Below, one piece after another: positions 1 through 64,000 of a stretch of 64,000 nucleotides of DNA. The position numbers were made by a program, and so were the translations under genes. Position 1 is the stretch's first letter, and every line of letters begins with the position of its first letter. The DNA comes from a virus. Location of the stretch: positions 28,843 to 92,842 of the IMG/VR virus record IMGVR_UViG_3300008262_000024; one strand, given 5' to 3'. The notes below the pieces were generated by a model. The model was given only the letters and a program-made list of their open reading frames with translations. It was not told the origin of the DNA and did no database searches.

Positions 1-3000
1 CAAAACCTCCTTTTTTAAAGCTTCCAGTAGATTTAATAATCATAGATTGATTAATCCTTTCTTCTTTTAAGAATTCTGAAATATAAGGATGCTTCATAAT
101 ATGAATAATATTCTCAATAGATATACCTCTTAATACCATGTAAGATATTGTATCAAGAGTTTGATTGACAATATTTAATATTTCAGCATAAGGATCTTTA
201 ACTAAGTCTACTTGTGATGTAAGTAGTGCAGATAGTACTATTGATACAGATTCACCTACTTCATCAAGATTATTACCTAAATCTAAATTAGAAGTAAATC
301 CTTCAATATTAATTTGAACTGCAGGATATTCAGGATTAAGTTTAACACCATATCTCTGAGCTAAGTCTGCAAGATTAATCCAAGTAGCTAATTGACCTAC
401 ACCAGCTTTACCAGATACAAATCTAATAGATGCTTTAACATTAAATGCTTCAGTAAACAATCTAGTCATTGGTATACCTTCTTTAGGTACATAGGTTGAT
501 TTACTTGATGCTAAAGGTGTATCTGCTACTGGTGAGTAAAGATTTTTAGCTTGAGAAGGATGTAATAACATTTGGATTTCAATATCCAAGAAATGATTTT
601 CTAAAGCCTTTTGACTATTAATTTCTTCAACAGGTGTAGCTTCAAACTCTTCTCTAAAAGCTTCTTTAATGTTTTTCTTTCTAGTTCTAATTGCTTTAAT
701 TGCAGATTTTCTTTTAGCTTCTAGATCTTTTTCTTCTTGAGTAGGAGCATAAAAATCATTTATTTGTCTTTGAATTAATTTATTTTGTCCTATTAAAGAC
801 TTTTGTTGTGCAACAAGATTATCAAAGTTTTCAAGAAATACTCCTTCTTCAACAGCTTGTTTTCTAGTTTTTCTACCAGATGCATCAAGTGTTTTTTGAA
901 TTTCATCAATTGTATTTTGATTATTTTGTTGCTGTTCTCTTAAATTAGATTTAGCTTCTTTAGATGTAGTAGCTTCTTTACCAGTAGTTTCATTGGCATA
1001 TTTTATAAACTCATTAATAGCTTCTTGACCTAATGCATTTAATGCTGCTTCAAGATTATCTAATCTAGATGCAAAACTTTTATAGTTAGGATCTGTCTTA
1101 ATGTCACCTTGCTTTTTAAATACACCTTTGTCTTCAAGAAACTTATCAAACAATTCATCAGTATGAGTTTCATAATATTTAATTCTATTACCATCTTTAT
1201 CTAAATGATAATAGTATAATGATATTTTATCAATATCAAAGTCACCACCTGTCTTAGCTACAAGCTCTGATGGAACTACAGCCATACCTTGCATCATTGG
1301 TAACAAGAACTTTTTAATCTTAAATACATCATTAGATGAAAACTGTTGATTAGGAATACGAAGACCTTTAGCTATAACCTCAAGGTCACCTTTAGCAATA
1401 TCAGAATTTAACTTTTGTACAGCTTCAAGAATATTTCTAGTGTTGTATTTAGTAAATGCTGCTTTTAATATTTCTGGTGTTACAGGAATAATAATTTCAG
1501 CAGGTGATATACTACCATCTTTATTTATTTCATAAAACTTAAGAACATCTGAATCAGATTTTAAAGTACCATCTTCATCATATTGTCTAGGTCCTGACTC
1601 AAACCCTGTAACAGCAGCTTGAGGAACCATGTCACCTAATCTCTTTTGAACAAGTACTCTATTAGTTACTAATGCATTAAGAATAGGTTCTATCTTATTA
1701 CTATTAGGAATAAGCTCTACATATTTAACATCTTCTAAAAACTTTTCAGCAGCTTCAATAACATTATCTGCAGAGTTTCTATCTTTAGCAGCTTCAACTA
1801 AAACATCTCTTAATTTTTTAACAGATATTTTAATTTCATCAGGATAAACTTGAGCATCAAGTTCTTCTAAAAGATTATCTATAGATCTATTAATAATTGT
1901 ATTTTGAACTTTTTCATATTTTCTAACTAGTGAATATACAGGAGAAGCTGATTCTTTTTGTTCTTCACTTAAAGAATCCCATTCTTCTTTAGTACCTGGA
2001 AAATCTGAAGGAACACCTTTATCAAAAAATCCTTCAAGTATATTTTTTCTAGCCTGAGTAGAACTTGTAATTTTATTTTTAGGAATGTTATTAATCTTAA
2101 CCTGATTCTTCATATACTTCCAAGGTAATCTACCAATTTGATCTTCTGTAATTTCTTGAAGATCCCAATTACCTTCTGTATATAATGGTCTCATTTGTTT
2201 AATACCAAACTTAGCAGCACCCTCCATATGTAATACATCAATAGAGTTAGCTATCATAAATTCATGTACTGCATTTAAAGCTACATCATATATAGCTGTA
2301 GGCATTAATGGAAGATAAGCTGTCTTTCTACCAGCTATAACATTTAAACCAACCTCATCAGTTGTTGTAAAGTCATTAGGACCTACATACTGTGGTTTTT
2401 TAATAGTTAATGGTGCATAGGTTTTAAATAACCATTCACCAATATCTTTAACATCATCTGGAATATTTAAATCATCTTTAATAGAATCTAAATCATATCC
2501 ACTGTTTATAAACTTAACTTGTAAATCAAAGTTTCTTTGTTTAGCATCATTCCACTCATCAGTTCTAAGTTCAAACTCTCTAGCCATGAACATGTTAATA
2601 TATGAGAAACCATCATTTTCTGTATATTCTTGATAAGCTTTAGCATATGATGTTGCATATTGTTCAGCTTTTTGTTCATCACCTTTAAAGTCTTTTAGAA
2701 GTTTATCTTTAATAGCTTGTTTAATATTATCATAGTAATATGATTTTACAGCTGGATCTGAAATAACTAACTCTCTTATAATGTTTACATCATAATCTTT
2801 TTTATAAGTATAAGTAGTATCTCCTATTTTAACTGGAGATTCAGAATTTAATTTTCTAACTTGATAATCAATTTCCTTTCCTATAAGACTTAATTTACCA
2901 GTAGATGATTGTGTGTTCAATCTTTTAGGTAAATCTTTAGATTCTTTATAAGCTGTAACATCACCTACAAATAATATAGATTGCTCATACTTCTGTAAGA

Positions 3001-6000
3001 AACTTTCTAATGCTGCATATGATACTGCTAATTCCCAATCATTATTAAACAAAGATTTAGATATTATTTCTTCAGATATACCAATAGCTGTTTGTTCATA
3101 AATTGTTTCAGCATACTCACCAAATCCTTCTACCTTTTTATAAGTTTTATTTAAACCATACTCTTTAAACATTTTAATGTCTTCAGAGATTACACTTTGT
3201 TTTAAATAATTTGTTATTTTATCTGCAATATACTTGTCAGTAGGTTGAAGTGTTCCTTTAACTAGGTCTTTAAAATCATTGTAAGGAATAATTTCTGAAA
3301 AGAATGATTTTACTTTATAGGTTTTTTCATCCTTCAAAGTTCTATCCATATATGAATAGTCACCTTTTGGTTTATTTAATTCATCTATCAAATAACCTGT
3401 AATAACATCCTTAGCTTGACTTACAACATTGTTAATGTTAGTTTCTGGTGTTAATATACTACTGTTTGTACCTATTTTATAAACAGGAAATAAACTTCTA
3501 TCTGAATGTTTTTGAGATGGTGATAGACCACTTAATGTCATATTAAGATTTAAAGAAAATAAGTCACCTTCTTTTAAATCTGAAACATGTGTTGCTTTAT
3601 CTAAGGTAACATCTTTTAAACCTTCAACAATAGCATACTCTACTTTTTCACCATTATAAATTTTTTGTATCCATCTAGAATTTTCACTTTGATTATTTTT
3701 AAATATATGTGGAAGAGCTTCTTTTAAATATTCTATTCTATAATCTCTTTTTTCTATTGGATCAATAGAATCATCATTATTAACTAAATCTATATAATAG
3801 TTAATAGTATCAGCAATTATGGTTTGATAAGTATTAAGGTTAATAAGATATACTGGTTTACCATCAATGTTCATAAACTGAAGTTCAGTATTTTCAGATT
3901 TTGATTCAGCAATAACATTTATTATTTTATTTAGTCTTACTGAATATTCACCATCATATATTTTAGAAACCTTATCTACTTTTACTAGATTTAAAATCTT
4001 ACTAACTTCATCTTTAATAATATTTAAACCTTCTTCACTAACATCAGATAATGATCCAAGTCCTAAGACTTCAAACTTTTCTTCTAAACTTACATTAGGA
4101 TCTTTTAACATTGCTAAAAAGTTAGCATCTTTATCACCTTTAAGTTTAAATCCTGTAAACTCTGAATAGTTCTTTTTAAATTTAACTTTAGCTTCATTTA
4201 ACAATGTGCTAATATAATTTTCTTTATTAGCAGGAATAAAAACCATGTTTCCATTCTTTAATAATCCTGTATAGAAATTATATTTAGTTAATGCAAACTC
4301 TGATACAAAAGATCTTCTTAAATCTAAGATTGTCTTTACATCATCAGTAATAGGTTGATTGTTATCAATTATATCATCAACATTAATATCATTTAAATAA
4401 TCTAATAAATCATTAAACTGAGGATATTTTTCAGATAACTCTTTAATCTTATCAATAAATATATTAATATCTGCAGGTAATGTAGCTAATGAATTCTTAA
4501 GAATGTTAACATTATTGTTCCAACTACCTGCTTGAACAATGTTAAGTACATTTGATCTCTTTAGACTATAGTCTTTATTTCTATCAGGTAATGCACTAAT
4601 TAAAAGCTTAATAGCTTTAGGCATGCTGTCTTTAGTATTAAACTCAATAGCTGGAATAATATCAAGATTAGATCTACCTATCTTATCACCTTCTTCTTTT
4701 AAATCCTCTGCAGTTCTATCTTCAGTAAGATTATCAGTTTCAGTTGATAGTTTATCTGGTTTAGTAATAATGTCTGAAGTCTTTTCTTCTAAAGTTTTTA
4801 TATTAAAAGAACTTAATCTACTTAAATGTTCTTTAATTAAACTAACAAATGCATTATCAGGATCTTCATTAAATGCTTCTAAAATTTCATTAGATTCAAT
4901 TTTATTAGATATTTCAAGATCATCTAATACTTGATTAATTACAACATCATATACATTTTTAATTTGATCAGAAGTATAATTGCTTTCAGCAATATCAAAT
5001 ATTCCATTTACAAACTCTCCATTAAATTCTTTAGTAAAATTCTTTATAACACTTGGAGTAAATAATATTTTAGCAAAATAATAATCCATTGCAAATAACA
5101 ACTCATGTTTTTCAGTAGCTGTTAATTCTCTACTGTTAATAGATATTGCTCTATTTTTTTCAACAGATGTATTCTCAACAAGCTTTTTAGCTTTAGAGTA
5201 TCTACCCTCATCAATAAGTTTATAAAGTTCTTTAATGTCTTTAGGTGAAGCTTTTAAAAGTTTATCAAAGAAATTAATTATATCCTGATATATCTTTTCA
5301 AATATGTTAGATGGCTTAGGTTTAGCTAAATTGTAATCTCTAAAATCTTCTGCAAAGTATTCTTCTATTAAATCATCTTCTGTAAGATCTGGATAACTCT
5401 TTGTAAGATATTGTATTTTAGATTTATAATCAGGATCTGATTTAAATTGATCTAACAATCTAGATCTTTCTTCAGGAGTTAAATAAAAATTCCATACTCT
5501 ATGAAATGCTTCATGATACTCAGTACCTTCTTCAAATGATTCTGACAAAAGTATTTTACCATCTTTAAGTATTTTACCAAAAGCATTACCATCAACTAAA
5601 CCTTGTACTCTAACAATTTCATTAGCTGACATACCAAGTTTTTCTCTTAAGTATTTTTCAGCTTTTGTAAAATCACCTTTTTTATATTCTAAAGGTTTTG
5701 ATAATTTATTTTTTATATTTGTTTGAAGAGTTAATAATGCATTTTTCCAGTCATTATATGTATTCATAGACTGAAAATTAATTTCTCTTTTATCTACAAA
5801 GTCTTTTACTTTTTCTTGAGCTGCTTTAGATATAAAAGGTTCATTTAATACTATAAATCCTTCTAAATCTTCTCCTATAACTTTTTGTTCTTCTCCATAC
5901 TTATTTATAAAATAAGATTCACCATCTTCTTTTTTATAATAATAATTTTCATCAGAAATACCTTCTAATTTTAAATATGCTTTAAAAGCTTTATAATGAT

Positions 6001-6880
6001 TTCTATGTTTATTATATAGTTGTTCAAAATTAGATGTATCTATATTTAAGTTTTTTGCAATTGCTATTAAAGCTAAAGAATTGTTTTTTAAATCATACCA
6101 CTTTGGAATTGTATTTAAAAAAACTTCTTCATTATTTTTATAATGAACAACTTCATCAGGATAATTAACATTTAAACTTTCAAGAGATTTTGTAACATCT
6201 TTTCTATATTCTGGTTTACTTAAACTTGCTTTTCTAGATTTACCTTGTGCAAACTTCTTAAATCCTTCTATATCTTGTTTAGAACCTAATATGTGAATTT
6301 GTTTTTTAGATTTTACTACATATTCATCTCCACCTTGAGCAATAACTATTGCTGAATCATTTGTTAAAAAAGTAGGATTAGCTTTATAAGCTAATTCTTT
6401 AGAATCAAAATCTGCTGAAAAATTTAAAATTACAGCATATTGTTGGTCACCATAATCTCTTGCTCTATCTCTATTTTTAAAAAAATAATTCCAAAGTCTA
6501 ATGTTTACTTCATTGTCTCTACCTACTGATCCATCATCTTCACTATCTCTAAAAAAATCATCCTTGTTTTCAATAAATGGAAGCCCGTGATAAAATATAT
6601 CTTTTTCTTTACTATTAGGAAATATAGTGTCAAGATATTGAGAGTATAGTTCTAATGTACCTATAGTAGCTAATTCAGGATTAGATTCAAATATTTCTGC
6701 CACTCCTAATTTAACAGATACTCTTTCTTCAACACCTAATTCTTTTAATGTAGGAAATCTATCAGTATTATTTTGCTGTTGCCATAAAGCAATCTTTGCA
6801 GCAAGTACATCTGAATTTACAGTAGCTTTTGATTCTAAGTCTTTAAACTCTTTAGATGAAGTAACTATACAGTATGTCAT
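1..6880 (-). CDS. Virion-packaged DNA-dependent RNA polymerase (crAss/phi14:2 gp66-like), 3' end outside window; N-terminal ART-like and zincin domains
   Basis: Not in the ORF track because there is no stop in the window. The ATG at 6880 overlaps the TGA of the upstream gene (ATGA). Manual translation begins MTYCIVTSSKEFKDLE. In the same frame are HEAFH (5501-5515), LRIPNQ (~1345-1363) and GGDFDIDK (1226-1249), the DFDID catalytic motif of crAss-like RNAPs. Confidence 0.93.
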   Translation of the reverse strand, partial: MTYCIVTSSKEFKDLESKATVNSDVLAAKIALWQQQNNTDRFPTLKELGVEERVSVKLGVAEIFESNPELATIGTLELYSQYLDTIFPNSKEKDIFYHGLPFIENKDDFFRDSEDDGSVGRDNEVNIRLWNYFFKNRDRARDYGDQQYAVILNFSADFDSKELAYKANPTFLTNDSAIVIAQGGDEYVVKSKKQIHILGSKQDIEGFKKFAQGKSRKASLSKPEYRKDVTKSLESLNVNYPDEVVHYKNNEEVFLNTIPKWYDLKNNSLALIAIAKNLNIDTSNFEQLYNKHRNHYKAFKAYLKLEGISDENYYYKKEDGESYFINKYGEEQKVIGEDLEGFIVLNEPFISKAAQEKVKDFVDKREINFQSMNTYNDWKNALLTLQTNIKNKLSKPLEYKKGDFTKAEKYLREKLGMSANEIVRVQGLVDGNAFGKILKDGKILLSESFEEGTEYHEAFHRVWNFYLTPEERSRLLDQFKSDPDYKSKIQYLTKSYPDLTEDDLIEEYFAEDFRDYNLAKPKPSNIFEKIYQDIINFFDKLLKASPKDIKELYKLIDEGRYSKAKKLVENTSVEKNRAISINSRELTATEKHELLFAMDYYFAKILFTPSVIKNFTKEFNGEFVNGIFDIAESNYTSDQIKNVYDVVINQVLDDLEISNKIESNEILEAFNEDPDNAFVSLIKEHLSRLSSFNIKTLEEKTSDIITKPDKLSTETDNLTEDRTAEDLKEEGDKIGRSNLDIIPAIEFNTKDSMPKAIKLLISALPDRNKDYSLKRSNVLNIVQAGSWNNNVNILKNSLATLPADINIFIDKIKELSEKYPQFNDLLDYLNDINVDDIIDNNQPITDDVKTILDLRRSFVSEFALTKYNFYTGLLKNGNMVFIPANKENYISTLLNEAKVKFKKNYSEFTGFKLKGDKDANFLAMLKDPNVSLEEKFEVLGLGSLSDVSEEGLNIIKDEVSKILNLVKVDKVSKIYDGEYSVRLNKIINVIAESKSENTELQFMNIDGKPVYLINLNTYQTIIADTINYYIDLVNNDDSIDPIEKRDYRIEYLKEALPHIFKNNQSENSRWIQKIYNGEKVEYAIVEGLKDVTLDKATHVSDLKEGDLFSLNLNMTLSGLSPSQKHSDRSLFPVYKIGTNSSILTPETNINNVVSQAKDVITGYLIDELNKPKGDYSYMDRTLKDEKTYKVKSFFSEIIPYNDFKDLVKGTLQPTDKYIADKITNYLKQSVISEDIKMFKEYGLNKTYKKVEGFGEYAETIYEQTAIGISEEIISKSLFNNDWELAVSYAALESFLQKYEQSILFVGDVTAYKESKDLPKRLNTQSSTGKLSLIGKEIDYQVRKLNSESPVKIGDTTYTYKKDYDVNIIRELVISDPAVKSYYYDNIKQAIKDKLLKDFKGDEQKAEQYATSYAKAYQEYTENDGFSYINMFMAREFELRTDEWNDAKQRNFDLQVKFINSGYDLDSIKDDLNIPDDVKDIGEWLFKTYAPLTIKKPQYVGPNDFTTTDEVGLNVIAGRKTAYLPLMPTAIYDVALNAVHEFMIANSIDVLHMEGAAKFGIKQMRPLYTEGNWDLQEITEDQIGRLPWKYMKNQVKINNIPKNKITSSTQARKNILEGFFDKGVPSDFPGTKEEWDSLSEEQKESASPVYSLVRKYEKVQNTIINRSIDNLLEELDAQVYPDEIKISVKKLRDVLVEAAKDRNSADNVIEAAEKFLEDVKYVELIPNSNKIEPILNALVTNRVLVQKRLGDMVPQAAVTGFESGPRQYDEDGTLKSDSDVLKFYEINKDGSISPAEIIIPVTPEILKAAFTKYNTRNILEAVQKLNSDIAKGDLEVIAKGLRIPNQQFSSNDVFKIKKFLLPMMQGMAVVPSELVAKTGGDFDIDKISLYYYHLDKDGNRIKYYETHTDELFDKFLEDKGVFKKQGDIKTDPNYKSFASRLDNLEAALNALGQEAINEFIKYANETTGKEATTSKEAKSNLREQQQNNQNTIDEIQKTLDASGRKTRKQAVEEGVFLENFDNLVAQQKSLIGQNKLIQRQINDFYAPTQEEKDLEAKRKSAIKAIRTRKKNIKEAFREEFEATPVEEINSQKALENHFLDIEIQMLLHPSQAKNLYSPVADTPLASSKSTYVPKEGIPMTRLFTEAFNVKASIRFVSGKAGVGQLATWINLADLAQRYGVKLNPEYPAVQINIEGFTSNLDLGNNLDEVGESVSIVLSALLTSQVDLVKDPYAEILNIVNQTLDTISYMVLRGISIENIIHIMKHPYISEFLKEERINQSMIIKSTGSFKKGGF

Positions 6881-9800
6881 TTTGTTTTACAGTTTTTAGC
6901 TTGTTGTTGCATCATTGCTTTTTCTGCTTTTGTACTTGGAGCAGACAAACCACTAACACCTCTTCTTCTAAACTTTTGTAACTTAGTTTCTCCTTCTTTA
7001 GTTTCAGTAGGTTTACCTTCTAAAGCAGCTAGTTCTGCGTTAATAAATTTAGAAAGAAGATATTTTGAAACAATATTAGCAACTTCTGTTTCAGACTTTG
7101 CTTTACTCAACTTGTCTTTTAAATCTTTCTCAAGTTCTGTTTGATTTAATGTATTTTGCCAAGATTCATATTTAGCTTCATCTAAAACATTGAATATATC
7201 ATCCATTTTAGATGTCAGATCATCAGTGGATGCTACTAGGTTTTTAATTTCATTAAGCTGTTTTTTTCTATCAGAAACAGTAGCTGTAGAATCACTTTCT
7301 ATTTCATCAGCTACTTCCTCTTCTTTAGAAACAGGAGTTTCTTCTGAAAGAGAAGCTTTAAGTTTAGCTTTAAGTTTTTCTTTTTGTGCTTTTAATTTAG
7401 CTTTAATTTTATCTTCATCAGATAAATTAAGTTCTGAGGTATCTGTTTCAGTTTTAGTTTCTTTCTTTTTAGAAACAACAACTTTCTTATTTTCAGGTTT
7501 ATCTGAAGGCTTTGTAAAGTTTTCATTAAGTTGAACTTTAATAGTATTACCTTCTGATACTCTTTTAAACACAATCATCTTGTTTGCAAATTTAGGAAAA
7601 TTATCTTTACTAGGTAATGATGTTCTTAATACACTATCAACTAAGAAACTTCTGTAACTTGGATAAGATTTGTAACTCATTTCATATTTACCATCAGCAG
7701 TTCTTTTAACTTGAGGATGGAAATATAAGTTTGGAGTATTTTCACCTAACAACTGTTTATTAACATTTAATCTTTTATCTGCAAGATAAGTTACTAAATC
7801 TCCAATTAAAGGATTTTGAAGTGGATCTGTTGAAGCAAGTGCTTTCTTTAGAGTTAATATATCCAAACTAGTTTGAATCCATTTACCATCTTCTAACTTC
7901 TTTTTAAAATGAATTTCACCATTATGATAAAATATTTCACTTACCTTATCAGATGCAATAGGAATTTCTTTTCCTTGTTGATCAATATAATTTTTATCTA
8001 ACTGTCTTCCCCAATACAATAAACTAGTAATAGCTGATACATTACTTTCACTATTAAATGGTAACATTAAATAAGAACCTATAGCCTGCATTTCATCAGA
8101 TGAACTAGACTTTTTAATTCTCATAAACTTCTTATCTCCAAAATCAGGTGCTTTAACATTACCTTCATCTGCAGTAGACATTATATATAGTGCAGTTAAT
8201 ATTTCATCAGGAGTAAGAGTTCTTTGAGTTAATGGTACAACTTCATTAGTTTTATCCATCTTTAAAATAACTTTACCAGGAGTATATGAAGTTTGTGTTG
8301 TATAATCTACAACTTCAATATCACCACCTTCTAATATACCTTTCTCAGTTACTTTAACAGGTAATGCTTTAGTTATCTTACGTTGAACAGGTTTGTTAAA
8401 CATTGGTTTACCATTTTCATCAGTTTCATATTGTATGATAGGAACACCACCTGTCACTAAAGAAATACCTGAATAAGCTTTCTTGTTTTCAGTTTCAACA
8501 TGATTAACTATTGTATTGATAACTTGTTCTTGATATAAACCTTTATCACCAGCTATAATTTCTTTAGCTTTAGCAATAAGTTCATCTATAGTTATTTCAC
8601 CATATAATTCATATACACCACTGTTTTCAATATTATTAGTCTTTTCACTATTAAGAACAATATTACTTTGATACTTTATTTTAGAGTTCATTAATAGACT
8701 TACTATTTTTTTACCAGCTTTAGACATAGCATAGTTACTACCATCTTTTAAATAGTCAGCAACAATCTCAGCATCACTTTCACTTATTTCTAATGCTGAT
8801 GTTCCAGCTATAAATGCATCATATCTAGTTTCAATAATAGCTTTACCATCTTTAATTGTAACAGTAACATCTACATCTTTACCATAATTTTTAGCAGCAA
8901 ATGTATAAACACCATCTTTCTCTTTAACTTCATAATTATTAATAAACTTAACATCTTTTCTAATATTAAATCCATTAGTAATTAAACTAACAGCTGCAGC
9001 ATTATTAATTCTAAGAGCACCAGATTTACTTGTAATTGATTTAGGAATAAAACCTACAACTAGTTTAGTTTGGTTAGCATATGTTTCAGTTGCAGGATTA
9101 CCTTTTTCATCTTCTAAATAAAATCCTATTGACAAATCACCTGGTTTTCTACCTTCTTCACCTTCTGGTATTGCTTTATATAAGTTTAATAACTCTGAAC
9201 TAGTTTGACCACCACCAAGAGACACAGTAACATTTCCATCTTGATCTGTTCTACCTATAAAGAATCTAACATTATATTTCTTAGCTAAGTCAGGATTATT
9301 TTTTATAAATGTACTTAACCTTCTATAGTTTTCATCATTCTCATTTAGTTCAGGCAGACCTTCATTATTATCAGGATATGATGTCTTTTTAGTTTTATCA
9401 TCATATGCTAAATCTAATGCAATAGATCTAAATATATAATTTGATAGAAACCCACTAAAGTCAGGTTTACCTCCTACTTCTTCTTCTTCATAAACTGTTG
9501 GAGCTTGTCCAGTAGGTGCTTGATTATTATAGTTAATAGGTTGACCAGGAGTTCTATTTAATTTATTTTTATATTGAATGAATAAATCATTCATTAAAGT
9601 TTTTAAATCATTTTCTTTTTGAGTAATTTCTAGAAGTCTTATTTCTCTAGGACCCATCTGTGCTATTTGCTGTTCAGATAAATCAAAGTAATATTTAGTT
9701 GCAGATTCTAATAACCTTTGTCTATGACTAACAATTTTATCAATCATTCTATCTGGATAGAAATAATGATTATCTACATAAAATTGTGTTTCAACACTTA

Positions 9801-12800
9801 AAGGTATTTGATTTGCGTTCTTAGCTGCAGATTTAATATCACTTGTTAATTGTGATAAACCTTCAACACCAAATCCTAAATACTGATCTGTTAATAAGTT
9901 ATTTGTTATTTGTATAATTTTAATATACTCTTCATCAGTAATAACATTATTTCTAAGTTTTTCAATAGAACTAAATATTAACTTAAGAGGTTTGTATCTA
10001 GCAGCTATTAATTTTAGTTTGTTAGGTGAACCATCTTTATTAGTATCAGATACAAAATCTGCTGTTAATAATGCTTGAATAATTTCATTAATATCTTTAA
10101 CTCTATTAAGGTCTTCAAGTATTATTTGAAGTTCTGTTCTTAGGTCAAGAGCATTATTTAATTCTTGTTCAGCTTTAGCTACAGCTTGTTCTGCTTTTTG
10201 AAGATTTTCATTTAACTGTCTTTCTTCTTCTATTAAAGATTCTAGCTCTTTATTTATTTCATTTAAAATTGATCTTGTAAATTCATCAAACAAAATGTTA
10301 TCTTGTTCAGTTTTAAACTTACCATCTTGTTTATTAATTTCAAAATCTTCTTTTATTCTATATAATAAATCTAACTGTTGAGTTAAACTATCATATATAC
10401 TATTTAAATCTGTTATTTGATTATCAATTTCTTCAAGTAATCCTTCTAATCTTTTAATTTCAGCTTGAAGTTGCTTCTTTTCTTGTGCTTTACCATTATT
10501 AGCTCTACCAAATTCATTAGTGATTTCTTTAATCCAGTTTTGATAAATTTCTATTTCATTTTTAATCTGAACTCTTTTATTTACAGCATCTTGTAGCATA
10601 CCTTTATTTTCAGATAAACTTGTCCACAGTTTATCATATACTACTTCAAATGCTCTAAGCTTAGCAACTTTACTTCTTCTTATTCTTTCAAGTTTTCTTT
10701 TTAAAAAAGCTTCCTGCTTGTTTATAATTCTAACACCTTTATTCTTTTTTAAAAAGTCAATAGTAAATTCTCCTTTAACTTCTTTAGTGAAAGAATCTCT
10801 ATATAATCTTTTTAATTTACCAGTTGTAACATCTCTTTCAGAATATGCTTCATACTCTTTACCATTAAGTTCAAAGTAAAAAAATCTATCATCACCTTTA
10901 AACTTTTGAAGTTCTTCAGGAGAAAGTTTAGCTTTAACTTCAGGATCTAGAGTATGTTCTATATCCATCTTATAACCAGCATCAGCTAAATCTTTAGCAA
11001 ATTTATCTGTTACTTGTTTATCAGTAATTTCAGATTCTTGTTTTGAAATTTCTTTATTTGTTTTATCAGCTAAGTATTTATTATATTCTTCTTGAATAGC
11101 TTCTTTACTATATAAAGCTTTCTCATCTTCTAAAAGATCTTTAAGTTGTTCTTTATATTGTTTTTCTTTACCATAAAGAAGTTCTAGTTCTTTTTTATCT
11201 GATTCAGATAATTCAACAGGAGTTGTAGGATCTTCTTTATCTACAAGATTTTTAGATACAATATTAAATATTTGTTGATTTAAACTATTAGTAACTTTTT
11301 TAAGTTCTGAATTTAAAACTACTTTTTCTAACTTTTTATTTCTAATTAACTGACTAAATGCAGCTCTATCACTTTTACTACCACCTTGTAAAGTTGGCAT
11401 ATCAAACTCATGTCTATTATCAACACTGTCATAAAGTTCATAATACTCATCAACTCTTTGTAATAAATTTGACATTCTTTGAGCTTGTGTTGTAGAACCT
11501 GTTAAACCAAGTAACTCTTCAACATCTTGTTTTTCTAATTCACTTTTAGAAAGCTCACTTGTAATATGATTTTTTAAAATTTGAATACCTTCTTGACCTT
11601 GCTCAAAGAAAGGTTGAAAGTAATTGTAATCTAATATTGATTGAATTAAACTATAATCTTCTTTATCTCCTGATAATGCTGCTATATCAGCAAGCTTATT
11701 TAACATTATTTTATTTTCAGGTTGACTTAACAACTGCTGAAACTTTTCTTGATTTATTTTAGGAGTACCTTTTTCAATTATAATTTTACCATTATCATCT
11801 TTTTCAAATATATCAGCAACACCTTTCATTCTGTCAATTAAATTGTTTTTTAATTGAGCATGTAGTATACTGCCATATTTACTTTGATACCTATCATCTT
11901 TAATTTGACCTACTATTGACATACCTCCACCAAGAATACCACCTAATGCAATAGCTTTTCGCATATCAGTAGTACCTAAATTTTCAACATATGAGTCTAT
12001 AAGCCCACCTAATTTTTGATAATAGGTTTTATCTTGTTCATCTTCAGATAACATTGCTTGATCTTTAAAATACTCAGCACCTGAAAATTGTAAACCTTCT
12101 TCAAAAAAACCTTCTTTACCTAAACCAACAGCAGCTTTACCTAAATAACCTAAATATTTTTGTTTTAATGTTTTAGCACTAAAGTCTTGAAGAACTCCTT
12201 GTTCATTAAACATTTTACTAAGTGCTGATTTTCTAGAACCAAATGCACCAAATAATGCTCTTTGGTCCATTAAGTTAGGAACAAGTAATATTGCCATATT
12301 GAATTTAAAGACATCAGCTGCTACTCCACCTGCTTGTTCTCTTAAACCCATCATAGTGTTTTCATCTATTTGAGAAGCATCTTCTATATTATTAGCTTCC
12401 ATGTAATTAGAAACTACAGCATCTAAAGTATTATCAAAAGATTCTTTAGCTTCAGCAGAAGCTTCTAATGTAGCATTAACTGTAGCTGCTGTAAAATCAT
12501 TAAAGTTTCTAGCAGCTCTCATTCCTAACTTTTCAGCTTGAGCTGCATATCTTAATGCTCCAGTTTTAGTAAGACCTTTAGATAAACCTTTAACTGTTCT
12601 TAAATAAGCATTACCTGCATTATAAAGATTAACACCTCTTTGTCCTAATTTTAAAAGTTTAAGTGCATTACCTGGTACTAACATTGATGCTAAAAATCCT
12701 ATACCATCAGCACCTTCTGTAGCCCAAAATGAAGCTGAAAATAAGTTATCCAATAAACCACCTTTTTTAACTGATTCAGGAATATATACTTTTAATAATT

Positions 12801-13233
12801 CTTCATTAGCATAATCTTCCCATTCTTGTACACTATTAACCCAAACATTATCTAATGACTCTCCTAATGATTCATTAGTAAATGCAGCCATAGTTAGACC
12901 ACCAACATATCCTGGCATTTTTGCAATCTCACTTACAAATTTATTTACAGTTCTTAAAGCACCTGCTCCAAGTTTTTCAGGAACACTTTGAAAATATTCT
13001 TGTTCAAATTCAACTTGTTCAGGTGTTCTAAAAAATACAGCTTCTTTATTATCAATATCAAAAGTAAAATCTTCTGAAAACCAAGATTTACCTGAATCAA
13101 CTATGTTTTGATAATCTTCAATAGAAACACCAGGAGCATTTCTTATTGGAATATAATTTTGTTGTTGTTCTTCTAAAACTGGTGCTTTAGGTGTATAAGA
13201 TTGTATTAACGACTTTATATCTTCTGTTGGCAT
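6877..13233 (-). CDS. Giant virion cargo/ejection protein (2118 aa)
   Basis: Lies between the cargo genes and the vRNAP, as in Crassvirales. Has N-terminal Gly/Ala-rich hydrophobic segments (GIGFLASMLVPG, IALGGILGGGMSIVG) and long coiled coils. Confidence 0.75.
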   Translation of the reverse strand: MPTEDIKSLIQSYTPKAPVLEEQQQNYIPIRNAPGVSIEDYQNIVDSGKSWFSEDFTFDIDNKEAVFFRTPEQVEFEQEYFQSVPEKLGAGALRTVNKFVSEIAKMPGYVGGLTMAAFTNESLGESLDNVWVNSVQEWEDYANEELLKVYIPESVKKGGLLDNLFSASFWATEGADGIGFLASMLVPGNALKLLKLGQRGVNLYNAGNAYLRTVKGLSKGLTKTGALRYAAQAEKLGMRAARNFNDFTAATVNATLEASAEAKESFDNTLDAVVSNYMEANNIEDASQIDENTMMGLREQAGGVAADVFKFNMAILLVPNLMDQRALFGAFGSRKSALSKMFNEQGVLQDFSAKTLKQKYLGYLGKAAVGLGKEGFFEEGLQFSGAEYFKDQAMLSEDEQDKTYYQKLGGLIDSYVENLGTTDMRKAIALGGILGGGMSIVGQIKDDRYQSKYGSILHAQLKNNLIDRMKGVADIFEKDDNGKIIIEKGTPKINQEKFQQLLSQPENKIMLNKLADIAALSGDKEDYSLIQSILDYNYFQPFFEQGQEGIQILKNHITSELSKSELEKQDVEELLGLTGSTTQAQRMSNLLQRVDEYYELYDSVDNRHEFDMPTLQGGSKSDRAAFSQLIRNKKLEKVVLNSELKKVTNSLNQQIFNIVSKNLVDKEDPTTPVELSESDKKELELLYGKEKQYKEQLKDLLEDEKALYSKEAIQEEYNKYLADKTNKEISKQESEITDKQVTDKFAKDLADAGYKMDIEHTLDPEVKAKLSPEELQKFKGDDRFFYFELNGKEYEAYSERDVTTGKLKRLYRDSFTKEVKGEFTIDFLKKNKGVRIINKQEAFLKRKLERIRRSKVAKLRAFEVVYDKLWTSLSENKGMLQDAVNKRVQIKNEIEIYQNWIKEITNEFGRANNGKAQEKKQLQAEIKRLEGLLEEIDNQITDLNSIYDSLTQQLDLLYRIKEDFEINKQDGKFKTEQDNILFDEFTRSILNEINKELESLIEEERQLNENLQKAEQAVAKAEQELNNALDLRTELQIILEDLNRVKDINEIIQALLTADFVSDTNKDGSPNKLKLIAARYKPLKLIFSSIEKLRNNVITDEEYIKIIQITNNLLTDQYLGFGVEGLSQLTSDIKSAAKNANQIPLSVETQFYVDNHYFYPDRMIDKIVSHRQRLLESATKYYFDLSEQQIAQMGPREIRLLEITQKENDLKTLMNDLFIQYKNKLNRTPGQPINYNNQAPTGQAPTVYEEEEVGGKPDFSGFLSNYIFRSIALDLAYDDKTKKTSYPDNNEGLPELNENDENYRRLSTFIKNNPDLAKKYNVRFFIGRTDQDGNVTVSLGGGQTSSELLNLYKAIPEGEEGRKPGDLSIGFYLEDEKGNPATETYANQTKLVVGFIPKSITSKSGALRINNAAAVSLITNGFNIRKDVKFINNYEVKEKDGVYTFAAKNYGKDVDVTVTIKDGKAIIETRYDAFIAGTSALEISESDAEIVADYLKDGSNYAMSKAGKKIVSLLMNSKIKYQSNIVLNSEKTNNIENSGVYELYGEITIDELIAKAKEIIAGDKGLYQEQVINTIVNHVETENKKAYSGISLVTGGVPIIQYETDENGKPMFNKPVQRKITKALPVKVTEKGILEGGDIEVVDYTTQTSYTPGKVILKMDKTNEVVPLTQRTLTPDEILTALYIMSTADEGNVKAPDFGDKKFMRIKKSSSSDEMQAIGSYLMLPFNSESNVSAITSLLYWGRQLDKNYIDQQGKEIPIASDKVSEIFYHNGEIHFKKKLEDGKWIQTSLDILTLKKALASTDPLQNPLIGDLVTYLADKRLNVNKQLLGENTPNLYFHPQVKRTADGKYEMSYKSYPSYRSFLVDSVLRTSLPSKDNFPKFANKMIVFKRVSEGNTIKVQLNENFTKPSDKPENKKVVVSKKKETKTETDTSELNLSDEDKIKAKLKAQKEKLKAKLKASLSEETPVSKEEEVADEIESDSTATVSDRKKQLNEIKNLVASTDDLTSKMDDIFNVLDEAKYESWQNTLNQTELEKDLKDKLSKAKSETEVANIVSKYLLSKFINAELAALEGKPTETKEGETKLQKFRRRGVSGLSAPSTKAEKAMMQQQAKNCKTK

Positions 13234-13247
13234 TTTAATTAAATTTA

Positions 13248-15332
13248 TTATCTTGAATATAATCCTATACCTAATATATTTTCTACATCTCCATATGATA
13301 ATATATAAGTGCTTTTATCATTAGGATTAGGTTCAAATTTATCTGCTATAAATCCTATTTTACCATCGTCACCTGCATAACCTTGACCCATTACAAACAA
13401 ATCAGGTATTGGTTTACCTGTATTGTCTACTGCATTAGCAATATAATGATAACCTATCTTTATAGGTGTAGTTATAGCTTTACCTTCATTTGCAAAACCT
13501 CTAAGTCTTGTTAATCCTTCAGAGTATTCAATATTAGCAAGCATACTTGATTCATTTAAAAACTCTTCTGTATTTCCTTTATTAGCAGATTTTGTCATGT
13601 CATCTTTAATACTAGTTTTAGTCATTGTTTTTATTTCTCTACTAGTAGCATCATTAATATTAACTATATGAGTACTAATCTCTTTTCCTTTATCATCTTT
13701 TAATATAATTTGATAAGACATTTGATCAGTAATTGGATTTTTAACTAAAGTTATTGAAGATTGTTCTTTATTAGCTTCTGGATTATCTTTTAATATTTGA
13801 TCAAAACCAATATTATTACTTGTACGAGCATTTAATGTTCTATTAAATAATCCTTCTTTAACTGCTTTAGATGTTTGATTTAAATTTGATCCTGGATTAA
13901 TATCAACTATAGTTTGCATTTCTTGAGTAATTGTACCAGATTGTGCAAGTTCTCTTGCTTTAGGTTCATAATAACTATATTTTATTTTACCTAAAGAATG
14001 CATTTGAATGTTATTAACCATTTGTTTAGGATCTGTAGGTGAAATTACAGTTTTACCCCAAGGTGTATATCCTGTAATTTTCTTTTCATCTTTCATATAT
14101 TTAACAAATTCTGATTTAGATAATGGTTTTAAACCATTTTTACCAACAGCTTGTTGCATTTTAGGTAAATATAATGCATTGTTTGCAAGCATAGTGTTAA
14201 ATTCTTTTATATATTCTTGATAATATTTATCAATATATTCAGGCTTGTTTACTGCAGAATGAATTAAATCTATATTTGTTTGTAATGAATTTAAATTATT
14301 TCTTAATTGATCTATTTCTTGTTGTTTCTTTTGTATTTGATAACTATTAAGTTTACCTCTTGTTTCAGGATTTTCAAGTTCTTTTTGTAAAGCAGCTATT
14401 TGATTTTTTGTATTAATTATACTTTGTTTAGCAGAATCATAGTTAATATTAACAGGAGTAGTTTGACCAGTAAATGTTAACAATTGTGATTGTTCTTTTA
14501 ACCTTTGTTCTTGCTCTCTACCCCATTGTGGATTTTCTCTTAATGACTTTGAAGTTTGTGTAAATATTCTTTCATTAATAACTGATTCAACTAAATTATC
14601 AAATGTTGAATTTCTTTTATATCCCATTTTTTCATCCCAATCACCTAAATCATTTAAATAACCTGAATAACTAGAATAAATTGTTGGTAAAACTCTTCTA
14701 ATTAAAGGTTCTAGTTTTTCTCTTGTAATATATCTACCTTCACTATCTACATAAAACTGACCAGTTATACTAGTACTACCATGTGCATCTGCAACAACAT
14801 TATCAACAGCATTTTCAAAATCTGTTCTCATTTTTGTAGAAATTTCTCTAGCATCATATCCTGCACGTTGATTATATGGTCTAAGTGCTCCTGTAGTTGG
14901 ATCATATGTAGAATACATAGGATCTGCTTTTAAACCTAATTCAGGTGCTCCTTTTTCCATTAAAGATGTTAAACTTTTCATAACTTCTTTATGAGGTTCA
15001 ACAGCTGCTGTCATAGTTTGTATTCTTTTATCTTGAGCAATATTTCTAAGTACTTTAGAAAATTCTCTAGATGCAGTATTGAAGTCACCTGTTTGTCTTA
15101 TATAATCTGTAATTTGATATAATTGATCATTATATTCATTTTGAACATGTTTCTTACCTGGCATATCACCAGGATTAACTTCAAAGTTTAAAAGTTTATT
15201 AGCAGCATCACCTTGTGCTAAAGCTGCATCATAACCTTTTTGTTTTTGTTCAGCAACTCCTTGTAAGAATTCCCAAGGCATATCTACTTGAGTAGATACA
15301 TATTCTCTTAATCTAGGTTTATAAAATCTCAT
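13248..15332 (-). CDS. Virion cargo/ejection protein (694 aa)
   Basis: N-terminus RFYKPRLREYVSTQVDMPWEFL resembles the crAss-like cargo protein start; syntenic position after cargo protein 1. Confidence 0.65.
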   Translation of the reverse strand: MRFYKPRLREYVSTQVDMPWEFLQGVAEQKQKGYDAALAQGDAANKLLNFEVNPGDMPGKKHVQNEYNDQLYQITDYIRQTGDFNTASREFSKVLRNIAQDKRIQTMTAAVEPHKEVMKSLTSLMEKGAPELGLKADPMYSTYDPTTGALRPYNQRAGYDAREISTKMRTDFENAVDNVVADAHGSTSITGQFYVDSEGRYITREKLEPLIRRVLPTIYSSYSGYLNDLGDWDEKMGYKRNSTFDNLVESVINERIFTQTSKSLRENPQWGREQEQRLKEQSQLLTFTGQTTPVNINYDSAKQSIINTKNQIAALQKELENPETRGKLNSYQIQKKQQEIDQLRNNLNSLQTNIDLIHSAVNKPEYIDKYYQEYIKEFNTMLANNALYLPKMQQAVGKNGLKPLSKSEFVKYMKDEKKITGYTPWGKTVISPTDPKQMVNNIQMHSLGKIKYSYYEPKARELAQSGTITQEMQTIVDINPGSNLNQTSKAVKEGLFNRTLNARTSNNIGFDQILKDNPEANKEQSSITLVKNPITDQMSYQIILKDDKGKEISTHIVNINDATSREIKTMTKTSIKDDMTKSANKGNTEEFLNESSMLANIEYSEGLTRLRGFANEGKAITTPIKIGYHYIANAVDNTGKPIPDLFVMGQGYAGDDGKIGFIADKFEPNPNDKSTYILSYGDVENILGIGLYSR

Positions 15333-15349
15333 ATCTTATTTTTATTTAA

Positions 15350-18300
15350 CTATTTATTCCACATATTTATTCTACCTTCTGAAGTATTTTTATAAACATC
15401 AGGAGTTCCTTTTCTTTTCCAATAATCAGAAAGTATATCTTGTTTAGCTTTATCTATTTTTTGTACAAAAGCAGGATCATTCATTAATGCTTTTATTTCA
15501 GCTTCTTTCTCTTTAAATAATTTTTCATCTGTTGCTTTAGTTTGTACATCATTTAAAGTAGTAAATCCTGCAGCTAAAAGTAAAACATCTTCTATGTTTC
15601 TTCCAGTATTATATTTATAATCAACTAATCTTTTTTGAACATCAACAGGATAATCTTTTACTTGTGGTAAATATTCTTTAGTTATAAATTCAGTAGCTTC
15701 ATCTTTATCAATTTTATTATCTTTCCACATTTCAGGATATTTCTTAGACCATTTTTCTTTTTTTATACCATAATTTTCAAGACCTGTACCACCTGCTGAT
15801 CCTTTAGTAGATTCATAATCTAAAATTTGATTTATCCATTCATTATTATTTACTTTATCAGCAGGAGTAACATTAGCAGATGGTACATTAGCATTAGCAG
15901 CTGGTGTATTAGCACCTGTATTTGCTGCAGGTGCATTTTGTTTATAAGGATCATTGTAAGGTGTTGGTGTAAAAGTACCTCCTTCAGTATTTGGTACAAA
16001 TTTAAAACCTCCTTGTCCATCTGGAACTAATTTAAAATTACCAGTACCAATATTATTAGCAATAGTTTTATTTACTTGATTAATTCTATAATCTCTAATC
16101 ATATTAGCAGTAGAAGAACCTACACCACTAAGACCTTCTGTTACATTAGTTCTAGCAGCATCTTTTTCTTGCTGTCTATCAATTTGCTCTTGCATTGCTA
16201 TTTGAGCATTTTGTGCATTAACTTGATTTTGCATTTGAGTATTAGCTACATCAGCTTCATACTGTATACCTGCAGTTTGAGCACCTCTTTGATTAGCTGC
16301 TTGTAATCCTAATCCTCTCATATTAGACATATAACTTCCTGATGTAGGAGCACTTTGTCTTAAATTATAACCAGCTAAATCTTGAGCTTGTCTAGATTGT
16401 TTATTAGCTAATATTATTGCTCTATAAGGATCTATTTTATCAGCTTTAATTCTTTCATAATTAACATCATCAGGTCCTTTTAATCCATAGTATAATTGAC
16501 TTAATGGACCTGCAGCTTGTGCTGCCATTGATGCATAATCTAATCCTGTAAGACCTTGATTAGGTTGATTAGGTTGATTAACTTTAGGAATAGATGCTCC
16601 TTCAGGTCTCCAACCTTCTTCATATTGACTAATCATATTTGGATTAATACTTACAGGATCACCATCTAAATTAACACCTTCATATCCCCAATCTAGCATA
16701 GAAGTTGAACCTGTTAAAGGTTGTCCAAGTTCTGAAGGTATATTTTTATTAACAGGTGCATCAATGTTTTCAGTAATAGGTTCTGCAGATGAATTATTTA
16801 TAATATTACCGCTTTTATCAAATTCAAAAGTTTCTAAATCTATAGATTCAGGACCTGCTTTTTTATTTGCACTTACCATAGGTGGTATAAATCCTGAAGT
16901 ATTAGAAGTATTAGAAGTATTAGATACACGTGATGGTGAATATGGTCCAGGTATTTGTTCTACTGGTCTTAAATGTTCTGGTAAAAATGGACTAGGTTGA
17001 TTAATAGGATTTATATTAGGCTGTTGGTTGTTAGTTGTACTTCTATTACCAATTCTAAATCCTCTTTGTTTTAAATAATCTCTAGCACTTAAATAACTTC
17101 TAATTGTATTTAAAAAATTATTCATTGGATTAGGATTTGTATTTTTTTGTCTATCTAAAATACTAGTTGCATTACCTTGAGCATCTATTACATTAGGTGT
17201 ATCCAAATTAGTTAAATAATTATTTATATTATTATATTCTGAAGCATCCATATCTGCCATTCCTGGTAAATCATATGGAGGTCCACCATTAGAATACATA
17301 TTACCACCTTGTGCCATCATCATTCCACCTCTGTTTTGTGCAGCTACTTGAAATGGTTGTGCAACATTAGATACCATTGGACCACCATGTGCATGTTTCC
17401 AACTAGCAGCATTTCTAGCAAAGTTAGCTTTCTTAACCATTGCTGAAGAATAATTTTCTTTATTAGCTAATACTTGTCTTGCAAACTCTTGTACAGATTT
17501 ACCATGTTTAGTGGCTGCTGCAGTAAATGTACCTCTTTTAGATTCTTTAATATGTATACCACCGCCTTCACCATATTGATTAACATAAGCATCAGCTTCT
17601 TGTGGTGACATGTGAGATTCAACTCTTGCTCTTAAAATTTCTTTAGGTAGTTTACCACCTTTGGAATATCCTGGCATATTAAGTCCTTTATATTTTTTAG
17701 GATTAATATATCCACCATAAGCGGCAGCATATTCTTCCTCAACTATTTTTGTAATATCTTTATTTAGTTTACCACCTGCAGCTGCATATTGTAAAGCACC
17801 ATTAACCATAGCTTGTCTTTGTTCTTCTTTAGCCTTAGCTTCAGCTCTAGCAAGTTCTGTTTCTTTAATAGCTCTCTGCTTAATTTGCTCAATAGTTTCT
17901 TCAACTAAAGGATCCATTGGTCTTCTAAGGTTATCTTTATATTTAGATAAATCTCTTAATGTATATTTATCTAATCTTTTTTTAAGATTTTCAGCCATAG
18001 TTCTACCAAACTCATCTGTTTGAGTATTTTGACCATTTACTTCATCTGAAACTACATAACTATCATCAAGAACATATTCTCCACCTTCTGCCATAGCATT
18101 AGGTCCAATAGGTACTCCACCATATGCATTTTCATGATGTAATCCTGATGATTTAGGAATAAGGTTTATTCCATATTTTTCTAAAGTAGTTCCACCTTTA
18201 GAATATCTTGTTCTGTAGTTTTTGTATTTATCTCTCATAGAGTTTTGCAAATTTAATGAATTATTATTTATATTACCACCAGTAGCTGCAAATGATAATC

Positions 18301-21300
18301 CTTGATTTAACATTTGATCAGGATACATTGCAGGATTTTGAAAATTATTTATACTTGAATCTACTGATGGTGTTGTACTTGGCATACCTTGTGAAGGATT
18401 TACAAATCTAGAACCTATTCCTACTAATTGTCCAGCAGCATTTAATTCTTTAGAACCAAATTCAGAACCTAAAGTTCCTAACACTTGACCTGCACCACTA
18501 ACAATTTGTTGAGGATTACCACTTATTATACCAGAAGTTAAATTACCTGCACTAGATGCTATTTGACCTGTTTTATTTGCCCACTTATCAGCACCTCTTT
18601 GATATTCTTGACTATGTCCTAAATTTTTAGTAACTCCTTGTATAGCACCTTTACCCATTCCATATGCAGGACCTAAAAATATTGAACCTGCAACATCAGT
18701 TCCTAAACCTGCAACTCCTTCCATTACAGCAGCTGCATTTGCAAATCCTTTATTATTATAATTAAAATTAACAAAGTTATTACCACTTATTTGTTCAAAT
18801 GGACTAGCTATAAAGTTTAACCCTAATTTACCAATATCTTCTAATACACCACCTCTCTTATATTGCATTGGTACACCTGCATAGTACATATATGGATTCA
18901 TATAACCTCCTTGTGATTGTTGTTCAGGTTGAAGGTTTTGTTTCATTGTTGTTCCTATTACAACACCTGTTGTTCCTGCAAATCCTATTTTATTTAATGA
19001 TTTTCTTATTTTAGATATATCAAAATCATTTACACTTTGAACATATGGATGTTTTTGATTTATTAAATATTGTAATGCATTTTTAATATCTTCATCATCT
19101 TTTGGATAATATACTCTACTACCATCTTTATCATTAAGTATCATTCTTAATTCATTTTGAACAGCTTCAGCTTCATAATGAGCTGCATCATGATTTTTAT
19201 AAACATATGTACCATCTTGGTTTTTTAAACCTTTAGACCAAGCATCATCAAGTATTTTTCTTTCATGAACTGTAGGTAAAGTAGATAGATCTCTTAGAGT
19301 TCTACTATGAGCTGTTTCATGTATTCCAGTAAGATAAGTATCTTCAGGACTTAAATGTGGATCAATTACTATAATATCATCCTTATCCCCAATGTCTCTA
19401 ATACCATATTTACCTTGTGATATATTTCCAGATTTATCTTCTAAATAAAGTCTAGGATTATCTGCAACTTGTTTAAATGGATCTGGTTCTTTTGCATTTT
19501 CAAAATCTCTAAATCTATTAAACGGTTCAACAAGTTCAGGATCATTTGCAAATCTTGCTTTTTGATTACTTAAATTAAATTCATTATTAGTTCTAAATAA
19601 TGAAAGTTTTTTTCTATTATATGGGGATTGTGAAAATGTAGCAGCGTCTTCATTAGCTTGCCATAAAGCAAAATTTCTTTTATCTGCTAATGAAGGTTTT
19701 TGTAATGGATTAATAGGAATATTTGGATTTACTGAAAAATTATTTTTAAAATAGTTTCTATATCCTGTTTTAGCAGTATTTAATCCCATACCTAAACCAC
19801 CAATTACTCCTGGTGATCCTGATAAAAATAAACCTGTTTCTAAACCTCTAGCAAGTTTTTCATCCCAAGGTGCATTAGAACTATAATATCCACTATTTAT
19901 ATCTGATCCTAACATATTTGCACCAGAAATTCCTCCTGTTAATCCTAATATATTATTTCCAGTTAACCACGGTATAGTTCTTCCACCTACTACTGCAGGT
20001 AGTTGTAATGTTGAAGCTACTGCAGGAACAGTTTTAGATGCTATAGCTCCAGCAACTGGTGCAAATAATGCAGCTTCAATTGGACCCATTGTAGGTTCTG
20101 CTCTACCTGATGCTGGTGGTTGATAATTAGGATTTTGTATCCAACCAGTTTCTGAAGGAATAAATCTTGGTGCAGTTGGACCAACAATATCTGGATTATA
20201 TAAACCAGTATCTTCAATATATTCAAGTTCAGGAAGTGTTCTTTGTAACATTTCATCACCTGGCATCATGTAGTATTCATTATTTTCACTACCTACATAA
20301 TTTATCATTTTATTTTGTTTAGGATCCCAAAATTTTTTACGATATAATGTTACAGAATTATTTTTATTACCATCTTTATTATTACCACCTGTTGGTCCAC
20401 CACCATCATACATATATCCACCTGTAGCTTTTTGATTATTTTTAATCCAACCTTTTTCAGTATCTGCACCAGGATACATATCTTTATACATATTATATTG
20501 ATTCCAATCAATTGCTCTCCAACCTTGACCATCATCCATGTATAATTCAGGTGTTCCTCTATCTACACCATCTATAGTACCTTTCTTTAAACTTGGAGAC
20601 ATTTCTCTAAGTAATACTTTAGATGGAAATTTAAGTTGAATAGGACTTAATTTTAAAGGTTCTTCTTTAGATTCAAATCCTTTAAATGGTATAGATTGTA
20701 AGTTTGGTATTTCATCTAAAGTTGCTAATTTAATAGCAGGTTCATCCCAATAAGGAATAGGATATGTATATTGATCTGGATCATTTACAATTGATTCTGG
20801 ATAATATTCACCTCTTTTAAGATGCCAGTTTATATCATGTTCTTTATCAATACCATATGTTTCTACATCAGTAATTTGTTCTATCCAATGATTAGTTTCA
20901 TCTTTTCTATTTGTTATATATGTAGGATGATTTCTTCTATGAGTAACCATATCTAACAATTCTTCTTTTGTTAAATTTGGATAATATTTTTGTAATTCTA
21001 TAAGATTAGTATCATCTTCTATTTCTTTTGTAAAATTTTTTTTCCAAGGAGCTTTAGGTAAATATGTAGTAGCATATGCATTATCTAAAGGTTCAGCTTC
21101 CCAAGAAGTTTGATTATGATATTTTGAAGGTTTATATTTTTTAAATAAATTATTATAATTCCATGGATTATCTAAATCATCATAACGATACTGTGACCAA
21201 TTACTTGTTTCTCCATAATGATGTTCTGGTATTTCTGTAGTATAACTATAAGTTACTGGTGATCCATATGCACCTGTTATTGGATCTTCTGTTAAATTTG

Positions 21301-24300
21301 GATAACTACCATCATCTAAAGGTGATGCATAATAATTAGGAACTTTAACATTGATTGAATTATTCCATTCATCATCTGATATAGTACCTAATTTATCTAC
21401 ATTTGAAAAAATATTGTAAAAATTTTCATCTGAATTTAATAAATATTCTTTTTGATAATATGGTAATTTACTAAATTGATTCAATCTTAATCTTACTAAA
21501 TAATCTTTATATTCAGGACTATCACGTTTATAGTATCTTTTAGGTGGATCATCATCACCACCAAGTAATCCACCATTAGCTGCATATAACATATCTTGAG
21601 ATTTTGTTTGATTACTTACAAAACTATCATTTAGAAATTTTAATTTTTCAGCATCACCTTTTATAAGTTCATATATATCTTTAATGTTAGAATCCAAATT
21701 TTCATCATCAAGATTTTTATTAATTATACTTCTTAATTCTTTAGGACTATAATCTTTAGTAGGATCAATATTATTTAATTGTCTCCATACACTTAATCTA
21801 GCCCTGATTTCTTCATCTTGAGTTAAAGCATCTTTACCACTTAACCATTTTTTATTATTTTTAAATTCTTCAGGAAAACCACTGCTTATATTTAAAAATT
21901 CTTGAGGTGCTTTATTACTTAACCAATGATCATTTTCATGTGTTATTAAAGTATTTATATCTCCATAATATCTATTGTTAAGATCAGTGTCACTATAATC
22001 AATAGTATTTTTAGAAGGAGTATATAATCCTTCAGTTGTCATTTGATTAGAAGGTAATATATTTACTTTAGGATATTGATTTGGAGAGTTTAATAAATTT
22101 AATCTACTATTAGCAACATCTGTAAACTTAGGATTTTTTGCTCTACCTTCATACCACTTTTTAAAATAATCATATGTAGTTTTAGACGATTTATCTTTAT
22201 CTCCACCATCTGAATAAATATAACCACCTGTAGCCTTTGGTTTATCATACAAGTTTCCTCCTGGATCTGGAGCTTCTAAATCTTTAAGAAGATATTGATC
22301 ACTTAATTTTTTAAATTCTAATTCAGGTACTATTTGCTGTTCTTGACCAGAAATCCATACTCTATACATAGGATCTTCATAAGGAGATCTTCTGTATTTC
22401 TCATATGTACCTTCAAAAAAGTTATCTAAATTTGGTTTTCCAAAATCAACATTAGGAGGAGTTGCAATAATACCTGGTCCAACTTCTTCACCTTTATAAG
22501 GTTTTGAAGGTAATAATTCTATTTCTGGTTTTCCTAATATTGGTTTAATTTCTGGTTTTTTAAATATAGGCATTACAGCAGCTCCTTTTACTTTACTAAA
22601 ATGATTACTATCATAAGCAATTTGAAAAGGTTTAATACCATTCTTACCATGCCAATACTCCATTAATGGATCATCTCCTCTAATCATTTCGGGAGCACCT
22701 TCATATTTTTCAAACTCAAACTCTTCTCCAAAATCTTTATATTCTTTTAATTTATTATTTGATACATTATATAAACTTAAACTATCATTATAAGCTCTTT
22801 CAGCTTTTTTAAATTCTGAAGGATTAGTGTATACTCTAGTTTTATTTTTATTTTTTTTATTTTTATCTTTATCACCATCTACATAACCACCTTGAGCAGC
22901 ATATTGCATAGGTGTTTGTGTTTGATTACTAGCAAGTGTATTTAAGTATTTAGATATTTCATCATCAGTATAATATTTAAATAAATGATTTTTATATCCT
23001 GATTCTTTAATTTGTTTTAATCTTTCTGGAGTAATTATTTCACCTGGTTGAAAATTATTATCAAATCTCATTTGCATTAAGAAAGGATACATTTCACCTC
23101 TATTAAAATCTTTATCTAATCTATCTTGAGAAGGTGTTAAAAATTTACCTTTAAATGTTCTATCAAAAGTTTCATTATCATATAAACCTGTTTTATGCAT
23201 TAACTCATGAACAGATACTGATTCTGGACCATATTGATCATTAGCTGCATTTGTAATTACAATTCTACCTTGTTCATCAGTAAATCCTTGAGGATTTTTA
23301 CTCATGGTTTTTTTAAAAAATTTATCATACTCAGGATCATTATAACTAGCTCTATATAAATCAAGTAATTGTGAATTATTTTCTGGATTTGTATTATATA
23401 AAAATTTAGTATCGTAGATATCACTTATAACACCAGGTATTGCTTTATTTATACTTTTTAAATTAGACTCAGCTGCTCTTTGTTTAGCTTCTTTATTTCC
23501 ATAAATTTTTTTACTTAATTTTGAAGCATGGTCTGGAAAATTTTTATTTAATCTATTAGCAAATTCAGGATCTTGAACCCAAGAACTTACCCAATCTTGA
23601 GCAGGTTTAGCAACAGTAACTCCTTGATTTAAAGTAGATTTAAAAGGATCATCTTTACCATCTGTTGGTCCACCTTGAGCTAATGAAACACCTTTATAAA
23701 AATTTGCAAGATCAAAATTTTGTCTATCATATTCTTGTCTACTAGGATAAGTTTGATAATATTCTTCAGGAGTCATTCCTTGATTATTTATAAAACCTTC
23801 TCTCCATCTCATGTAACTATCGTACTCAGAATCTAAAATATCTTTATTTACTCCTGGCATATAAGGATTATCAGTAGGATAAATAATATTATCATCTAAT
23901 AATACTGGAGGTTGTACTAATGATTTGGTAGGTCCACCATGAGCATAAGGAATTCCTGTAGCTTTTTTATATCCTATTGATGATATATAATCAGCATATT
24001 GATTAGGTACTTTTATTGCTTCATTACCAGGATTCATTATAGTAGGATACATATAAGCTTGTCCTGTTTCATCTTCTCCCCATGCCATTAAATGAGAATT
24101 TTTTTGTCCAAATTCATTAACATCTGGTTGTACAAACATATTTGATTCTGGATATTCACCAACAGCATAAGCTCTTTGCACAAAATCTTTATCTCTGTTT
24201 CTGTTCATAATAATTTTAGAAATTAAATCTCCTTCTAAAGTATTAACAGGTCCACCATCAGAATATTGCTTAGCTTTAATTTTCCTTTCTTGCCTAAGCA

Positions 24301-24394
24301 TTTCAGCAGTAGGCTTTTTAGGTTTAGCACCTGTCCTTCTGTTTTGTTCAGCTTTTTTCCTAATGTTTTTCCAGAGTGAGTTTTTTTCTGCCAT
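15350..24394 (-). CDS. Cargo protein 1-like multidomain (poly)protein with three HExxH zincin domains and a C-terminal lysozyme-like domain
   Basis: Directly follows the muzzle gene. Contains HELMH, HENDH and HETAH motifs, about 20 xxGG linker motifs, a Gln/Ala-rich helical region near the C-terminus, and C-terminal ILDYES..NYGI..DYKYNTG (GH108-like). Confidence 0.75.
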   Translation of the reverse strand: MAEKNSLWKNIRKKAEQNRRTGAKPKKPTAEMLRQERKIKAKQYSDGGPVNTLEGDLISKIIMNRNRDKDFVQRAYAVGEYPESNMFVQPDVNEFGQKNSHLMAWGEDETGQAYMYPTIMNPGNEAIKVPNQYADYISSIGYKKATGIPYAHGGPTKSLVQPPVLLDDNIIYPTDNPYMPGVNKDILDSEYDSYMRWREGFINNQGMTPEEYYQTYPSRQEYDRQNFDLANFYKGVSLAQGGPTDGKDDPFKSTLNQGVTVAKPAQDWVSSWVQDPEFANRLNKNFPDHASKLSKKIYGNKEAKQRAAESNLKSINKAIPGVISDIYDTKFLYNTNPENNSQLLDLYRASYNDPEYDKFFKKTMSKNPQGFTDEQGRIVITNAANDQYGPESVSVHELMHKTGLYDNETFDRTFKGKFLTPSQDRLDKDFNRGEMYPFLMQMRFDNNFQPGEIITPERLKQIKESGYKNHLFKYYTDDEISKYLNTLASNQTQTPMQYAAQGGYVDGDKDKNKKNKNKTRVYTNPSEFKKAERAYNDSLSLYNVSNNKLKEYKDFGEEFEFEKYEGAPEMIRGDDPLMEYWHGKNGIKPFQIAYDSNHFSKVKGAAVMPIFKKPEIKPILGKPEIELLPSKPYKGEEVGPGIIATPPNVDFGKPNLDNFFEGTYEKYRRSPYEDPMYRVWISGQEQQIVPELEFKKLSDQYLLKDLEAPDPGGNLYDKPKATGGYIYSDGGDKDKSSKTTYDYFKKWYEGRAKNPKFTDVANSRLNLLNSPNQYPKVNILPSNQMTTEGLYTPSKNTIDYSDTDLNNRYYGDINTLITHENDHWLSNKAPQEFLNISSGFPEEFKNNKKWLSGKDALTQDEEIRARLSVWRQLNNIDPTKDYSPKELRSIINKNLDDENLDSNIKDIYELIKGDAEKLKFLNDSFVSNQTKSQDMLYAANGGLLGGDDDPPKRYYKRDSPEYKDYLVRLRLNQFSKLPYYQKEYLLNSDENFYNIFSNVDKLGTISDDEWNNSINVKVPNYYASPLDDGSYPNLTEDPITGAYGSPVTYSYTTEIPEHHYGETSNWSQYRYDDLDNPWNYNNLFKKYKPSKYHNQTSWEAEPLDNAYATTYLPKAPWKKNFTKEIEDDTNLIELQKYYPNLTKEELLDMVTHRRNHPTYITNRKDETNHWIEQITDVETYGIDKEHDINWHLKRGEYYPESIVNDPDQYTYPIPYWDEPAIKLATLDEIPNLQSIPFKGFESKEEPLKLSPIQLKFPSKVLLREMSPSLKKGTIDGVDRGTPELYMDDGQGWRAIDWNQYNMYKDMYPGADTEKGWIKNNQKATGGYMYDGGGPTGGNNKDGNKNNSVTLYRKKFWDPKQNKMINYVGSENNEYYMMPGDEMLQRTLPELEYIEDTGLYNPDIVGPTAPRFIPSETGWIQNPNYQPPASGRAEPTMGPIEAALFAPVAGAIASKTVPAVASTLQLPAVVGGRTIPWLTGNNILGLTGGISGANMLGSDINSGYYSSNAPWDEKLARGLETGLFLSGSPGVIGGLGMGLNTAKTGYRNYFKNNFSVNPNIPINPLQKPSLADKRNFALWQANEDAATFSQSPYNRKKLSLFRTNNEFNLSNQKARFANDPELVEPFNRFRDFENAKEPDPFKQVADNPRLYLEDKSGNISQGKYGIRDIGDKDDIIVIDPHLSPEDTYLTGIHETAHSRTLRDLSTLPTVHERKILDDAWSKGLKNQDGTYVYKNHDAAHYEAEAVQNELRMILNDKDGSRVYYPKDDEDIKNALQYLINQKHPYVQSVNDFDISKIRKSLNKIGFAGTTGVVIGTTMKQNLQPEQQSQGGYMNPYMYYAGVPMQYKRGGVLEDIGKLGLNFIASPFEQISGNNFVNFNYNNKGFANAAAVMEGVAGLGTDVAGSIFLGPAYGMGKGAIQGVTKNLGHSQEYQRGADKWANKTGQIASSAGNLTSGIISGNPQQIVSGAGQVLGTLGSEFGSKELNAAGQLVGIGSRFVNPSQGMPSTTPSVDSSINNFQNPAMYPDQMLNQGLSFAATGGNINNNSLNLQNSMRDKYKNYRTRYSKGGTTLEKYGINLIPKSSGLHHENAYGGVPIGPNAMAEGGEYVLDDSYVVSDEVNGQNTQTDEFGRTMAENLKKRLDKYTLRDLSKYKDNLRRPMDPLVEETIEQIKQRAIKETELARAEAKAKEEQRQAMVNGALQYAAAGGKLNKDITKIVEEEYAAAYGGYINPKKYKGLNMPGYSKGGKLPKEILRARVESHMSPQEADAYVNQYGEGGGIHIKESKRGTFTAAATKHGKSVQEFARQVLANKENYSSAMVKKANFARNAASWKHAHGGPMVSNVAQPFQVAAQNRGGMMMAQGGNMYSNGGPPYDLPGMADMDASEYNNINNYLTNLDTPNVIDAQGNATSILDRQKNTNPNPMNNFLNTIRSYLSARDYLKQRGFRIGNRSTTNNQQPNINPINQPSPFLPEHLRPVEQIPGPYSPSRVSNTSNTSNTSGFIPPMVSANKKAGPESIDLETFEFDKSGNIINNSSAEPITENIDAPVNKNIPSELGQPLTGSTSMLDWGYEGVNLDGDPVSINPNMISQYEEGWRPEGASIPKVNQPNQPNQGLTGLDYASMAAQAAGPLSQLYYGLKGPDDVNYERIKADKIDPYRAIILANKQSRQAQDLAGYNLRQSAPTSGSYMSNMRGLGLQAANQRGAQTAGIQYEADVANTQMQNQVNAQNAQIAMQEQIDRQQEKDAARTNVTEGLSGVGSSTANMIRDYRINQVNKTIANNIGTGNFKLVPDGQGGFKFVPNTEGGTFTPTPYNDPYKQNAPAANTGANTPAANANVPSANVTPADKVNNNEWINQILDYESTKGSAGGTGLENYGIKKEKWSKKYPEMWKDNKIDKDEATEFITKEYLPQVKDYPVDVQKRLVDYKYNTGRNIEDVLLLAAGFTTLNDVQTKATDEKLFKEKEAEIKALMNDPAFVQKIDKAKQDILSDYWKRKGTPDVYKNTSEGRINMWNK

Positions 24395-24396
24395 AA

Positions 24397-27300
24397 TTAT
24401 CTAGGTAGTATTTTACTTCTTAATGAGTATTCAGTCATTACATCATGTAGTCTGAATATTTTATCTCCACCATTAATAGTATGTTTAAATAGTACATCAA
24501 TATATTTATCAGACATTCTTGGTTTTATAGTTAAGTTAGGATTAGTTTCATCTCTTGGGATTTGTAATCTCCAAGATCTAATCTTCTCAGTAAAGTTAGC
24601 AATTCTTTCATTAACTATTTGATAGTCATTAGATATACCATAACTAGTAATAGTTTCATTTAATTGTTGATCTGTTGCTACATCAATAACTTCAGTATTA
24701 ATAATAAAGTTATCAAATGTCTTTACAAAGTCTGAGTTTTCATTAACTCTAAATTTAATATATGATGGGAATGTAGTTTCATAAAAAGTATTTCTTAATC
24801 CTAGATTATGTGTATATACTTCAGATGTTTGTGAAGGATTAATTGACAAAAATCTTTTTCTCATATTAAGATATAATGATGGATAAAAGTCACAGAAAGA
24901 TTCAAAAGAATCTAATAGTTCATTATATGCAATAGTATAAGAAGTTTCAAATGGTCCATCTGGAACAAAGAATGTAAAATAAACTGTATTGTATTCTGAG
25001 TTGTATCCTGATACAATACCACATCTTTGTGGTGTACCTTGCTTAGTAGGTGGTAATAGAATTTTATCTTTAGTTTTTAATTCAGTATTAACAAATGCAG
25101 TTCTAAAGAATCCACTTAAACCATTAACATCAGTAAGTGGTGATACACCTGCACCATCTTTAGACATTGAATATTTAAACAACTTATTAATAAAAGCATC
25201 ATAGTGATATATAGCAGAACCTGTAGCTTTTACAGCAAATGAATGTTTAGCTCCTGTTTCAGTAGATATATAGTCAAATCTTTGAAGTAAAGTACCTGTA
25301 CCTAATTGAGTTTGTGTAGCATCACCTTCATTAGCAAGTACTCTCTCATTAACAGATGCAACACCAAATCCATCATTTTGATAATAGTATAGTTTATCTT
25401 TAAATTGAACTAGTCTATTGATCTCACCATAGTTACCATTAACAGTAAGTGCATTGTTAATTAAGAATGATCTCCAACTATCTATTCTTTCATTATCTAA
25501 CTTAGGTTCTGTACCATATATAGTATGTGGTTCACGAACTACATTAGTTTGATTTAAGCCTTTAGATATAAATAGGTTAGTTGTATTTTGTTGAGATAGT
25601 GCATCATTATAAACATAATAACTTGGAGTTATTGTATAACTACCTTCAACAGTATCTAATCTATTAGATGCATGTTGATTACTTATATTTAATTCTGTAT
25701 TAAATGATGATTCACAAGGAAAAAATAAACCTAATCCAAATGGAGGATTACTTCCTGGATTTGGACTTATATCCCATCCACTACCTTCTTTATAATTTAT
25801 ATTACTTCTTTGCCAATCAAAATAATTAACATAAGTATCTCCACCAAATACACCATTAGTTACTAATCCACTAGGATAATTATCTTCTGATGTATTTTTA
25901 TCCCAAGGTTGAAAGTGATTAGTAAGTATATAATCATTACCATATCTATCAGATCTTAACCATCCACCATATTGACTTGTTAAATATCTTTCATATGAAG
26001 TTAAATATAATGGTAATTTTAAAGTATTACTATTATATGCTCTAGAAGTATCAGGTCCAGGTTGAATAAATGTCATTAATTCACAAGCATTACCCCATTC
26101 CATATATTCATTATTTTCAGCTTCATTCATGTTAGAAGAAGCCATATTTATAAATGGAAAATCTAAACCTGTAATACTATTAACAGGTAAAGAGCCTCCA
26201 CCTGTTGGATAATTAACATATGTTCTACCTGCTATTTCAAATTTATTTTTAGATGTAGCTGTATAATCTGAAGTTGTACCTGTACTATCTGGTACTAAAG
26301 GATTAGTTGTTTCAAGTCCATAAGTATAATTAAAATCAGCAGATGCTATATAATATAATACTGTATTTGAAGGCCATGTTGCAGAATTAAATATTTTTTG
26401 AGAATAATATGATAATTGACTAAAATCATTAGTCCTACCTATCATTCTCATATAATCATTTGATATAAAAAAACCTGATTTTCTATTTAAAAAATTAGGT
26501 GAATAAAAAGTTTGTATTCTAGCTCTTGTTCTCCAATTAGGATTACCTTGTATTGTTGAATCAAATAACCATCTATCATTTGTAGGAAGTATATCACCAC
26601 TTCTTTCATAAGGTACTATATTATATTTACCTACTGAATCTGGAGCAAATTCTACATATACAGTTGGTAATAAAACACCTGTACCTAATCTAGTACTATT
26701 ATTAATATCTCTTCTAACTCTTACATAAGACCATCCAGATATTTGATCTTTAATAGCTTGAAACTGTGGTTTACTAATGTCTAATGTAAATTTAATACCT
26801 ATTTGTTTTGTATATAAGTCACCACTTACTTGAGAATAACCTGCAGGAAAAACTATTGCTGAAGTACTGTTTACAGTAGAACCACCAGGAAGAGCTTCAA
26901 TTATTAAACCAACAGCACCTAAACCTGCAGGAAATGAAAAATAAACTTGAGTTGAATTATAAACTGATGCAGTTATATCTAAAGCATTAGGTAAAAATGA
27001 AGTATTAAATGTATCAACATAATCTGTTATATCAGACACGCTACCACTAAATAATAAAGTATTATTAAATATAGTTTGACTAAGTGAATCAGAGTAATAT
27101 GAAGGGTCTATTGTTAGAATTGCAAAATCTCTATTACCTGCATTATTATCAGTTAAACCAAAATCTCCATTACTGTCATATGCAAATGGAAACTTAATAT
27201 CACCTATCCAATTAACATAAGATGGATAACCATATATATCATAGAATACAATACCAAATCTATACACTTCACCTCTAGAATATCCTGTAAATAAAGATTC

Positions 27301-29172
27301 TACATAAGGATTTTTCATAGAATCTAATGATGTATTGTTAGATAAATAATAAGTATATGTATCTGTGAATGGTTGTGTAAAATCATTAACACCATCCATA
27401 GCAGGTCTTATATAAGGTGTTGTATTTGGTAAACCTGCAAGTTTAGCTAATTTAGTATCAACAATAAATTCATAACTTATATTTAAACCTTCACCACCTA
27501 ATGTTATACCATCAGATTTATATTTGTATTGAGAATTAGCTCCCCAGTTACCAGCAGATAATGGATTTACAGATATATCAGGATTCTCATCATTAAATGG
27601 ATTTATAACATCAAAATTATCAGGTATTAATGAATAGTCAATAGGACCTGATATATTACCTTCAATAGATATTGTATTACTATTAGCATTTATTAAAACT
27701 GATGGAGTTGATATAGTATCACTTGCATTATATAGTTTAGATATTCTTGAAGAATTAAATCTATAAGCTCTTGCATCAAATGCAGGATCAAAGTATTTAG
27801 TAATTGCATTAGCTGCAAACAATCTATTTCTTACAACATCAAGAGTTTTAAATATTTCTGGTGGTCTATTAAGATTAGCAATCTCTGTAGAATCTACAGG
27901 AATGTCATTCTCATTACCATTGTGAACTATACTTATAAATCCATCATCAGGAATAAATCTTTCATCAAAAAAGAATGCTTCTGGAAAATCTGCAATCTGA
28001 TATACTATATAACCTATTCTAATAATATCATAGTTAGTATCTAAATTAGTTAATTGAATCTTAACTGACTTTTGTGAATTAACTCCTGGTTTACTACCTG
28101 TAACTACATATTTAGAAATATCACCTGAAAATAATGATATTAAACTACTTACAGGTGAGTATGTAGATTTGGCACCTTGATTAGAATATAGTTGATAGAA
28201 GTATTGATATTTACCTGCAGGTAATGTACCACCATCTATTATTTGTTCAATAATAGGTTTTTGTGGTAAGTGTAATGGTATATAAGAAAATAATTCTTCA
28301 GGTGTTGCCCATATTTGAGGGTCTTGTATATTACAAGTTCTTAAGTTATTATACCAATCTGTCCATACTACTCTTGTAATTTCAGTACTTTCAAATCTAC
28401 ATTTTAAATGTTCACTAATAGTATAGTTTCTAGATAGATTTAATCTACCTGCATATTTTAATGTGGTTAATGGTTTTAAAAACAAACCATCTAGTTGTGA
28501 AGTAATTATATTACCAGTAGCATTATTATAAGTTACATCCCATAAAAACCCTTCAGTATCTAAAGGATCTACTGAAGATTCTCCTCCACTACAACTTATA
28601 AGTACTACATTATCATTATATACACCCCATCCTAATATAGTATGGCCAGTAATTTTATCTGTTCTTTGTATATATTCTATATTACTTGTAGTAACAGTTA
28701 TACTAGAATTAATAATATCTGATTGTGGTTTAAAATCATATAGTACTACATTATTAGAATTAAAATAAAACTTTAAATTTTCTTTACCAGAAAATATAAA
28801 TGTAGGATCTGCAAGTATATTATTTAATTCAATACTTATAAACTCATATGATTTATCTTGTATGTTATTTATAGTAAAGAAATTTTGTTCAACATAAGAA
28901 AAACCTGTTGAAGGATCAAACACTGTTCTTTGTATAAATATAAATGCTGTACCTGAGTAATTATTAATCTTGGTAAATGAATGTGTAGCTTCAATTGGAG
29001 GTAACTTAAAGTCAAACTTATTACCTCTAATGTTTTCTATAGCAAATGTTGATGAACCCTCATCAGTAATTACCCTGATGTTTTTAGCATCAAGGTAACT
29101 ATCTGGTTGAGTTTTAAGTTTTGAAAAGTCTGAATTTAATCCTTTAATCCAAGTGTTCTTACTTACTGGCAT
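24397..29172 (-). CDS. Muzzle / tail stabilization protein (P22 gp10-like)
   Basis: N-terminal GLNSD..SYLDAKNIR motif, GKYQYFYQL, RGEVYRFGIVF and GGDTY motifs; size and synteny match the crAss-like muzzle. Confidence 0.85.
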   Translation of the reverse strand: MPVSKNTWIKGLNSDFSKLKTQPDSYLDAKNIRVITDEGSSTFAIENIRGNKFDFKLPPIEATHSFTKINNYSGTAFIFIQRTVFDPSTGFSYVEQNFFTINNIQDKSYEFISIELNNILADPTFIFSGKENLKFYFNSNNVVLYDFKPQSDIINSSITVTTSNIEYIQRTDKITGHTILGWGVYNDNVVLISCSGGESSVDPLDTEGFLWDVTYNNATGNIITSQLDGLFLKPLTTLKYAGRLNLSRNYTISEHLKCRFESTEITRVVWTDWYNNLRTCNIQDPQIWATPEELFSYIPLHLPQKPIIEQIIDGGTLPAGKYQYFYQLYSNQGAKSTYSPVSSLISLFSGDISKYVVTGSKPGVNSQKSVKIQLTNLDTNYDIIRIGYIVYQIADFPEAFFFDERFIPDDGFISIVHNGNENDIPVDSTEIANLNRPPEIFKTLDVVRNRLFAANAITKYFDPAFDARAYRFNSSRISKLYNASDTISTPSVLINANSNTISIEGNISGPIDYSLIPDNFDVINPFNDENPDISVNPLSAGNWGANSQYKYKSDGITLGGEGLNISYEFIVDTKLAKLAGLPNTTPYIRPAMDGVNDFTQPFTDTYTYYLSNNTSLDSMKNPYVESLFTGYSRGEVYRFGIVFYDIYGYPSYVNWIGDIKFPFAYDSNGDFGLTDNNAGNRDFAILTIDPSYYSDSLSQTIFNNTLLFSGSVSDITDYVDTFNTSFLPNALDITASVYNSTQVYFSFPAGLGAVGLIIEALPGGSTVNSTSAIVFPAGYSQVSGDLYTKQIGIKFTLDISKPQFQAIKDQISGWSYVRVRRDINNSTRLGTGVLLPTVYVEFAPDSVGKYNIVPYERSGDILPTNDRWLFDSTIQGNPNWRTRARIQTFYSPNFLNRKSGFFISNDYMRMIGRTNDFSQLSYYSQKIFNSATWPSNTVLYYIASADFNYTYGLETTNPLVPDSTGTTSDYTATSKNKFEIAGRTYVNYPTGGGSLPVNSITGLDFPFINMASSNMNEAENNEYMEWGNACELMTFIQPGPDTSRAYNSNTLKLPLYLTSYERYLTSQYGGWLRSDRYGNDYILTNHFQPWDKNTSEDNYPSGLVTNGVFGGDTYVNYFDWQRSNINYKEGSGWDISPNPGSNPPFGLGLFFPCESSFNTELNISNQHASNRLDTVEGSYTITPSYYVYNDALSQQNTTNLFISKGLNQTNVVREPHTIYGTEPKLDNERIDSWRSFLINNALTVNGNYGEINRLVQFKDKLYYYQNDGFGVASVNERVLANEGDATQTQLGTGTLLQRFDYISTETGAKHSFAVKATGSAIYHYDAFINKLFKYSMSKDGAGVSPLTDVNGLSGFFRTAFVNTELKTKDKILLPPTKQGTPQRCGIVSGYNSEYNTVYFTFFVPDGPFETSYTIAYNELLDSFESFCDFYPSLYLNMRKRFLSINPSQTSEVYTHNLGLRNTFYETTFPSYIKFRVNENSDFVKTFDNFIINTEVIDVATDQQLNETITSYGISNDYQIVNERIANFTEKIRSWRLQIPRDETNPNLTIKPRMSDKYIDVLFKHTINGGDKIFRLHDVMTEYSLRSKILPR

Positions 29173-29183
29173 ATGTCTTCAAA

Positions 29184-30122
29184 TTAAAAATATCTATATG
29201 GGTGATTAAACATTTTTTCAGGTAACTGCATGTTTCTAAACATGTTGTTATGATTGTTATATTGAGGAATAAGTTTAAGCCACTGATTCTTGAATGATTC
29301 CATTTCATCAATAGAAGGTGTCTTAGTTTTATTAACTGCTTGAGCAACTTTCCAATCTCTTTCTCTCTCAATCATTTGGAATACTTTATCAGTAATATTA
29401 CCTTGTATAAATTGTTTAAATGCAATCTTGTAAGCAATCTCATATTGTACAGCTTGTCTCCACCACTCATCAGCAGGTATCATAGGAAATCCTTCTTCAT
29501 CAGTAGGAATTGCCAAGTATGACATTAACACTCTACCATTAGTAAAATTGGTAAATATATGATTACCACTTACTGTATAAGTATGATTAGACTTACAATA
29601 AAAGTCATAATCTGAACAATGTTGTTTAGTATGAAAAGTATCAGTAGCCCATCTCATAGGCTCTAATCTGTAATTAGGTTTAGCTAAAGAACCACCTGCA
29701 GATCTAATAATAGGTTTACCTGGATCACATCCTTCTGGTGTACACTCATCACAAGTAGTAAATGAATTACATCCACATAGTTTAAACTTTCTGTTAACTA
29801 TATCAATAGCAGATACTTCAACATATTCTGTACCTCTATCTAATGTAGATATTACCATTGATGTACAACCATCATTACCTGCCTCTACCATTCTAGCAGT
29901 TTGTACAATAGATTCTAAATCACAAGGCAATACACCTCTGGATTCTTCAATAGTTATTTCCTCAACCTTGTTTTGAAGACTAAGAGGAACTTTTAATAAA
30001 GCTAAAATACTACCTGCCCATTCAGCTGCTTCAGTAAATGATAGGCTGTAATTAAAGCCAAAATCCATGTAGACTCTTTCTACTATGGTTTTAAGACTAA
30101 CATGTTTTCCAGAGATTGCCAT
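29184..30122 (-). CDS. Tail ring / tubular protein (P22 gp4-like)
   Basis: LPCDL and YLAIPTDEEGFPMIP motifs; immediately upstream of the muzzle. Confidence 0.8.
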   Translation of the reverse strand: MAISGKHVSLKTIVERVYMDFGFNYSLSFTEAAEWAGSILALLKVPLSLQNKVEEITIEESRGVLPCDLESIVQTARMVEAGNDGCTSMVISTLDRGTEYVEVSAIDIVNRKFKLCGCNSFTTCDECTPEGCDPGKPIIRSAGGSLAKPNYRLEPMRWATDTFHTKQHCSDYDFYCKSNHTYTVSGNHIFTNFTNGRVLMSYLAIPTDEEGFPMIPADEWWRQAVQYEIAYKIAFKQFIQGNITDKVFQMIERERDWKVAQAVNKTKTPSIDEMESFKNQWLKLIPQYNNHNNMFRNMQLPEKMFNHPYRYF

Positions 30123-30130
30123 AATTTATA

Positions 30131-30409
30131 TTAGAATGAAAGATTTTCTAAACCATCAAGAATCTTATCTTCATAAGACTCCTCTTCAGTTTTAGGTTGT
30201 TGACCTTCTAATGGATTTTTCTTAGAGATGTATTTCTTACATTCACTAACATATTTTTCATCTTCACCAGATGAACCATATTTTTCCATTGTAATTACAA
30301 AACCATTTTCTACTTGTTCAACACAAACTCTTTTTGTAATACCATTAGAAGTTTCAGATTTCTCCCAACGATTATGTTTTTTATCCATTGTTGTAGCTAT
30401 TAAATGCAT
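30131..30409 (-). CDS. Hypothetical protein
   Basis: ORF fills the gap in the operon on the coding strand. Confidence 0.6.
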   Translation of the reverse strand: MHLIATTMDKKHNRWEKSETSNGITKRVCVEQVENGFVITMEKYGSSGEDEKYVSECKKYISKKNPLEGQQPKTEEESYEDKILDGLENLSF

Positions 30410-30411
30410 TG

Positions 30412-30936
30412 TTAATATTCTTTATAATCTGTTTTATAAGGATCACTCTTTAAATGATTAGCAAGTTCTCTGCACCATTTTCTTGTAGGTATAAACATTA
30501 CTAATGATTTACCTTTATATTGTGCATCATTCTTGATATATTTAAATTTCATCCTGTATTTGTTTTTACAATATATTTTAGGTTTGTTAGTTATAGTCTT
30601 TAATTCTTCAGCAGATATATCACCATATACTTTCTTCCAGTATTCTTTAGTTGCCTTCCAATCTACCTTATAACAGATTCTGTTTACAGTACCATCTTTA
30701 CTGTAAACAATTTTCTGTTTTTTCTTCTGTATTTCTAATGTTCCAAACTTATGTGGAAACTTAAGACTATATCCATTCTTAATAACCATATCCATTAGTT
30801 CATCAAAAACCTGAGTGAATACAGTATTATATTTTTCTTTGCTAATATTAGATGATGTAGAATTCTTATAATGGTTATATATATCATCATAACCAATATT
30901 TATATCAAACTTATTTTTAGAATCTTTTCTTGTCAT
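30412..30936 (-). CDS. IHF/HU-like DNA-binding protein (crAss type)
   Basis: Basic protein with LKFPHKFGTLEIQKKK and VDWKATK; conserved position between ring genes in crAss-like phages. Confidence 0.75.
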   Translation of the reverse strand: MTRKDSKNKFDINIGYDDIYNHYKNSTSSNISKEKYNTVFTQVFDELMDMVIKNGYSLKFPHKFGTLEIQKKKQKIVYSKDGTVNRICYKVDWKATKEYWKKVYGDISAEELKTITNKPKIYCKNKYRMKFKYIKNDAQYKGKSLVMFIPTRKWCRELANHLKSDPYKTDYKEY

Positions 30937-31685
30937 TCTTGTTGTCTATTGCTACCAGGATCAGTACCAGCTTGTGTAAAATTAGCTGCTACTGTTGGTA
31001 TAGCATCATCTTTAGCATTGTTATTTTCATCTCTATAAAGAGTTCTCTTAGTTCTCAATTCATTAAGAACAGCAGGTTTAACAAGTGTTTGCCACATCCA
31101 TGCATTAATAGGATAACGAGAATCCCAAGTAAAACATGGTTTACCATCACAAGTTTGATAAGTACCTGCTTCTGTAGGGTCTTCAAATACTCCTTGAATA
31201 TTTAAAGTTTCAATAAGTTTGTTGTGATTACCTTTATTATAAACAATATATAGATAATTATTTTTAATAAATGCACCTAATGATTTGGTATTATACCTAC
31301 CATTGCCATAATAAATAGCATGATCATAATCCATAAAATAAATAGGGATAGACATGAAATCGACAGGAGCAATTCTTGTAATAATTTTTTCATGGTTTAA
31401 TTCTATTGCATTAGGTATTTTAGTTGATGATCTAAGTATTTTACAATCTATAAATACATCACAACAGTTATCAGATTGTCTATTAACTAATGACATAGGT
31501 ACACAACCTAAATCTTGTATAATATTATCATCAATACTTCTGTTCTTATTATGTTCTTTTCTTATCCAATTAGCTCTCTCTTGATTAATTAAATCTTTAA
31601 TTAAACGTTTATCTAATGAAGTATCATCAGATGAAATCTGAAGGTCTTCATATATCTGATAAATCATTTGGTTTAGAGTTATCAT
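30933..31685 (-). CDS. Tail ring structural protein
   Basis: MITLNQMIY..SDD, QDLGCVPM and GVFEDP..YPI motifs typical of crAss ring proteins. Confidence 0.7.
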   Translation of the reverse strand: MITLNQMIYQIYEDLQISSDDTSLDKRLIKDLINQERANWIRKEHNKNRSIDDNIIQDLGCVPMSLVNRQSDNCCDVFIDCKILRSSTKIPNAIELNHEKIITRIAPVDFMSIPIYFMDYDHAIYYGNGRYNTKSLGAFIKNNYLYIVYNKGNHNKLIETLNIQGVFEDPTEAGTYQTCDGKPCFTWDSRYPINAWMWQTLVKPAVLNELRTKRTLYRDENNNAKDDAIPTVAANFTQAGTDPGSNRQQE

Positions 31686-31687
31686 AA

Positions 31688-32275
31688 TTATCTATTTAAT
31701 TGGTATGAAAAACCTACTACTACTGTCCTAGATAGTGGTAGATAGTTCAGCTGGTAAAGATAACCTTTTTTGTGATAAAAAGATATACCCATACCTGCAT
31801 CAAAACCATATGCTGTTGGACTAGCTAATATTAAACCACCCATTGCTAATACATTCTTATTAACCTTAACTATATTAGTTACAGTATTAGTTATTGTATC
31901 TACTTGAGTAATGGTTCTATATATTTCTTTAGGTACCTTAAGTTTGTATTTAAAATCAGAGCTTACTAATACACCATCTACTTTACTAATAAATATAGCA
32001 TCTAAACTACTGTCACTATGCTCTTGAGTATATACACTTAATACAGTATCTTGAGGATCAGGAGTTGGTTTAGGTACTTTTAAAGTAACATACTTTGTAA
32101 TAGTATCCACTTTAACCTTAGTAATAGTATCTCTGTGAGTTTTAATAACTGTTTTAGTTACTTCCCAAGGTTCTTTAGGACATGCATTGTGACATTGTTG
32201 TAATAAGAATAACATAACTAATAATACAATTATTGTTATTCTTTCAATAGTAAACCAAGATTTATTTTTACTCAT
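31688..32275 (-). CDS. Membrane-anchored lysis protein, spanin candidate
   Basis: N-terminal TM helix, DTI-rich extended region and C-terminal amphipathic beta strands ending GFSYQLNR; adjacent to an endolysin. Confidence 0.5.
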   Translation of the reverse strand: MSKNKSWFTIERITIIVLLVMLFLLQQCHNACPKEPWEVTKTVIKTHRDTITKVKVDTITKYVTLKVPKPTPDPQDTVLSVYTQEHSDSSLDAIFISKVDGVLVSSDFKYKLKVPKEIYRTITQVDTITNTVTNIVKVNKNVLAMGGLILASPTAYGFDAGMGISFYHKKGYLYQLNYLPLSRTVVVGFSYQLNR

Positions 32276-32784
32276 AGTTTCCAGGGTTTGTATAAAGTTT
32301 TTTTACCAGATTTATATGCTCTTAATACTTGCATTCTATTGTTATCATTAGAATATGATATGTGAATCCATGAAGGATTCTCATCAGAACCAAATTCTAA
32401 TATACATTGATCAAATTTAAAATCAGGATCTGCACATAAATCTTTTATTACAGATACTAAAGAACCATTAAATTCTTTACCATCTTTAATAAAGTTAATA
32501 TCTGCTGCCTGACCATAACAGTGCTGTGAAGTTTGTACAGGTTTACCATTAATAATAGTATATGCACCACCTATTTTAGCATTAAGTCTAGGACATCTAT
32601 AACCTGAAGTTACAGTAATACTAGCTTTTAATGCATCTCTAATAGGTTGTAGTACTTTTGTACACAACAAAGTTAAATTGTTTATTACCTCATCAGGAGG
32701 ATTGAATTGCTCATCAAATCCCCATCTACTTGCTGTCTGAGATTTTAACATCTCATCTAAGCTAAAGTTTCTACTAAGTTTCAT
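32272..32784 (-). CDS. Peptidase M15A family endolysin
   Basis: SGYRC, SQHCYGQAADI and WIHISY zinc-binding motifs. Confidence 0.9.
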   Translation of the reverse strand: MKLSRNFSLDEMLKSQTASRWGFDEQFNPPDEVINNLTLLCTKVLQPIRDALKASITVTSGYRCPRLNAKIGGAYTIINGKPVQTSQHCYGQAADINFIKDGKEFNGSLVSVIKDLCADPDFKFDQCILEFGSDENPSWIHISYSNDNNRMQVLRAYKSGKKTLYKPWKL

Positions 32785-33070
32785 TTTCTGTCTGTTTTTC
32801 TATTTTTGTTTTTATTTTAGTCAAACCCATCCCTCCTAGTATAACAGATGTCATTGTTATTAATACTATTTCTACTAATTCTGAATTAGGTATTTGATTT
32901 TTTTTATAAAGTATAATTCCTGTTGTAATAAAGAATCCTATTACAAATGCAAATACAGTTAATCTTTTATGATCTATCTTACCATTGTTTCCTTTAAAAG
33001 ATTCAATGAAAGAGTTCTTAACTATTTTTGACATATTTCTCAAGTTCTGCTTTAAGTTGTTGAATTTCAT
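32774..33070 (-). CDS. Putative holin (2 TM); start probably the ATG at 33034
   Basis: Two hydrophobic helices and a charged C-tail; directly upstream of the endolysin. Confidence 0.6.
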   Translation of the reverse strand: MKFNNLKQNLRNMSKIVKNSFIESFKGNNGKIDHKRLTVFAFVIGFFITTGIILYKKNQIPNSELVEIVLITMTSVILGGMGLTKIKTKIEKQTENET

Positions 33071-33326
33071 TTGCTTGTCTTATATTTTCTTGTTCTAATT
33101 CTGCTATTCTTTTAACTAATTTTTCTTCTAATAGATATGCTTCATGTTCTCTTTGTTCAAGAATAGTAATCTTTTTTTCAAGTCTATCTATTTCACTATA
33201 TAGTTTATCTTGAATTTCAGCAAGCATATCTACTGTATCTTTCTTTTTACTAAATAATCTAGGTACAATTGTAGTTACTACAGCTGAACCTAGTGCAATT
33301 AAAGCTAAAAGAATTGGTTGATTCAT
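33018..33326 (-). CDS. Membrane-anchored coiled-coil protein (holin/lysis accessory)
   Basis: N-terminal TM helix followed by a heptad coiled coil; lies in the lysis cluster. Confidence 0.5.
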   Translation of the reverse strand: MNQPILLALIALGSAVVTTIVPRLFSKKKDTVDMLAEIQDKLYSEIDRLEKKITILEQREHEAYLLEEKLVKRIAELEQENIRQANEIQQLKAELEKYVKNS

Positions 33327-33334
33327 AAGTTAGG

Positions 33335-33886
33335 TTATTTAAAAAGTGTTACTCTACCAAATTTGGTGTATTGTTTATTGTTTACATCTTTATAACTAAG
33401 TTTATAGGTATAGACATCATCTTGGCAAATTTCACCTTTGTATGTACCATCCCATCTATTGTTTAAATCATTACTTACAAAAAGTAATTCTCCCCATCTA
33501 TTCCAGATAGTAAGTTTAAAATCTTTAATGTTAATTCCATAAGCACCAAATGTATCATTAACTCTATCATCATTAGGTGTAAATGAATTAGGTATCCATA
33601 AAAAACTTTCCTTACATTCAATGATTTGTAATACTAATAAGTCTTTAGTATAACAATAACCATTGCTAAAAGTAGCAGTAATTACATATGTACCCAAGTC
33701 ACTGATAGTTATTGTCATAACATCATCATTAACTTGGTAAGGTATTAAAGGGGAAACACTCCAGTTTATAGATTGTGCTGAAGTGTTTGCTCTTATTTCC
33801 TTCTGAATATATGAATCACATAATTCATATGTTGTTTGTGCCATGAGATTCATACTTATCAATAATGTAAGTAGTGTATATTTCAT
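33335..33886 (-). CDS. Secreted protein with T9SS type B (gliding motility-associated, CHU_C) C-terminal sorting domain
   Basis: Signal peptide ending LMA|Q; C-terminal IPNSFTPNDDRVND..IWNRWGELLF..WDGTYKG..GRVTLFK is the canonical type B CTD. Confidence 0.92.
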   Translation of the reverse strand: MKYTLLTLLISMNLMAQTTYELCDSYIQKEIRANTSAQSINWSVSPLIPYQVNDDVMTITISDLGTYVITATFSNGYCYTKDLLVLQIIECKESFLWIPNSFTPNDDRVNDTFGAYGINIKDFKLTIWNRWGELLFVSNDLNNRWDGTYKGEICQDDVYTYKLSYKDVNNKQYTKFGRVTLFK

Positions 33887-34446
33887 TAGTCAGTATATAT
33901 TATTCCAGTAGGTAAAGGTTCTACAGTTGCAGTACCTGCTCCAGTAATAGAACAGCCATTTGCAGTCTGAGAAACAACAGTTATATTATAAGTTCCAGGT
34001 GCTAATCCTGCAGGATTAAAAGTATTTCCTGATACTCCAGGTCCATTAAATATAGGATTAGTACCAAGATTTTGTCCTGTAATAGTTACATTACCACCAT
34101 CTTGACATAATACTATAGGGTCTATTGTAGCAATAACATTAGGTTGTACAGTTATATTAGCTACTGTTGTAAATTGACAACCTGCTGCATTAGTTTCTGT
34201 CATAGTCATAGTGTATACTCCAGGTGTTAACCAAGTAACTTGTATTTGTTGTCCAACAACAGTAAATGCTTGTGGAGGTAAAATGTTAAATGTATATGTT
34301 GAAGTAGGGTTAACTACTTGATCTCCATAGAAATGTACTGCATTAGGACATACTACTTGTCCATCAGCAATATTAGGTGTTGGTACCTGTCCAAATATTG
34401 TTATAGTTAACAATATAAAAAATAATGACAAAAACAAATTTTTCAT
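33886..34446 (-). CDS. Secreted Ig/PKD-like (SprB-repeat-like) protein; start revised to ATG 34446
   Basis: Signal peptide MKNLFLSLFFILLTITIFG|Q; two Ig-like repeats (PGVYTMTMTETNAAGC, PGTYNITVVSQTANGC); a TATATTTG promoter at 34461-34468 supports the later start. Confidence 0.75.
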   Translation of the reverse strand: MKNLFLSLFFILLTITIFGQVPTPNIADGQVVCPNAVHFYGDQVVNPTSTYTFNILPPQAFTVVGQQIQVTWLTPGVYTMTMTETNAAGCQFTTVANITVQPNVIATIDPIVLCQDGGNVTITGQNLGTNPIFNGPGVSGNTFNPAGLAPGTYNITVVSQTANGCSITGAGTATVEPLPTGIIYTD

Positions 34447-34460
34447 AACAAATCTTTTAA

Positions 34461-34468
34461 CAAATATA
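34461..34468 (-). promoter_or_regulatory. TATATTTG promoter of the Ig-like and CTD genes
   Basis: Consensus match 14 nt before the ATG at 34446. Confidence 0.65.
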
Positions 34469-34494
34469 CTTAATATACAGATTACCATTTATAC

Positions 34495-34962
34495 CTAATA
34501 GTTTACATTATATTTGTTAAATAAATCCTTAAAATAAGATACATTATCTACATAGATATAATACTTATTTTCAGTAACTATATTGTATATTTTTAATCTA
34601 TATACTAAGTGAGATTTTAACCAATCAGACTCTTTTTCTGACAGGTTATACATTGCTAATATTTCACAAGAAAGTCTACTATAACTCTTGATAGTTAATG
34701 AATCAGAGTTAGAGTAAAATGTTAAATCAGTCTCATCAGAACAATAAGAATCTAAAGGAGGACCTTTTCTAAGTTCTATTCCATGAGGTAATTTATCTTT
34801 ATAATACAGTTTAATAGTCCTTATATACCAATACTTAGGACCTAGATCTTCATTCTCAATAATAGGTACAATTCTTACATCACCTTTTGTAAAAGGTTCT
34901 GGAGAACTTCCTACTGAAAACAGTAATATTGCAAAAAATGATATTAAAAATTTGTATTTCAT
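34495..34962 (-). CDS. Hypothetical exported protein
   Basis: N-terminal hydrophobic signal-like segment; own promoter at 35010-35017. Confidence 0.6.
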   Translation of the reverse strand: MKYKFLISFFAILLFSVGSSPEPFTKGDVRIVPIIENEDLGPKYWYIRTIKLYYKDKLPHGIELRKGPPLDSYCSDETDLTFYSNSDSLTIKSYSRLSCEILAMYNLSEKESDWLKSHLVYRLKIYNIVTENKYYIYVDNVSYFKDLFNKYNVNY

Positions 34963-35009
34963 AAGATAAATATTACATCGTATATCTTATGAAACACCTT
35001 ATTTCACTG

Positions 35010-35017
35010 CAAATATA
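35010..35017 (-). promoter_or_regulatory. TATATTTG promoter of the 155 aa gene
   Basis: Intergenic consensus match. Confidence 0.65.
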
Positions 35018-35043
35018 AGCAAAAATTATACTACTTATTCTAC

Positions 35044-36396
35044 CTAATTTGTGTATATAGCAGCAGTAGGATCTGGTACAACTACAATGGGTAACTGAAC
35101 TGTTCTAACACATCCATTAAATGATACTAAATTTAACTGATAATTTGTACTTACAGATGGTGTAACATTAATACTTTGTGTAGTTTGATTAGTAGGTAAC
35201 CATTGATAAGATTGATAACCATTAGGTGCAGTTAATGTTATAGTTTCTCCTACACATATAGTATCAGGATATGCATCTAAAAATGATTGTGAACATGCAG
35301 CATCTATGTAAGCATAACCATAGTGTGCACTTTGAGTACAATCTCCTGTAGTAAATTCTGCTGTAACTGCTTGTCCTATATAGTTATCTAGGTCTACATT
35401 TACTGTACTCCAAGGTTTATATCTAACTCCTGTACAAGTTGTTGAGTTAAAAAACCCAGGTAAATTACTAGCAGCAGATACTACAAACTCTGAACATGGT
35501 ATTACATTACCATTTTGATCTCTTAATAATGCTCTAAAAAAAGGTTGTTCATTAGATGTATGACCAGGATCTTCAAACACTACAGCATATCTATATGTAA
35601 AACTATTATTAGTATTAGTTACCATAAATGTTTGTGTTAATTGTTCTGCTTGTGAATTAACATTAGCATCACCTAATCTAACAGAATACGGTCCACCTAA
35701 TGGATCTACTCTTGGAAATCCTGCACAAGGATCATTACCACCTGTCATTATAGTATGTCTTCCATTAACTATACCTAATGCTGTTGCATCATAATTAGGT
35801 GTTGGTGCATCAATATAAGCTCTTGTAGATAAACCTGTTGTACCAAACCATCCTGTAAAATTGTTATTATTAAATCCAATATTAGTACAGGCAGGTTGAA
35901 CTGGTACAGGAGTAAATTGAATATTTAAATCAAATTGATAACAGTTTGAGAATATGTTTCCCCAAACATAAGTATCTACTAAAACAAAATAAGTTTGTCC
36001 TCCTTGTACATATTCAACTATAGATGCATTACTAGTTGCAGTATTGTAAAGTGAAAATCCCATACATGCTCCTGCAGTTCCAGGACATGCACTTGATAAT
36101 ACAAGTGTTGGATATGTATTTGTAGCTGGTTGTACATCATTAAGAACAATATTTATATAACCATCTTGAAGTGGAACAAAACTATATAACCAATCTTGTC
36201 CACCATAATAATTACCTGTAGCAGTAAATATACAGGGATTACTTCCTGTATAATCATTTAAATCACCACAAGTAGTTTGATTATTAGTAAAAAATGGTAG
36301 AGTTACAGGATTAGCTGCAGCACCTGTACAAGTATTAGAACCTTGTGAATATACTTTAGTATATATAAGTAGTATAATTAAAATATACCTAATCAT
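35044..36396 (-). CDS. Secreted adhesin-like protein resembling the N-terminal part of Bacteroidota T9SS/SprB-type adhesins, without a CTD
   Basis: Signal peptide ending VYS|Q; YSVRLGD, YAVVFEDPGH and HYGYAYID motifs; ends with an Ig repeat (ICVGETITLTAP..YQW..GC). Confidence 0.75.
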   Translation of the reverse strand: MIRYILIILLIYTKVYSQGSNTCTGAAANPVTLPFFTNNQTTCGDLNDYTGSNPCIFTATGNYYGGQDWLYSFVPLQDGYINIVLNDVQPATNTYPTLVLSSACPGTAGACMGFSLYNTATSNASIVEYVQGGQTYFVLVDTYVWGNIFSNCYQFDLNIQFTPVPVQPACTNIGFNNNNFTGWFGTTGLSTRAYIDAPTPNYDATALGIVNGRHTIMTGGNDPCAGFPRVDPLGGPYSVRLGDANVNSQAEQLTQTFMVTNTNNSFTYRYAVVFEDPGHTSNEQPFFRALLRDQNGNVIPCSEFVVSAASNLPGFFNSTTCTGVRYKPWSTVNVDLDNYIGQAVTAEFTTGDCTQSAHYGYAYIDAACSQSFLDAYPDTICVGETITLTAPNGYQSYQWLPTNQTTQSINVTPSVSTNYQLNLVSFNGCVRTVQLPIVVVPDPTAAIYTN

Positions 36397-36401
36397 ATAT
36401 A

Positions 36402-36409
36402 CAAATATA
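36402..36409 (-). promoter_or_regulatory. TATATTTG promoter of the adhesin-like gene
   Basis: Intergenic consensus match 5 nt before the ATG at 36396. Confidence 0.65.
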
Positions 36410-36868
36410 CTAACTAAAGTACAAACTTGCTTCTTCTTCTCTTCTTCTAACTAGACCTTTAAGAGTTTTACCACCTGCTTTTACCCACTTCATAAACTCA
36501 GTTTTTATAGTAGGATCATTTGGATTAGCATTTATTTTCTTTAATAATGTACTAGCTTTAAGATTAGCTGGACCCAGATTAAAGCAAAAAGATACTAATG
36601 CATCAAATTGATTTTGATTAAGTTTATCTGTACAATAACTATCTACATATTGCTCAAATTTTTCTAAATGTTTCTTTAGAATAACCTCAGCAACAGCTTC
36701 ATTTATTGGATCATCAGTTAATTTAACTTTAGTACCATCAGGATAGAATGTTGCACCAAAACCAATTGTAGCTACATTAGCAGGACAGAGGTATGGTTTA
36801 GATCTAAATCCTTCATACTTTTTAATAAGGTCTACACCCTTTTTACTTGTTTTAGTTATTTTAGTCAT
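36410..36868 (-). CDS. Phage lysozyme (GH24) endolysin
   Basis: EGFRSKPYLCPANVATIGFG, QNQFDALVSF.FNLG and GLVRRREEEA motifs. Confidence 0.93.
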   Translation of the reverse strand: MTKITKTSKKGVDLIKKYEGFRSKPYLCPANVATIGFGATFYPDGTKVKLTDDPINEAVAEVILKKHLEKFEQYVDSYCTDKLNQNQFDALVSFCFNLGPANLKASTLLKKINANPNDPTIKTEFMKWVKAGGKTLKGLVRRREEEASLYFS

Positions 36869-36874
36869 AGTTAA

Positions 36875-38596
36875 TTAATTTACAAAGGTATATCCAACAG
36901 TAGCAGCAGTTGAAGGTACAGGAGCTATACCCGTTCCCCAATTGAAGGTAGTTGTAACGGTTCCATTAAAAGTATAAATAGTCTGTTTTATTGGACTACC
37001 AACACCATTGTTACCTGATGAGTCTATGTTTGTTGGACTAACATATTCAACCTGCTGTTGAGCTGTATTTTCTAAATTAAATATTGCTTTAGTTGGAGCT
37101 GTTGATGCATTTAATAATATAGAACCAAAAGGACCTCCACCAAGCATAAGTAAATCATTCAATATGCTATAAGTTACTGCTGATTTTAATGTAATATTTC
37201 TTAAGGCACTTGATGTATTAATTGCTTGAAGTCTATCTACTGTAAATCCAAATGTTGTTGGAGATGTAAATGATGTAGTTGATGAAAGCGATAATCTAAG
37301 TAATGCACAGTTTAGTGTTGAACTTAAATTTAATGTTCCTGTATTTATTTCTAAATAAGAAAACTTAAAAGAAGGAACTGCACATGAATAGTTAAGTTGT
37401 GAAGTAACAGCATTTCCACTTATAAATATTACAGATGTACTGCTTTGAGTAACAGTACCAGATGTATGTGTCCATGAATATGTTGATCCTGATGGAATAA
37501 ACAATCTAAATGGATATAATGGATTAGCAGGATTAAAAACTACACTACCACCACCTGTTTTATTAATTGTCAAACTCTTAACTTGAATATTTGTAGTATT
37601 TGTCCAAGTTGTTACTGTACTTGTTGTTGTACCACTAAATTCTAATATATCTATTGTGCAGTTTGATGTACTTGAATGATTCCAATTTCCTTCCAATAAT
37701 AATCTTGAACCACCTGTTGATGTGATAACCATTGTACCATCAATTCTTATGAATGATTTAATAACAGTATCTGTTGCTAACGACAATGTTCCTTGCACAT
37801 AAGCTATGAAGTCTGAATTATTTGAAGCATTAAATCCTGATAGCGTTAATGTTCCTCCATTACTAAATGTATGTGTAGAAACAGCAGTAAATTGTCCACC
37901 AGATTCTACCGTAAAGAAATGATTTCCTGATGAAATGTTTCCACTTCCAGAAGTTGTATATGTACTGCCAGAAACAAATGAAACTCTTAAATTAGTAGCA
38001 ATACCACCTGTTGCAATAAATGTCTTTGAAGTACCATATCCTTTGATGGTAACATGGTCTGTTGCATTAGTAAGGACAGCTCTAATATCAATATTACCTC
38101 CTATCCTTAAATCAATTGTAGTTCCTGTAGCAGCTTTAAAATTATGCGTAGATGTGTTAGTTATTAAATTACCTTGAAAATCTGCATTTCCAGCAAAGGT
38201 TAATGTATTACCTCCACCCATATTACCAGTATTCAAATTTACTGGCAATATTTTCCCATTTGCTGTGAAAGTTAAATTAACATTTCTTGGCAAAAAACTA
38301 TAAGATGTGACTGTAGCATTTGTACTATAAGTAGTAGCTGCACCTAATGTTGTATTTCCACAAGTAAGGTTTGCTCCAAATGTAAATGTTCCTGTATAAC
38401 CTGTAAAATCTATGGTTAAAACATTAGCAGCTGCAGTAAGAGTTACTATGCCAGTACCAGAATTAGCATCAAAAAACACATCATCAGCTACTGTTGGAAC
38501 AGAAGCCCCTCCTGCACCACCAGATGTAGCAGACCATTTAGTACCTGCTGTTCCATCCCAATTAGCTGTTCCTCCTACCCAATACCTTAAAGCCAT
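36875..38596 (-). CDS. Tail spike / receptor-binding protein (beta-helix-like)
   Basis: RYWVGGTANWD..WSATSGG..VPT..DDVFFD start; Thr/Ser/Gly/Asn-rich beta-repeat composition. Confidence 0.65.
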   Translation of the reverse strand: MALRYWVGGTANWDGTAGTKWSATSGGAGGASVPTVADDVFFDANSGTGIVTLTAAANVLTIDFTGYTGTFTFGANLTCGNTTLGAATTYSTNATVTSYSFLPRNVNLTFTANGKILPVNLNTGNMGGGNTLTFAGNADFQGNLITNTSTHNFKAATGTTIDLRIGGNIDIRAVLTNATDHVTIKGYGTSKTFIATGGIATNLRVSFVSGSTYTTSGSGNISSGNHFFTVESGGQFTAVSTHTFSNGGTLTLSGFNASNNSDFIAYVQGTLSLATDTVIKSFIRIDGTMVITSTGGSRLLLEGNWNHSSTSNCTIDILEFSGTTTSTVTTWTNTTNIQVKSLTINKTGGGSVVFNPANPLYPFRLFIPSGSTYSWTHTSGTVTQSSTSVIFISGNAVTSQLNYSCAVPSFKFSYLEINTGTLNLSSTLNCALLRLSLSSTTSFTSPTTFGFTVDRLQAINTSSALRNITLKSAVTYSILNDLLMLGGGPFGSILLNASTAPTKAIFNLENTAQQQVEYVSPTNIDSSGNNGVGSPIKQTIYTFNGTVTTTFNWGTGIAPVPSTAATVGYTFVN

Positions 38597-38841
38597 TACT
38601 CAATAACTATTTCTTGATTTAATGGTAGTGAAGCAACTATATTAGGTAGATTAGCAATTGCCTCTCTTCTCCATTGCTCACTTTTTCCGTGATTTACAAT
38701 GCTTTCAGTTATTTGTTGTTCATTCAATGGAACAGGAATAGGAATCTCTGCTGTATAAATATCTCCATCAAATTTGTATTCAACAGTTGCAAATAAAACA
38801 CCATCAGGTGTTGTACGTGTAGATATAATTTTATATGTCAT
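38596..38841 (-). CDS. Small tail-fibre-associated protein
   Basis: Short ORF translationally coupled between two fibre genes. Confidence 0.5.
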   Translation of the reverse strand: MTYKIISTRTTPDGVLFATVEYKFDGDIYTAEIPIPVPLNEQQITESIVNHGKSEQWRREAIANLPNIVASLPLNQEIVIE

Positions 38842-40655
38842 GTCTTTGTTATTTGTATTGTTAAGTTAGCCCAAGTAATAGTAGTAATAGCAGATATAGT
38901 AAACCCTATGTAATCACCTGCTGTTACTGTTGCTTGAGAACCAATATAAGTAGGAGTTAGGTTTTGATTTTTTTGTTGAGAAGATAGTGAAGGTGCTGTT
39001 ACATATACATCATCTGCTGTTGTTGTAGGTGGATAGTTAGCATATGTATCTTTAAAAACTGTTATAGTACAGCTACCTGATACATCTGCTACTAATGTCC
39101 AACTTGTTAGTGTTCCGTTATAAGGAACTTGAACATATGCAGTTTTAGTTTGTATAACTTGTCCTCCTCCATCAAATGTAACACCGCAAGAGCCTGTTTT
39201 AATGCTTGTATTAAGTAGTGTATTTACACTTGTTGTCTTCCATTGACCAGGAGAAACAGTGCTGTCATAATACAGAGTATCATTAAGACTTGGTGATTGT
39301 GCTTGTACATTATGCAGTTCATCAAGCTCATAGCCATTCTGAATATTTACATACATTCTACCTGCTGAACCATTACTCGCTGTAGTAACTATTCCAACAT
39401 AAACTAAGTGATTTGGAGCATATGGTTTTACTTTTGTAATAGACCCTGCTGTTGCCCCTAAGTATACAGGATCACCATCAGACCAAGTTGCTGTTGGAAG
39501 TATATTTAACCCATCCAACAATCCTTGCATCATTATAAGCCCTTTTTGATTTGCAGCTATTGATGTAGACAATACAACACCTACTGTTCTTGCTGATGTA
39601 GCATCAGATGTATTATTAGCTAACTTGACAGTCATTCTATCTCCTTGGCCACCAAAAGCATAAACAACTTGACCTTTTGTTATGGTTACAGAATCATCAT
39701 TAGTAACATAACCAAGAAGCGTATTAGGAGCTGTACCAATAGTCTGAAATCCATTTAACGTAGAATTATAAACACAAAGCATTTCTGCTCCTGATATTAT
39801 ATCTCCACCTATTAATGCACCATCATTGTTTCTGTAAAGTGTTCTTGCTCCTAATGAGTTTATGTTTAAAGTACATCCTGTAGTATTCCCATTAGTAAAC
39901 CTAATAAGATATGCATCTCCATCATTATAAGATGTAACACCGCTTATAGTTGTAGTATATGTGTCAGTACCTGATGCAGTTCCTTTAGGTATTCCACCAG
40001 TTACTGTAGAACTTATAGTAAAACTTGGATATGTTCCTGAAATACCAATACCTGTTCCTGCAGTTAATGATACAGTTTGGTCTGGCAAAGTGTTAGTAAT
40101 AGTAAAACTTGGATAAGTTCCAGAAGTGCTAATACCAGTTCCACTATTTAAAACTACAGTTTGGTCAGGAGCAGTATTAGTTATTGTAATATTAGGTGTA
40201 GTTGTAGGATTAGTAACTGATGCAGATATACCTGTACTTGCAGTAACACCAACAGAAGTTACAGTTCCTGAACCTCCACCACCAGTTGCATCAAAAGTAA
40301 TGTTACCTAAACCATCATCAGTTATAGTCATATTAGTACCTGCAACAAGATTTAATAGTGTTTGATCACCATTAGGTGTACCATTAGTTTCTAATGCTAA
40401 TCCTGAAGAAGATATAGTTTGTAAAGTAACTCCTGTTATTCTACCCCATTGATCTATTTGTAAAACAGGAACTTGAGTACTGCTACCATAAGTTCCTGCT
40501 ATAACACCTGTTAAGGTTAGGTTTGCTGTTAGATTTAAATTACTTAAAGTAAAATCAATATTAGCACTATCTGTTACAAAGAAAGGAGTAGCATTAACCT
40601 GCTGTGTAGGAGGTTGAATACTAAAGTCTTTTCTTTTGTTTCCAAAAAATGGCAT
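38838..40655 (-). CDS. Tail fibre protein
   Basis: GTYGSSTQVPVLQIDQWGRIT fibre motif, GTVTSV and AGTGI repeats, and a PDQTV..GTYPSFTI tandem repeat. Confidence 0.8.
   Translation of the reverse strand: MPFFGNKRKDFSIQPPTQQVNATPFFVTDSANIDFTLSNLNLTANLTLTGVIAGTYGSSTQVPVLQIDQWGRITGVTLQTISSSGLALETNGTPNGDQTLLNLVAGTNMTITDDGLGNITFDATGGGGSGTVTSVGVTASTGISASVTNPTTTPNITITNTAPDQTVVLNSGTGISTSGTYPSFTITNTLPDQTVSLTAGTGIGISGTYPSFTISSTVTGGIPKGTASGTDTYTTTISGVTSYNDGDAYLIRFTNGNTTGCTLNINSLGARTLYRNNDGALIGGDIISGAEMLCVYNSTLNGFQTIGTAPNTLLGYVTNDDSVTITKGQVVYAFGGQGDRMTVKLANNTSDATSARTVGVVLSTSIAANQKGLIMMQGLLDGLNILPTATWSDGDPVYLGATAGSITKVKPYAPNHLVYVGIVTTASNGSAGRMYVNIQNGYELDELHNVQAQSPSLNDTLYYDSTVSPGQWKTTSVNTLLNTSIKTGSCGVTFDGGGQVIQTKTAYVQVPYNGTLTSWTLVADVSGSCTITVFKDTYANYPPTTTADDVYVTAPSLSSQQKNQNLTPTYIGSQATVTAGDYIGFTISAITTITWANLTIQITKT
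40010..40185 (-). repeat. Two-copy 28-codon tandem repeat (TNTxPDQTVxLxxGTGIxxSGTYPSFTI) in the tail fibre
   Basis: Visible in the translation, and in DNA as a repeated ATAGTAAAACTTGGATA. Confidence 0.8.
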
Positions 40656-40656
40656 A

Positions 40657-43600
40657 TTATCTTACTATTTTATCTATATGCTTAATAATACTAATTATAT
40701 CATTGTTAGATAAACATTCTTGTTCTACAACTACAGGTTCACAAGGATTATCTGTTACAAATGTACCAATATCACCTGATTGAAATTCACCTTCATATGG
40801 AGTTAATACAGGATCTACACCACCACTAAATGTTGTAGTTACATCTACATAATCTGCATATTGACCACCTATAGATTGTGAAGATACATATTCATAAGAA
40901 TATCTAAATACGTGAGTATTAAAATAATCAAAACTAGTAGGTGGTGATTGTATAGTACAAACAGAACTTGATGGATTAAGTAAATTAATTTGAAAGTTAT
41001 TTGGAAATGAATTTGTATTATTAAATATATTAACTAACAATTGTCTACTTAAATAGTTTTGAGGAGTTGAATCAGTATATAAGTTTGAAATTAAGGGAGG
41101 TGGTAAAGGATTTAAACCTGAAGTTAAAACTTCTACTTTAAGTTTTCCTACAGTAGGATCTATACCACCTGAATAAACACCATTAAATACATAATCTCCA
41201 AAATTATAATTATATGATAAAAATTGAGAATTATATGCCCAATTACCTGTTCCATATTGTGGAGAAGTTGTTGGTTGTAATGGTGATCTAAATCTAACTT
41301 TTGAGGTAGTTATTTGATTTACTCCACCTGTAAATGGTATTTGTTTAATTAACGTAGGTGGAAAACTTTGTCCTCCTGCAAAAATAGCACCAGTAATAGG
41401 AGAATCAGCCCAATTAGCAGTTGTTAGATATGTAGTACTATTTATTACAACACTACCTGCATTATATGGTGGAGTATTAATTGTAGTTATTCTAATAGGA
41501 ACACCGTTAAACGATCCTCCTGTAAATGGAGGAGCAGTTACTGTTACTACACTACCAACTTTTGTTGCAGTTAATCCTGTTCCAGAATTATTAATATTAA
41601 GAGCAACAATTGTTGCAAGTATTGAAGGTGTTATAGCACTGTTTATTTGAACATCAGCTATAGTTCCTAAACCTGATATAGATAATTGAAAATGAGTAAA
41701 TGTTGCCACATTTCCAAATGTTAATATATTTGTTGCAGAAACATATGTATGCTTTTGTATTTTAAATAATTTATTATTATAAGCAACTTCTTGACCTGTA
41801 GGAGAAACTAATGTAATTGTTGTTGGATTTATAGTAGGTGAAGAACTTATTGATGATAATCCTAAAGGATTAAGTGATGCAATATCATTTTTAAGATTTA
41901 ATATCATTTGATTATAAGAAGGTAAAACTCCACTAGCAGGTGCTTGATATTTTCCTATATATGTATTATCTATATATGCTCTTATTTCTTCACCATTAGA
42001 AATAGTTGCAGTAGTTAATTCAGTAATAAAATTATTAGATGAAATTGATGGTTGTGGTGGAATAATTGCACCAGGTCCTATATATTGTGCAGTATAATTA
42101 AAAGGGTTATTGGCATTAAAATCTGGTACAAGACCATTTTGTATTTCTGAACCATTTGGATAATTATAACTATCTAAAGGTTTTAAAAATATAGTACCAA
42201 CTGCACTATCACTTATTTCAAACTGTTTTGAATTAGCATCAATACCTCCAGTCATAACTGCAGAAGGACTAAACCAATCTGAATAATCATTACTTTGATA
42301 ACCTATATATAATTGAAAAGTATAATTATTATATGTACTACAAACTAATGATTCTGGTAATGTAAATGGTGAAGGATATACTATTAACATTTGATTATTT
42401 GAAACAGATACATTAAATCCAAAAGGTGGATTAACATTTATAGGATTAGAATTAATATCAGCTGCTATATCAGCAAACGATGAATAATTTGTATAAACTC
42501 CATTAGTTATACTTAATGGAGGATTTACATTATCTGTTATAAATAATGTATAAAAACAAGTTGTATCATCAATACCACCTGAATATGTATCACTTGTAGA
42601 ATAAGTAGGTCCTGTTGTAGAGTAAGTTAATGTAGTTCCATTAAATGCAGATCCTGTTGTTGAAGGTGCTTCTATTCTTATTAATGTATTAGTAATTGGT
42701 GCAAGTATAATTGAAGCTGAATAACCAAAAGCGTTGGTATTATTAAAATCAGTAACAAAATCTTGCACAGAATTAAATGGTGGAGATGTTATATTATATA
42801 TAACACCATTTGTTGTATCAGTTACAGTTACATCTACTGGTTTTGGTAATACACCTCCTGAAAATATACCAACTTCATTAATATAAGGAGGTGTTGCTCC
42901 AGTGTAAATTATAGTAATATGATTTCCATTATAATCTTGAGTGTTTAAAGGACTTTCTATTTCAAATAAAGAATATCCAACATTAGTTGATGGTCCTACA
43001 TAAGTCATTACAAAACCATTACCGTTGTTATTATTAAAATCAGTAACTAATGCTGCAGGATTAGCATATGGTCCTACATGAGTAAACATTGTAACAGCAT
43101 TAACTGGTACACAATTTAAACAACTATACCAAAAAGATTTATTTGATGGATTTAATGTACCAAACATTGCTTCATCTTCTACTTCAATAGTCATAGAAGC
43201 TTTTACATGATTAGTACTAAAACTATTACTTGGAATTAATATATCTACATGAGCAGGTGTATTACTTGTAATAAATGGTTGTGGTGGTCCAGAAGTTATT
43301 AAAGCTTGTGCTTGTTTACCACCTATAAATGTATTAGCTATATCAACATCTATACTAGCTCTTGTACCTGTAGGTACAAAATTCTGAGGAATGAATGTTG
43401 TATTAATTGTAGAATCAACTCCACCTTCATACTGATTAAATTCAACTACATATCCACTATAATTAGTTCCATCAAAAGGAGTTATCATTGTATACTGAGT
43501 ACCATCATAAAACAATATCCAATCTGTAGGACCATTAGTATTCCAATGATTAACTATAGCTTCAGGATCATCTATAATAGCTACAGGTATTGTTAATGTA

Positions 43601-44187
43601 TGTAACATTGTTGAAGCAGGAGGAGGTGTGTATACTGTAATATTACCATCCCAAGTACCATAAAAATTATCTATTGTTACAGGAATACCTGTTACTTCTT
43701 CAACAAGTGCTTCTTCAATAGGTGATATAGTACCAGGTGTAAAACTACAATCTGATGTAAAATTAACATCATCTAATGTTAAAACATAAGGTAATGTTGT
43801 ACTTGGATCTATAAGTGTTGAAAATTTAATTACAATCTTTTTATTATTACTATCATAATAATAAGTAAAAGGATAATTAATACTATTAAAATACATACCA
43901 CCAGTATCATCACAATTAAACTGAATTTTAGCTTCAGTTAATTCTGATAAATCATTTAACAATACAGTATATTCTCCTTCAACACAACAACTACAAGTAA
44001 TTGTAGAACCCACTATATTAAAGTTTTTTAGTATTTCTACATACTTTCTAAGTAGTCTTGCTTGTTTTAAAAGACATTCATTGTTTATACCTATTGCTAA
44101 ACCTCCGTAATACTTAATTGTTTTTAAAGCTAAATTATAATAAGCTTTAATAATAGCAGTCTGTATTTTTAATGGTGTTAGTATCAT
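40657..44187 (-). CDS. Large tail appendage / tail-hub-B-like protein with about 8 internal beta-domain repeats
   Basis: Helical Cys-containing N- and C-termini (CSCC; CLSNNDIISIIKHIDKI) flank repeats ending in [FYM][ST]GG[IV]D. Confidence 0.55.
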   Translation of the reverse strand: MILTPLKIQTAIIKAYYNLALKTIKYYGGLAIGINNECLLKQARLLRKYVEILKNFNIVGSTITCSCCVEGEYTVLLNDLSELTEAKIQFNCDDTGGMYFNSINYPFTYYYDSNNKKIVIKFSTLIDPSTTLPYVLTLDDVNFTSDCSFTPGTISPIEEALVEEVTGIPVTIDNFYGTWDGNITVYTPPPASTMLHTLTIPVAIIDDPEAIVNHWNTNGPTDWILFYDGTQYTMITPFDGTNYSGYVVEFNQYEGGVDSTINTTFIPQNFVPTGTRASIDVDIANTFIGGKQAQALITSGPPQPFITSNTPAHVDILIPSNSFSTNHVKASMTIEVEDEAMFGTLNPSNKSFWYSCLNCVPVNAVTMFTHVGPYANPAALVTDFNNNNGNGFVMTYVGPSTNVGYSLFEIESPLNTQDYNGNHITIIYTGATPPYINEVGIFSGGVLPKPVDVTVTDTTNGVIYNITSPPFNSVQDFVTDFNNTNAFGYSASIILAPITNTLIRIEAPSTTGSAFNGTTLTYSTTGPTYSTSDTYSGGIDDTTCFYTLFITDNVNPPLSITNGVYTNYSSFADIAADINSNPINVNPPFGFNVSVSNNQMLIVYPSPFTLPESLVCSTYNNYTFQLYIGYQSNDYSDWFSPSAVMTGGIDANSKQFEISDSAVGTIFLKPLDSYNYPNGSEIQNGLVPDFNANNPFNYTAQYIGPGAIIPPQPSISSNNFITELTTATISNGEEIRAYIDNTYIGKYQAPASGVLPSYNQMILNLKNDIASLNPLGLSSISSSPTINPTTITLVSPTGQEVAYNNKLFKIQKHTYVSATNILTFGNVATFTHFQLSISGLGTIADVQINSAITPSILATIVALNINNSGTGLTATKVGSVVTVTAPPFTGGSFNGVPIRITTINTPPYNAGSVVINSTTYLTTANWADSPITGAIFAGGQSFPPTLIKQIPFTGGVNQITTSKVRFRSPLQPTTSPQYGTGNWAYNSQFLSYNYNFGDYVFNGVYSGGIDPTVGKLKVEVLTSGLNPLPPPLISNLYTDSTPQNYLSRQLLVNIFNNTNSFPNNFQINLLNPSSSVCTIQSPPTSFDYFNTHVFRYSYEYVSSQSIGGQYADYVDVTTTFSGGVDPVLTPYEGEFQSGDIGTFVTDNPCEPVVVEQECLSNNDIISIIKHIDKIVR

Positions 44188-44774
44188 ATTGTATATTGAA
44201 TCATTAAATTATATGTAAAAGTATCTGAATTTATTGCAGCTGTTTCAAAATATACATAAGCATTAAATCCTCCAGGTTGACTTTCTGCAGACATTTTTAT
44301 TGGTGTTTGAGTACCACTATAATTTAACAAACCACCAACTCCACATAATTGTAAATTATCATTAAATACTGAAGGAGGAGGTATTGGTAAACTTAAATTA
44401 TAACTTAAAGAACTAATTCCTGAAAAAATAATTTGAATTCTACAAGTACATGTGACAACGTTACCAACTACACTGTATCTACCTGTATTAGGTATAAATG
44501 TTGCACCACTAGGTCCTGTAATAGTACCTGTCCATGAACCAGATAATCCACCAATTAAATCCCATACTGCAGCATTTAATGTATTATCTGAACATATATA
44601 AAAGTTACTTGTAGTTTCATCAAACCAAGTAGAACCTACTACATATCCTTCAGATACATCATTAGTTGTTGTTGGTGCAGCTTGTTGTACATTAATTGTA
44701 CTTATTCCTGAAGGACCAGGAGGCCCTTGTGGTCCTGGAGGACCTATTGGTAATTCTGAATTATAACATGCCAT
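44184..44774 (-). CDS. Collagen-repeat fibre protein
   Basis: GPPGPQGPPGPSG, GYVVGSTW and a GRYSVVGNVVT receptor-binding-like C-domain. Confidence 0.75.
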   Translation of the reverse strand: MACYNSELPIGPPGPQGPPGPSGISTINVQQAAPTTTNDVSEGYVVGSTWFDETTSNFYICSDNTLNAAVWDLIGGLSGSWTGTITGPSGATFIPNTGRYSVVGNVVTCTCRIQIIFSGISSLSYNLSLPIPPPSVFNDNLQLCGVGGLLNYSGTQTPIKMSAESQPGGFNAYVYFETAAINSDTFTYNLMIQYTI

Positions 44775-44778
44775 AGTT

Positions 44779-45975
44779 TTATATATTAAGTGTTATTGAA
44801 TAAGTGTATACAATTAAATCTCCATCTCCTGCAAGAGGATCACCTGTTCTTGTAGAAAGTTGAAGAGAATAATTAGGAGTAATTCTAACATGAGGAGTAC
44901 CTACAGATGCAGGTGGAAGAAAATCAATACCTGTTACAGTAAATCCTAAACAGTTTTTTGATGCAACTAATTCTGTTGCAGCAGGTCCAGTATATTCAAT
45001 ATCAATTGTAGTATTTGTAGTATATGCTGTTGAACCATACTTATATCTTAATACAAACATTATAGGAACTTCAACTTCTGTTAATGAACCTGATGCAGGA
45101 AGTAATGTAATTGGAGTTGTATTAGAAGTTAATAATTGTCCTGAAGTAATGTAAGTTTCAGTAAAATTTATTCCTTTAAAATTAACTCCAAAATTATTTA
45201 ATGATAAATATGATGCTACAAACTCCTTTATAGAATTATCATATGTAACAACTTTACCATCATCACCAGATCCTAAACCTGTAGTATCTAATTTTTCTAA
45301 TGGTACATTTTTATTAATATAAGTTGATACATATGATGATGTAGTAGCATTATATTCAGCGTATACTTCTACTCCACCATTTAAACAATCATAAGCTGAT
45401 ATACTATGTCCAAATACAGTAAATGTATTTGAGCCTATTGTAATACCACCTGATATAACTACTCTTATTGATGAACCATCAGTAACACTTAATGGTGGTG
45501 TACCTGTTGTTGTAGAACCACTAACTGTATAATTAGATGATAAAGTAACAGCTGGACTTGCAGTTAACACATATGTTCTTTTATCTTCACCTGGACTTAT
45601 TACAAGTGTACCACCAATTGAAGGTACATTAACTGTAGTTACTCCAAAAACTTCTTGTGGTCTTTCACTAAAATCAGGAAAATATTGTAATGTATATCCT
45701 GAACCATCATACATTAATTCAAATGTTCCAGGTTGATTTATTTGATCTTGAGGTAATTGTATACCACCAATAGTTACTGTAAATCCATTTAATAATACAT
45801 TAGCTTGCCATCTAATTGTTGTTTTTACAAAAGGAAATAATGGTACTATTGGTACTATAGAAAATGATGATGTTAAAGCTATTGTTGTAGAACTATTTAC
45901 TAAAATAAAACTACCAGTTCCAACATTTAAAGTTCCTCCTGATGTTGTTATATTATATAATATATATTTTTCCAT
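44779..45975 (-). CDS. Virion fibre/structural protein
   Basis: Thr/Ser/Gly-rich beta composition within the fibre cluster; duplicated N-terminal domain. Confidence 0.6.
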   Translation of the reverse strand: MEKYILYNITTSGGTLNVGTGSFILVNSSTTIALTSSFSIVPIVPLFPFVKTTIRWQANVLLNGFTVTIGGIQLPQDQINQPGTFELMYDGSGYTLQYFPDFSERPQEVFGVTTVNVPSIGGTLVISPGEDKRTYVLTASPAVTLSSNYTVSGSTTTGTPPLSVTDGSSIRVVISGGITIGSNTFTVFGHSISAYDCLNGGVEVYAEYNATTSSYVSTYINKNVPLEKLDTTGLGSGDDGKVVTYDNSIKEFVASYLSLNNFGVNFKGINFTETYITSGQLLTSNTTPITLLPASGSLTEVEVPIMFVLRYKYGSTAYTTNTTIDIEYTGPAATELVASKNCLGFTVTGIDFLPPASVGTPHVRITPNYSLQLSTRTGDPLAGDGDLIVYTYSITLNI

Positions 45976-45980
45976 TTGAT

Positions 45981-46877
45981 TTAATTTTTTAATTTTTCAA
46001 TATAAAACATTTTACCTTGAGTAAAAACATTTGCTGCAGGAGAATTTTGAGTCAAAAATACTTTTAATTTTATAGTAACTGTTGTTGTAAAATCAATTGT
46101 TATAGTATTTGTAGGTTCATAAACAACTGTAGTTGGTACATTTGAACCATTACCAATACATTTTACTATATAATTTGCAGATGTACTTGTTAATCTAATA
46201 ATATCTAATTGTAAATTAGCATATGACCTAGAATTAGCAGTTTCATCAATTTCTATAATTGGTTGTTGTAAATAAACTCCTTGTGTATTAGCAACATCAA
46301 CTCCATTTATTTCAAATATAAATTTAGCTGTTGAAGAAACTCCAAGTCCAGCAAGTGATGTATTATTTGTTTGATAAGCTAAAACACTTGATGTAACTTT
46401 ACCAATATCTAAATTATTTTCACATAAATCAGAACCATTTATTGTAGCAGTATACAAAGTTACCCAAAATCCAGTAGTAGTTGTAGGTGCAGAGTTTCCA
46501 GTAGAATAAACTAAAAAAGTACCATTTAAACCTGCAGGTCCTGTTAAATTTCCAATAAAAACCCAAGCACCTGATTGTTGTTCATAATAATCACCATTAG
46601 AAGTATTTAAATAATAATCACCATCATTATATAATGTAGTTGGTGCAACTGCACCATTATACCATACAGAACCAGGATCTCCTTGTGGTATTATAAAATC
46701 AAATATTGCAGCATTTTGAGTACCTGAATTAGTTACTGCTGCAGGTGAACCAGTATTTACATTTCCTATTGATATAGTAGCAGCAGTTCCACTATCTCCT
46801 TGTGGTCCTGGAACTCCTTGAGGTCCTCTTGGTATTGTTGCTGAGTTGCAATTACAATTGCCTGAACATGAACACAT
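45981..46877 (-). CDS. Collagen-repeat fibre protein
   Basis: MCSCSGNCNCN start, RGPQGVPGPQGDSG, FDFIIPQGDPG and DGDYYLNTSNGD fibre motifs. Confidence 0.78.
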   Translation of the reverse strand: MCSCSGNCNCNSATIPRGPQGVPGPQGDSGTAATISIGNVNTGSPAAVTNSGTQNAAIFDFIIPQGDPGSVWYNGAVAPTTLYNDGDYYLNTSNGDYYEQQSGAWVFIGNLTGPAGLNGTFLVYSTGNSAPTTTTGFWVTLYTATINGSDLCENNLDIGKVTSSVLAYQTNNTSLAGLGVSSTAKFIFEINGVDVANTQGVYLQQPIIEIDETANSRSYANLQLDIIRLTSTSANYIVKCIGNGSNVPTTVVYEPTNTITIDFTTTVTIKLKVFLTQNSPAANVFTQGKMFYIEKLKN

Positions 46878-46891
46878 ATTATTTTAGTTTT

Positions 46892-47500
46892 TTAATTGCA
46901 ACCACAACCACAGTCACCTGTAGTTTGATTACATAGTCTTTGAAGTTTTGTTAATAGTTTAGTAAATTCAGCAGTTCCTTTAGATTCTGCTACAGCTTTT
47001 AATGCTTGCAATATACCATCAGCAATTAAAAAATCATCATAAGCTTGAGAATCACAATCATTACATAATAATTCTTGAGCTACTTTAGCTGCAAGTTTAG
47101 ATACACAACATGCTACATTACAATAGACCATAAATTGTGTTTCAGTTTGATAAACATTATCATTATTATCTGTAATACTGTAAACTATATTATAATATCC
47201 ATCTTGAAGAGCATAAGTACCTGCTGAAGTAAGAGGTAAATACTCATATAAATCAAAAGATGGAAAAACTGCAGATTGTATATTTCCCAATACAGAAGTA
47301 GTAACTACAGGTTGATCATTAAATGATATAGATATAGTTGCATCAGTTACATATGGTGAACCTGCATTAGTTCTCCATAATGTACTATTATCATTCCAAC
47401 CATAAGGATTTGTAGTAGAGTTATAAAAACTAGTAGTATCTGTAATGACGATTTTAGTACAATCTACAAGACATGCTGATATTGTTGGTATAAATGCCAT
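46892..47500 (-). CDS. Tail hub-like structural protein
   Basis: LQDGYYNIVY motif and a helical C-terminus ending DCGCGCN; follows the auxiliary capsid gene as in crAss-like phages. Confidence 0.6.
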   Translation of the reverse strand: MAFIPTISACLVDCTKIVITDTTSFYNSTTNPYGWNDNSTLWRTNAGSPYVTDATISISFNDQPVVTTSVLGNIQSAVFPSFDLYEYLPLTSAGTYALQDGYYNIVYSITDNNDNVYQTETQFMVYCNVACCVSKLAAKVAQELLCNDCDSQAYDDFLIADGILQALKAVAESKGTAEFTKLLTKLQRLCNQTTGDCGCGCN

Positions 47501-47523
47501 TTGTATATAAAATTTTATTTAAA

Positions 47524-47568
47524 CAAAAATAGTGAAAAACCAAGTTCTAAAACTAGGTCCTTCACTAT
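47524..47568 (-). terminator. Rho-independent terminator after the auxiliary capsid gene, overlapping a TATTTTTG promoter
   Basis: ATAGTGAA (47529-47536) / TTCACTAT (47561-47568) inverted repeat followed by a U-tract on the minus strand. Confidence 0.65.
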
Positions 47569-47591
47569 CTCTGTTTAGGTTGTTAATTGGA

Positions 47592-48869
47592 TTAACCGCA
47601 ATCGCAAGTACCTGAAACTGGTTTAAATCCTGCACCAGCTACCCAAGTATCAAGAGTAGTTAAAATATCTGCACCTTGATTATTACAAGAATCTTCAATG
47701 TAGAAAATTGCAGAACCCTTGTTTTCACCAGCACCAATGAGTGAAGGAAGCTTGTTTAACCATCCTAATATAGCTACATCATATGTACCATTAGGATCAG
47801 CATCTTGCTCACGGAACAATGGTGGAACTTGGTCTACAAATACCTGACCTTCATCACCCCAAGAAATGTATTCATCATTAGCAGCTTGCTCATAAACACC
47901 TACACCATCAAATGCAGCAGTAGTTGTAACAGGAGTTGTTACAGTACCACTTACAAATGCATCATTAATAAACGGATTAAATCTAACTTTGTCATACTGT
48001 CTCCAACGATTAACATCATACTTTTGTTTGATACCTTCAATCTTAATACCCCAATTATTAGTAGTAGGAGTAACACTAAATACTTGTGTATCAAGATAAG
48101 TTGCACTTTCTCCTTGAAAAGCATAATCTAAAATAATAGTATATGTACCTGCAACACCAGAAAATCCAGTAACTACTTTATAAATAGAAGTATTAGTTGC
48201 AGATGATCCAAATCTAAGATATGTTCCTGAAGTAATAGCAGCAGGACCAGTAGTTGTTATTGTAACAGCTTTTGAATATTTAGTTACTTTTAAATCTACA
48301 ATGTCAGTATCAATTGCAGCAGTACTTGTACTACCATTTACTGTTGATGAAAATACTCTCCAATCAGTAGTTCTATTTGGTTTAAAGTTTTGAATTAAAG
48401 ATTTTACAAGACCTGTAGCAATTTCTTCTTCAGTAGCAGATCCATCTGATTTATAAGTACCATACTTGTAGTTAGCAGGACGCTTACCATAAGCAAATGA
48501 GTTAGGTACATGCTCAAGTTTAATTTCATAGAAAGTATCATTGTTAGTAGCAATTGAACCTGTAGTACCATTGTAACCAATAAAAGATGTTTGTTCAGTA
48601 GCAGCTTGGTAACAAGCAGCAGAATATGCAATTATATCAGCAATGTTTAATCTTACTTGTTGAAGTGGAAGATTAGCACCACGATCTTTTACAATCTTAA
48701 TTGTAGAGTAATCATTAACATTACTAGAATTAAGTACATTGTTACTAACATCTGTTACTACTACAGTTCCAGTAGCAGCTGCACCAGGAGTCATTTTTGT
48801 AGCTGTGGTCACTGCCAAATCAGGTACAATAAATACACTCTTGATATTATTTTTTGAATCTAAAGCCAT
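47592..48869 (-). CDS. Auxiliary capsid (decoration) protein
   Basis: 425 aa, Thr/Ala-rich; own promoter and terminator; position after the ring gene; AFDGVGVYEQ resembles the crAss auxiliary capsid motif. Confidence 0.65.
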   Translation of the reverse strand: MALDSKNNIKSVFIVPDLAVTTATKMTPGAAATGTVVVTDVSNNVLNSSNVNDYSTIKIVKDRGANLPLQQVRLNIADIIAYSAACYQAATEQTSFIGYNGTTGSIATNNDTFYEIKLEHVPNSFAYGKRPANYKYGTYKSDGSATEEEIATGLVKSLIQNFKPNRTTDWRVFSSTVNGSTSTAAIDTDIVDLKVTKYSKAVTITTTGPAAITSGTYLRFGSSATNTSIYKVVTGFSGVAGTYTIILDYAFQGESATYLDTQVFSVTPTTNNWGIKIEGIKQKYDVNRWRQYDKVRFNPFINDAFVSGTVTTPVTTTAAFDGVGVYEQAANDEYISWGDEGQVFVDQVPPLFREQDADPNGTYDVAILGWLNKLPSLIGAGENKGSAIFYIEDSCNNQGADILTTLDTWVAGAGFKPVSGTCDCG

Positions 48870-48907
48870 TTTTTTAAAATGTTAAATTGTTGTTAATTTT
48901 TGTTTTA

Positions 48908-48915
48908 CAAATATA
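48908..48915 (-). promoter_or_regulatory. Bacteroidota -7 promoter element TATATTTG
   Basis: Intergenic match to TAnnTTTG upstream of the auxiliary capsid gene. Confidence 0.7.
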
Positions 48916-48924
48916 TTATTTTTT

Positions 48925-49677
48925 TTATTCCAAAACATCTGCTGTGAGTTGGTTAATTGGTATTTGTTCTCTTACTGCAGCAGACAGTAATTTTACAGCA
49001 ATATCACAAATTCCTTGATGAGTTAGAGGATCTAATTCACAATTAACTTGTGATGATGGTGTATTTAAGTTTACTACTATATCACTTGGGTATTTTAAAT
49101 ATCTCAAATAATATTGAGTTACATTAAATACTCCATCAGTAATAATTCCATGTATTTTTCTCTCAACATTGTTGACAGTTTTTTTACCATGTTCTAGTCT
49201 CCACACAATACCTTCATCACCATTACAATATGGTTTTTTATAAGGATTAGCATAACCTAAATTATACTCATCATGTGTAATTGGAACAATCATTATTCTG
49301 TCATACATATTAGTAGTTCCACACATAGGAATATTTGTAGTACAAGATTCATATATAGGAAGCATAAAATCAGTAGGCAATGCCCAGAGAGTTTCTCCAG
49401 GCAATGCACCTACTTGATTGACACCATTAGTTGTGGGAGGAGTAGTAGACTCTTGAGAGTCCTTTACTAAAGCTGATAAACCTTGGATTCTTATTTCAGT
49501 TTCTTCAAACCCTTCCATATTTCTGTTACTCTTAGGGTTCAACCTTTGAAGAATATAGTACCATTGTGCTTTAGTTAAAAGTATACTAGCTTCAGGATCA
49601 ACAAACCCAGGTGCACTTTGTGAATAAAGTGCATCATAAGTCACTAGTACATTTTCCCACATTTGGTTAGCTGTCAT
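48925..49677 (-). CDS. Tail ring protein (crAss conserved gene 74-like)
   Basis: SAPGF..EASILLTKAQ, GFEETE, YLRYLKYP and CELDPLTHQGICDIAV motifs. Confidence 0.78.
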   Translation of the reverse strand: MTANQMWENVLVTYDALYSQSAPGFVDPEASILLTKAQWYYILQRLNPKSNRNMEGFEETEIRIQGLSALVKDSQESTTPPTTNGVNQVGALPGETLWALPTDFMLPIYESCTTNIPMCGTTNMYDRIMIVPITHDEYNLGYANPYKKPYCNGDEGIVWRLEHGKKTVNNVERKIHGIITDGVFNVTQYYLRYLKYPSDIVVNLNTPSSQVNCELDPLTHQGICDIAVKLLSAAVREQIPINQLTADVLE

Positions 49678-50629
49678 ATCCTGATTGCTCTTTTAGTCTT
49701 TCTACAATAGCAAAGTTTTCAGGATCTTCAATCCACTTAATAGCTTGTAATTGAGGACCAATATCTTTACCATCTAAGAATTGATATGTTTTTTCTTTAC
49801 TAACAACTAGTGCACCTGCTTTAACTGCTCTCATTAAAAGTAGTTTAGAATCTTTATGAGTATCTTGAACTAGTTTAAGGAAGTTTGTAGGTGAATCATT
49901 AACAATCTTACCCACATAAGCAAACACATAATCATAGTTTGTAGTGTTAGTAATTCTTGAATCATATAACCACATTACTTCTTTAAGTTGTTCAATATCT
50001 GCTTTAATTCTAGCAAACCAAGAGAATGCTTCTAGTTTTGTATTTAGTTCTTGTTTTTCTTGAACTTCAGCTACTTCTTGATCTACAATCATAAATCTGT
50101 AAGTACGCTTTTTGTTCTTTTCAGTAGGAGATGGAGCTACAACATTTTTATTAAGCATTAGAACTTTATACTTAATCATATCCATTGGATTAGATAAATC
50201 CAATACATTAGCTTCATTCTTTAGTTTCACAGTTCCAAGTTTTTGCCAGAAAGTATCAGGGTAAGTATTACCTTTTTCATCTGTTCTTTTCTTGTTAGTG
50301 TCAAGTTCACCTTTATTTAAACCTAACATTCTTTCAAAGAATTCTTGTTCTGTAATTTCTTCATCAGGAAACTGAATAGTTTTTACCTTTTTAATATTGT
50401 CAAGTGGTCTAATAATAAGACCATTCCTTTTACTAATGGGAACTGATAAATATGTGATAGCAGTATTAAACTGATAAGCACCATTGGTTTTATCTTTACC
50501 ATCCTCAGTAATTTGGTATTTATAAGACCAACTATTAGGTCTTACAATAGGTACTACTTTTACTACTTTATCTATTAGAAAGTTTTCCAACTGTTCTGTT
50601 TCTACTTGTTCAATTGTCTTTTTAGCCAT
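49667..50629 (-). CDS. Conserved crAss protein downstream of the major capsid gene (gene 75-like); start revised to ATG 50629
   Basis: FW..V.L..LDLSNPMDMIKYKVL motif. A TAACTTTG promoter at 50645-50652 overlaps the TTG start in the ORF track, which favours MAKK at 50629. Confidence 0.75.
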   Translation of the reverse strand: MAKKTIEQVETEQLENFLIDKVVKVVPIVRPNSWSYKYQITEDGKDKTNGAYQFNTAITYLSVPISKRNGLIIRPLDNIKKVKTIQFPDEEITEQEFFERMLGLNKGELDTNKKRTDEKGNTYPDTFWQKLGTVKLKNEANVLDLSNPMDMIKYKVLMLNKNVVAPSPTEKNKKRTYRFMIVDQEVAEVQEKQELNTKLEAFSWFARIKADIEQLKEVMWLYDSRITNTTNYDYVFAYVGKIVNDSPTNFLKLVQDTHKDSKLLLMRAVKAGALVVSKEKTYQFLDGKDIGPQLQAIKWIEDPENFAIVERLKEQSGYDS

Positions 50630-50660
50630 AATTCTTATTTTTTGCAAAGTTATAAATAAT

Positions 50661-50682
50661 GGGGGAGATATTTCACTCCCCC
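50661..50682 (-). terminator. Stem-loop/terminator after the major capsid gene
   Basis: GGGGGAG/CTCCCCC inverted repeat in AT-rich intergenic DNA; the U-tract is weak. Confidence 0.6.
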
Positions 50683-50695
50683 TTTATTTGGTTTA

Positions 50696-52201
50696 TTATA
50701 CTAGATTATAACGGAAATCTACTACTTTAGTTGGGTCAGTAATCATCATTCCACCCCACATCATTCTGTGGATTTCATATCCATCTGATCTAGATACAGC
50801 AAGTGATGGAGAACCTTTTCCTGCAGGAGTGAAAGGATCACGCATACCTGGGATATAACGGAATACTGAAGGTTGACCTTTTACAGATACTCTCTTGATA
50901 CCTGATTCACCACCAAAATCCATAGCAACAAATCTGCGAGATTCAGTAGTACCACCAAGTGGGTGAACTTCAGGGAACAATACTTTATCATCAAACATTG
51001 GACAGTACATTAATTCAAATGTAATACCATTGATTGAGTAGTATTTAGTAAACTGGAATCCTGCAGATAATGACTTAGGAATACCTGTAAGATGTTTAGC
51101 ACCTTCTTTGAATACAGTAGTATCCACAGAACGTCCAGGACCACCAGCACCGATTAGAAGTTCAGTACCACCTTTAGCAAGTACAGCTGCGTGGAAATCA
51201 CGAAGACCATATTCACCAGTACACAAAGTAACAACCCTGTTACCCATGTCAATTCTACCAATTGAAAGATCCAAGAATACTTCAGTTAAGAAGTCAAGAT
51301 CTAGAGTTGAGTAGTAATGAATGTTAGAAGGAGCAATTTGTTCAAACAAACCTGCACCTGATTCCAAAGGATATTTTCCTGAAGCATCTTTGTTCAAGAA
51401 AAGATCTTTGTCAGTGAAGTTATGTAGACCATAGAAGTGCATAACTACGTTAGCAACTTCTGCTTGGTACATAGCTACCATATCAAGATAGTTAATCCAA
51501 ACACGCTCTTGCTTACCATCTACACCTGGGAAAGTGAATTCCAAAGGATAGTTTTTACCTTCGTTAATCATGTTACCTGGAACTTCATATTCAAAACGCT
51601 GCATTGTAATGCGGTTTCTCATTCTGAAAGGTGAAGTAAAGTTAGGCTTCTGACCTCTGTTAGAAAGAGTTGAAGGAGCTACGTTGAAAAACTTAGCCCA
51701 ACGTGAACCAGCTTCAAGTTCTTCTGCAGGTACAGAAAGTGATGGATCTGAAGTAAGAAGTTCTACTTCATATTCAAAGTTAGTACCTTTAGGTTTAACA
51801 GAAAGAACTCTTAAAAGGTATTCTGCTTTGTTACCTTTAAGAATGTTATCTGGCTCAAAATACTCTTCACCATATACCATAAAGAAAGAAGCAATACCTG
51901 CACCTAGTTCACCTGCATCTGCAGCAGATGTACCATTAGCATCATAAGCTTCTAGCAAAGGAATATTTTTTTCATGTTGACCTTGGAGCATCCACTCATA
52001 GAAGTTATTTTCTTCAACTTCTACAGTAGGGAACTGATTGAGGAAATCAAACATCGCATTCTTCAAGTTAGTTCTGAAGATTTGATGAATGGTGTTAGTT
52101 ACAAGCTGAGGACGCTTCATATAGAGAGCACCCAAGTTATTTGCAGTCACAAGACCATTGTAGTCTTTGGCTGCGTATTTTTGTAGTTGAAATAATTGCA
52201 T
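50696..52201 (-). CDS. Major capsid protein
   Basis: 501 aa; YEWMLQG, SPFRMRNRIT, SGAGLFEQI and YIPGMRDPF motifs of the crAss-like MCP; highly expressed codon bias. Confidence 0.92.
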   Translation of the reverse strand: MQLFQLQKYAAKDYNGLVTANNLGALYMKRPQLVTNTIHQIFRTNLKNAMFDFLNQFPTVEVEENNFYEWMLQGQHEKNIPLLEAYDANGTSAADAGELGAGIASFFMVYGEEYFEPDNILKGNKAEYLLRVLSVKPKGTNFEYEVELLTSDPSLSVPAEELEAGSRWAKFFNVAPSTLSNRGQKPNFTSPFRMRNRITMQRFEYEVPGNMINEGKNYPLEFTFPGVDGKQERVWINYLDMVAMYQAEVANVVMHFYGLHNFTDKDLFLNKDASGKYPLESGAGLFEQIAPSNIHYYSTLDLDFLTEVFLDLSIGRIDMGNRVVTLCTGEYGLRDFHAAVLAKGGTELLIGAGGPGRSVDTTVFKEGAKHLTGIPKSLSAGFQFTKYYSINGITFELMYCPMFDDKVLFPEVHPLGGTTESRRFVAMDFGGESGIKRVSVKGQPSVFRYIPGMRDPFTPAGKGSPSLAVSRSDGYEIHRMMWGGMMITDPTKVVDFRYNLV

Positions 52202-52207
52202 AATTTA

Positions 52208-53398
52208 TTATTTATTTTTAAGGAAATTCTCAAGATTTGTTAATACATCAACCTCTTTATCATTAAGTGTATTACTTAAGTTAGAGCCTGATTTAAATGC
52301 TGCTTTTTTAAGTCTATCTTCAATTGATCTAGAAACTTTAGTTTCCGCTAGACGCATAATTTTAGTCAAGTCAGGTTTTAAGTTTCCTTTTTCATCTGTA
52401 TTAAATAAACCTAGTTCTGTCAAATAATGCAGTTGCATTCTAAATGCCTCTGGATTTTTTCTTGACAAAGCAGCTACTTTATTTAATGGTTGTTTATTTT
52501 CATCATAAGCTACTGTTTCTGTCATGGACTTATACAGTTGCTCTTTCATTTTATCAGTAAGTGGAACTCCTTTAAAAATTTCAGGAGTTTGATTAATAGT
52601 ATATTTTAAAGCTTGAAGTCTTTTTTGAGCTTCATGTTGTCTTTGTTGTGCAATATACTGTTCTTCTTGTTTTTTATACTGAATTTGTTTTTGAACTTCT
52701 TGATTTAAAATTTGTGCAGCTTCATATCCTTCTTCTGATAACTCATCAAGGTCTTTAGCTCTCTCAACATATTTGTTAATTTTTTCTTGAGAAAAACCTT
52801 TAGTTCTAAGAAGTTCTCTATAAAGTTGTTCTGCTTTTTGAGGATTAGAATCTAAATCATCTTTAGTTACTGAAGCATAATCAATAACTTTACTTCCAAT
52901 TTCTAGTGAAGAATCTTCATCTAGACCATCCATAAACAGTTGAAACTGCTTACGCATTTTATTTGGCATTTCTGATACAATGTCTTCAAAGATTTTTACA
53001 CCTCTTTTGAAGTCACGTCTTTCCATTAATGCTTTAAAACTATCAGGAGTACCATCAAATTTAAAATCATCATCCTCTTCAAAATCTTCTTCATCAAATA
53101 ATCCTTCAGTTTTTAGCTGTTCAGCTAACACTTTGTATAACGGCTCATCATCATTAGAAGTAGTATCTGGTGTTTCACTAGTAGGTGGAGTAAAGTCTTT
53201 TGCTGCTTTCTCTGGACTAGTATCAACATCTTCATCTGATGAATCATTAATTAGATTTGATAATTCTGAATCAAAGTCAAAGTCATTTGTTTCTGCTGTT
53301 TCTTTTACCAGATTTTTGTCTGAAGAGTTATCTATAACTTCCATACCATCTCCTTCAGGAGTTCCAAAATCTGGACTGTAAAATTTACTTGTTTTCAT
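52208..53398 (-). CDS. Acidic scaffold-like protein (crAss gene 77-like)
   Basis: Very acidic N-terminus and helical C-terminus; lies between portal and MCP. Confidence 0.7.
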   Translation of the reverse strand: MKTSKFYSPDFGTPEGDGMEVIDNSSDKNLVKETAETNDFDFDSELSNLINDSSDEDVDTSPEKAAKDFTPPTSETPDTTSNDDEPLYKVLAEQLKTEGLFDEEDFEEDDDFKFDGTPDSFKALMERRDFKRGVKIFEDIVSEMPNKMRKQFQLFMDGLDEDSSLEIGSKVIDYASVTKDDLDSNPQKAEQLYRELLRTKGFSQEKINKYVERAKDLDELSEEGYEAAQILNQEVQKQIQYKKQEEQYIAQQRQHEAQKRLQALKYTINQTPEIFKGVPLTDKMKEQLYKSMTETVAYDENKQPLNKVAALSRKNPEAFRMQLHYLTELGLFNTDEKGNLKPDLTKIMRLAETKVSRSIEDRLKKAAFKSGSNLSNTLNDKEVDVLTNLENFLKNK

Positions 53399-53408
53399 AT
53401 TATTCTTA

Positions 53409-53442
53409 CAAAATTATTATTAATAATTGTTTATTAACCAAA
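53409..53442 (-). promoter_or_regulatory. Bacteroidota promoter (TTTG..TAATTTTG)
   Basis: -7 element at 53409-53416 and TTTG at 53439-53442, upstream of the scaffold/MCP genes. Confidence 0.7.
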
Positions 53443-53464
53443 TAAGCCATCATTTCATTATAGC

Positions 53465-55999
53465 TTATTTTTTATCATATTTATTCTTATTTTCTTTTGC
53501 AACTTTTAATGCAGTTTCAGATTTCATTTTTTCAATCTCTTTCTTAGCTTCTATTTCTTTCTCTTTTAAAGAGATTTTTTCTTTCTCAATTTGAACTTTT
53601 CTTTGCTCAAGTTGATCCTTCATTCTAATTTCTTTTTCTTTCTGAATTTGCTGATAAGTTGCTTTTTGTTGTTCTAATGCAAGTTTACTTTGTTCTAATA
53701 CATCAGGAACCATATTCTGATTAACATCTTGATCTTGAGCATAACTCATAGCTCTAATAGTTTCCAATTGAATCTTGTTTTCTCTATCTAATTGTCTATT
53801 AATATCTTCTCTATTAAGTTTCTCCATTTCAAGTTGTAGTTCTTGAGCTTTAAGTTCAACTGCTTGAGCTGCCATTCTCTCTTGAGATTCTTGTTGCATT
53901 TGCTGCATTTGTTGTTGCTCTTGAGTAATCTTATCTTGAGCTTCTTCTAAATATCTAGCAAGTGCAGATATACTATCTTTCTTGTAAATCTCAATAAGAT
54001 CTCTAAACTTAATCTGACCAGTCTGCATACCTGCATGTGCAAGTTGATTAAGTGCTTGCATAAGTTCTTGTGTGTTTGGTCCATCATCTATATGAATATC
54101 ATATTCTGATTCTGAAAACTCATCATAATAACTTACAATTTCAGCACCCATATCATCTAATACAAACTGTGCTTTATGTGGATTTTGTTTCCATACATAT
54201 TTAGCAACTTCTAATAATCTTTGCATACAATCTCTTTTAAATGAGTTATGTAATGCAAAATACTTTTCAGTCATTGAGTTAGATGCTGTCCATCCCATAT
54301 TAGATGTACCTACATTAGCATCACCTTTAACATCACCTTGTCTGTATTCATTAACACCTGAAATCAAATCAAGTTGTTGTTTAACAAATGATAGTAACTG
54401 TACATGCTGATTAATATAGTTACCCATTTCAAGATTAATACCTGTTGCAGCTAACTGATTGTATGTACCTGCTGATTTACCTTGAAGTGGTCCTTTAAGT
54501 ACTTCATTAGTAGGATCCATAAACATTACATTGGTGGCTTCAGCATACTGTAACCATTTGAGAGGATCCCACTCTGAAGGAATCATGCTGGTATTAATTG
54601 CCAACATTGGACCTTTATACTTAGATATAGCTAGGTTTAATCTATGGAAGAATATATCATACAAATAATCCATAGGTTTCATAACATCCATGAATGACAT
54701 TACTCTTGAATTATTAGTATTACAATATACACCTACATAAGGTGGTTTACTTTCAGACAAGTTACTCATGCTTCTTGACTGATAAGGAATAGGTCTAATC
54801 TTTACATAAATATCATTAGCAATTTTAGTACCTTCCCACCATTCATTAATCCATAGCCAATCTACAGTTTCACCTGCATCTTTATCAATCTTGTAATATT
54901 CATCTACAATCTTTTCTTGTGGACTACCATACTCATCATAATAACTTACTTTACCAATCTTTCTTCTAGATCTCCAACAAACTCTCATTACCCTAACATT
55001 ACCTCTTTGGTCATAAGCACCACCAAAATAATGTGTAGCAATTTGGTTAGGTACAAACAACTCTCCTGCTGTATATCCAAATCTTTCTTCAACAGTAATA
55101 TCTCTGTTGTAAGCCATTTGAATACCACCAGTTCTCATTGCATTGTACTCTTTACTTTGTTCAAGATTTGAAATTTGTTCTTTAGTTAGTTCTAAATGAA
55201 ACATATCCACAACTTGACCTACAGACATCATTGTATATTCTACAATCCAGTCTGCATCTTCAATTTTATAAGTTTCAGGTGATTGAATAGTAAATAGATA
55301 TAAAGGGTTTACTTTTCTAAATACAATATCATTTCCAAGTTCTTCAATACATACAATTTCCTCACCTGATATTAAAAAATCTTCCCAACTTCTTAAGAAA
55401 ACATCAGCAACTTTTAACCTTTTATACTCATATTTAAGTATTTTGTTAGCTGTTATTTCTTTAAGATCTTGAAAGTTATATTTTAAATATTTATCAAACT
55501 TACTTAACTCTTTCTGCATTTCTTCTTCCATTACTTGAGGATCAACTTCTTGACCTTGAAATGCAGCTTGCATTTTAGCTTGTGCTATTGATACCAGTTT
55601 CTGATACCATTGATCTCTAATTGCTTCTTCTTTAGAAGAAATACCCATTTGATCTGCTGATGATATATAAGCTTTAAAAGGATATCTTGTTAATCTTTTA
55701 GCTTCTTCACCAACAAGGGTGTTTATTTTTGAATTACCTAAACCTATATGTTGAATACTTTTGGGAAATGATGAAAACTCAATACCATATGGTTCACATA
55801 TAGCTTGAATATCTTTATCTGTTAACATATTGTTTCTCAATCTGTAGTTAACCTTCTTATTATAAAAGGTTTGTCTAGTAACAGATGAGTCAAACATTAA
55901 TACATTTTCCCCAGCATCTATACATTTTTTAGCCCACTCTAAATTCTTTTGTGAATCTGATAGAGCTTGTTGTGGTACTTGTATTACTAAATTATTCAT
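53465..55999 (-). CDS. Portal protein
   Basis: 844 aa; KINTLVGEE, WINEWWEG and LDLISGV..RQG motifs; C-terminal Gln-rich coiled coil; directly follows TerL. Confidence 0.92.
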   Translation of the reverse strand: MNNLVIQVPQQALSDSQKNLEWAKKCIDAGENVLMFDSSVTRQTFYNKKVNYRLRNNMLTDKDIQAICEPYGIEFSSFPKSIQHIGLGNSKINTLVGEEAKRLTRYPFKAYISSADQMGISSKEEAIRDQWYQKLVSIAQAKMQAAFQGQEVDPQVMEEEMQKELSKFDKYLKYNFQDLKEITANKILKYEYKRLKVADVFLRSWEDFLISGEEIVCIEELGNDIVFRKVNPLYLFTIQSPETYKIEDADWIVEYTMMSVGQVVDMFHLELTKEQISNLEQSKEYNAMRTGGIQMAYNRDITVEERFGYTAGELFVPNQIATHYFGGAYDQRGNVRVMRVCWRSRRKIGKVSYYDEYGSPQEKIVDEYYKIDKDAGETVDWLWINEWWEGTKIANDIYVKIRPIPYQSRSMSNLSESKPPYVGVYCNTNNSRVMSFMDVMKPMDYLYDIFFHRLNLAISKYKGPMLAINTSMIPSEWDPLKWLQYAEATNVMFMDPTNEVLKGPLQGKSAGTYNQLAATGINLEMGNYINQHVQLLSFVKQQLDLISGVNEYRQGDVKGDANVGTSNMGWTASNSMTEKYFALHNSFKRDCMQRLLEVAKYVWKQNPHKAQFVLDDMGAEIVSYYDEFSESEYDIHIDDGPNTQELMQALNQLAHAGMQTGQIKFRDLIEIYKKDSISALARYLEEAQDKITQEQQQMQQMQQESQERMAAQAVELKAQELQLEMEKLNREDINRQLDRENKIQLETIRAMSYAQDQDVNQNMVPDVLEQSKLALEQQKATYQQIQKEKEIRMKDQLEQRKVQIEKEKISLKEKEIEAKKEIEKMKSETALKVAKENKNKYDKK

Positions 56000-56005
56000 T
56001 TTTTA

Positions 56006-56013
56006 CAAATTTA
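56006..56013 (-). promoter_or_regulatory. Bacteroidota -7 element TAAATTTG upstream of the portal gene
   Basis: Matches TAnnTTTG, 6 nt before the ATG. Confidence 0.6.
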
Positions 56014-56014
56014 A

Positions 56015-58057
56015 TTATCTACCAAACATATTGTTAAAAAACAGTCCATTATCTTTATAGCTGTTAAACTCTTCTAAAGGGTCATAACTGTCTTTTAGAA
56101 ATCCTTTTTCTTTGAAGAAATCAGACTCCAGAAAACTTTTAGCTTTTTTAGAATCAGCCTTTATAATTTCCTTATTCAAAGTTACATCTAAAATCAATAC
56201 GGCAATCATGGCTGAAACCCTATCAAAGTTTCCATCTTTATTCCACTTAATTAACTCCTGTATTAAGCCAGTAGACCTTAATCTATTAACATTTAACACT
56301 TCAGAATTAGCCTCTATTGGTTCTAATAACCATTCTCTAATCAATTCTCTACCCCATGTATTTGTTCTTTCAGTAGCCTTATACCCATAACTTGTATTTA
56401 AATTTGGTTTCCACTCAATTTTATCTCTAAGTTGTACAGGAGTTTCAGATAACATATGCAAAGACTTCTTATGCTCCATATATGTAACAAAACCTAACTT
56501 GTTAATCTCTGGAAATCCTAATGCATTGTAGTAAATAATTAATTTTCTACAAGTTTCATAGAAATCTTTAGCTAATTGTGGTCTACCTGTGTATTCAGCT
56601 ACAACTCTTCTTGTAAACCTGTCAAATACAAATGCACATCCTACAGAATCTGTAGTTGCATGATCATCATCATAGGGGTCAATACCAACAATATACCTTC
56701 TTGGAAAAACTTTACCATCATTATCCTTTTGAGGCTGTTCATAAATCTCTACACACCCTACAATATTATCATCAGGTCTTCTTTTAATAGGATAATCTCT
56801 TAATGGCTGTGCATTATCAAAAGTTTGGAACCTTAATTCACCTTCTTCTGACATTACAAAGCTACCAATCCAGTTACTTTCTACATACTTCTGTACATTA
56901 ACCTTAATATCAGCTAATCTTTCATTCAATAACATAGTAGGAAACATATTTCCTGATGTTACTAAGAATGCTTCTGATGGTGTTAATGGATATTGTGTAA
57001 CTGCATCTCTATATGCTTGAGGATTACCCTTTTTAGTTTCTCTATAAGCTAATATAGATTTCATTGCAGCATTCTCATTAGAATTACCATCATCATCTAC
57101 TAGCTTTTCAGTAATTTTAGTTTCTTTATCAGTATATATACCAAATCTCTGTCTAGTTGATGGTAAAAACCACCCACAAGTTTGATTACCTTTATCAGCT
57201 TCCCATTCATTAGGAAATGCAAGTAGGTTAAATCTTTCAGGATCATAGTACATTTCAGAGAATGCAGCAGTACCTCCACCCATGTCACCACCTGTACCAT
57301 ATATCACAGGTAAACCTATCATATCATCACCATCTTTCCAGCATGGTTCAGAGATATTATAAGACTCTATAATATTACTAAATATACCAGCTTCCTCAAA
57401 CAGGAATATAGAGCTAGATAAACCAGCAGATGCAAATGGATTATCCTTAAATGTAATCTTTTTAATTTCAGACTGATAACCTACCCATACATCTCTACCA
57501 TCTTCCATCTTTTTAAGATGTCTTGCTTTGACAAAATCTTGTGTATTAGGATTTCTAGGTTTATACCATACAGTAGCTTGATCTAGAAAGTTTAAGTTAT
57601 TAAGAGTCATTGCCATAGTATTATCAGAATACTTATTTTCATAAGCTGAGATAATACATTTAGCATTCTTATAGAAGTTATACTCATGTGTAACCAATGC
57701 TGCATTCTTATATGAAAAACCAGTTCTTCGTGGTTTAACCATTATAAACCCTTTCTTTTCCTGTCTAGCTCTTTCTATTAAAGAAAAGAACTCTAAATCC
57801 ACATCTGTAAACCTTGGAAACCCTTCAGTCTTTCTACCTGTCTTTTCATCCTTTAAAAGCATTCTTGTATAATTCAAATAGAAGTAATAAGTACCTGGTA
57901 TTGTGGTATTTCCAATAGTAACACCTTCAATACACCTTCTTTTCTCTTCTTTCCAAAACTCATTATATTGATAAGTTCCAGGTAATGCTTTTGTATAATT
58001 ACCTGTATTTTCAAACACAAGTCTTGCTTCTAAAAATGCTTTTGTATTAGTTAACAT
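56015..58057 (-). CDS. terL: Terminase large subunit
   Basis: KPRRTGFS (Walker A), FLFEEAG (Walker B), YGTGG, and nuclease motifs IVGIDPY and NFDRVSA. Confidence 0.95.
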   Translation of the reverse strand: MLTNTKAFLEARLVFENTGNYTKALPGTYQYNEFWKEEKRRCIEGVTIGNTTIPGTYYFYLNYTRMLLKDEKTGRKTEGFPRFTDVDLEFFSLIERARQEKKGFIMVKPRRTGFSYKNAALVTHEYNFYKNAKCIISAYENKYSDNTMAMTLNNLNFLDQATVWYKPRNPNTQDFVKARHLKKMEDGRDVWVGYQSEIKKITFKDNPFASAGLSSSIFLFEEAGIFSNIIESYNISEPCWKDGDDMIGLPVIYGTGGDMGGGTAAFSEMYYDPERFNLLAFPNEWEADKGNQTCGWFLPSTRQRFGIYTDKETKITEKLVDDDGNSNENAAMKSILAYRETKKGNPQAYRDAVTQYPLTPSEAFLVTSGNMFPTMLLNERLADIKVNVQKYVESNWIGSFVMSEEGELRFQTFDNAQPLRDYPIKRRPDDNIVGCVEIYEQPQKDNDGKVFPRRYIVGIDPYDDDHATTDSVGCAFVFDRFTRRVVAEYTGRPQLAKDFYETCRKLIIYYNALGFPEINKLGFVTYMEHKKSLHMLSETPVQLRDKIEWKPNLNTSYGYKATERTNTWGRELIREWLLEPIEANSEVLNVNRLRSTGLIQELIKWNKDGNFDRVSAMIAVLILDVTLNKEIIKADSKKAKSFLESDFFKEKGFLKDSYDPLEEFNSYKDNGLFFNNMFGR

Positions 58058-58578
58058 TACTCGTTAAATTCACTATTTACTTGTTTATCACCTCTAATCT
58101 TAACAGCAGTATCTTGTTTTTCAGCCTTAACTGCAGCCTCTAAACTCTTATACTGTGATACAACCTTACTCATAGAATCAATAATCTTTAAACTAGCTGC
58201 AGTACTATCTGCATCTATTTCACTTTCATCAAGAAACCTAGAAAATTCAAATATCTTATTCTTAACACTATTAAGTAAAACCTCTAAAGGACTCTGTTTT
58301 AACCTTTTATATATTTCGCAGGCTTGTTTAACCTTGTCTGATGGTTCATAGTCCTTTTGTCCGAGTACTTCTTCCTTAATGGCTTCTGTTCTTTTTTCTT
58401 CTGAATAGTTGTTATAAGGAGAATTGAAATCACATAAATGATAGATAAACTTAAAATCTGTATATGCATTAATTTTTGTTTTAGATTTATCTTCTTTCCA
58501 TATCTCACTAAATATATCTATAGTGAGTATCTCAGGTGAGATAACTACCTCATTATCTTTTAAGTCAAATACTTTCAT
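58057..58578 (-). CDS. Putative terminase small subunit
   Basis: Helical 173 aa protein coupled to TerL; DKSKTK..FIY...D..SPY and C-terminal IRG as in crAss-like TerL-upstream proteins. Confidence 0.55.
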   Translation of the reverse strand: MKVFDLKDNEVVISPEILTIDIFSEIWKEDKSKTKINAYTDFKFIYHLCDFNSPYNNYSEEKRTEAIKEEVLGQKDYEPSDKVKQACEIYKRLKQSPLEVLLNSVKNKIFEFSRFLDESEIDADSTAASLKIIDSMSKVVSQYKSLEAAVKAEKQDTAVKIRGDKQVNSEFNE

Positions 58579-58973
58579 TACTTAAGAAACTTCAACTTAT
58601 AGATAGTAGAGTATGTAAGACTAGCTAATTCATCAATTTGATTCTTAAGGTAATCTTCCTTAAACACTTCTCTTGATGCCTCAACATACTTAGCAAACTC
58701 TTGAATATATTCCATAAAATCCAATGGCTTAACAGACTTAATTTCAAAGTTTACAATACCATATTTACCTTGATAACTTTCTACAAAGCCATCTGCTAAA
58801 TCAAGTAGTCCATCATAAAATCCACCAATAGCTGTGTGTGCTGCATAAGCACCTGGACCTTTTACTCTAAGATGTTCAATATGTGCAACATCTCTTGCTT
58901 CAAACAATCTACCAATAAACTTACTTGGTGAGTTCATTGGATTGCTCATTAATTTTTCTTTTAAAGAGTTCAT
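58578..58973 (-). CDS. Ferritin/Dps-like four-helix protein (DUF5856-like)
   Basis: HIEH..YAAHTAIGGFYDGL.DL.D.FVESYQG..NQIDE..YKLKFL pattern. Confidence 0.78.
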   Translation of the reverse strand: MNSLKEKLMSNPMNSPSKFIGRLFEARDVAHIEHLRVKGPGAYAAHTAIGGFYDGLLDLADGFVESYQGKYGIVNFEIKSVKPLDFMEYIQEFAKYVEASREVFKEDYLKNQIDELASLTYSTIYKLKFLK

Positions 58974-59193
58974 ATCTTTTTAACTTATTTTTATTTATTA
59001 CAAATTTACCAAAATTTTTGATAATAACATTCTTATTCCATGTATTAGGATCACTATCACTTATTTCTGAAAATTGTGAAATTAGAAATTCAAACAGTCC
59101 TGAATATATTCCTTTAACTTCTGTATAGGAAACATTATTTCTTTTTGCTATATCTGTTAATCTCCTTATAACTTCGTCCTGTAGTCTTACCAT
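58921..59193 (-). CDS. HU/IHF-like DNA-binding protein
   Basis: Two helices followed by NVIIKNFGKFVI, an HU-like signature. Confidence 0.65.
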   Translation of the reverse strand: MVRLQDEVIRRLTDIAKRNNVSYTEVKGIYSGLFEFLISQFSEISDSDPNTWNKNVIIKNFGKFVINKNKLKRYELFKRKINEQSNELTK

Positions 59194-59473
59194 AAAATCC
59201 TTTTATAACTATTCTTGAAGGTATATCCTTCATCTTACTTAATTCATCAAATGAATGATTAACTATAATCCACTGATCCATACATCTTAACATACACCTT
59301 TTCTTATAAGGTTTTTTAGTTTTTTGATTTATAACTTCAGCAAACTCTGTAATTTCATTAATCTCCATCCTTTTAGAAACAATTTTACCAGGAACTTCAG
59401 TAGGAACCTTTTCACCATTTTCATCTTCAATGGTAATAGTCTTATAAACTGGTTCCAATACTTTAATAATCAT
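59135..59473 (-). CDS. Hypothetical protein
   Basis: Coupled ORF in the operon. Confidence 0.6.
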   Translation of the reverse strand: MIIKVLEPVYKTITIEDENGEKVPTEVPGKIVSKRMEINEITEFAEVINQKTKKPYKKRCMLRCMDQWIIVNHSFDELSKMKDIPSRIVIKGFYGKTTGRSYKEINRYSKKK

Positions 59474-59760
59474 CCTGTTATCTCATTATTTAATTGATTA
59501 ACCCAAAGTTCTTTTTTACTTTTTTCAACAATCCTATTATATTCTTTAATAGATTCATGATTAGATGGTAATACCTTAAACACTAAACACCATTTATCAT
59601 CAGGTAGTTTTTCAACATGCTTAATATATTGATATCTTTTATGTTTCTTAATAAACTTTTTAGCTAGTTCAACATAGGTATTCATTTTCTGAATAACAAC
59701 ATCAAATTCTTTGTGTACAAAAACTACAGTATTTGTTCCACAAATAGGATCAGGTAACAT
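59470..59760 (-). CDS. Hypothetical protein; start probably the ATG at 59760
   Basis: A TAATTTTG promoter-like element at 59782-59789 overlaps the TTG start in the ORF track. Confidence 0.55.
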   Translation of the reverse strand: MLPDPICGTNTVVFVHKEFDVVIQKMNTYVELAKKFIKKHKRYQYIKHVEKLPDDKWCLVFKVLPSNHESIKEYNRIVEKSKKELWVNQLNNEITG

Positions 59761-59786
59761 AATTATTTTTTTACTAAAATACAAAA

Positions 59787-59996
59787 TTAATCTTCATCAT
59801 ATACCACGCTAATAGGAGTAATTACTACCCATGAGCCTTTTCTACCCATATTCCTATCATGTATAAATCTGATAATATTACCATTATGTTCTATATCAGC
59901 ATCCATATGCTCAGTTAATTTACCTACCTTATATAAGTGATTAACTGTGTTATACAACATATTCAAATCAGTTGCTTTAACTTCTATTCTTTTCAT
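59787..59996 (-). CDS. Hypothetical protein
   Basis: Coupled small ORF in the operon. Confidence 0.55.
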   Translation of the reverse strand: MKRIEVKATDLNMLYNTVNHLYKVGKLTEHMDADIEHNGNIIRFIHDRNMGRKGSWVVITPISVVYDED

Positions 59997-60186
59997 ATCT
60001 TCCTAATGTTTTATTTACACAACCTCTAACCTTAGTATTATCAAAAGTCCATACTTCACCATTATCCATTAATATAGTAAAATAAATATAACTTTCTGGA
60101 CCATAATCATTAACTAAGAATGCCCATCCTTCCATGTCAAATTCAGGAACATAAAAAGGAATTGGAGGATTTAACTGTGTTATCAT
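59977..60186 (-). CDS. Hypothetical phage protein
   Basis: QLNPPIP..DYG..GEVWT motif recalled from small phage proteins; ATGA coupling. Confidence 0.6.
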   Translation of the reverse strand: MITQLNPPIPFYVPEFDMEGWAFLVNDYGPESYIYFTILMDNGEVWTFDNTKVRGCVNKTLGRYEKNRS

Positions 60187-60389
60187 TGTTTACCATTAAT
60201 ATAACTTACAATTAAATCTCTTTCTTGAGGAGTTAAATCTTTCATCAACTTATCTTGACCTATCTCTCTGACAATAGATTGTAGCTGATAGAAGTTAATC
60301 TTACCTTGAGCAAGGTATATATTCAATTGTTGTTTAATAGTATTAGTATTCATTTGCTGCTGTAGGTTACCTTCCAATGTTATATTCAT
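60183..60389 (-). CDS. Hypothetical protein
   Basis: ATGA-coupled ORF. Confidence 0.55.
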   Translation of the reverse strand: MNITLEGNLQQQMNTNTIKQQLNIYLAQGKINFYQLQSIVREIGQDKLMKDLTPQERDLIVSYINGKQ

Positions 60390-60679
60390 AACAACACTTT
60401 ACATGCAACATCAGCTTCTCTAAACAGCTGATACTTTTGTTTACCTCCATCATGAGTTTTACCTTCAAAACTTGTAGGCATTGAATGTGGAAAAAACATT
60501 ACTCTATCTCCTACTTTGTAAAGCTCAACTTGGCTTCCTACTGCAACAACAACATCACCATTATATTCTTCTACATCAGAAGTTTGTGTACCATTAGGTA
60601 AGTATACTCCAGTAGATGTTTGTTCTAGTTCTTTGTACTCAATTAAAATACCTTTAGGGTGTGGTTCATACATAATCAT
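60386..60679 (-). CDS. groES: GroES-like co-chaperonin
   Basis: P..KGILIE, TSTGVYLP mobile loop, VVAVG, KVGDRVMF and FREADV. Confidence 0.82.
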   Translation of the reverse strand: MIMYEPHPKGILIEYKELEQTSTGVYLPNGTQTSDVEEYNGDVVVAVGSQVELYKVGDRVMFFPHSMPTSFEGKTHDGGKQKYQLFREADVACKVLL

Positions 60680-60697
60680 ATCTTATAAATTTTAAAA

Positions 60698-60729
60698 CAA
60701 AAGTAAAGTTATAGTTTGACTTTAACAAA
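60698..60729 (-). promoter_or_regulatory. Bacteroidota sigma-A promoter TTTG-N20-TACTTTTG driving the late operon
   Basis: -7 element at 60698-60705 and -33 TTTG at 60726-60729, with canonical spacing. Confidence 0.75.
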
Positions 60730-60761
60730 TAAAAAGTAAAGTTATAACTTAACTAACTGTT

Positions 60762-61010
60762 GCTGAGTAGATATAATTTTCCCCTGAGAGTTTTAAACTT
60801 AATTTTGGATTTCCTGCAGTTGGTTTTTAGCCCCTAGTCTACTCTTCCCCTTACACGCTGGTGGTAGCCCTGCAATTATACCAAAACCTTTTTTGCAACT
60901 ATCGGAGAAAGTTATCTTCCTATTTAGAAGATTCTGATCCAACTTCTAACCCACTTTTACTTATGGGTGATCCAGAGGTTAAGAGGGTAAGACCTTAACT
61001 TGGGTTGCAG
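60762..61010 (-). ncRNA. Candidate structured ncRNA / leader RNA
   Basis: GC-enriched, ORF-free segment with multiple complementary helices, beginning just downstream of TATATTTG (61013-61020). Confidence 0.55.
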
Positions 61011-61012
61011 TG

Positions 61013-61020
61013 CAAATATA
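61013..61020 (-). promoter_or_regulatory. Bacteroidota -7 element TATATTTG
   Basis: Consensus match preceded by an extremely AT-rich tract, at the strand-switch point. Confidence 0.65.
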
Positions 61021-61140
61021 TAAAAAATTTTTTTTAAAAAAATAAAATGTTTTGTGTTTATGTAAGTGGGTACCTACTCAACAAAACCACCCCTCCTAAT
61101 CTTTAGGGCGACGTTGCCCCACACTAAAACCTCTAGAAAA

Positions 61141-61377
61141 ATGAGCAAGCTCACAAATTTATTAAAAAGCAATCTTGAAAGTAGTGCAGAACAACTAGTT
61201 GACATTACTAAGGATAACGTTGCTAGTGTAATCTTGAAGGATAAAATCTTCGCAATTCTTTGCGAGAACTTTGATGTTGAACCAACATTTACCGAGATTA
61301 CAACAAGTAAGGGTAAAACCCTTATTGTTGTTAGCAATTCAACAGTTCAGGAATTGAAGAAAGCGTTGCTTTCTTAA
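61141..61377 (+). CDS. First early-region hypothetical protein; start probably the ATG at 61141
   Basis: A-rich leader before MSKLTNLLK; followed by a strong terminator. Confidence 0.6.
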   Translation: MSKLTNLLKSNLESSAEQLVDITKDNVASVILKDKIFAILCENFDVEPTFTEITTSKGKTLIVVSNSTVQELKKALLS

Positions 61378-61387
61378 TTCCTTCACA

Positions 61388-61419
61388 GAAGAGAAAGGGC
61401 TTCGCCCTTTCCTTCTTTT
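61388..61419 (+). terminator. Rho-independent terminator
   Basis: GAAAGGGC-TTC-GCCCTTTC hairpin (61393-61411) followed by CTTCTTTT. Confidence 0.8.
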
Positions 61420-61741
61420 GATTATATATCGTTAAACCTGCATACAAGACAATTACCAACAATGTGCTTCTTTTGGCTAATTATTAAATATATAGCACAA
61501 AATACTGATCAAAGTTCTAGACTTAGATCACAAGGGTTTGGCAACTGTACCTTTGTATAAAATAACAAACAGTTGTTGATTTTACTTATAGCTTTGATAA
61601 AATAGTTTAATAAACTAATTACTATTTATAGTAAGTTTAATTGCCTGAGAAGCAATATCAAAGTTTTAGGTGTAAATTAAAAACTAATGCTCCTAGGTTC
61701 CTACATATTGTAGGTTTAGTAAGAGCACAACAAATAAAACA

Positions 61742-61975
61742 ATGGCACAAGCACTCTTTAATACTTTTCATAGTGATGTAACTCCTAAGTATTTACAACA
61801 ATACATAGATAGATTAGCCATAATAAATGGTCTTAAATTTACTGGTGATAAAATAACTGGTGAAGATAAAGCAACTGTTTTTATTAGTAATCTTTCTCAC
61901 GGCATCTGTTCTTGGACTATTTATAAGTCTGATGGAGATGTAGAACTTGGAATGTTTATTCTTGAAAAAAATTAA
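61742..61975 (+). CDS. Hypothetical early protein
   Basis: A-rich leader typical of Bacteroidota translation initiation. Confidence 0.6.
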   Translation: MAQALFNTFHSDVTPKYLQQYIDRLAIINGLKFTGDKITGEDKATVFISNLSHGICSWTIYKSDGDVELGMFILEKN

Positions 61976-62347
61976 AACACAGCACAGGTTGCAGGACATC
62001 CACTATTCAGTGGCTCTGTCCTCACCTGTAAAGAATTTGCACAAAGTTGTAATATTTCAAGACTCCTTTCTTAATGAAATAGTTTAAGAATAGGGAAAAT
62101 GGAAGGTCTGTTATTACAACTGACTATTTCTTATTCTAGTATGGCTAATATGTTTAGCCAATGGATTTTTCTTTGCTGATATTCTAATAAATTTCTTTTT
62201 AGGATATACAGAATCAGCAATCAGTGGTGCTACTACTAAAGAAAGTCAAGCATATTTTAGTGTTGTAATGCTTGTCTTGATTACACTAACACTATATTTA
62301 TACACAAAATGTTTAACCTTTAAAAAATTCAATTCAAAAAACGAGCT

Positions 62348-62722
62348 ATGGTAACATTACCCAAAAATTGTAAGGTAGTTTATGGAAGCACAGGTGTTTT
62401 CGTAAAAATGATCTATGCCACTTGTTTACCTGTTGGTGAACATGATGGTATTACTGTATTTAAATCACCAAAAAGTGGTAAAAATTACTTTGAGTTAAAC
62501 TTTCATGTGGATTATCAAAAAGATATGCCTATGAAAGTAAGTAAAGCCTATTTTGAACACAAGAAAAAAGCTATGTTGTTCAACAGGCTTAAAAAACAGG
62601 AAATTATTAAAAAAGAGATAGAAATTATCTCTAACAGTGATTTTCCAGGTACATGGGATATATGGCATTTGAAACAAAATAATCAATTGCCTAATCCACC
62701 GCTACAATTAAGTATTTTTTAA
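62348..62722 (+). CDS. Hypothetical early protein
   Basis: ORF with an A-rich leader. Confidence 0.6.
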   Translation: MVTLPKNCKVVYGSTGVFVKMIYATCLPVGEHDGITVFKSPKSGKNYFELNFHVDYQKDMPMKVSKAYFEHKKKAMLFNRLKKQEIIKKEIEIISNSDFPGTWDIWHLKQNNQLPNPPLQLSIF

Positions 62723-62792
62723 CTAACCAACAGAGAGGCATATGGTGTAGTGGATTAAGTTTCCAAGCACACTCTGTTTAATTTAACTAACA

Positions 62793-62930
62793 ATGAAGCA
62801 AACAGTACAAATTTTCATTTTAATGTGCATAGTAGCTGCAATGACTAGCTGTGCATCAAAAAAGAACAAATATCGCTGCAAGGGATTATCGGCTCACCCT
62901 GATTTCAAAAAGAGCTGGACTAAAAATTAA
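62793..62930 (+). CDS. Small lipoprotein (45 aa), not in the ORF track
   Basis: MKQTVQIFILMCIVAAMTS-C-ASKKNKYRCKGLSAHPDFKKSWTKN: hydrophobic core plus lipobox. Confidence 0.7.
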   Translation: MKQTVQIFILMCIVAAMTSCASKKNKYRCKGLSAHPDFKKSWTKN

Positions 62931-62935
62931 TACAC

Positions 62936-63169
62936 ATGTATTTAGGAGAATTACATGACATTGATGGTAATATTATGGTATACCTTCCATCAGTACCAAC
63001 AAAACAAAAATGGTATCCATTAAGTAAATTCAACAATGTAATAGTTGTTGACAAATTGGAATCCAAAATTGTGGAAGTAGAATTAATTCCCAATGAAGGA
63101 GAACTGGATGAGCAGCCAGAATATACTGCTCGTATTGTTAAACCATTAATTAACTTTTATGACAACTAA
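62936..63169 (+). CDS. Hypothetical early protein
   Basis: ORF in a tightly packed plus-strand cluster. Confidence 0.6.
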   Translation: MYLGELHDIDGNIMVYLPSVPTKQKWYPLSKFNNVIVVDKLESKIVEVELIPNEGELDEQPEYTARIVKPLINFYDN

Positions 63170-63425
63170 CAGAAATTCATGGAGTCCAAAAGAACAGGAA
63201 GTTCTTTTAAAAATCCTTGAGAAAAACAAGGAATTTGTATTAAGTTATAGTTTTGAATTAGCAGCTAAAAAGCTTAACAGAAGTTTATCAGCTGTTAGTC
63301 AGTACTATTATTATCACAAGAATAAGATTGAAAAACAATCTTTAAACAAGCAGTTTAAAACTCTTGTTAGAAGTGGTAAATACAAATTAACAAAGAAAGG
63401 TAATCTTTTTATTGTGGAAATATGA
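63159..63425 (+). CDS. Myb/SANT-like helix-turn-helix DNA-binding protein
   Basis: WSPKEQEVLL..AAKKLNRSLSAVSQYYY pattern. Confidence 0.7.
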   Translation: MTTNRNSWSPKEQEVLLKILEKNKEFVLSYSFELAAKKLNRSLSAVSQYYYYHKNKIEKQSLNKQFKTLVRSGKYKLTKKGNLFIVEI

Positions 63426-63520
63426 GAGCTATAATGAAAAGATTTGATCCAGAACATTATGTTCTTATGTTTTACATCATTTTAATGGTATGCATATGGA
63501 TTTATCACTATGGGATATGA
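63422..63520 (+). CDS. Small membrane peptide (32 aa), not in the ORF track
   Basis: ATGA-coupled at both ends; MRAIMKRFDPEHYVLMFYIILMVCIWIYHYGI. Confidence 0.5.
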   Translation: MRAIMKRFDPEHYVLMFYIILMVCIWIYHYGI

Positions 63521-63678
63521 TGAGATTAAAAGTAAGCTCTCTGGTTAAACCTAACAAGCCAGAGAGCACTTTTATCTCTACCAAACCAAAACTAAAAAAA
63601 GTTGTAGCCTATGATGATGTGCTAGACTACAACTCACAAGCAAAGCACATCTTTACACAAATTAATAAAGACAAATGA
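63517..63678 (+). CDS. Hypothetical protein; start revised to the ATGA overlap at 63517
   Basis: Coupled to the upstream peptide; same frame as the track ORF 63490..63678. Confidence 0.5.
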   Translation: MMRLKVSSLVKPNKPESTFISTKPKLKKVVAYDDVLDYNSQAKHIFTQINKDK

Positions 63679-63920
63679 ATACAAATTTTGTAATGCCTAT
63701 TAGATGGAATGAAGAAGATATGACACAAATGGATATTCTGCATAAAAACTTGCAGATGAACTTTATGTGGTCAGATTTCTTCATCAATAAAGGTGATATC
63801 ATCATGTTCAACAAATGTCAAAATGATATTAACAATATCAGATTGGCAATTAAAGAAATAAAACAACAACAACAATCTAAGTACAACAACAAAAATCAAA
63901 AACAATTTAACAAAAATTAA
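63675..63920 (+). CDS. Hypothetical protein
   Basis: ATGA-coupled ORF. Confidence 0.55.
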   Translation: MNTNFVMPIRWNEEDMTQMDILHKNLQMNFMWSDFFINKGDIIMFNKCQNDINNIRLAIKEIKQQQQSKYNNKNQKQFNKN

Positions 63921-63932
63921 AATTTAGAAATC

Positions 63933-64000
63933 ATGAGTAACATCGTAATTAAAGTAGCACAGTCAGAAATTAAAAATGACAAAAATCAGCGTCCTTACAA
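63933..64000 (+). CDS. Hypothetical protein, truncated by the window end
   Basis: ATG at 63933 after an A-rich leader; MSNIVIKVAQSEIKNDKNQRPY. Confidence 0.5.
   Translation, partial: MSNIVIKVAQSEIKNDKNQRPY

Follow-up and report, generated by a model that had tools for sequence, protein, structure and literature searches.

A recurrent Gly-Gly motif marks the module junctions of a giant homologue of crassvirus cargo protein C1

A peptide ending in Gly-Gly recurs along one very large viral protein, and this raises the question of whether the chain is cut at the motif or left intact. The open reading frame (P0001) lies in a 64,000-nt stretch (the window) of a 92.8-kb viral genome. Positions are window coordinates and all listed genes are on the (-) strand (Table 1). 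A sequence-only reading had described the product as virion cargo, a modular cassette cut at GG sites, and had ended the frame at 17280. The ORF list and translation place the end at 15350, so that reading had covered only residues 1-2371.

The product is a giant mosaic homologue of the crassvirus cargo (ejection) protein C1, gp45 of crAss001 (PDB 7QOG, 7QOI, 7QOJ, 7QOL and 8CKB; Bayfield et al. 2023, PMC10172136). This follows from a match to PF25725 (crAss_CARG1) above the cut-off (28.6 bits against 27), from the fit of the domain model to 7qog_M in VIA-align (Z 9.1, rmsd 2.8 A, 109 aligned residues, 31% identity; model residues 248-373 against chain 425-552) and from the gene order muzzle-C1-C2-RNAP subunits, which matches that of crAss001. 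By BLASTP the CARG1 domain aligns to gp45 residues 440-551. Homology and synteny with gp45 thus bear out the description as virion cargo, and the protein is probably carried in the particle of a crAss-like phage and injected. About 60 large mosaic homologues (1657-2964 aa) were collected.

Table 1. Features of the giant C1 homologue and of genes related to it by position or docking
Feature	Residues	Position (strand)	Basis and remarks
Whole ORF P0001, coding for the giant mosaic C1 homologue	1-3014	15350..24394 (-)	ORF list and translation; 3014 aa
N-terminal basic leader	1-48	24251..24394 (-)	ends in first motif, Y-S-D-G-G
Probable zincin-like metallopeptidase fold	242-503	22886..23671 (-)	AlphaFold and VIA-align; HExxH at 396
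Module with second HExxH	731-946	21557..22204 (-)	HExxH context (819); bounded by GG730 and GG941/945
Module with third HExxH	1560-1830	18905..19717 (-)	HExxH context (1692)
Gly/Ala-rich hydrophobic segment	1849-2039	18278..18850 (-)	read directly from sequence
CARG1 portal-binding domain	2067-2194	17813..18196 (-)	Pfam PF25725; starts at Y-S-K-G-G
Small K-G-T-F-T-A-A-A module	2279-2338	17381..17560 (-)	phrog_20603, E 1.1e-05; ends in H-A-H-G-G
Tandem heptad motif copies	2355-2371	17282..17332 (-)	R-G-G-M-M-M-A-Q-G-G-N-M-Y-S-N-G-G
Helical C-terminal core	2573-2795	16010..16678 (-)	kept in 19-27 homologues
C-terminal add-on module	2806-3014	15353..15979 (-)	possible GH108-like muramidase
Muzzle protein (upstream neighbour, synteny anchor)		24397..29172 (-)	PF25731 crAss_MUZ, E 2.8e-146; order as crAss001 gp44-gp45
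Downstream neighbour, cargo protein C2 position		13248..15332 (-)	gene order; 694 aa; 0 GG dipeptides, no motif
Portal protein, known docking partner of CARG1 domain		53465..55999 (-)	32% identity to crAss001 gp20, E 4e-123

Like gp45, the protein is encoded after the muzzle gene and before those of C2 and the RNAP subunits, and contains a CARG1 domain, a K-G-x-F-T-A module and a Gly-rich hydrophobic segment. The shared pieces are only about 26-34% identical. Unlike gp45 (842 aa, ~91 kDa), the chain has 3014 residues (~335 kDa), with about 1830 additional N-terminal residues (a leader and seven modules, three with HExxH) and one additional C-terminal module. The modules also stand in a permuted order: the K-G-T-F-T-A-A-A module, homologous to gp45 360-430, precedes CARG1 in crAss001 and follows it here, and the ~180-residue spacer for the helix adjoining CARG1 is absent. 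The Gly/Ala-rich segment is kept in 39-47 homologues and may be the counterpart of the N-terminal region of gp45, which is rich in Gly and predicted to be transmembrane.

Most of the ~60 large homologues share an almost unchanged leader, and divergence starts directly after its GG; AlphaFold predicts two helices (pLDDT about 50-56). The block at residues 248-493, flanked by GG241 and GG502, is predicted with pLDDT 84-95 and has a Glu about 41 aa after HExxH. The six best VIA-align matches of module 242-503 are all zinc metallopeptidases, with modest scores (3zuk, Z 5.8; 4iuw, 5.6; 9kn2, 5.6; 4cth, 5.5; 1yqy, 5.4; 3dwb, 5.0), and a zincin-like fold is probable from the model; the module has no Pfam match. 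The fold of the second HExxH module is predicted at low confidence. The K-G-T-F-T-A-A-A module (pLDDT 74-78) matches a family found in 28 annotated phage records, and the C-terminal core consists of long predicted helices (pLDDT 55-69). The add-on module has no counterpart among the ~60 large homologues. Its nearest ESM Atlas clusters carry PF05838 (score 0.89-0.90), a lead to a possible GH108-like muramidase that was not borne out by HMM search.

The motif is real and under selection. GG sites lie at residues 47, 153, 241, 502, 723, 730, 941/945, 1325/1331, 1829, 1848, 2039, 2067, 2207, 2227, 2246, 2277, 2337, 2356, 2363 and 2370, exactly where the sequence-only reading had put them, and the linkers that it had noted (GGPT, GGDKDK, GGDDDPPK) are present as stated. 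Against 1000 residue shuffles of the ORF, GG dipeptides are enriched (34 observed, 19.1 expected; 1 of 1000 shuffles reaches 34), as are [YFLMHK][AS].GG (12 against 0.69), Y..GG (9 against 1.13) and Y[AS].GG (6 against 0.15), none of which was equalled in any shuffle. Since the pattern had been defined only after the sequence was seen, other ORFs, homologues and related loci served as independent checks. In fifteen further ORFs of the window [YFLMHK][AS]xGG occurs 0-1 times each. All ~60 large homologues carry it (7-21 copies each), and across 78 related viral loci only the C1 homologue, one ORF per locus, reaches at least 3 copies.

The consensus across the ~60 large relatives (logo from 1719 GG sites) is [M/Q]-Y-A-x-G-G-x-[I/M/V/L], with residues conserved on both sides of GG. 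GG pairs 2039, 2067, 2227, 2337, 2356 and 2363 are invariant among 21 sequences of 37-75% identity, and the tandem heptad copies are among the invariant columns. At the nucleotide level motif copies have only GGT-GGW (~6 nt) in common, showing that the motif is a protein feature. It often lies 8-13 residues before the C-terminal end: GG falls within 20 aa of the end in 46 of 79 C1 proteins, compared with 42 of 733 ORFs of other kinds, and small C1 proteins end ...K-G-G-Y-L-T-I-K-K-K. gp45 itself carries S-A-Y-G-G (209), A-F-A-E-G-G (263), K-A-F-G-G (332), N-A-F-G-G (427), F-A-Y-G-G (562) and K-A-K-G-G (828). The crAss001 structure paper (PMC10172136) does not mention the motif, and no description of a Tyr-Ala-x-Gly-Gly junction motif was found in the literature searched.

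The motif lies between modules and at the seams of their exchange. AlphaFold models had been proposed as a check of whether motifs occur only in inter-domain linkers; 23 of 25 GG sites fall in low-confidence stretches between better-predicted blocks, with pLDDT < 50 at all 9 sites of residues 1-1200 and 14 of the 16 of residues 1820-2810. As much of both models is of low confidence (mean pLDDT 42 and 57), this placement depends partly on absence of prediction. Comparison with relatives shows modules gained, lost and permuted exactly at the motif: 54% of 390 internal BLAST HSP ends are within 5 aa of GG, against 12% for random sites (0 of 2000 randomisations). Of 14 breakpoint clusters with at least 7 HSP ends, 13 sit 0-5 aa from GG; 40 ends cluster at residue ~52, just past the leader, and 56 in the tandem heptad region, the commonest breakpoint. 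Model placement and homology breakpoints together support a cassette whose modules are gained and lost at boundaries set by the motif; the claimed cutting at GG is not supported.

Cleavage at GG is known for the adenovirus protease ((M/L/I)xGG), ASFV pS273R (GG-X), ubiquitin (LRGG) and double-glycine bacteriocin leaders. As in the viral and ubiquitin-like sites, x-x-x-G-G recurs here within linkers that lie exposed in a virion protein, and the motif might be a protease recognition site, with the chain cut at or next to GG and the modules released as separate effectors. We consider this unlikely, though a serious contender. Cutting would take place while the head matures or, more plausibly, once the protein has been ejected into the host. 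It would be done by a GG-specific peptidase of the host (C39 and C48 peptidases are present in the control genome, Bacteroides thetaiotaomicron) or, in some lineages, by the zincin-like modules of the chain itself. A sequence-specific motif that is within exposed disordered linkers and flanks every module is consistent with this, as are the three HExxH modules (~0.02 expected from composition), one with a confidently predicted zincin-like fold. A hydrophobic residue one or two positions past GG would suit the P1' preference of zincins. Fingerprint analysis of a published gel gave no sign of intact gp45 in the range 77-300 kDa, a weak result because the 12-copy portal was likewise barely seen. 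Processing by built-in metallopeptidases has been proposed for the polyvalent proteins of phages and conjugative elements, phage P1 DdrB being cut before packaging (Iyer, Burroughs, Anand, de Souza and Aravind 2017, PMC5512222). The present protein resembles these as a very large phage chain of many unrelated modules, probably delivered with the DNA, with zincin-like modules here and ADP-ribosyltransferase (PF03496), amidase (PF01510) and DUF3597 domains in relatives. However, none of their defining domains was confirmed here by HMM search (module 1560-1830 gave an ESM Atlas lead to LPD23, 0.87), and the core here is a structural ejection protein, one domain of which docks on the portal. PMC5512222 does not contain the words 'glycine' or 'linker', so no junction motif is described there. 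Against cutting, 7qog_M, the only solved relative, has a modelled chain (425-552) that starts A-F-G-G and then runs into the next domain (126 of 128 residues modelled; PMC10172136). Hence a single junction of one relative is ordered and modelled within the chain in the mature virion, the state before ejection. In the same paper, which has no words beginning 'cleav' or 'proteoly', gp45 is modelled as one chain spanning tail and capsid, its tail-bound helix 214-245 beginning 4 residues past S-A-Y-G-G. P4, hydrophobic in adenovirus- and ubiquitin-type sites, is Ala (47%) or Ser (9%) in the logo, with Met, Leu and Ile each < 4% and the aromatic residue one place further out. Searches of the 92.8-kb genome revealed no peptidase of families C5, C39 or C48 or of clan CE, no DUF4157 peptidase and no member of a prohead-protease family. 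Of 61 large homologues 27 lack HExxH yet keep the motif, as do 46 of the 47 small C1 proteins, and the logo is identical in giants with and without HExxH, which makes the motif independent of a built-in peptidase. A cut at the copies nearest the C-terminus would free only a tiny peptide, and no second ORF of the related loci carries as many as three motif copies. The evidence leans towards an uncut joint.

Peptides that load or target cargo are known from encapsulins (cargo-loading peptides) and from T4 internal proteins (capsid-targeting sequence). Each motif copy might likewise act as a short linear docking peptide for some part of the virion (the portal, tail rings, scaffold or inner surface of the capsid) and so load and position the chain, which we think improbable; a capsid- or portal-binding tag had been the alternative offered by the sequence-only reading. 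The conserved flanks on both sides of GG, the copies often carried at the extreme N- and C-termini and the confinement of the motif in this phage to the portal/tail-docking cargo protein speak for docking. Both resolved virion-bound pieces of gp45 start at or just past a motif (PMC10172136). However, no partner was identified, and the portal and ring contacts described are those of domains past the motifs, not of the motif itself (PMC10172136). About 20 copies per chain in up to 12 chains far exceed 12 portal sites, and the C2-position protein and RNAP subunits also need packaging, yet lack the motif. That the motif is a functionless scar or DNA-level recombination signal, merely marking past joints, would explain its coincidence with homology breakpoints but is very improbable: GG pairs and flanks are invariant while adjacent linkers vary, the common nucleotides are too few for homologous recombination, and codon use is that of the gene's other glycines. 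Short conserved peptides at seams of exchanged modules also occur in polymorphic toxins (VENN of CdiA, PxxxxDPxGL of Rhs). These have one seam before a single C-terminal toxin, whereas this phage virion cargo has about 20 per chain.

The explanation that we favour, with about an even chance of being right, is that the motif forms a hinge or junction, left uncut, in an ejection protein that is threaded; from the evidence above we infer that the junction is uncut in the virion and has a hinge and threading role. Some features fit a simple hinge poorly. A pure hinge needs no conserved Tyr/Met, no Ala before GG and no hydrophobic residue after it, and some partner probably recognises the motif peptide. 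The conserved leader with its motif and the short tail past the last motif also fit removable targeting peptides, which are known from phage T4 internal proteins, and processing of the chain could be done by zincin-like modules, which are present in over half of the giant relatives.

A gp45-like core (residues ~1849-2800: Gly-rich hydrophobic segment, CARG1, K-G-T-F-T-A-A-A module and helical C-terminal region) has been extended N-terminally by the 48-residue leader and about seven modules, three with HExxH, and C-terminally by one module. Each module is linked to the next via a disordered linker centred on the consensus, and as an uncut junction the motif peptide would form a flexible elbow flanked by a short stretch that can be recognised. 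With its modules kept in this way as independent beads along one chain, the protein could be packaged in a partly unfolded state, pass through portal and tail as a thread and leave the particle one module after another. In the course of evolution the same motif also marks the seam for module swapping.

The 3014-aa giant ORF of the window is a member of the crassvirus C1 family of cargo (ejection) proteins, since it combines the portal-binding domain of that family with its fold and its genomic position. CARG1 (PF25725) was found at residues 2075-2194 (28.6 bits, cut-off 27), and the isolated segment scored 30.8 bits. The top structural match of an AlphaFold model of residues 1820-2810, among 48,161 PDB representatives, was 7qog_M, the solved chain of gp45, which is cargo protein C1 of Bacteroides phage crAss001 (Z 9.1, rmsd 2.8 Å, 109 aligned residues, 31% identity). 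The gene is the next one after the muzzle gene and precedes the C2 and RNAP-subunit genes; it is followed by ORFs of 694, 2118 and > 2293 aa, and this order matches gp44-gp45-gp46-gp47 of crAss001. The protein (giant C1) is about 3.5 times the length of gp45 (842 aa). A sequence-only reading had located the gene in the right region and listed Gly-Gly positions that all proved exact, but its bounds of 17280-24394 cover residues 1-2371 only, as the ORF list and translation revealed.

Tail ring proteins 1 and 3/4 are also encoded in the window, and the portal has 32% identity to crAss001 gp20. As its capsid protein is at most ~33% identical to that of any classified crassvirus, the phage is a distant member of the group. 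Judged from homology, giant C1 is presumably located in virions, its N-terminal portion lying in the tail and its CARG1 domain at the portal. A small phage protein with a CHU_C type IX secretion sorting domain, adjoining PKD-like proteins and a lysozyme, points to a probable Bacteroidota host.

Positions of features in the window
Feature	Position (nt)	Strand	Residues or length	Remarks
C1 ORF	15350-24394	minus	3014 aa	single ORF
Basic leader of giant C1	24251-24394	minus	residues 1-48	ends at first motif; common to most of ~60 large homologues
Best internal pair of giant C1	20405-22888		modules 503-730 and 946-1330	26% identity over 162 aa, E 0.036
Muzzle gene	24397-29172			PF25731, E 2.8e-146; directly before C1 ORF
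ORF in C2 position	13248-15332		694 aa	no GG dipeptide
Structural-region protein	47592-48869		425 aa	no GG dipeptide
Major capsid protein	50696-52201			Crass_capsid, E 6.6e-102
CHU_C protein	33335-33886	minus	183 aa	PF13585, E 1.3e-16
PKD-like proteins and phage lysozyme	near 36410-36868			PF00959

BLAST comparison with relatives revealed that giant C1 is a mosaic. The leader is nearly invariant in most of ~60 giant C1 proteins, and all sequence beyond its GG differs; it is a candidate counterpart of the unassigned 14-residue helix at the crAss001 muzzle, or a candidate ejection or packaging signal. Residues 48-1830 consist of modules present in subsets of relatives only (2 to 23, by stretch), residues ~1850-2800 are common to most relatives, and the large homologues have nothing equivalent to the last 209 residues. 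The common core corresponds to gp45: CARG1 (2075-2191) aligns with gp45 440-551, and a module containing K-G-T-F-T-A-A-A (2264-2340; phrog_20603) aligns with gp45 360-430. Because the latter module precedes CARG1 in crAss001 and follows it here, module order has been permuted. In all, at least 12 segments are delimited by a recurring Gly-Gly junction peptide (the motif, with a consensus around Tyr-Ala-x-Gly-Gly), by AlphaFold confidence blocks and by mosaic homology.

The zinc-binding signature HExxH occurs at residues 396, 819 and 1692, where composition predicts ~0.02 copies. The module holding the first of these (residues 248-493, pLDDT 84-95) is the sole confidently folded part, and its six best structural matches are all zinc metallopeptidases: Zmp1 (Z 5.8), two PepO proteins, neprilysin, anthrax lethal factor (Z 5.4) and ECE-1. 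The next matches, at Z 4.3, were deuterolysin, peptidyl-Lys peptidase and Pro-Pro endopeptidase. Since these values are modest (4.3 to 5.8) and no Pfam peptidase family was matched, the module is labelled only as probable zincin-like. It was seen only within C1-like proteins of ≥ 777 aa, never as a stand-alone protein (searched as 242-505), and HMM searches did not find DUF4157 in the genome record. Paralogy among the three HExxH modules was considered and dropped, there being no significant BLAST similarity between them. The best internal pair lies elsewhere, and its weak similarity hints at a possible old internal duplication.

ESM Atlas gave a lead to LPD23 for residues 1560-1830 (0.87), unconfirmed as PF18838 had no match in the genome at E ≤ 10, and one to GH108 muramidases for the C-terminal add-on at 2806-3014 (0.90), a likeness confined to that feature search and not confirmed by HMM searches. 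Pfam searches of ten separate segments at E ≤ 1 recovered only CARG1, and PHROGs only phrog_20603. Foldseek found nothing in the PDB at E ≤ 0.001 for either AlphaFold model, phmmer matched the whole protein to no PDB sequence, and a search of viral contigs for related loci with residues 48-1200 found nothing. Some relatives (P0016, P0063, P0033/P0046) carry modules that are absent here, namely ADP-ribosyltransferase (PF03496), N-acetylmuramoyl-L-alanine amidase (PF01510) and DUF3597 (PF12200), so that candidates for host-modifying enzymes belong to the repertoire of cassettes.

The recurrence of the Gly-Gly motif, first noticed by eye, is real. In 1000 residue shuffles of the protein, the 34 GG dipeptides (19.1 expected) were reached once, while the 12 copies of [YFLMHK][AS].GG (0.69 expected) and nine of Y..GG (1.13 expected) were never reached. 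Independent controls outweigh this test, as the pattern was set after the sequence had been seen. Each of fifteen other ORFs in the window has 0 to 1 copies, each of ~60 homologues of 1657 to 2964 aa has 7 to 21, and in 78 related viral loci three or more occur in a single ORF of each locus, the C1 homologue. Among 116 distinct C1 proteins, motif count rises with length (r = 0.82). The family-wide logo (1719 GG sites) reads [M/Q]-Y-A-x-G-G-[P/Y/M]-[I/M/V/L] and is also glycine-rich seven residues either side of GG, owing to tandem heptad copies such as the run R-G-G-M-M-M-A-Q-G-G-N-M-Y-S-N-G-G. In an alignment of 21 sequences (relatives 37 to 75% identical), the GG pairs are invariant and the neighbouring linkers variable. 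The repeat is a protein-level feature rather than a DNA element, since the copies share only GGT-GGW at the DNA level and use the gene's ordinary glycine codons. A GG falls within the last 20 residues of 58% of C1 proteins, compared with 6% of other ORFs, and many small C1 proteins terminate in K-G-G-Y-L-T-I-K-K-K. Two other proteins of the window, of 694 and 425 aa, lack GG altogether despite 6 to 8% glycine; with ~2.7 to 2.9 expected in each, this is only a mild oddity.

The motif lies between modules. All nine GG sites in the model of residues 1-1200 fall within stretches of pLDDT < 50 (41-48, 50-154, 227-247, 494-515, 703-740 and 927-955), which make up 47% of that model, as do 14 of 16 in the model of 1820-2810; of the other two, residue 2104 is a conserved GG within CARG1, and the second is at 2795. 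Motifs stand on either side of each better-confidence block, namely 248-493, CARG1, the short stretch 2251-2274 and the K-G-T-F-T module, with the caveat that overall quality is low in both models (mean pLDDT 57 and 42). Modules are also exchanged at the motif. Of 390 internal ends of BLAST HSPs between giant C1 and its relatives, 54% lie ≤ 5 residues from a GG, compared with 12% of random sites, and none of 2000 randomisations attained the 54% seen. Thirteen of the 14 breakpoint clusters with ≥ 7 HSP ends sit 0 to 5 residues from a GG (residues 52, 154, 239, 505, 731, 939, 1330, 1827, 2035, 2247, 2279, 2360 and 2791); the sole cluster away from one is at residue 2573. With motifs in inter-domain linkers and gain or loss of domains bounded by them, the earlier proposal of a modular cassette, with payloads added between motifs, is supported.

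The same proposal held that the chain is cut at its GG sites, and for this no support was found. Copies of the motif occur in gp45 itself, as S-A-Y-G-G (209), A-F-A-E-G-G (263), K-A-F-G-G (332), N-A-F-G-G (427), F-A-Y-G-G (562) and K-A-K-G-G (828). The portal-bound piece of gp45 resolved by cryo-EM comprises residues 425-552 (PMC10172136), a range confirmed by the structural match to 7qog_M, and it opens with A-F-G-G followed by the domain, so that in the mature virion this junction is ordered and part of one modelled chain, with the caveat that the model covers 126 of the 128 residues. The tail-bound helix, residues 214-245, begins four residues past S-A-Y-G-G, and in the authors' model a single gp45 chain reaches from tail to capsid; words that begin 'cleav' or 'proteoly' are absent from their paper (PMC10172136). 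As indirect evidence, the A-F-G-G at the start of the solved chain speaks against a cut at that single site.

At GG sites of the adenovirus and ubiquitin types, P4 is hydrophobic. Here, at the 1719 sites, the six commonest residues two positions before the first Gly (P4) are Ala (0.47), Ser (0.09), Tyr (0.06), Pro (0.05), Asn (0.05) and Gly (0.04), none of them Met, Leu or Ile. A search of the 92.8-kb record for peptidases of families C5 (PF00770), C48 (PF02902) and C39 (PF03412) matched nothing at E ≤ 10, and the only peptidases in Pfam scans of 69 further ORFs were of M15 (a cell-wall peptidase) and, weakly, M42; this absence is a weak point, as the record is rated 55% complete by CheckV and remote or novel proteases would escape such searches. 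HExxH is missing from 27 of 61 large homologues and from 46 of 47 small C1 proteins, all of which keep the motif, and the motif logo of giants that have HExxH cannot be told from that of giants that lack it; were the motif cut, the general enzyme would have to be something other than the built-in zincins. A cut at the copies close to the C-terminus would free only a tiny peptide. In crAss001 (NC_049977), Gp4 (1145-1537) is annotated as a small DUF4157 (zincin-like, HExxH) protein and Gp66 as an aspartyl protease; both are candidates for an enzyme that cuts gp45 in trans.

Against this background, there is an even chance that the motif is a conserved, uncut junction of a threaded ejection protein. 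On this view the peptide would be a bendable joint whose short flanks can be recognised, and it would link modules that fold on their own; the protein would be stored with its chain running through portal and tail and would leave one module at a time. The motif also marks the seam where modules are swapped in evolution. That the chain is nevertheless cut at GG, mostly after ejection, is doubtful on the evidence of the gp45 junction, the P4 residue, the peptidase searches, the HExxH-free relatives and the C-terminal copies. In its favour, the conserved flanks suggest that something probably recognises the peptide, a leader-plus-motif would suit a removable targeting peptide, Bacteroidota hosts encode C39 and C48 peptidases (control genome searches), and built-in metallopeptidases are proposed to process polyvalent phage proteins (PMC5512222). 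A staged-release code, by which C1 would be injected as one chain and cut in the host at its Tyr-Ala-x-Gly-Gly junctions into a dozen separate effectors, with a host peptidase or the zincin modules of C1 itself as the enzyme, is unlikely. It is quite unlikely that the motif is primarily a docking or packaging tag, the alternative raised in the sequence-only reading, and very improbable that it is a functionless scar.

Peptide-mass fingerprinting compared theoretical tryptic masses of 32 crAss001 proteins with MALDI peak lists for gel bands 1 to 10 (PMC6235969, supplement 14). The method performed well, assigning band 3 to gp50 and gp47, 4 to gp49 (and gp44), 5 weakly to portal gp20, 6 to gp26 and gp22, 7 to gp22 and gp25, 8 to gp25 and 9 to gp23. 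In no band from ~70 to > 300 kDa could gp45 (90.7 kDa) be detected, each of the bands compared giving it 1 to 5 chance-level matches; as the 12-copy portal was itself barely seen and the comparison ended at band 10, this says nothing on intact versus cut gp45. Twelve copies of the 201-kDa N-terminal extension amount to 2.4 MDa, compared with a crAss001 tail capacity of about 0.4 MDa (PMC10172136). This volume argument for cleavage was dropped, since a chain that crosses the portal after ~250 residues could leave its remaining modules in the capsid.

Giant C1 resembles the polyvalent proteins of Iyer et al. (2017) in joining many distinct domains in one phage polypeptide (2 to 15 in theirs, at least 12 segments here), and its probable zincins may be a further likeness. 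However, their signature LPD/conflict domains were not recognised by profile in the ten segments or with PF18838; giant C1 may thus work like a polyvalent protein yet cannot be filed as one. It differs from GG-cut polyproteins of the adenovirus/ASFV type in the Ala/Ser at P4, and searches of the 55%-complete record found neither a clan CE nor a C39 peptidase. Literature searches, with most subscription journals outside their coverage, found no description of the motif. It is not mentioned in the crAss001 structure paper (PMC10172136), and the words 'glycine' and 'linker' are both absent from the polyvalent-protein paper (PMC5512222). The present analysis adds the 3014-aa architecture mapped onto gp45, its permuted module order, the breakpoint statistics, the independence of the motif from the HExxH modules and tool-based confirmation of the motif at the start of the solved gp45 chain.

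No phages of the human gut are more abundant than crassviruses, whose relatives are common in water; the protein cargo that they store and eject amounts to about 5 MDa. A junction peptide delimiting every exchangeable module of the first-ejected protein is a concrete handle on how that cargo is stored and ejected, and it predicts where modules start and end in hundreds of unannotated giant proteins. C1 is able to grow from ~850 to ~3000 residues through cassette insertion. In cultured crAss001, whose host is Bacteroides intestinalis, GG is a small target, mutable to AA, for distinguishing cargo that is threaded intact, docked through short peptides or processed. Cleavage, if shown, would be a new polyprotein strategy in tailed phages, and staged release, if true, would make the injected arsenal reprogrammable by swapping cassettes between identical junctions.

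What the first reader, a model, noticed from the sequence alone, without database searches (positions are those of the whole stretch)
33335..36409. Phage-encoded split T9SS adhesin with apparent donor-strand complementation
Seen: three genes each have a Sec signal peptide cleaving before Gln. Together they rebuild the layout of one Bacteroidota SprB-like adhesin: head plus Ig repeat (450 aa), two Ig repeats (186 aa), and Ig repeat plus type B CTD (183 aa). Only the last has a T9SS signal. The other two stop at the same motif, VVPDPTAAIYTN* and VEPLPTGIIYTD*, which resembles the first strand of a following Ig repeat (compare the internal TVQPNVIATIDPIVLC). The mature CTD protein begins QTTYELC, apparently lacking that strand. 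Known: type B CTD cargo is exported by T9SS with a PorP/SprF partner; none is evident here, so a host one would be needed. Inference: the subunits chain head to tail by strand donation into a phage-built surface filament on the infected cell, possibly of variable length, altering adhesion/gliding or blocking receptors and superinfection.
Basis: partly seen in the sequence, partly recalled or inferred. Interest (0 to 1): 0.87.

Follow-up and report, generated by a model that had tools for sequence, protein, structure and literature searches.

The report
Split phage T9SS adhesin, docking tails
A large uncultured phage of Bacteroidota encodes a host-type surface adhesin cut into separately exported proteins; only the last carries the type IX secretion tag, and the others end in a tiny conserved peptide that probably clips them to it, which would be an undescribed way of loading cargo onto that secretion system.

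Summary
They are a 450-aa lectin-like head plus Ig, a 186-aa two-Ig protein, and a 183-aa Ig plus type B CTD (CHU_C, 60.9 bits against a cut-off of 27). The two CTD-less proteins end in PxP-x4-I-Y-T-N/D.

The tail is real and general. 77 of the best 120 homologues of the head end in hydrophobic-x-[H/T/S]-[N/D]. In phage contigs, 38 of 48 distinct small CHU_C proteins have such a gene directly upstream, and 30 have two. None of 19 large CHU_C proteins does. The chance rate is below 1%.

Bacterial relatives are single chains of 700-2700 aa. The closest are 56-67% identical, and there the tail-equivalent is the first strand of the next PKD domain.

The best reading is a phage "split adhesin": tails dock onto a minimal CTD carrier for hitch-hiking through the host T9SS. 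Docking by strand donation is plausible but unproven, since no multimer fold was possible. A variable-length filament is not supported.

This scan found the same module before on other phage DNA (e1-5342369, e1-5342377, e1-5339332). I found no paper describing it.

The parts
35044..36396 (-). Head protein, 450 aa. Signal peptide, N-terminal beta-sandwich (about residues 19-165, 35902-36342), jelly-roll core (about 170-370, 35287-35889), Ig domain (about 372-440, 35077-35283), and tail. No CTD.
   Evidence: ORF. AlphaFold2 pLDDT 89.3, pTM 0.84. Foldseek matches CBM, MAM and collagen-binding-type sandwiches and no enzyme fold. 253 homologues. No Pfam, NCBIfam or PHROG hit.
35047..35076 (-). C-terminal tail of the head, PDPTAAIYTN (residues 441-450), followed by the stop codon.
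   Evidence: No secondary structure in the model; mean pLDDT of the last 10 residues is 63. 77 of the best 120 homologues end in hydrophobic-x-[H/T/S]-[N/D]. Collinear with the A strand of the next PKD domain in fused bacterial homologues.
34495..34962 (-). Secreted 155-aa protein of unknown role, with no tail and no CTD. It travels with the cassette in the closest phage relatives.
   Evidence: ORF. 77% identical copy in L015. 156-157-aa secreted proteins at the same place in L112-L114 and L118. No Pfam, NCBIfam or PHROG hit. Nearest Atlas clusters are viral hypothetical proteins.
33886..34446 (-). Middle protein, 186 aa: signal peptide, two Ig/PKD-like repeats, and the tail PLPTGIIYTD (33889-33918). 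Its stop overlaps the start of the next gene (TAATG).
   Evidence: PKD 23.9 bits (cut-off 23.5) and PKD_4 at E 2.7e-4 (21.4 bits, below its cut-off of 27). The repeats match up to 59 stretches in giant adhesins of 1000-6300 aa. Small homologues of 186-189 aa end in IYTD, LNSD, FNSN or ISNN. Alignment of 38 distinct middle proteins. Sequence.
33335..33886 (-). Carrier, 183 aa: signal peptide (33839-33886), one Ig domain starting QTTYELC (33611-33838), and a type B CTD (33338-33595).
   Evidence: CHU_C E 1.3e-16 and TIGR04131 E 2.1e-14, both above their curated cut-offs. AlphaFold2 pLDDT 89.2, with seven strands at 18-90 followed by the CTD sandwich. 28-sequence family alignment.
36402..36409 (-). 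TATATTTG box, which fits the Bacteroidota -7 promoter consensus TAnnTTTG, 5 nt upstream of the head ATG. The same octamer lies at 35010-35017 (before the 155-aa gene) and at 34461-34468 (before the 186-aa gene, inside the longer 200-aa ORF).
   Evidence: Sequence. The octamer occurs 12 times in the window, with 11.4 expected by chance. The placement is suggestive only.

Best explanation
This is a phage-encoded surface adhesin of the T9SS type B cargo kind, divided among separate genes.

- The 183-aa protein is a minimal carrier: one Ig domain plus a type B CTD.
- The 450-aa lectin-like head and the 186-aa two-Ig protein have no CTD. Each ends in a conserved docking tail: PxP, four or five residues, Ile/Val/Leu, x, Thr/His, Asn/Asp, then the carboxyl end.

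Proposed course of events:
1. All pieces cross the inner membrane by Sec.
2. In the periplasm each tail binds the carrier. The most likely mode is an added beta-strand on the carrier's N-terminal Ig domain, which begins about where the A' strand begins in related domains.
3. The folded complex leaves through the host T9SS on the carrier's CTD.
4. It is held at the surface by a host PorP/SprF-type shuttle.

Shown here: the gene set, the domains, the homology to single-chain adhesins, the conservation of the tail, and its tight linkage to small carriers in phages. Inferred: docking, co-export, surface display and any benefit to the phage. Possible benefits are re-dressing the infected cell, masking or displacing a receptor adhesin, or changing adhesion.
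For: 1. Domains.

2. Fused relatives. In 80 bacterial loci, 72 of 99 ORFs with the head core carry CHU_C and none has the tail. The closest are 56-67% identical over all 450 residues. They are 1640-1912 aa chromosomal genes, three of which lie next to genes that read as ftsA and ftsZ.

3. In those fused proteins the tail position reads PYPVASFTSN and continues APAC..., the start of a PKD domain.

4. Tail conservation without selecting on the tail. 77 strict plus 3 loose matches among the best 120 homologues. Position -3 is Ile in 55 of 67 distinct tails, position -1 is His (36) or Thr (31), and the last residue is Asn (59) or Asp (8). At the same place the fused proteins are variable.

5. Linkage. 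Of 48 distinct CHU_C proteins of 215 aa or fewer in phage contigs, 38 have a tail gene directly upstream and 30 have two. Of 19 with more than 300 aa, none does. Background rate of the tail pattern is 2 of 561 ORFs far from carriers and 6 of 832 ORFs in bacterial loci.

6. The tail sits on unrelated heads: a PKD-bearing head, a weak sub-threshold match to the T9SS-associated galactose-binding domain (22.1 bits, cut-off 27), the ALK/LTK glycine-rich domain, and many with no Pfam family.

7. Different lineages use different tail endings together with different carriers: TN/TD, HN/HD, IYKQ, and FRRQ in a prophage-like region. This fits a co-inherited partner better than one universal host reader.

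8. The stop of the 186-aa gene overlaps the carrier's start codon.

9. The module lies in complete phage genomes of 170-322 kb.

10. T9SS moves folded proteins, and type B CTDs need PorP/SprF-like shuttles, some of which are shared by orphan cargo (PMC12618676, PMC9251779).
Against: - No direct evidence of binding. No multimer prediction could be run.
- The carrier's Ig domain folds confidently alone, with seven strands.
- The head's own Ig shows its A-strand region unpaired and at low confidence, so A strands may matter little in this Ig type.
- In the His-class lineages the carrier's N-terminus is only 2-5 residues shorter than that of the middle protein's first Ig.
- Three related partial phage records (L007, L009, L014; 7-32% complete) carry the head but no CHU_C gene.
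- There are two donors but only one evident acceptor site.
- No PorP/SprF gene is in the record, so anchoring depends on an unknown host protein.
Confidence: 0.55

Rival explanations
1. The tail is a sorting or processing signal read by a host factor, such as a T9SS component, a peptidase or a ligase, and not by the carrier. Carrier and tail-bearing proteins would then be independent cargoes that merely share an operon.
For: The last two residues and the free carboxyl end are the most conserved part, as in C-terminal recognition motifs. Heads can be encoded 31 kb from the carrier, or in partial records with no carrier. Asn and Asp, and His and Thr, interchange within one locus.
Against: The pattern is almost confined to genes directly upstream of small carriers (38 of 48, against under 1% background). 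It was absent from 99 bacterial homologues. Lineage-specific tail variants go with lineage-specific carriers. No known Bacteroidota sorting signal has this form, as far as I know.
Confidence: 0.15
2. One reading: subunits chain head to tail by donor-strand complementation into a surface filament of variable length.
For: The gene order head, two-Ig protein, carrier is conserved; 30 of 48 carriers have two tail genes upstream. Both upstream proteins carry the same tail. The tail is homologous to an A strand. Bacteroidota type V pili polymerise by strand exchange (PMC4789730).
Against: A polymerising subunit needs both a donor strand and a vacancy. The two-Ig protein begins with its own linker and A-strand-like segment: QVPTPN... 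or QLTTTNPDTVC. Some complete phages have only a head plus a carrier (L026). No chaperone, usher or maturation protease was found.
Confidence: 0.1
3. Gene fission without assembly. The CTD-less proteins act on their own in the periplasm or after lysis, and the tail only caps the last Ig domain.
For: The cassette lies among lysis genes, between a GH24 lysozyme and an M15 peptidase. Related modules also neighbour endolysin genes. Phage lysis would release periplasmic proteins anyway.
Against: A mere cap would not need His/Thr then Asn/Asp at the very end across unrelated heads. It also would not explain the near-obligate pairing with a cargo-less CTD protein of about 185 aa. The tail is unstructured in the model rather than packed on the Ig domain.
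Confidence: 0.1
4. The proteins are virion or lysis components, for example outer-membrane disruptors or decoration proteins, and not cell-surface adhesins.
For: Position between tail-fibre-like genes and the lysis cassette.
Against: Sec leaders with Gln at +1 and a bona fide T9SS CTD point to export. There is no PHROG structural family. The closest relatives are chromosomal bacterial adhesin-like genes.
Confidence: 0.05

Closest known systems
Single-chain type B CTD cargo of the Bacteroidota T9SS (SprB and other 'gliding motility-associated C-terminal domain' adhesins with PorP/SprF-type shuttles; PMC12618676, PMC9143113)
   Same: Sec leader, lectin-like head, Ig/PKD repeats and a CHU_C/TIGR04131 domain. 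The head is 56-67% identical to the N-terminus of chromosomal 1640-1912-aa proteins of this kind.
   Different: Here the chain is cut into separately exported proteins, and only the last has the CTD. The others end in a conserved tail that the single-chain forms lack. The stalk is far shorter. No shuttle gene is present.
Type V pili of Bacteroidota (FimA/Mfa1) and chaperone-usher pili: donor-strand complementation or exchange (PMC4789730; otherwise my own knowledge)
   Same: The idea of an Ig-like subunit completed by a strand from a neighbouring subunit. In type V pili the donated strand is C-terminal.
   Different: Those pilins are lipoproteins or chaperone-bound subunits, they polymerise, and they need a protease or an usher. 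Here there is no lipobox, chaperone, usher or self-complementary subunit, the strand in question is an A strand, and export would be by T9SS.
Phage-encoded T9SS type A cargo of 'Cryophage' (Bellas et al. 2020, PMC7468147)
   Same: A phage of Bacteroidota that encodes proteins with T9SS sorting domains, presumably using the host system.
   Different: Those are single-chain type A CTD enzymes. Here the CTD is type B, sits on a near-empty carrier, and is partnered with CTD-less tailed proteins.
Hitch-hiker export by the Tat system (a signal-less subunit carried by a signal-bearing partner; cited in PMC9251779)
   Same: The logic of a folded complex leaving on one partner's signal.
   Different: A different machine and membrane. 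No such mode has been described for T9SS in the papers I could search.

Membership tests
T9SS type B CTD cargo (the 183-aa protein) | C-terminal CHU_C / TIGR04131 domain above the curated thresholds | tested here: met
   PF13585 at 60.9 bits (cut-off 27), covering positions 3-81 of 86. TIGR04131 at 53.4 bits (cut-off 35).
T9SS type B CTD cargo (the 183-aa protein) | N-terminal Sec signal peptide | tested here: met
   MKYTLLTLLISMNLMA|Q, judged by reading and by a crude heuristic. A helix at residues 4-12 precedes the domain in the model. No dedicated predictor was available.
T9SS type B CTD cargo (the 183-aa protein) | Cognate PorP/SprF-like shuttle, often encoded next door | tested here: not met
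   No PF11751 match in the 92.8-kb record, which is 55% complete. Orphan type B cargo that uses a shared shuttle is known (PMC12618676), so this does not exclude membership.
T9SS type B CTD cargo (the 183-aa protein) | Secretion depends on T9SS | not testable with these tools
   Needs expression in wild-type and T9SS-mutant Flavobacterium.
T9SS cargo (the 450-aa and 186-aa proteins) | Own type A or type B CTD | tested here: not met
   No CTD model hit. The proteins end 7-8 residues after the PxP linker.
Donor-strand complementation systems | Acceptor subunit with an Ig-like fold that lacks one strand | tested here: inconclusive
   The carrier's mature N-terminus has 5 residues before the conserved Cys. 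The homologous first Ig of the middle protein has 8-12. AlphaFold2 still gives a confident 7-stranded domain.
Donor-strand complementation systems | Donor strand that is surplus to its own subunit | tested here: met
   The tail is unpaired in the model. It aligns with the A strand of the following PKD domain in fused homologues.
Donor-strand complementation systems | Self-complementary subunit that can polymerise, with chaperone/usher or protease-driven maturation | tested here: not met
   The middle protein has its own A-strand-like N-terminus. Head-plus-carrier-only systems exist. No such accessory genes were seen near the module.
SprB family proper | SprB repeat (PF13573) and a giant multi-repeat chain | tested here: not met
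   No PF13573 hit on the window's proteins. Only some fused relatives carry it.

The most novel reading that the evidence does not exclude
T9SS can export hetero-oligomers assembled in the periplasm. A portable tail of about 10 residues, an orphan Ig A strand ending in His/Thr then Asn/Asp, would be a natural hitch-hiking tag. It would clip any CTD-less passenger onto a minimal Ig-plus-CTD carrier, possibly locked by a metal or a covalent bond at the invariant terminal Asn/Asp. Large phages would use this to swap the heads they display on infected cells.
Probability: 0.4. Interest if true: 0.85.

Novelty: new variant of a known kind. Interest (0 to 1): 0.72.

Why it matters
Every described T9SS substrate carries its own C-terminal domain. 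A family of at least several hundred phage proteins that lack one would point to cargo loading in trans. These proteins share a tiny conserved tail and are encoded next to a near-empty CTD carrier.

If confirmed, it would:
- show that the T9SS translocon passes non-covalent complexes;
- give a minimal carrier and tag pair for surface display in Bacteroidota;
- reveal how large freshwater phages re-dress the surface of their hosts with exchangeable heads copied from the hosts' own adhesins.

The question can be tested directly with a few constructs in Flavobacterium johnsoniae.

Tried and rejected
Searches that gave nothing useful:
- Megablast of 33000-37000 against deposited phages: no match.
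- tblastn of the head against deposited phages: no match.
- tblastn of the carrier there found only three uncultured records. The best, LR745206.1, is a fused 1205-aa CHU_C protein and not the split module.
- A single-sequence scan of viral contigs with the carrier found nothing. An alignment query was needed.
- The listing of cluster members gave no accessions or organisms.
- PDB sequence search: only the CTD of the Aureispira GhpA grappling hook matched, and nothing matched the head.
- Foldseek on the carrier gave only generic tandem Ig hits.
- The Atlas gave no lead for the 155-aa protein.

Ideas rejected:
- One gene broken by a frameshift, read-through or another genetic code. Each gene has its own leader peptide, and the arrangement is conserved in dozens of phages.
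- The tail as the first strand of the CHU_C domain. Short fused proteins do read ...IKHN|VFTPNGD, but the closest fused homologues of this head continue into a PKD domain.
- CTD-only proteins of 111 aa next to a head as proof of docking on the CTD. The same complete genome has a normal carrier elsewhere.
- Co-variation of tail class with carrier. Asn/Asp and His/Thr mix within single loci, so it is uninformative.
- A conserved Lys/Glu or similar set in the carrier's Ig that would suggest an isopeptide lock. None is invariant.
Full report
**What is there.**
The window is part of a 92.8-kb IMG/VR virus record judged 55% complete. All genes in the region run on the minus strand. In order they are:
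- a GH24 lysozyme (36410-36868);
- a 450-aa protein (35044-36396);
- a 155-aa protein (34495-34962);
- a 186-aa protein (33886-34446);
- a 183-aa protein (33335-33886);
- two small membrane proteins;
- an M15 peptidase (32272-32784).

The four middle proteins have hydrophobic leaders. In three of them the leader is followed by Gln. Only the 183-aa protein has a T9SS signal: CHU_C at 60.9 bits against a cut-off of 27, and TIGR04131 at 53.4 bits against 35. The record holds no second CHU_C, no type A CTD and no PorP/SprF. The 450-aa and 186-aa proteins end in PDPTAAIYTN and PLPTGIIYTD. Among 49 non-overlapping ORFs of the window, only these two fit the pattern hydrophobic-x-[H/T/S]-[N/D]-stop. 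The stop of the 186-aa gene overlaps the start of the 183-aa gene (TAATG).

**Folds.**
AlphaFold2 on a 69-sequence alignment gives the 450-aa protein pLDDT 89 and pTM 0.84. The model has an N-terminal beta-sandwich, a jelly-roll core and one Ig domain. The last ten residues have no secondary structure and a mean pLDDT of 63. Foldseek finds carbohydrate-binding, MAM and collagen-binding-type sandwiches and no catalytic fold. The protein is therefore a binding head and not an enzyme.

The 183-aa protein (28-sequence alignment, pLDDT 89) is a seven-stranded Ig domain at residues 18-90, followed by the CTD sandwich. The two repeats of the 186-aa protein match up to 59 stretches in giant Bacteroidota adhesins.

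**Relation to bacterial proteins.**
A scan of one genome per prokaryote species found 581 stretches related to the head. In the best 80 loci, 72 of 99 ORFs holding the core domain also carry CHU_C. The rest are cut by contig ends or appear to end in other sorting domains. None ends in the tail. The closest relatives are 56-67% identical over all 450 residues and are 1640-1912-aa proteins. Three of them (L035, L036, L039) lie beside genes that read as ftsA and ftsZ in Flavobacteriales or Bacteroidia MAGs. At the position of the phage tail these proteins read, for example, PYPVASFTSN, and then continue APACDEPVQLQ..., the start of a PKD domain. The tail is therefore homologous to the first (A) strand of a domain that the phage protein no longer has.

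**The tail is conserved and is more than an A strand.**
I took the best 120 homologues of the head, chosen without regard to their C-termini.
- 77 end in the strict pattern and 3 in a loose form.
- Most of the remaining CTD-less ones end in near variants such as IIYKN, NIHEN or PIQFN.
- 21 are fused CHU_C proteins.

Among 67 distinct tails, position -3 is Ile in 55, position -1 is His in 36 and Thr in 31, and the last residue is Asn in 59 and Asp in 8. The fused proteins vary freely at the last two positions. The split forms are therefore under an extra constraint. Close relatives of the head (65-87% identical) carry either Thr-class or His-class tails.

**Linkage to small carriers in phages.**
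An alignment of carriers found 257 CHU_C stretches in IMG/VR contigs, and I analysed the best 80 loci.
- Of 48 distinct CHU_C proteins of 215 aa or fewer, 38 have a tail-bearing gene directly upstream and 30 have two in a row. About five of the rest have variant tails (PIYKQ, LNSDN, GNITH).
- Of 19 distinct CHU_C proteins longer than 300 aa, none has such a neighbour.
- The pattern occurs in 2 of 561 ORFs far from carriers in the same loci, and in 6 of 832 ORFs of the bacterial loci. None of those six follows a PxP linker.

The tailed proteins belong to unrelated families. One carries a PKD domain, one gives a weak sub-threshold match to the T9SS-associated galactose-binding domain, one has an ALK/LTK glycine-rich domain, and most have no Pfam family.

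The module lies in phage genomes that CheckV calls complete (294 kb, 322 kb, and 170 kb with terminal repeats). Its neighbours there include genes that read like tail sheath, nucleotide-metabolism and DNA-replication genes. In four bacterial genomes that carry the fused homologue, about 8 of the 150 listed CHU_C matches (164 in all) lie in small frames. I fetched the regions around seven of these, in six loci. One belongs to a three-gene split module. It lies next to a weak portal match, a RadC-like gene and a weak anti-restriction match, so it is probably a prophage, and it uses yet another tail ending (...IGFRRQ). The split form thus looks like a phage speciality, and the fused form is the bacterial norm.

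**How it most likely works.**
The shared tail on unrelated passengers, and its near-obligate pairing with a carrier that has almost nothing but a CTD, argue for one reading. The translational coupling and the lineage-specific pairs of tail and carrier point the same way. The tail attaches CTD-less passengers to the carrier, so that they leave through the host T9SS on the carrier's signal. T9SS moves folded proteins, and type B CTDs need PorP/SprF-type shuttles. Some orphan cargoes share one shuttle (PMC12618676), so a host shuttle could serve.

Where the tail binds is inferred, not shown. The carrier's Ig is homologous to the first Ig of the two-Ig protein (E about 1e-10 to 1e-12). Its mature N-terminus is shorter, with 5 residues before the conserved Cys against 8-12. 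It begins about where the A' strand begins. That fits strand donation.

Three results weaken this reading:
- The carrier folds confidently alone.
- The head's own Ig has its A-strand region unpaired in the model.
- The length difference is small in the His-class lineages.

**What is not supported.**
A filament of variable length needs a subunit with both a vacancy and a donor strand. The two-Ig protein starts with its own linker and A-strand-like segment (QVPTPNIADGQVVC, or QLTTTNPDTVC in other lineages). Some complete phages have only a head plus a carrier (L026). In one complete genome the head is 31 kb away from the two-Ig protein and carrier. A set of 1:1 complexes on one carrier type is the simpler picture. 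The roles suggested for the phage cannot be tested here: superinfection exclusion, receptor masking and changed adhesion. Two context clues are the head's 56-67% identity to a chromosomal adhesin of likely hosts, and the repeated placement beside endolysin genes.

**Novelty.**
Phage-encoded T9SS type A cargo has been reported once (Bellas et al. 2020, PMC7468147). Searches for piggy-back, hitch-hiking or strand complementation in T9SS found nothing comparable. Notes of this scan show that the same three-part module, in its I-x-H-D/N form, was found before on other phage DNA (e1-5342369, e1-5342377, e1-5339332). Those are unchecked AI notes and I did not use them as evidence. My tests were run independently and agree with them. 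This window adds:
- the Thr-class tail (IYTN/IYTD);
- the mapping of the tail onto the fused host homologue;
- the counts given above.

**Limits.**
Signal peptides were judged by eye. Most relatives are metagenomic and have no host. Contig incompleteness limits all statements of absence.

Noticed in passing
window 36410-36868 and 32272-32784: Two unrelated cell-wall hydrolases flank the cassette: a GH24 phage lysozyme (E 1.7e-41) and an M15 peptidase (E 2.7e-14). Related split modules in other phages also neighbour endolysin genes (L004, L112-L118, L192).
   Followed up: partly
window 36402-36409, 35010-35017, 34461-34468: The same TATATTTG octamer, which fits the Bacteroidota -7 box, precedes three cassette genes. 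Overall the octamer occurs at chance frequency in the window (12 seen, 11.4 expected), so only the placement is notable.
   Followed up: partly
window 33018-33326, 32774-33070, 31688-32275: Small membrane or coiled-coil proteins (102 and 98 aa) and a 195-aa protein with an N-terminal membrane helix lie around the M15 peptidase. They are candidate holin or spanin-type lysis partners with no family hits.
   Followed up: no
window 2-29172: Five very large minus-strand ORFs in a row (2293, 2118, 694, 3014 and 1591 aa), downstream of a PHROG 'virion structural protein' (30933-31685, phrog_9863, E 2.5e-30).
   Followed up: no
L021 7309-9075; L022 7173-7751 and 7803-10082; L026 3756-5297: In related giant phages the module sits among other secreted proteins: a chondroitinase-B-like lyase (E 1.5e-59), a non-specific nuclease with a leader peptide, an S8 subtilase, and a papain-like protease with Ig domains. 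These phages thus carry a wider set of exported proteins.
   Followed up: partly
L022 5415-5747; L031 728-1063; L131 (110-aa ORF): Phage proteins of 110-111 aa that consist of a leader peptide and a CHU_C domain only, that is, a secretion tag with no passenger at all.
   Followed up: partly
L196 2980-5449 (bacterial chromosome G011): A three-gene head, two-Ig protein and carrier module with different tail endings (...HFNREG, ...IGFRRQ). It lies beside a weak portal match, a RadC-like gene and a weak anti-restriction match, inside the same 4.2-Mb MAG chromosome that encodes the fused homologue of the head. It is probably a prophage.
   Followed up: partly
L035, L036, L039: The fused 1640-1646-aa homologue of the head has conserved neighbours in three MAGs. 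By their N-terminal sequences these look like ftsA and ftsZ on one side and a formiminotransferase-like gene on the other. No adjacent PorP/SprF-sized gene was seen, which suggests an orphan type B cargo of the likely host clade. No family search was run on these neighbours.
   Followed up: partly

Follow-up and report, generated by a model that had tools for sequence, protein, structure and literature searches.

Comparative sequence evidence for a conserved structured non-coding RNA gene beside the terminase genes of crAss-like phages

The stretch of DNA analyzed here, referred to as the window, is the final 64 kb of a 92.8-kb IMG/VR viral contig. Within it, a 460-nt gap separates two divergent genes: a small plus-strand gene that starts at 61141 and, on the far side of the gap, a GroES-like (Cpn10) gene on the minus strand (60386-60679; Pfam PF00166, E 2.2e-6; PHROG 3188, co-chaperonin GroES). 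The gap holds a minus-strand RNA gene of about 250 nt at 60757-61009. The GroES-like gene is the first of a co-directional minus-strand block of about 60 kb, in which it is followed by small ORFs, the gene for the large terminase subunit (TerL; 56015-58057), the portal gene (53465-55999), the major head protein gene (50696-52201) and the genes of several giant proteins. The TerL, portal and major head protein genes were assigned with PHROGs 6681, 6547 and 11589, respectively. The RNA lies 2.8 kb upstream of TerL on the same strand, and with the GroES-like gene, the small ORFs, TerL, portal and major head protein all downstream, it heads the packaging and structural block of this phage, as the initial annotation had proposed. 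The pre-terminase operon also contains a gene for a DUF5856 protein (58578-58973, minus strand), relatives of which occur in 6 of the 11 RNA-bearing genomes and are missing from all 6 RNA-free reference phages. The TerL of the window is approximately 32% identical to Crassvirales TerL, and genome comparison revealed crAss hallmark genes common to the window genome and reference crAss-like phages. Based on this TerL likeness and the hallmark genes, the source is a distant, uncultured crAss-like phage.

The RNA segment is GC-rich, with a GC fraction of 0.405 against approximately 0.27-0.30 in the flanks, in agreement with the first description of the locus. The lack of an ORF held up as well: in relatives, stops or frameshifts interrupt the two small ORFs that the segment contains, and the variable columns of the RNA alignment are distributed over the three codon positions as 21, 20 and 20, with no codon periodicity. 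The broken ORFs and this even variation rule out a protein-coding reading of the region.

Upstream of the RNA, at 61013-61020 on the minus strand, lies a putative promoter box, TATATTTG, of the form TAnnTTTG, which we take to be the Bacteroidota-type -7 promoter element. It is preceded by an A/T-rich tract, and the first helix of the RNA, P1, begins 4 nt downstream of it. All close relatives have the box, as TATATTTG, TATCTTTG or TACCTTTG, and in most other clades the RNA is immediately preceded by a TAnnTTTG box; a predicted start directly behind a host-type putative promoter box is thereby a feature that the window copy has in common with its family. Upstream of the RNA promoter (61040-61120), about 65 nt (GATTAGGAGGGG..ACATAAACACAAAACA on the minus strand) are kept in relatives despite a differing neighbor gene; a sequence-variable GC hairpin precedes them. 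This block may serve the RNA promoter as an activator or UP site, or it may belong to the divergent plus-strand gene as its 5' UTR. On the other side of the RNA, a second TAnnTTTG box, TACTTTTG (60698-60705, minus strand), is found 19 nt upstream of the ATG of the GroES-like gene and is conserved among relatives as TACTTTTG or TACATTTG. It is probably the late block's own promoter, and its conservation before the ATG bears out the earlier suggestion that the gene next to the RNA would have a promoter of its own. Between the RNA and the GroES-like gene there is also a tandem direct repeat, TATAACTTTACTTTT (60699-60744), in two copies 31 nt apart, the second of which contains the TACTTTTG box.

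The RNA is composed of domain 1, an A-rich linker, domain 2 and a 3' tail, all on the minus strand. Domain 1 (60894-61009) is a four-way junction, defined by covariance model R1 and by covariation. It is closed by P1 (UGCAAC/GUUGCA, 61009-61004 with 60899-60894), which is followed without a linker by P2 (GUUAAG/CUUAAC, 61003-60972). The three nucleotides of J2/3 (60971-60969) lead to P3 (ACCCA/UGGGU, 60968-60949), and the invariant UAGAA of J3/4 (60948-60944) leads to P4 (GUUGGA/UCCGAU, 60943-60938 with 60906-60901), which encloses an internal loop and the P5 hairpin (AUCUUC/GAAGAU, 60932-60914). The invariant strand UUUCUCCGAU and then a single A (J4/1, A60900) lead back to P1. The 3' strand of P4 with its flanks, UUUCUCCGAUA (60910-60900), is invariant in 60 of 60 aligned members and, together with AGAAGUYGGAU (60947-60937), constitutes the family signature; both elements are present in the window copy, which scores 104.7 bits with R1 and 89.5 bits with R2.

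R1 was built from 11 near-identical sequences, and 60 loci were aligned by fitting them to this model. In the resulting alignment 96.5% of the cells are paired, compared with 65.9% in shuffles and 29-47% with slid partners. The covariation score of domain 1 is 0.547 against 0.130 in shuffles, with none of 500 shuffles as high. P1, P2, P3 and P5 show 4-6 pair types each, and every pair has changed on both sides across clades, while P4 is invariant except for a U/C that remains paired with G. When the close family and a second clade were aligned independently with MAFFT, the same helices were obtained. The closing helix P1 and the hairpins P2, P3 and P5 had all been predicted from the window sequence, and covariation now supports each of them. 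A further helix predicted at the same time, UCUGGAUC/GAUCAGA, has to be given up: relatives do not preserve it, and it would compete for strands with P4, which is invariant, as well as with the base of P2.

Domain 2 (60801-60888) follows the A-rich linker. Its outer helix, P6 (UUUUGG/CCAAAA, 60888-60881 with 60808-60801), is separated from P7 (UGCAG/CUGCA, 60874-60870 with 60819-60815) by an internal loop in which UAUAA (60880-60876) lies opposite GAAAU (60813-60809), presumably an instance of the UAA/GAN pattern. P6 and P7 both covary in the close family, and the second domain predicted earlier, closed by UUUUGG..UUGCAG with CUGCAG..CCAAAA, is therefore retained. The two helices enclose a core of conserved purine-rich strands (60853-60843 and 60838-60820). 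The short helix P8 (60867-60864 with 60842-60839) is invariant in the close family, extends to 8 bp in L042 and shows covariation in the GACAC clade. The architecture of domain 2 is the same in L042 and in the GACAC clade, with the sides of the internal loop swapped in the latter. Based on this swap, the loop is read as a structural module of UAA/GAN type, and a role as a pseudoknot partner was rejected. The window copy shows the domain 2 features of the family, namely the long-range helices P6 and P7, the loop of UAA/GAN type and, ahead of the 3' side of P7, a ..UAAAAAC strand.

The 3' tail contains a motif (60769-60784) that consists of a G-run, 3-5 nt and YUAUAUCU, and it is recognizable in most of the 29 clade representatives. 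In the window, it is joined by a clade-specific 3' extension, CUACUCAGCAACA (60757-60770), which is complementary to the 3' strand of P1 and to GAGUAGA (60844-60838), a segment that overlaps the 3' strand of P8. The extension occurs in the main group of the close family and has diverged in a sub-clade (L008, L030, L033, L035, L064 and L077); its covariation is weak and not beyond that of shuffles. Conservation stops between 60769 and 60757, at the putative 3' end of the RNA. A pseudoknot or alternative fold had been suggested from the complementarity of the tail to the internal UAUAAUU and GAGUAGA. Tail complementarities are indeed present in the window sequence, but across the alignment the pairing does not stand out, with 92.1% of cells paired versus 91.5% in column shuffles and a covariation of 0.086 versus 0.076. 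The duplexes predicted between the tail and the remainder of the RNA were no better in energy than those of shuffled tails, and their partners were inconsistent.

The initial annotation had described the segment as a highly paired RNA of about 250 nt. Covariation identifies it as a structured RNA, but its folding energy is unexceptional: the minimum free energy of the 251-nt stretch is -56.6 kcal/mol, compared with -56.5 kcal/mol in dinucleotide shuffles (z = -0.03). Since folding energy alone does no better than chance, the reality of the RNA rests on comparative evidence. The gap that holds it shows 76-93% nucleotide identity in 14 viral loci, the GroES-like proteins of which are 69-93% identical. 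Compensatory changes keep the same fold in about 35 close relatives and in at least 29 divergent clades (60 loci tested), and in the homologs collected P1, P2, P3, P5, P6 and P7 covary. Sequence comparison in this way confirms a real, conserved, non-coding structured RNA gene. In addition, about 25 nucleotides in junctions and formally unpaired strands are invariant. Many invariant unpaired nucleotides together with a UAA/GAN-type loop are characteristic of RNAs that adopt a tertiary fold or bind a partner, which suggests one or the other here.

To describe the extent of the family, search patterns drawn from its invariant strands were run on viral and metagenome contigs. Signature patterns recovered about 35 close copies and several divergent ones, and a relaxed pattern matched at least 116 stretches in the viral collection; the true members constitute at least 29 clades at 75% identity. 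R1 detected exactly one full-length copy per locus in 60 of 60 loci. R2 detected one copy in the window genome and in each of 10 other large contigs of different clades, and two in an eleventh contig; counted by genome, the RNA is single in 10 of 11. In the two-copy contig (G006:C1, 90.6 kb), domain 1 is found at 11266-11391 and at 19622-19742 on the minus strand, 8 kb apart. Among cellular genomes, with one genome for each of 185,579 prokaryote species, the strict signature pattern gave only two chance matches, in GC-rich coding DNA. Neither the intergenic region of the window nor the L093 RNA had a blastn match among 50,697 deposited phages. R2 found no copy in nine reference crAss-like or Flavobacterium phages (cr1_1, ProJPt-Bp1, crAss001, phi14:2, FPSV-S29, Fpv2, Carjivirus communis, crAss002 and DAC15), a search that distant copies could escape.

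Some family members lie in settings of their own. An array of about 20 tRNA genes (L136 5787-10303, minus strand) is located directly upstream of the L136 copy on the same strand, and a tmRNA gene (L088 13232-13514, plus strand; Rfam RF00023, 54.6 bits), accompanied by a tRNA gene, is located 3 kb downstream of the L088 copy. L050 and L076 carry divergent members (RNA at L076 7889-8190) in elements with an excisionase-like HTH gene, together with a serine recombinase in the L050 element and a TnpB-like transposase in L076 (9615-11054, PHROG 506). Their promoters are sigma-70-like and not of the Bacteroidota type, and SD-like sites are present. The setting of L050 and L076 suggests that the family may reach beyond crAss-like phages.

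Across the large contigs, the position of the RNA relative to TerL is well conserved. TerL could be placed in ten genomes, and in nine of them the RNA lies 2.2-6.1 kb away from it; the tenth fits this synteny too if its contig is circular. Six of the nine genomes have the RNA on the TerL strand and upstream of the gene, and in the other three it is divergent from TerL. The genome with two copies is among the six, and its second copy is 14.5 kb away. In the window, the RNA begins at a putative transcription start, no terminator-like site was found after it, and the 60-kb co-directional block follows. Such an arrangement would suit a cis-acting leader of the late or packaging operon, which could operate by put-like processive antitermination or as a riboswitch-like sensor that gates read-through or translation. 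The same-strand position upstream of TerL in 6 of 10 genomes agrees with a leader, as does a same-strand ORF that starts within about 100 nt of the RNA end in approximately 18 of 29 clades, and only 10-25 nt past the tail in L050 and L076. We nevertheless consider a leader rather unlikely. In the populous GACAC clades (G002, G003, G004 and relatives), the RNA is divergent from TerL and transcribed away from it behind its own TAnnTTTG box, ends in a hairpin and faces a convergent gene, so that there is nothing downstream to regulate. A same-strand operon behind the RNA, which a put-type element would always be expected to have, is found in the window but missing in these clades. Furthermore, the downstream genes are unrelated between clades, the GroES-like gene has the conserved promoter box of its own described above, and an alternative terminator/antiterminator pairing is unsupported, the tail pairings not exceeding shuffles.

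In the close relatives L022, L033, L035 and L064, the RNA and the GroES-like gene are separated by other, inserted genes, each with its own promoter box. These insertions, the arrangement in the GACAC clades and the second box before the GroES-like gene all point to an independent RNA gene. The same follows from the occurrence of the RNA upstream of TerL on the same strand in some genomes, and divergent with a convergent gene next to it in others, which argues that it is not simply a leader. We thus read it as an independent gene that is often, though not always, at the head of an operon. The initial annotation had considered a standalone RNA, and this is probably correct, given that copies in related clades are equipped with their own promoter box, are followed by a hairpin and a convergent gene, and point away from the terminase operon.

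The location at the point of gene divergence in the window, which coincides with the minimum of the cumulative GC skew, could be taken to indicate an origin of replication. An origin-associated or primer transcript, comparable to ColE1 RNA II or to the R-loops at T4 oriF/oriG, would have its G-run and A/T-rich tail seed a hybrid at a strand-switch origin, and the tail does have a conserved G-run followed by A/T-rich sequence. However, GC skew is confounded with gene orientation, the RNA of the GACAC clades lies away from the main strand switch, and a primer would not be expected to contain so elaborate and invariant a four-way junction. We regard this explanation as very improbable.

Our preferred reading, held with moderate confidence, is that of an independent structured non-coding RNA gene of about 250 nt, representing an uncatalogued family of crAss-like phages, which acts in trans as an RNP RNA or catalyst in a late or packaging task. 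It builds on the RNA-level fold and its conservation, the non-coding character, the promoter boxes with their putative promoter-proximal start, the copy number (single in 10 of 11 genomes), the apparent restriction to phage contigs and the place beside TerL (9 of 10 genomes), as well as on the stable-RNA neighborhoods of the L136 and L088 copies. From these features we infer action in trans, as an RNP component or a catalytic RNA, with a link to late or packaging functions. Host RNA polymerase would start the RNA at the TAnnTTTG promoter. The transcript would fold into a tRNA-shaped four-way junction with invariant junction strands and P4, then into a second domain closed by two long-range helices around the purine-rich core, with a short conserved tail after it. 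The folded RNA would work in trans, either within an RNP or by catalysis, on a task tied to late or packaging gene function, and would not be confined to a cis effect on the operon that follows. Read-through late transcripts of the window phage may, in addition, have it at their 5' end.

Potential protein partners were sought by all-against-all comparison, in which no family was present in all 11 RNA-bearing genomes and absent from the 6 RNA-free ones. The best candidates were a multi-copy domain found in 8 of the 11 and the DUF5856 protein found in 6 of the 11. Pfam and PHROGs searches of the genes neighboring the RNA provided nothing useful on a partner. At all GACAC-clade loci, a gene of about 90 aa without a known family (L093 6798-7091, minus strand, and relatives) immediately precedes the RNA on the same strand. 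It was rejected as a partner, being confined to these clades.

A ribozyme, either self-cleaving or acting on phage transcripts or tRNA precursors, would account for the way in which invariant nucleotides cluster in one short helix and in the connecting strands of the multi-helix junction. A Pistol ribozyme (RF02679) was identified at L111 6884-6947 on the plus strand (52 bits against a gathering score of 34.5), about 0.9 kb from the RNA and on the opposite strand, and the tRNA array that adjoins the L136 copy is compatible with such an activity as well. The AGAA-plus-P4 strand seems to resemble loosely the J2/4-P4 region of RNase P RNA, the UAAGGG..GAA strand likewise appears RNase P-like, and AGAA and the UAUAU tail are presumably similar to parts of the hairpin ribozyme. 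On the other hand, no Rfam 15 ribozyme or RNase P model matched the RNA in 23 loci at E up to 5-10, P4 is local here, which gives a topology unlike RNase P, and ARAGORN found no tRNA gene in the window. We therefore consider a ribozyme improbable. The resemblances to RNase P and to the hairpin ribozyme were set aside, as the respective Rfam models did not match and the topology differs.

More far-reaching than the trans-acting RNA that we favor, and proposed here with low confidence, is a new class of large functional RNA, a ribozyme or RNP core, that one entire branch of the crAss-like phages would need for late expression or packaging. If true, it would account for the retention of the RNA next to the terminase operon, whichever way it points. 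Both in the gut and in environmental settings, crAss-like phages belong to the most abundant phages of Bacteroidota, and to our knowledge almost nothing is known about their non-coding RNAs. An RNA of 250-350 nt with a covarying fold, about 25 invariant nucleotides and a TerL-adjacent place across at least 29 clades has a profile like that of the forerunners of new ribozymes, riboswitches and RNP RNAs. Such an RNA gives transcript mapping, structure probing, cryo-EM and pull-downs a defined target, and a role in late transcription or packaging, if it has one, would make it a phage regulator of a new kind.

To place the RNA among known RNAs, it was compared with Rfam 15 (4227 models), which includes riboswitches, self-cleaving ribozymes, RNase P, tmRNA, 6S, pRNA, GOLLD and ROOL. 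No family reached its gathering score in the window, which upholds the suggested novelty as far as Rfam is concerned, and at the same score the RNA was unmatched in 12 other loci. A permissive search (E up to 5-10) produced only unrelated matches and left the RNA unmatched in the window and in 22 other loci. In the literature, we found no description of a crAss-like or Crassvirales non-coding RNA of this kind.

The topology of domain 1 is that of a tRNA cloverleaf, with linkers of 0, 3, 5 and 1 nt; J3/4, with its 5 nt, corresponds to the variable loop, and P4 abuts P1 as the T arm abuts the acceptor stem. However, domain 1 has no T-loop or D-loop signature, and P1 has no free 3' end since domain 2 follows. 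ARAGORN did not call the RNA, and the Rfam tRNA and tmRNA models matched neighboring genes in other loci and never the RNA itself. The stable RNAs of T4, species 1 and 2 (rnaC and rnaD), are likewise small phage RNAs of orphan function located beside tRNA genes, and one member of the present family, L136, similarly follows a tRNA array. T4 rnaC and rnaD are 120-140 nt long and processed from a tRNA transcript, whereas the crAss-like RNA usually has its own promoter box, and we know of no sequence relation between them. The put RNA of HK022 and the late leader of lambda (6S RNA with Q antitermination) are also promoter-proximal RNA elements at the head of a very long phage operon. In contrast, put consists of two simple stem-loops of about 70 nt and acts strictly in cis, whereas the crAss-like RNA has at least 250 nt and, in several clades, no downstream operon.

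Like the phi29 pRNA (RF00044), the crAss-like RNA is a phage-encoded, two-domain structured RNA, and it adjoins packaging genes, being 2-6 kb from TerL in 9 of 10 genomes. A packaging RNA of the pRNA type, or a stand-in for the small terminase, acting with TerL and portal, would fit this architecture and position. The TerL synteny may, however, mark a module boundary only, and no copy was found in the nine reference phages, which have a homologous TerL. phi29-type phages use a dedicated pRNA-dependent ATPase, whereas the RNA-bearing phages have ordinary, classical TerL and portal genes. Neither a match to the Rfam pRNA model nor a conserved complementary loop pair for an intermolecular ring was found in the crAss-like RNA. 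A role of this type is highly unlikely in our opinion.

We conclude that the RNA family is new to the catalogs, and that its nearest analogs are GOLLD (RF01998) and ROOL (RF03087), which are alike in kind and not in sequence or fold. These RNAs are also borne by phages or prophages, have ornate multi-helix structures with many conserved unpaired nucleotides, are often located near tRNA genes, are independent of any one neighboring protein gene and have an orphan function. They differ in length, approximately 600-800 nt compared with 250-350 nt, and share no sequence or structure match with the crAss-like RNA. The latter is distinguished from both by its four-way junction with a second domain, its occurrence in crAss-like phages of Bacteroidota and its fixed place beside TerL.
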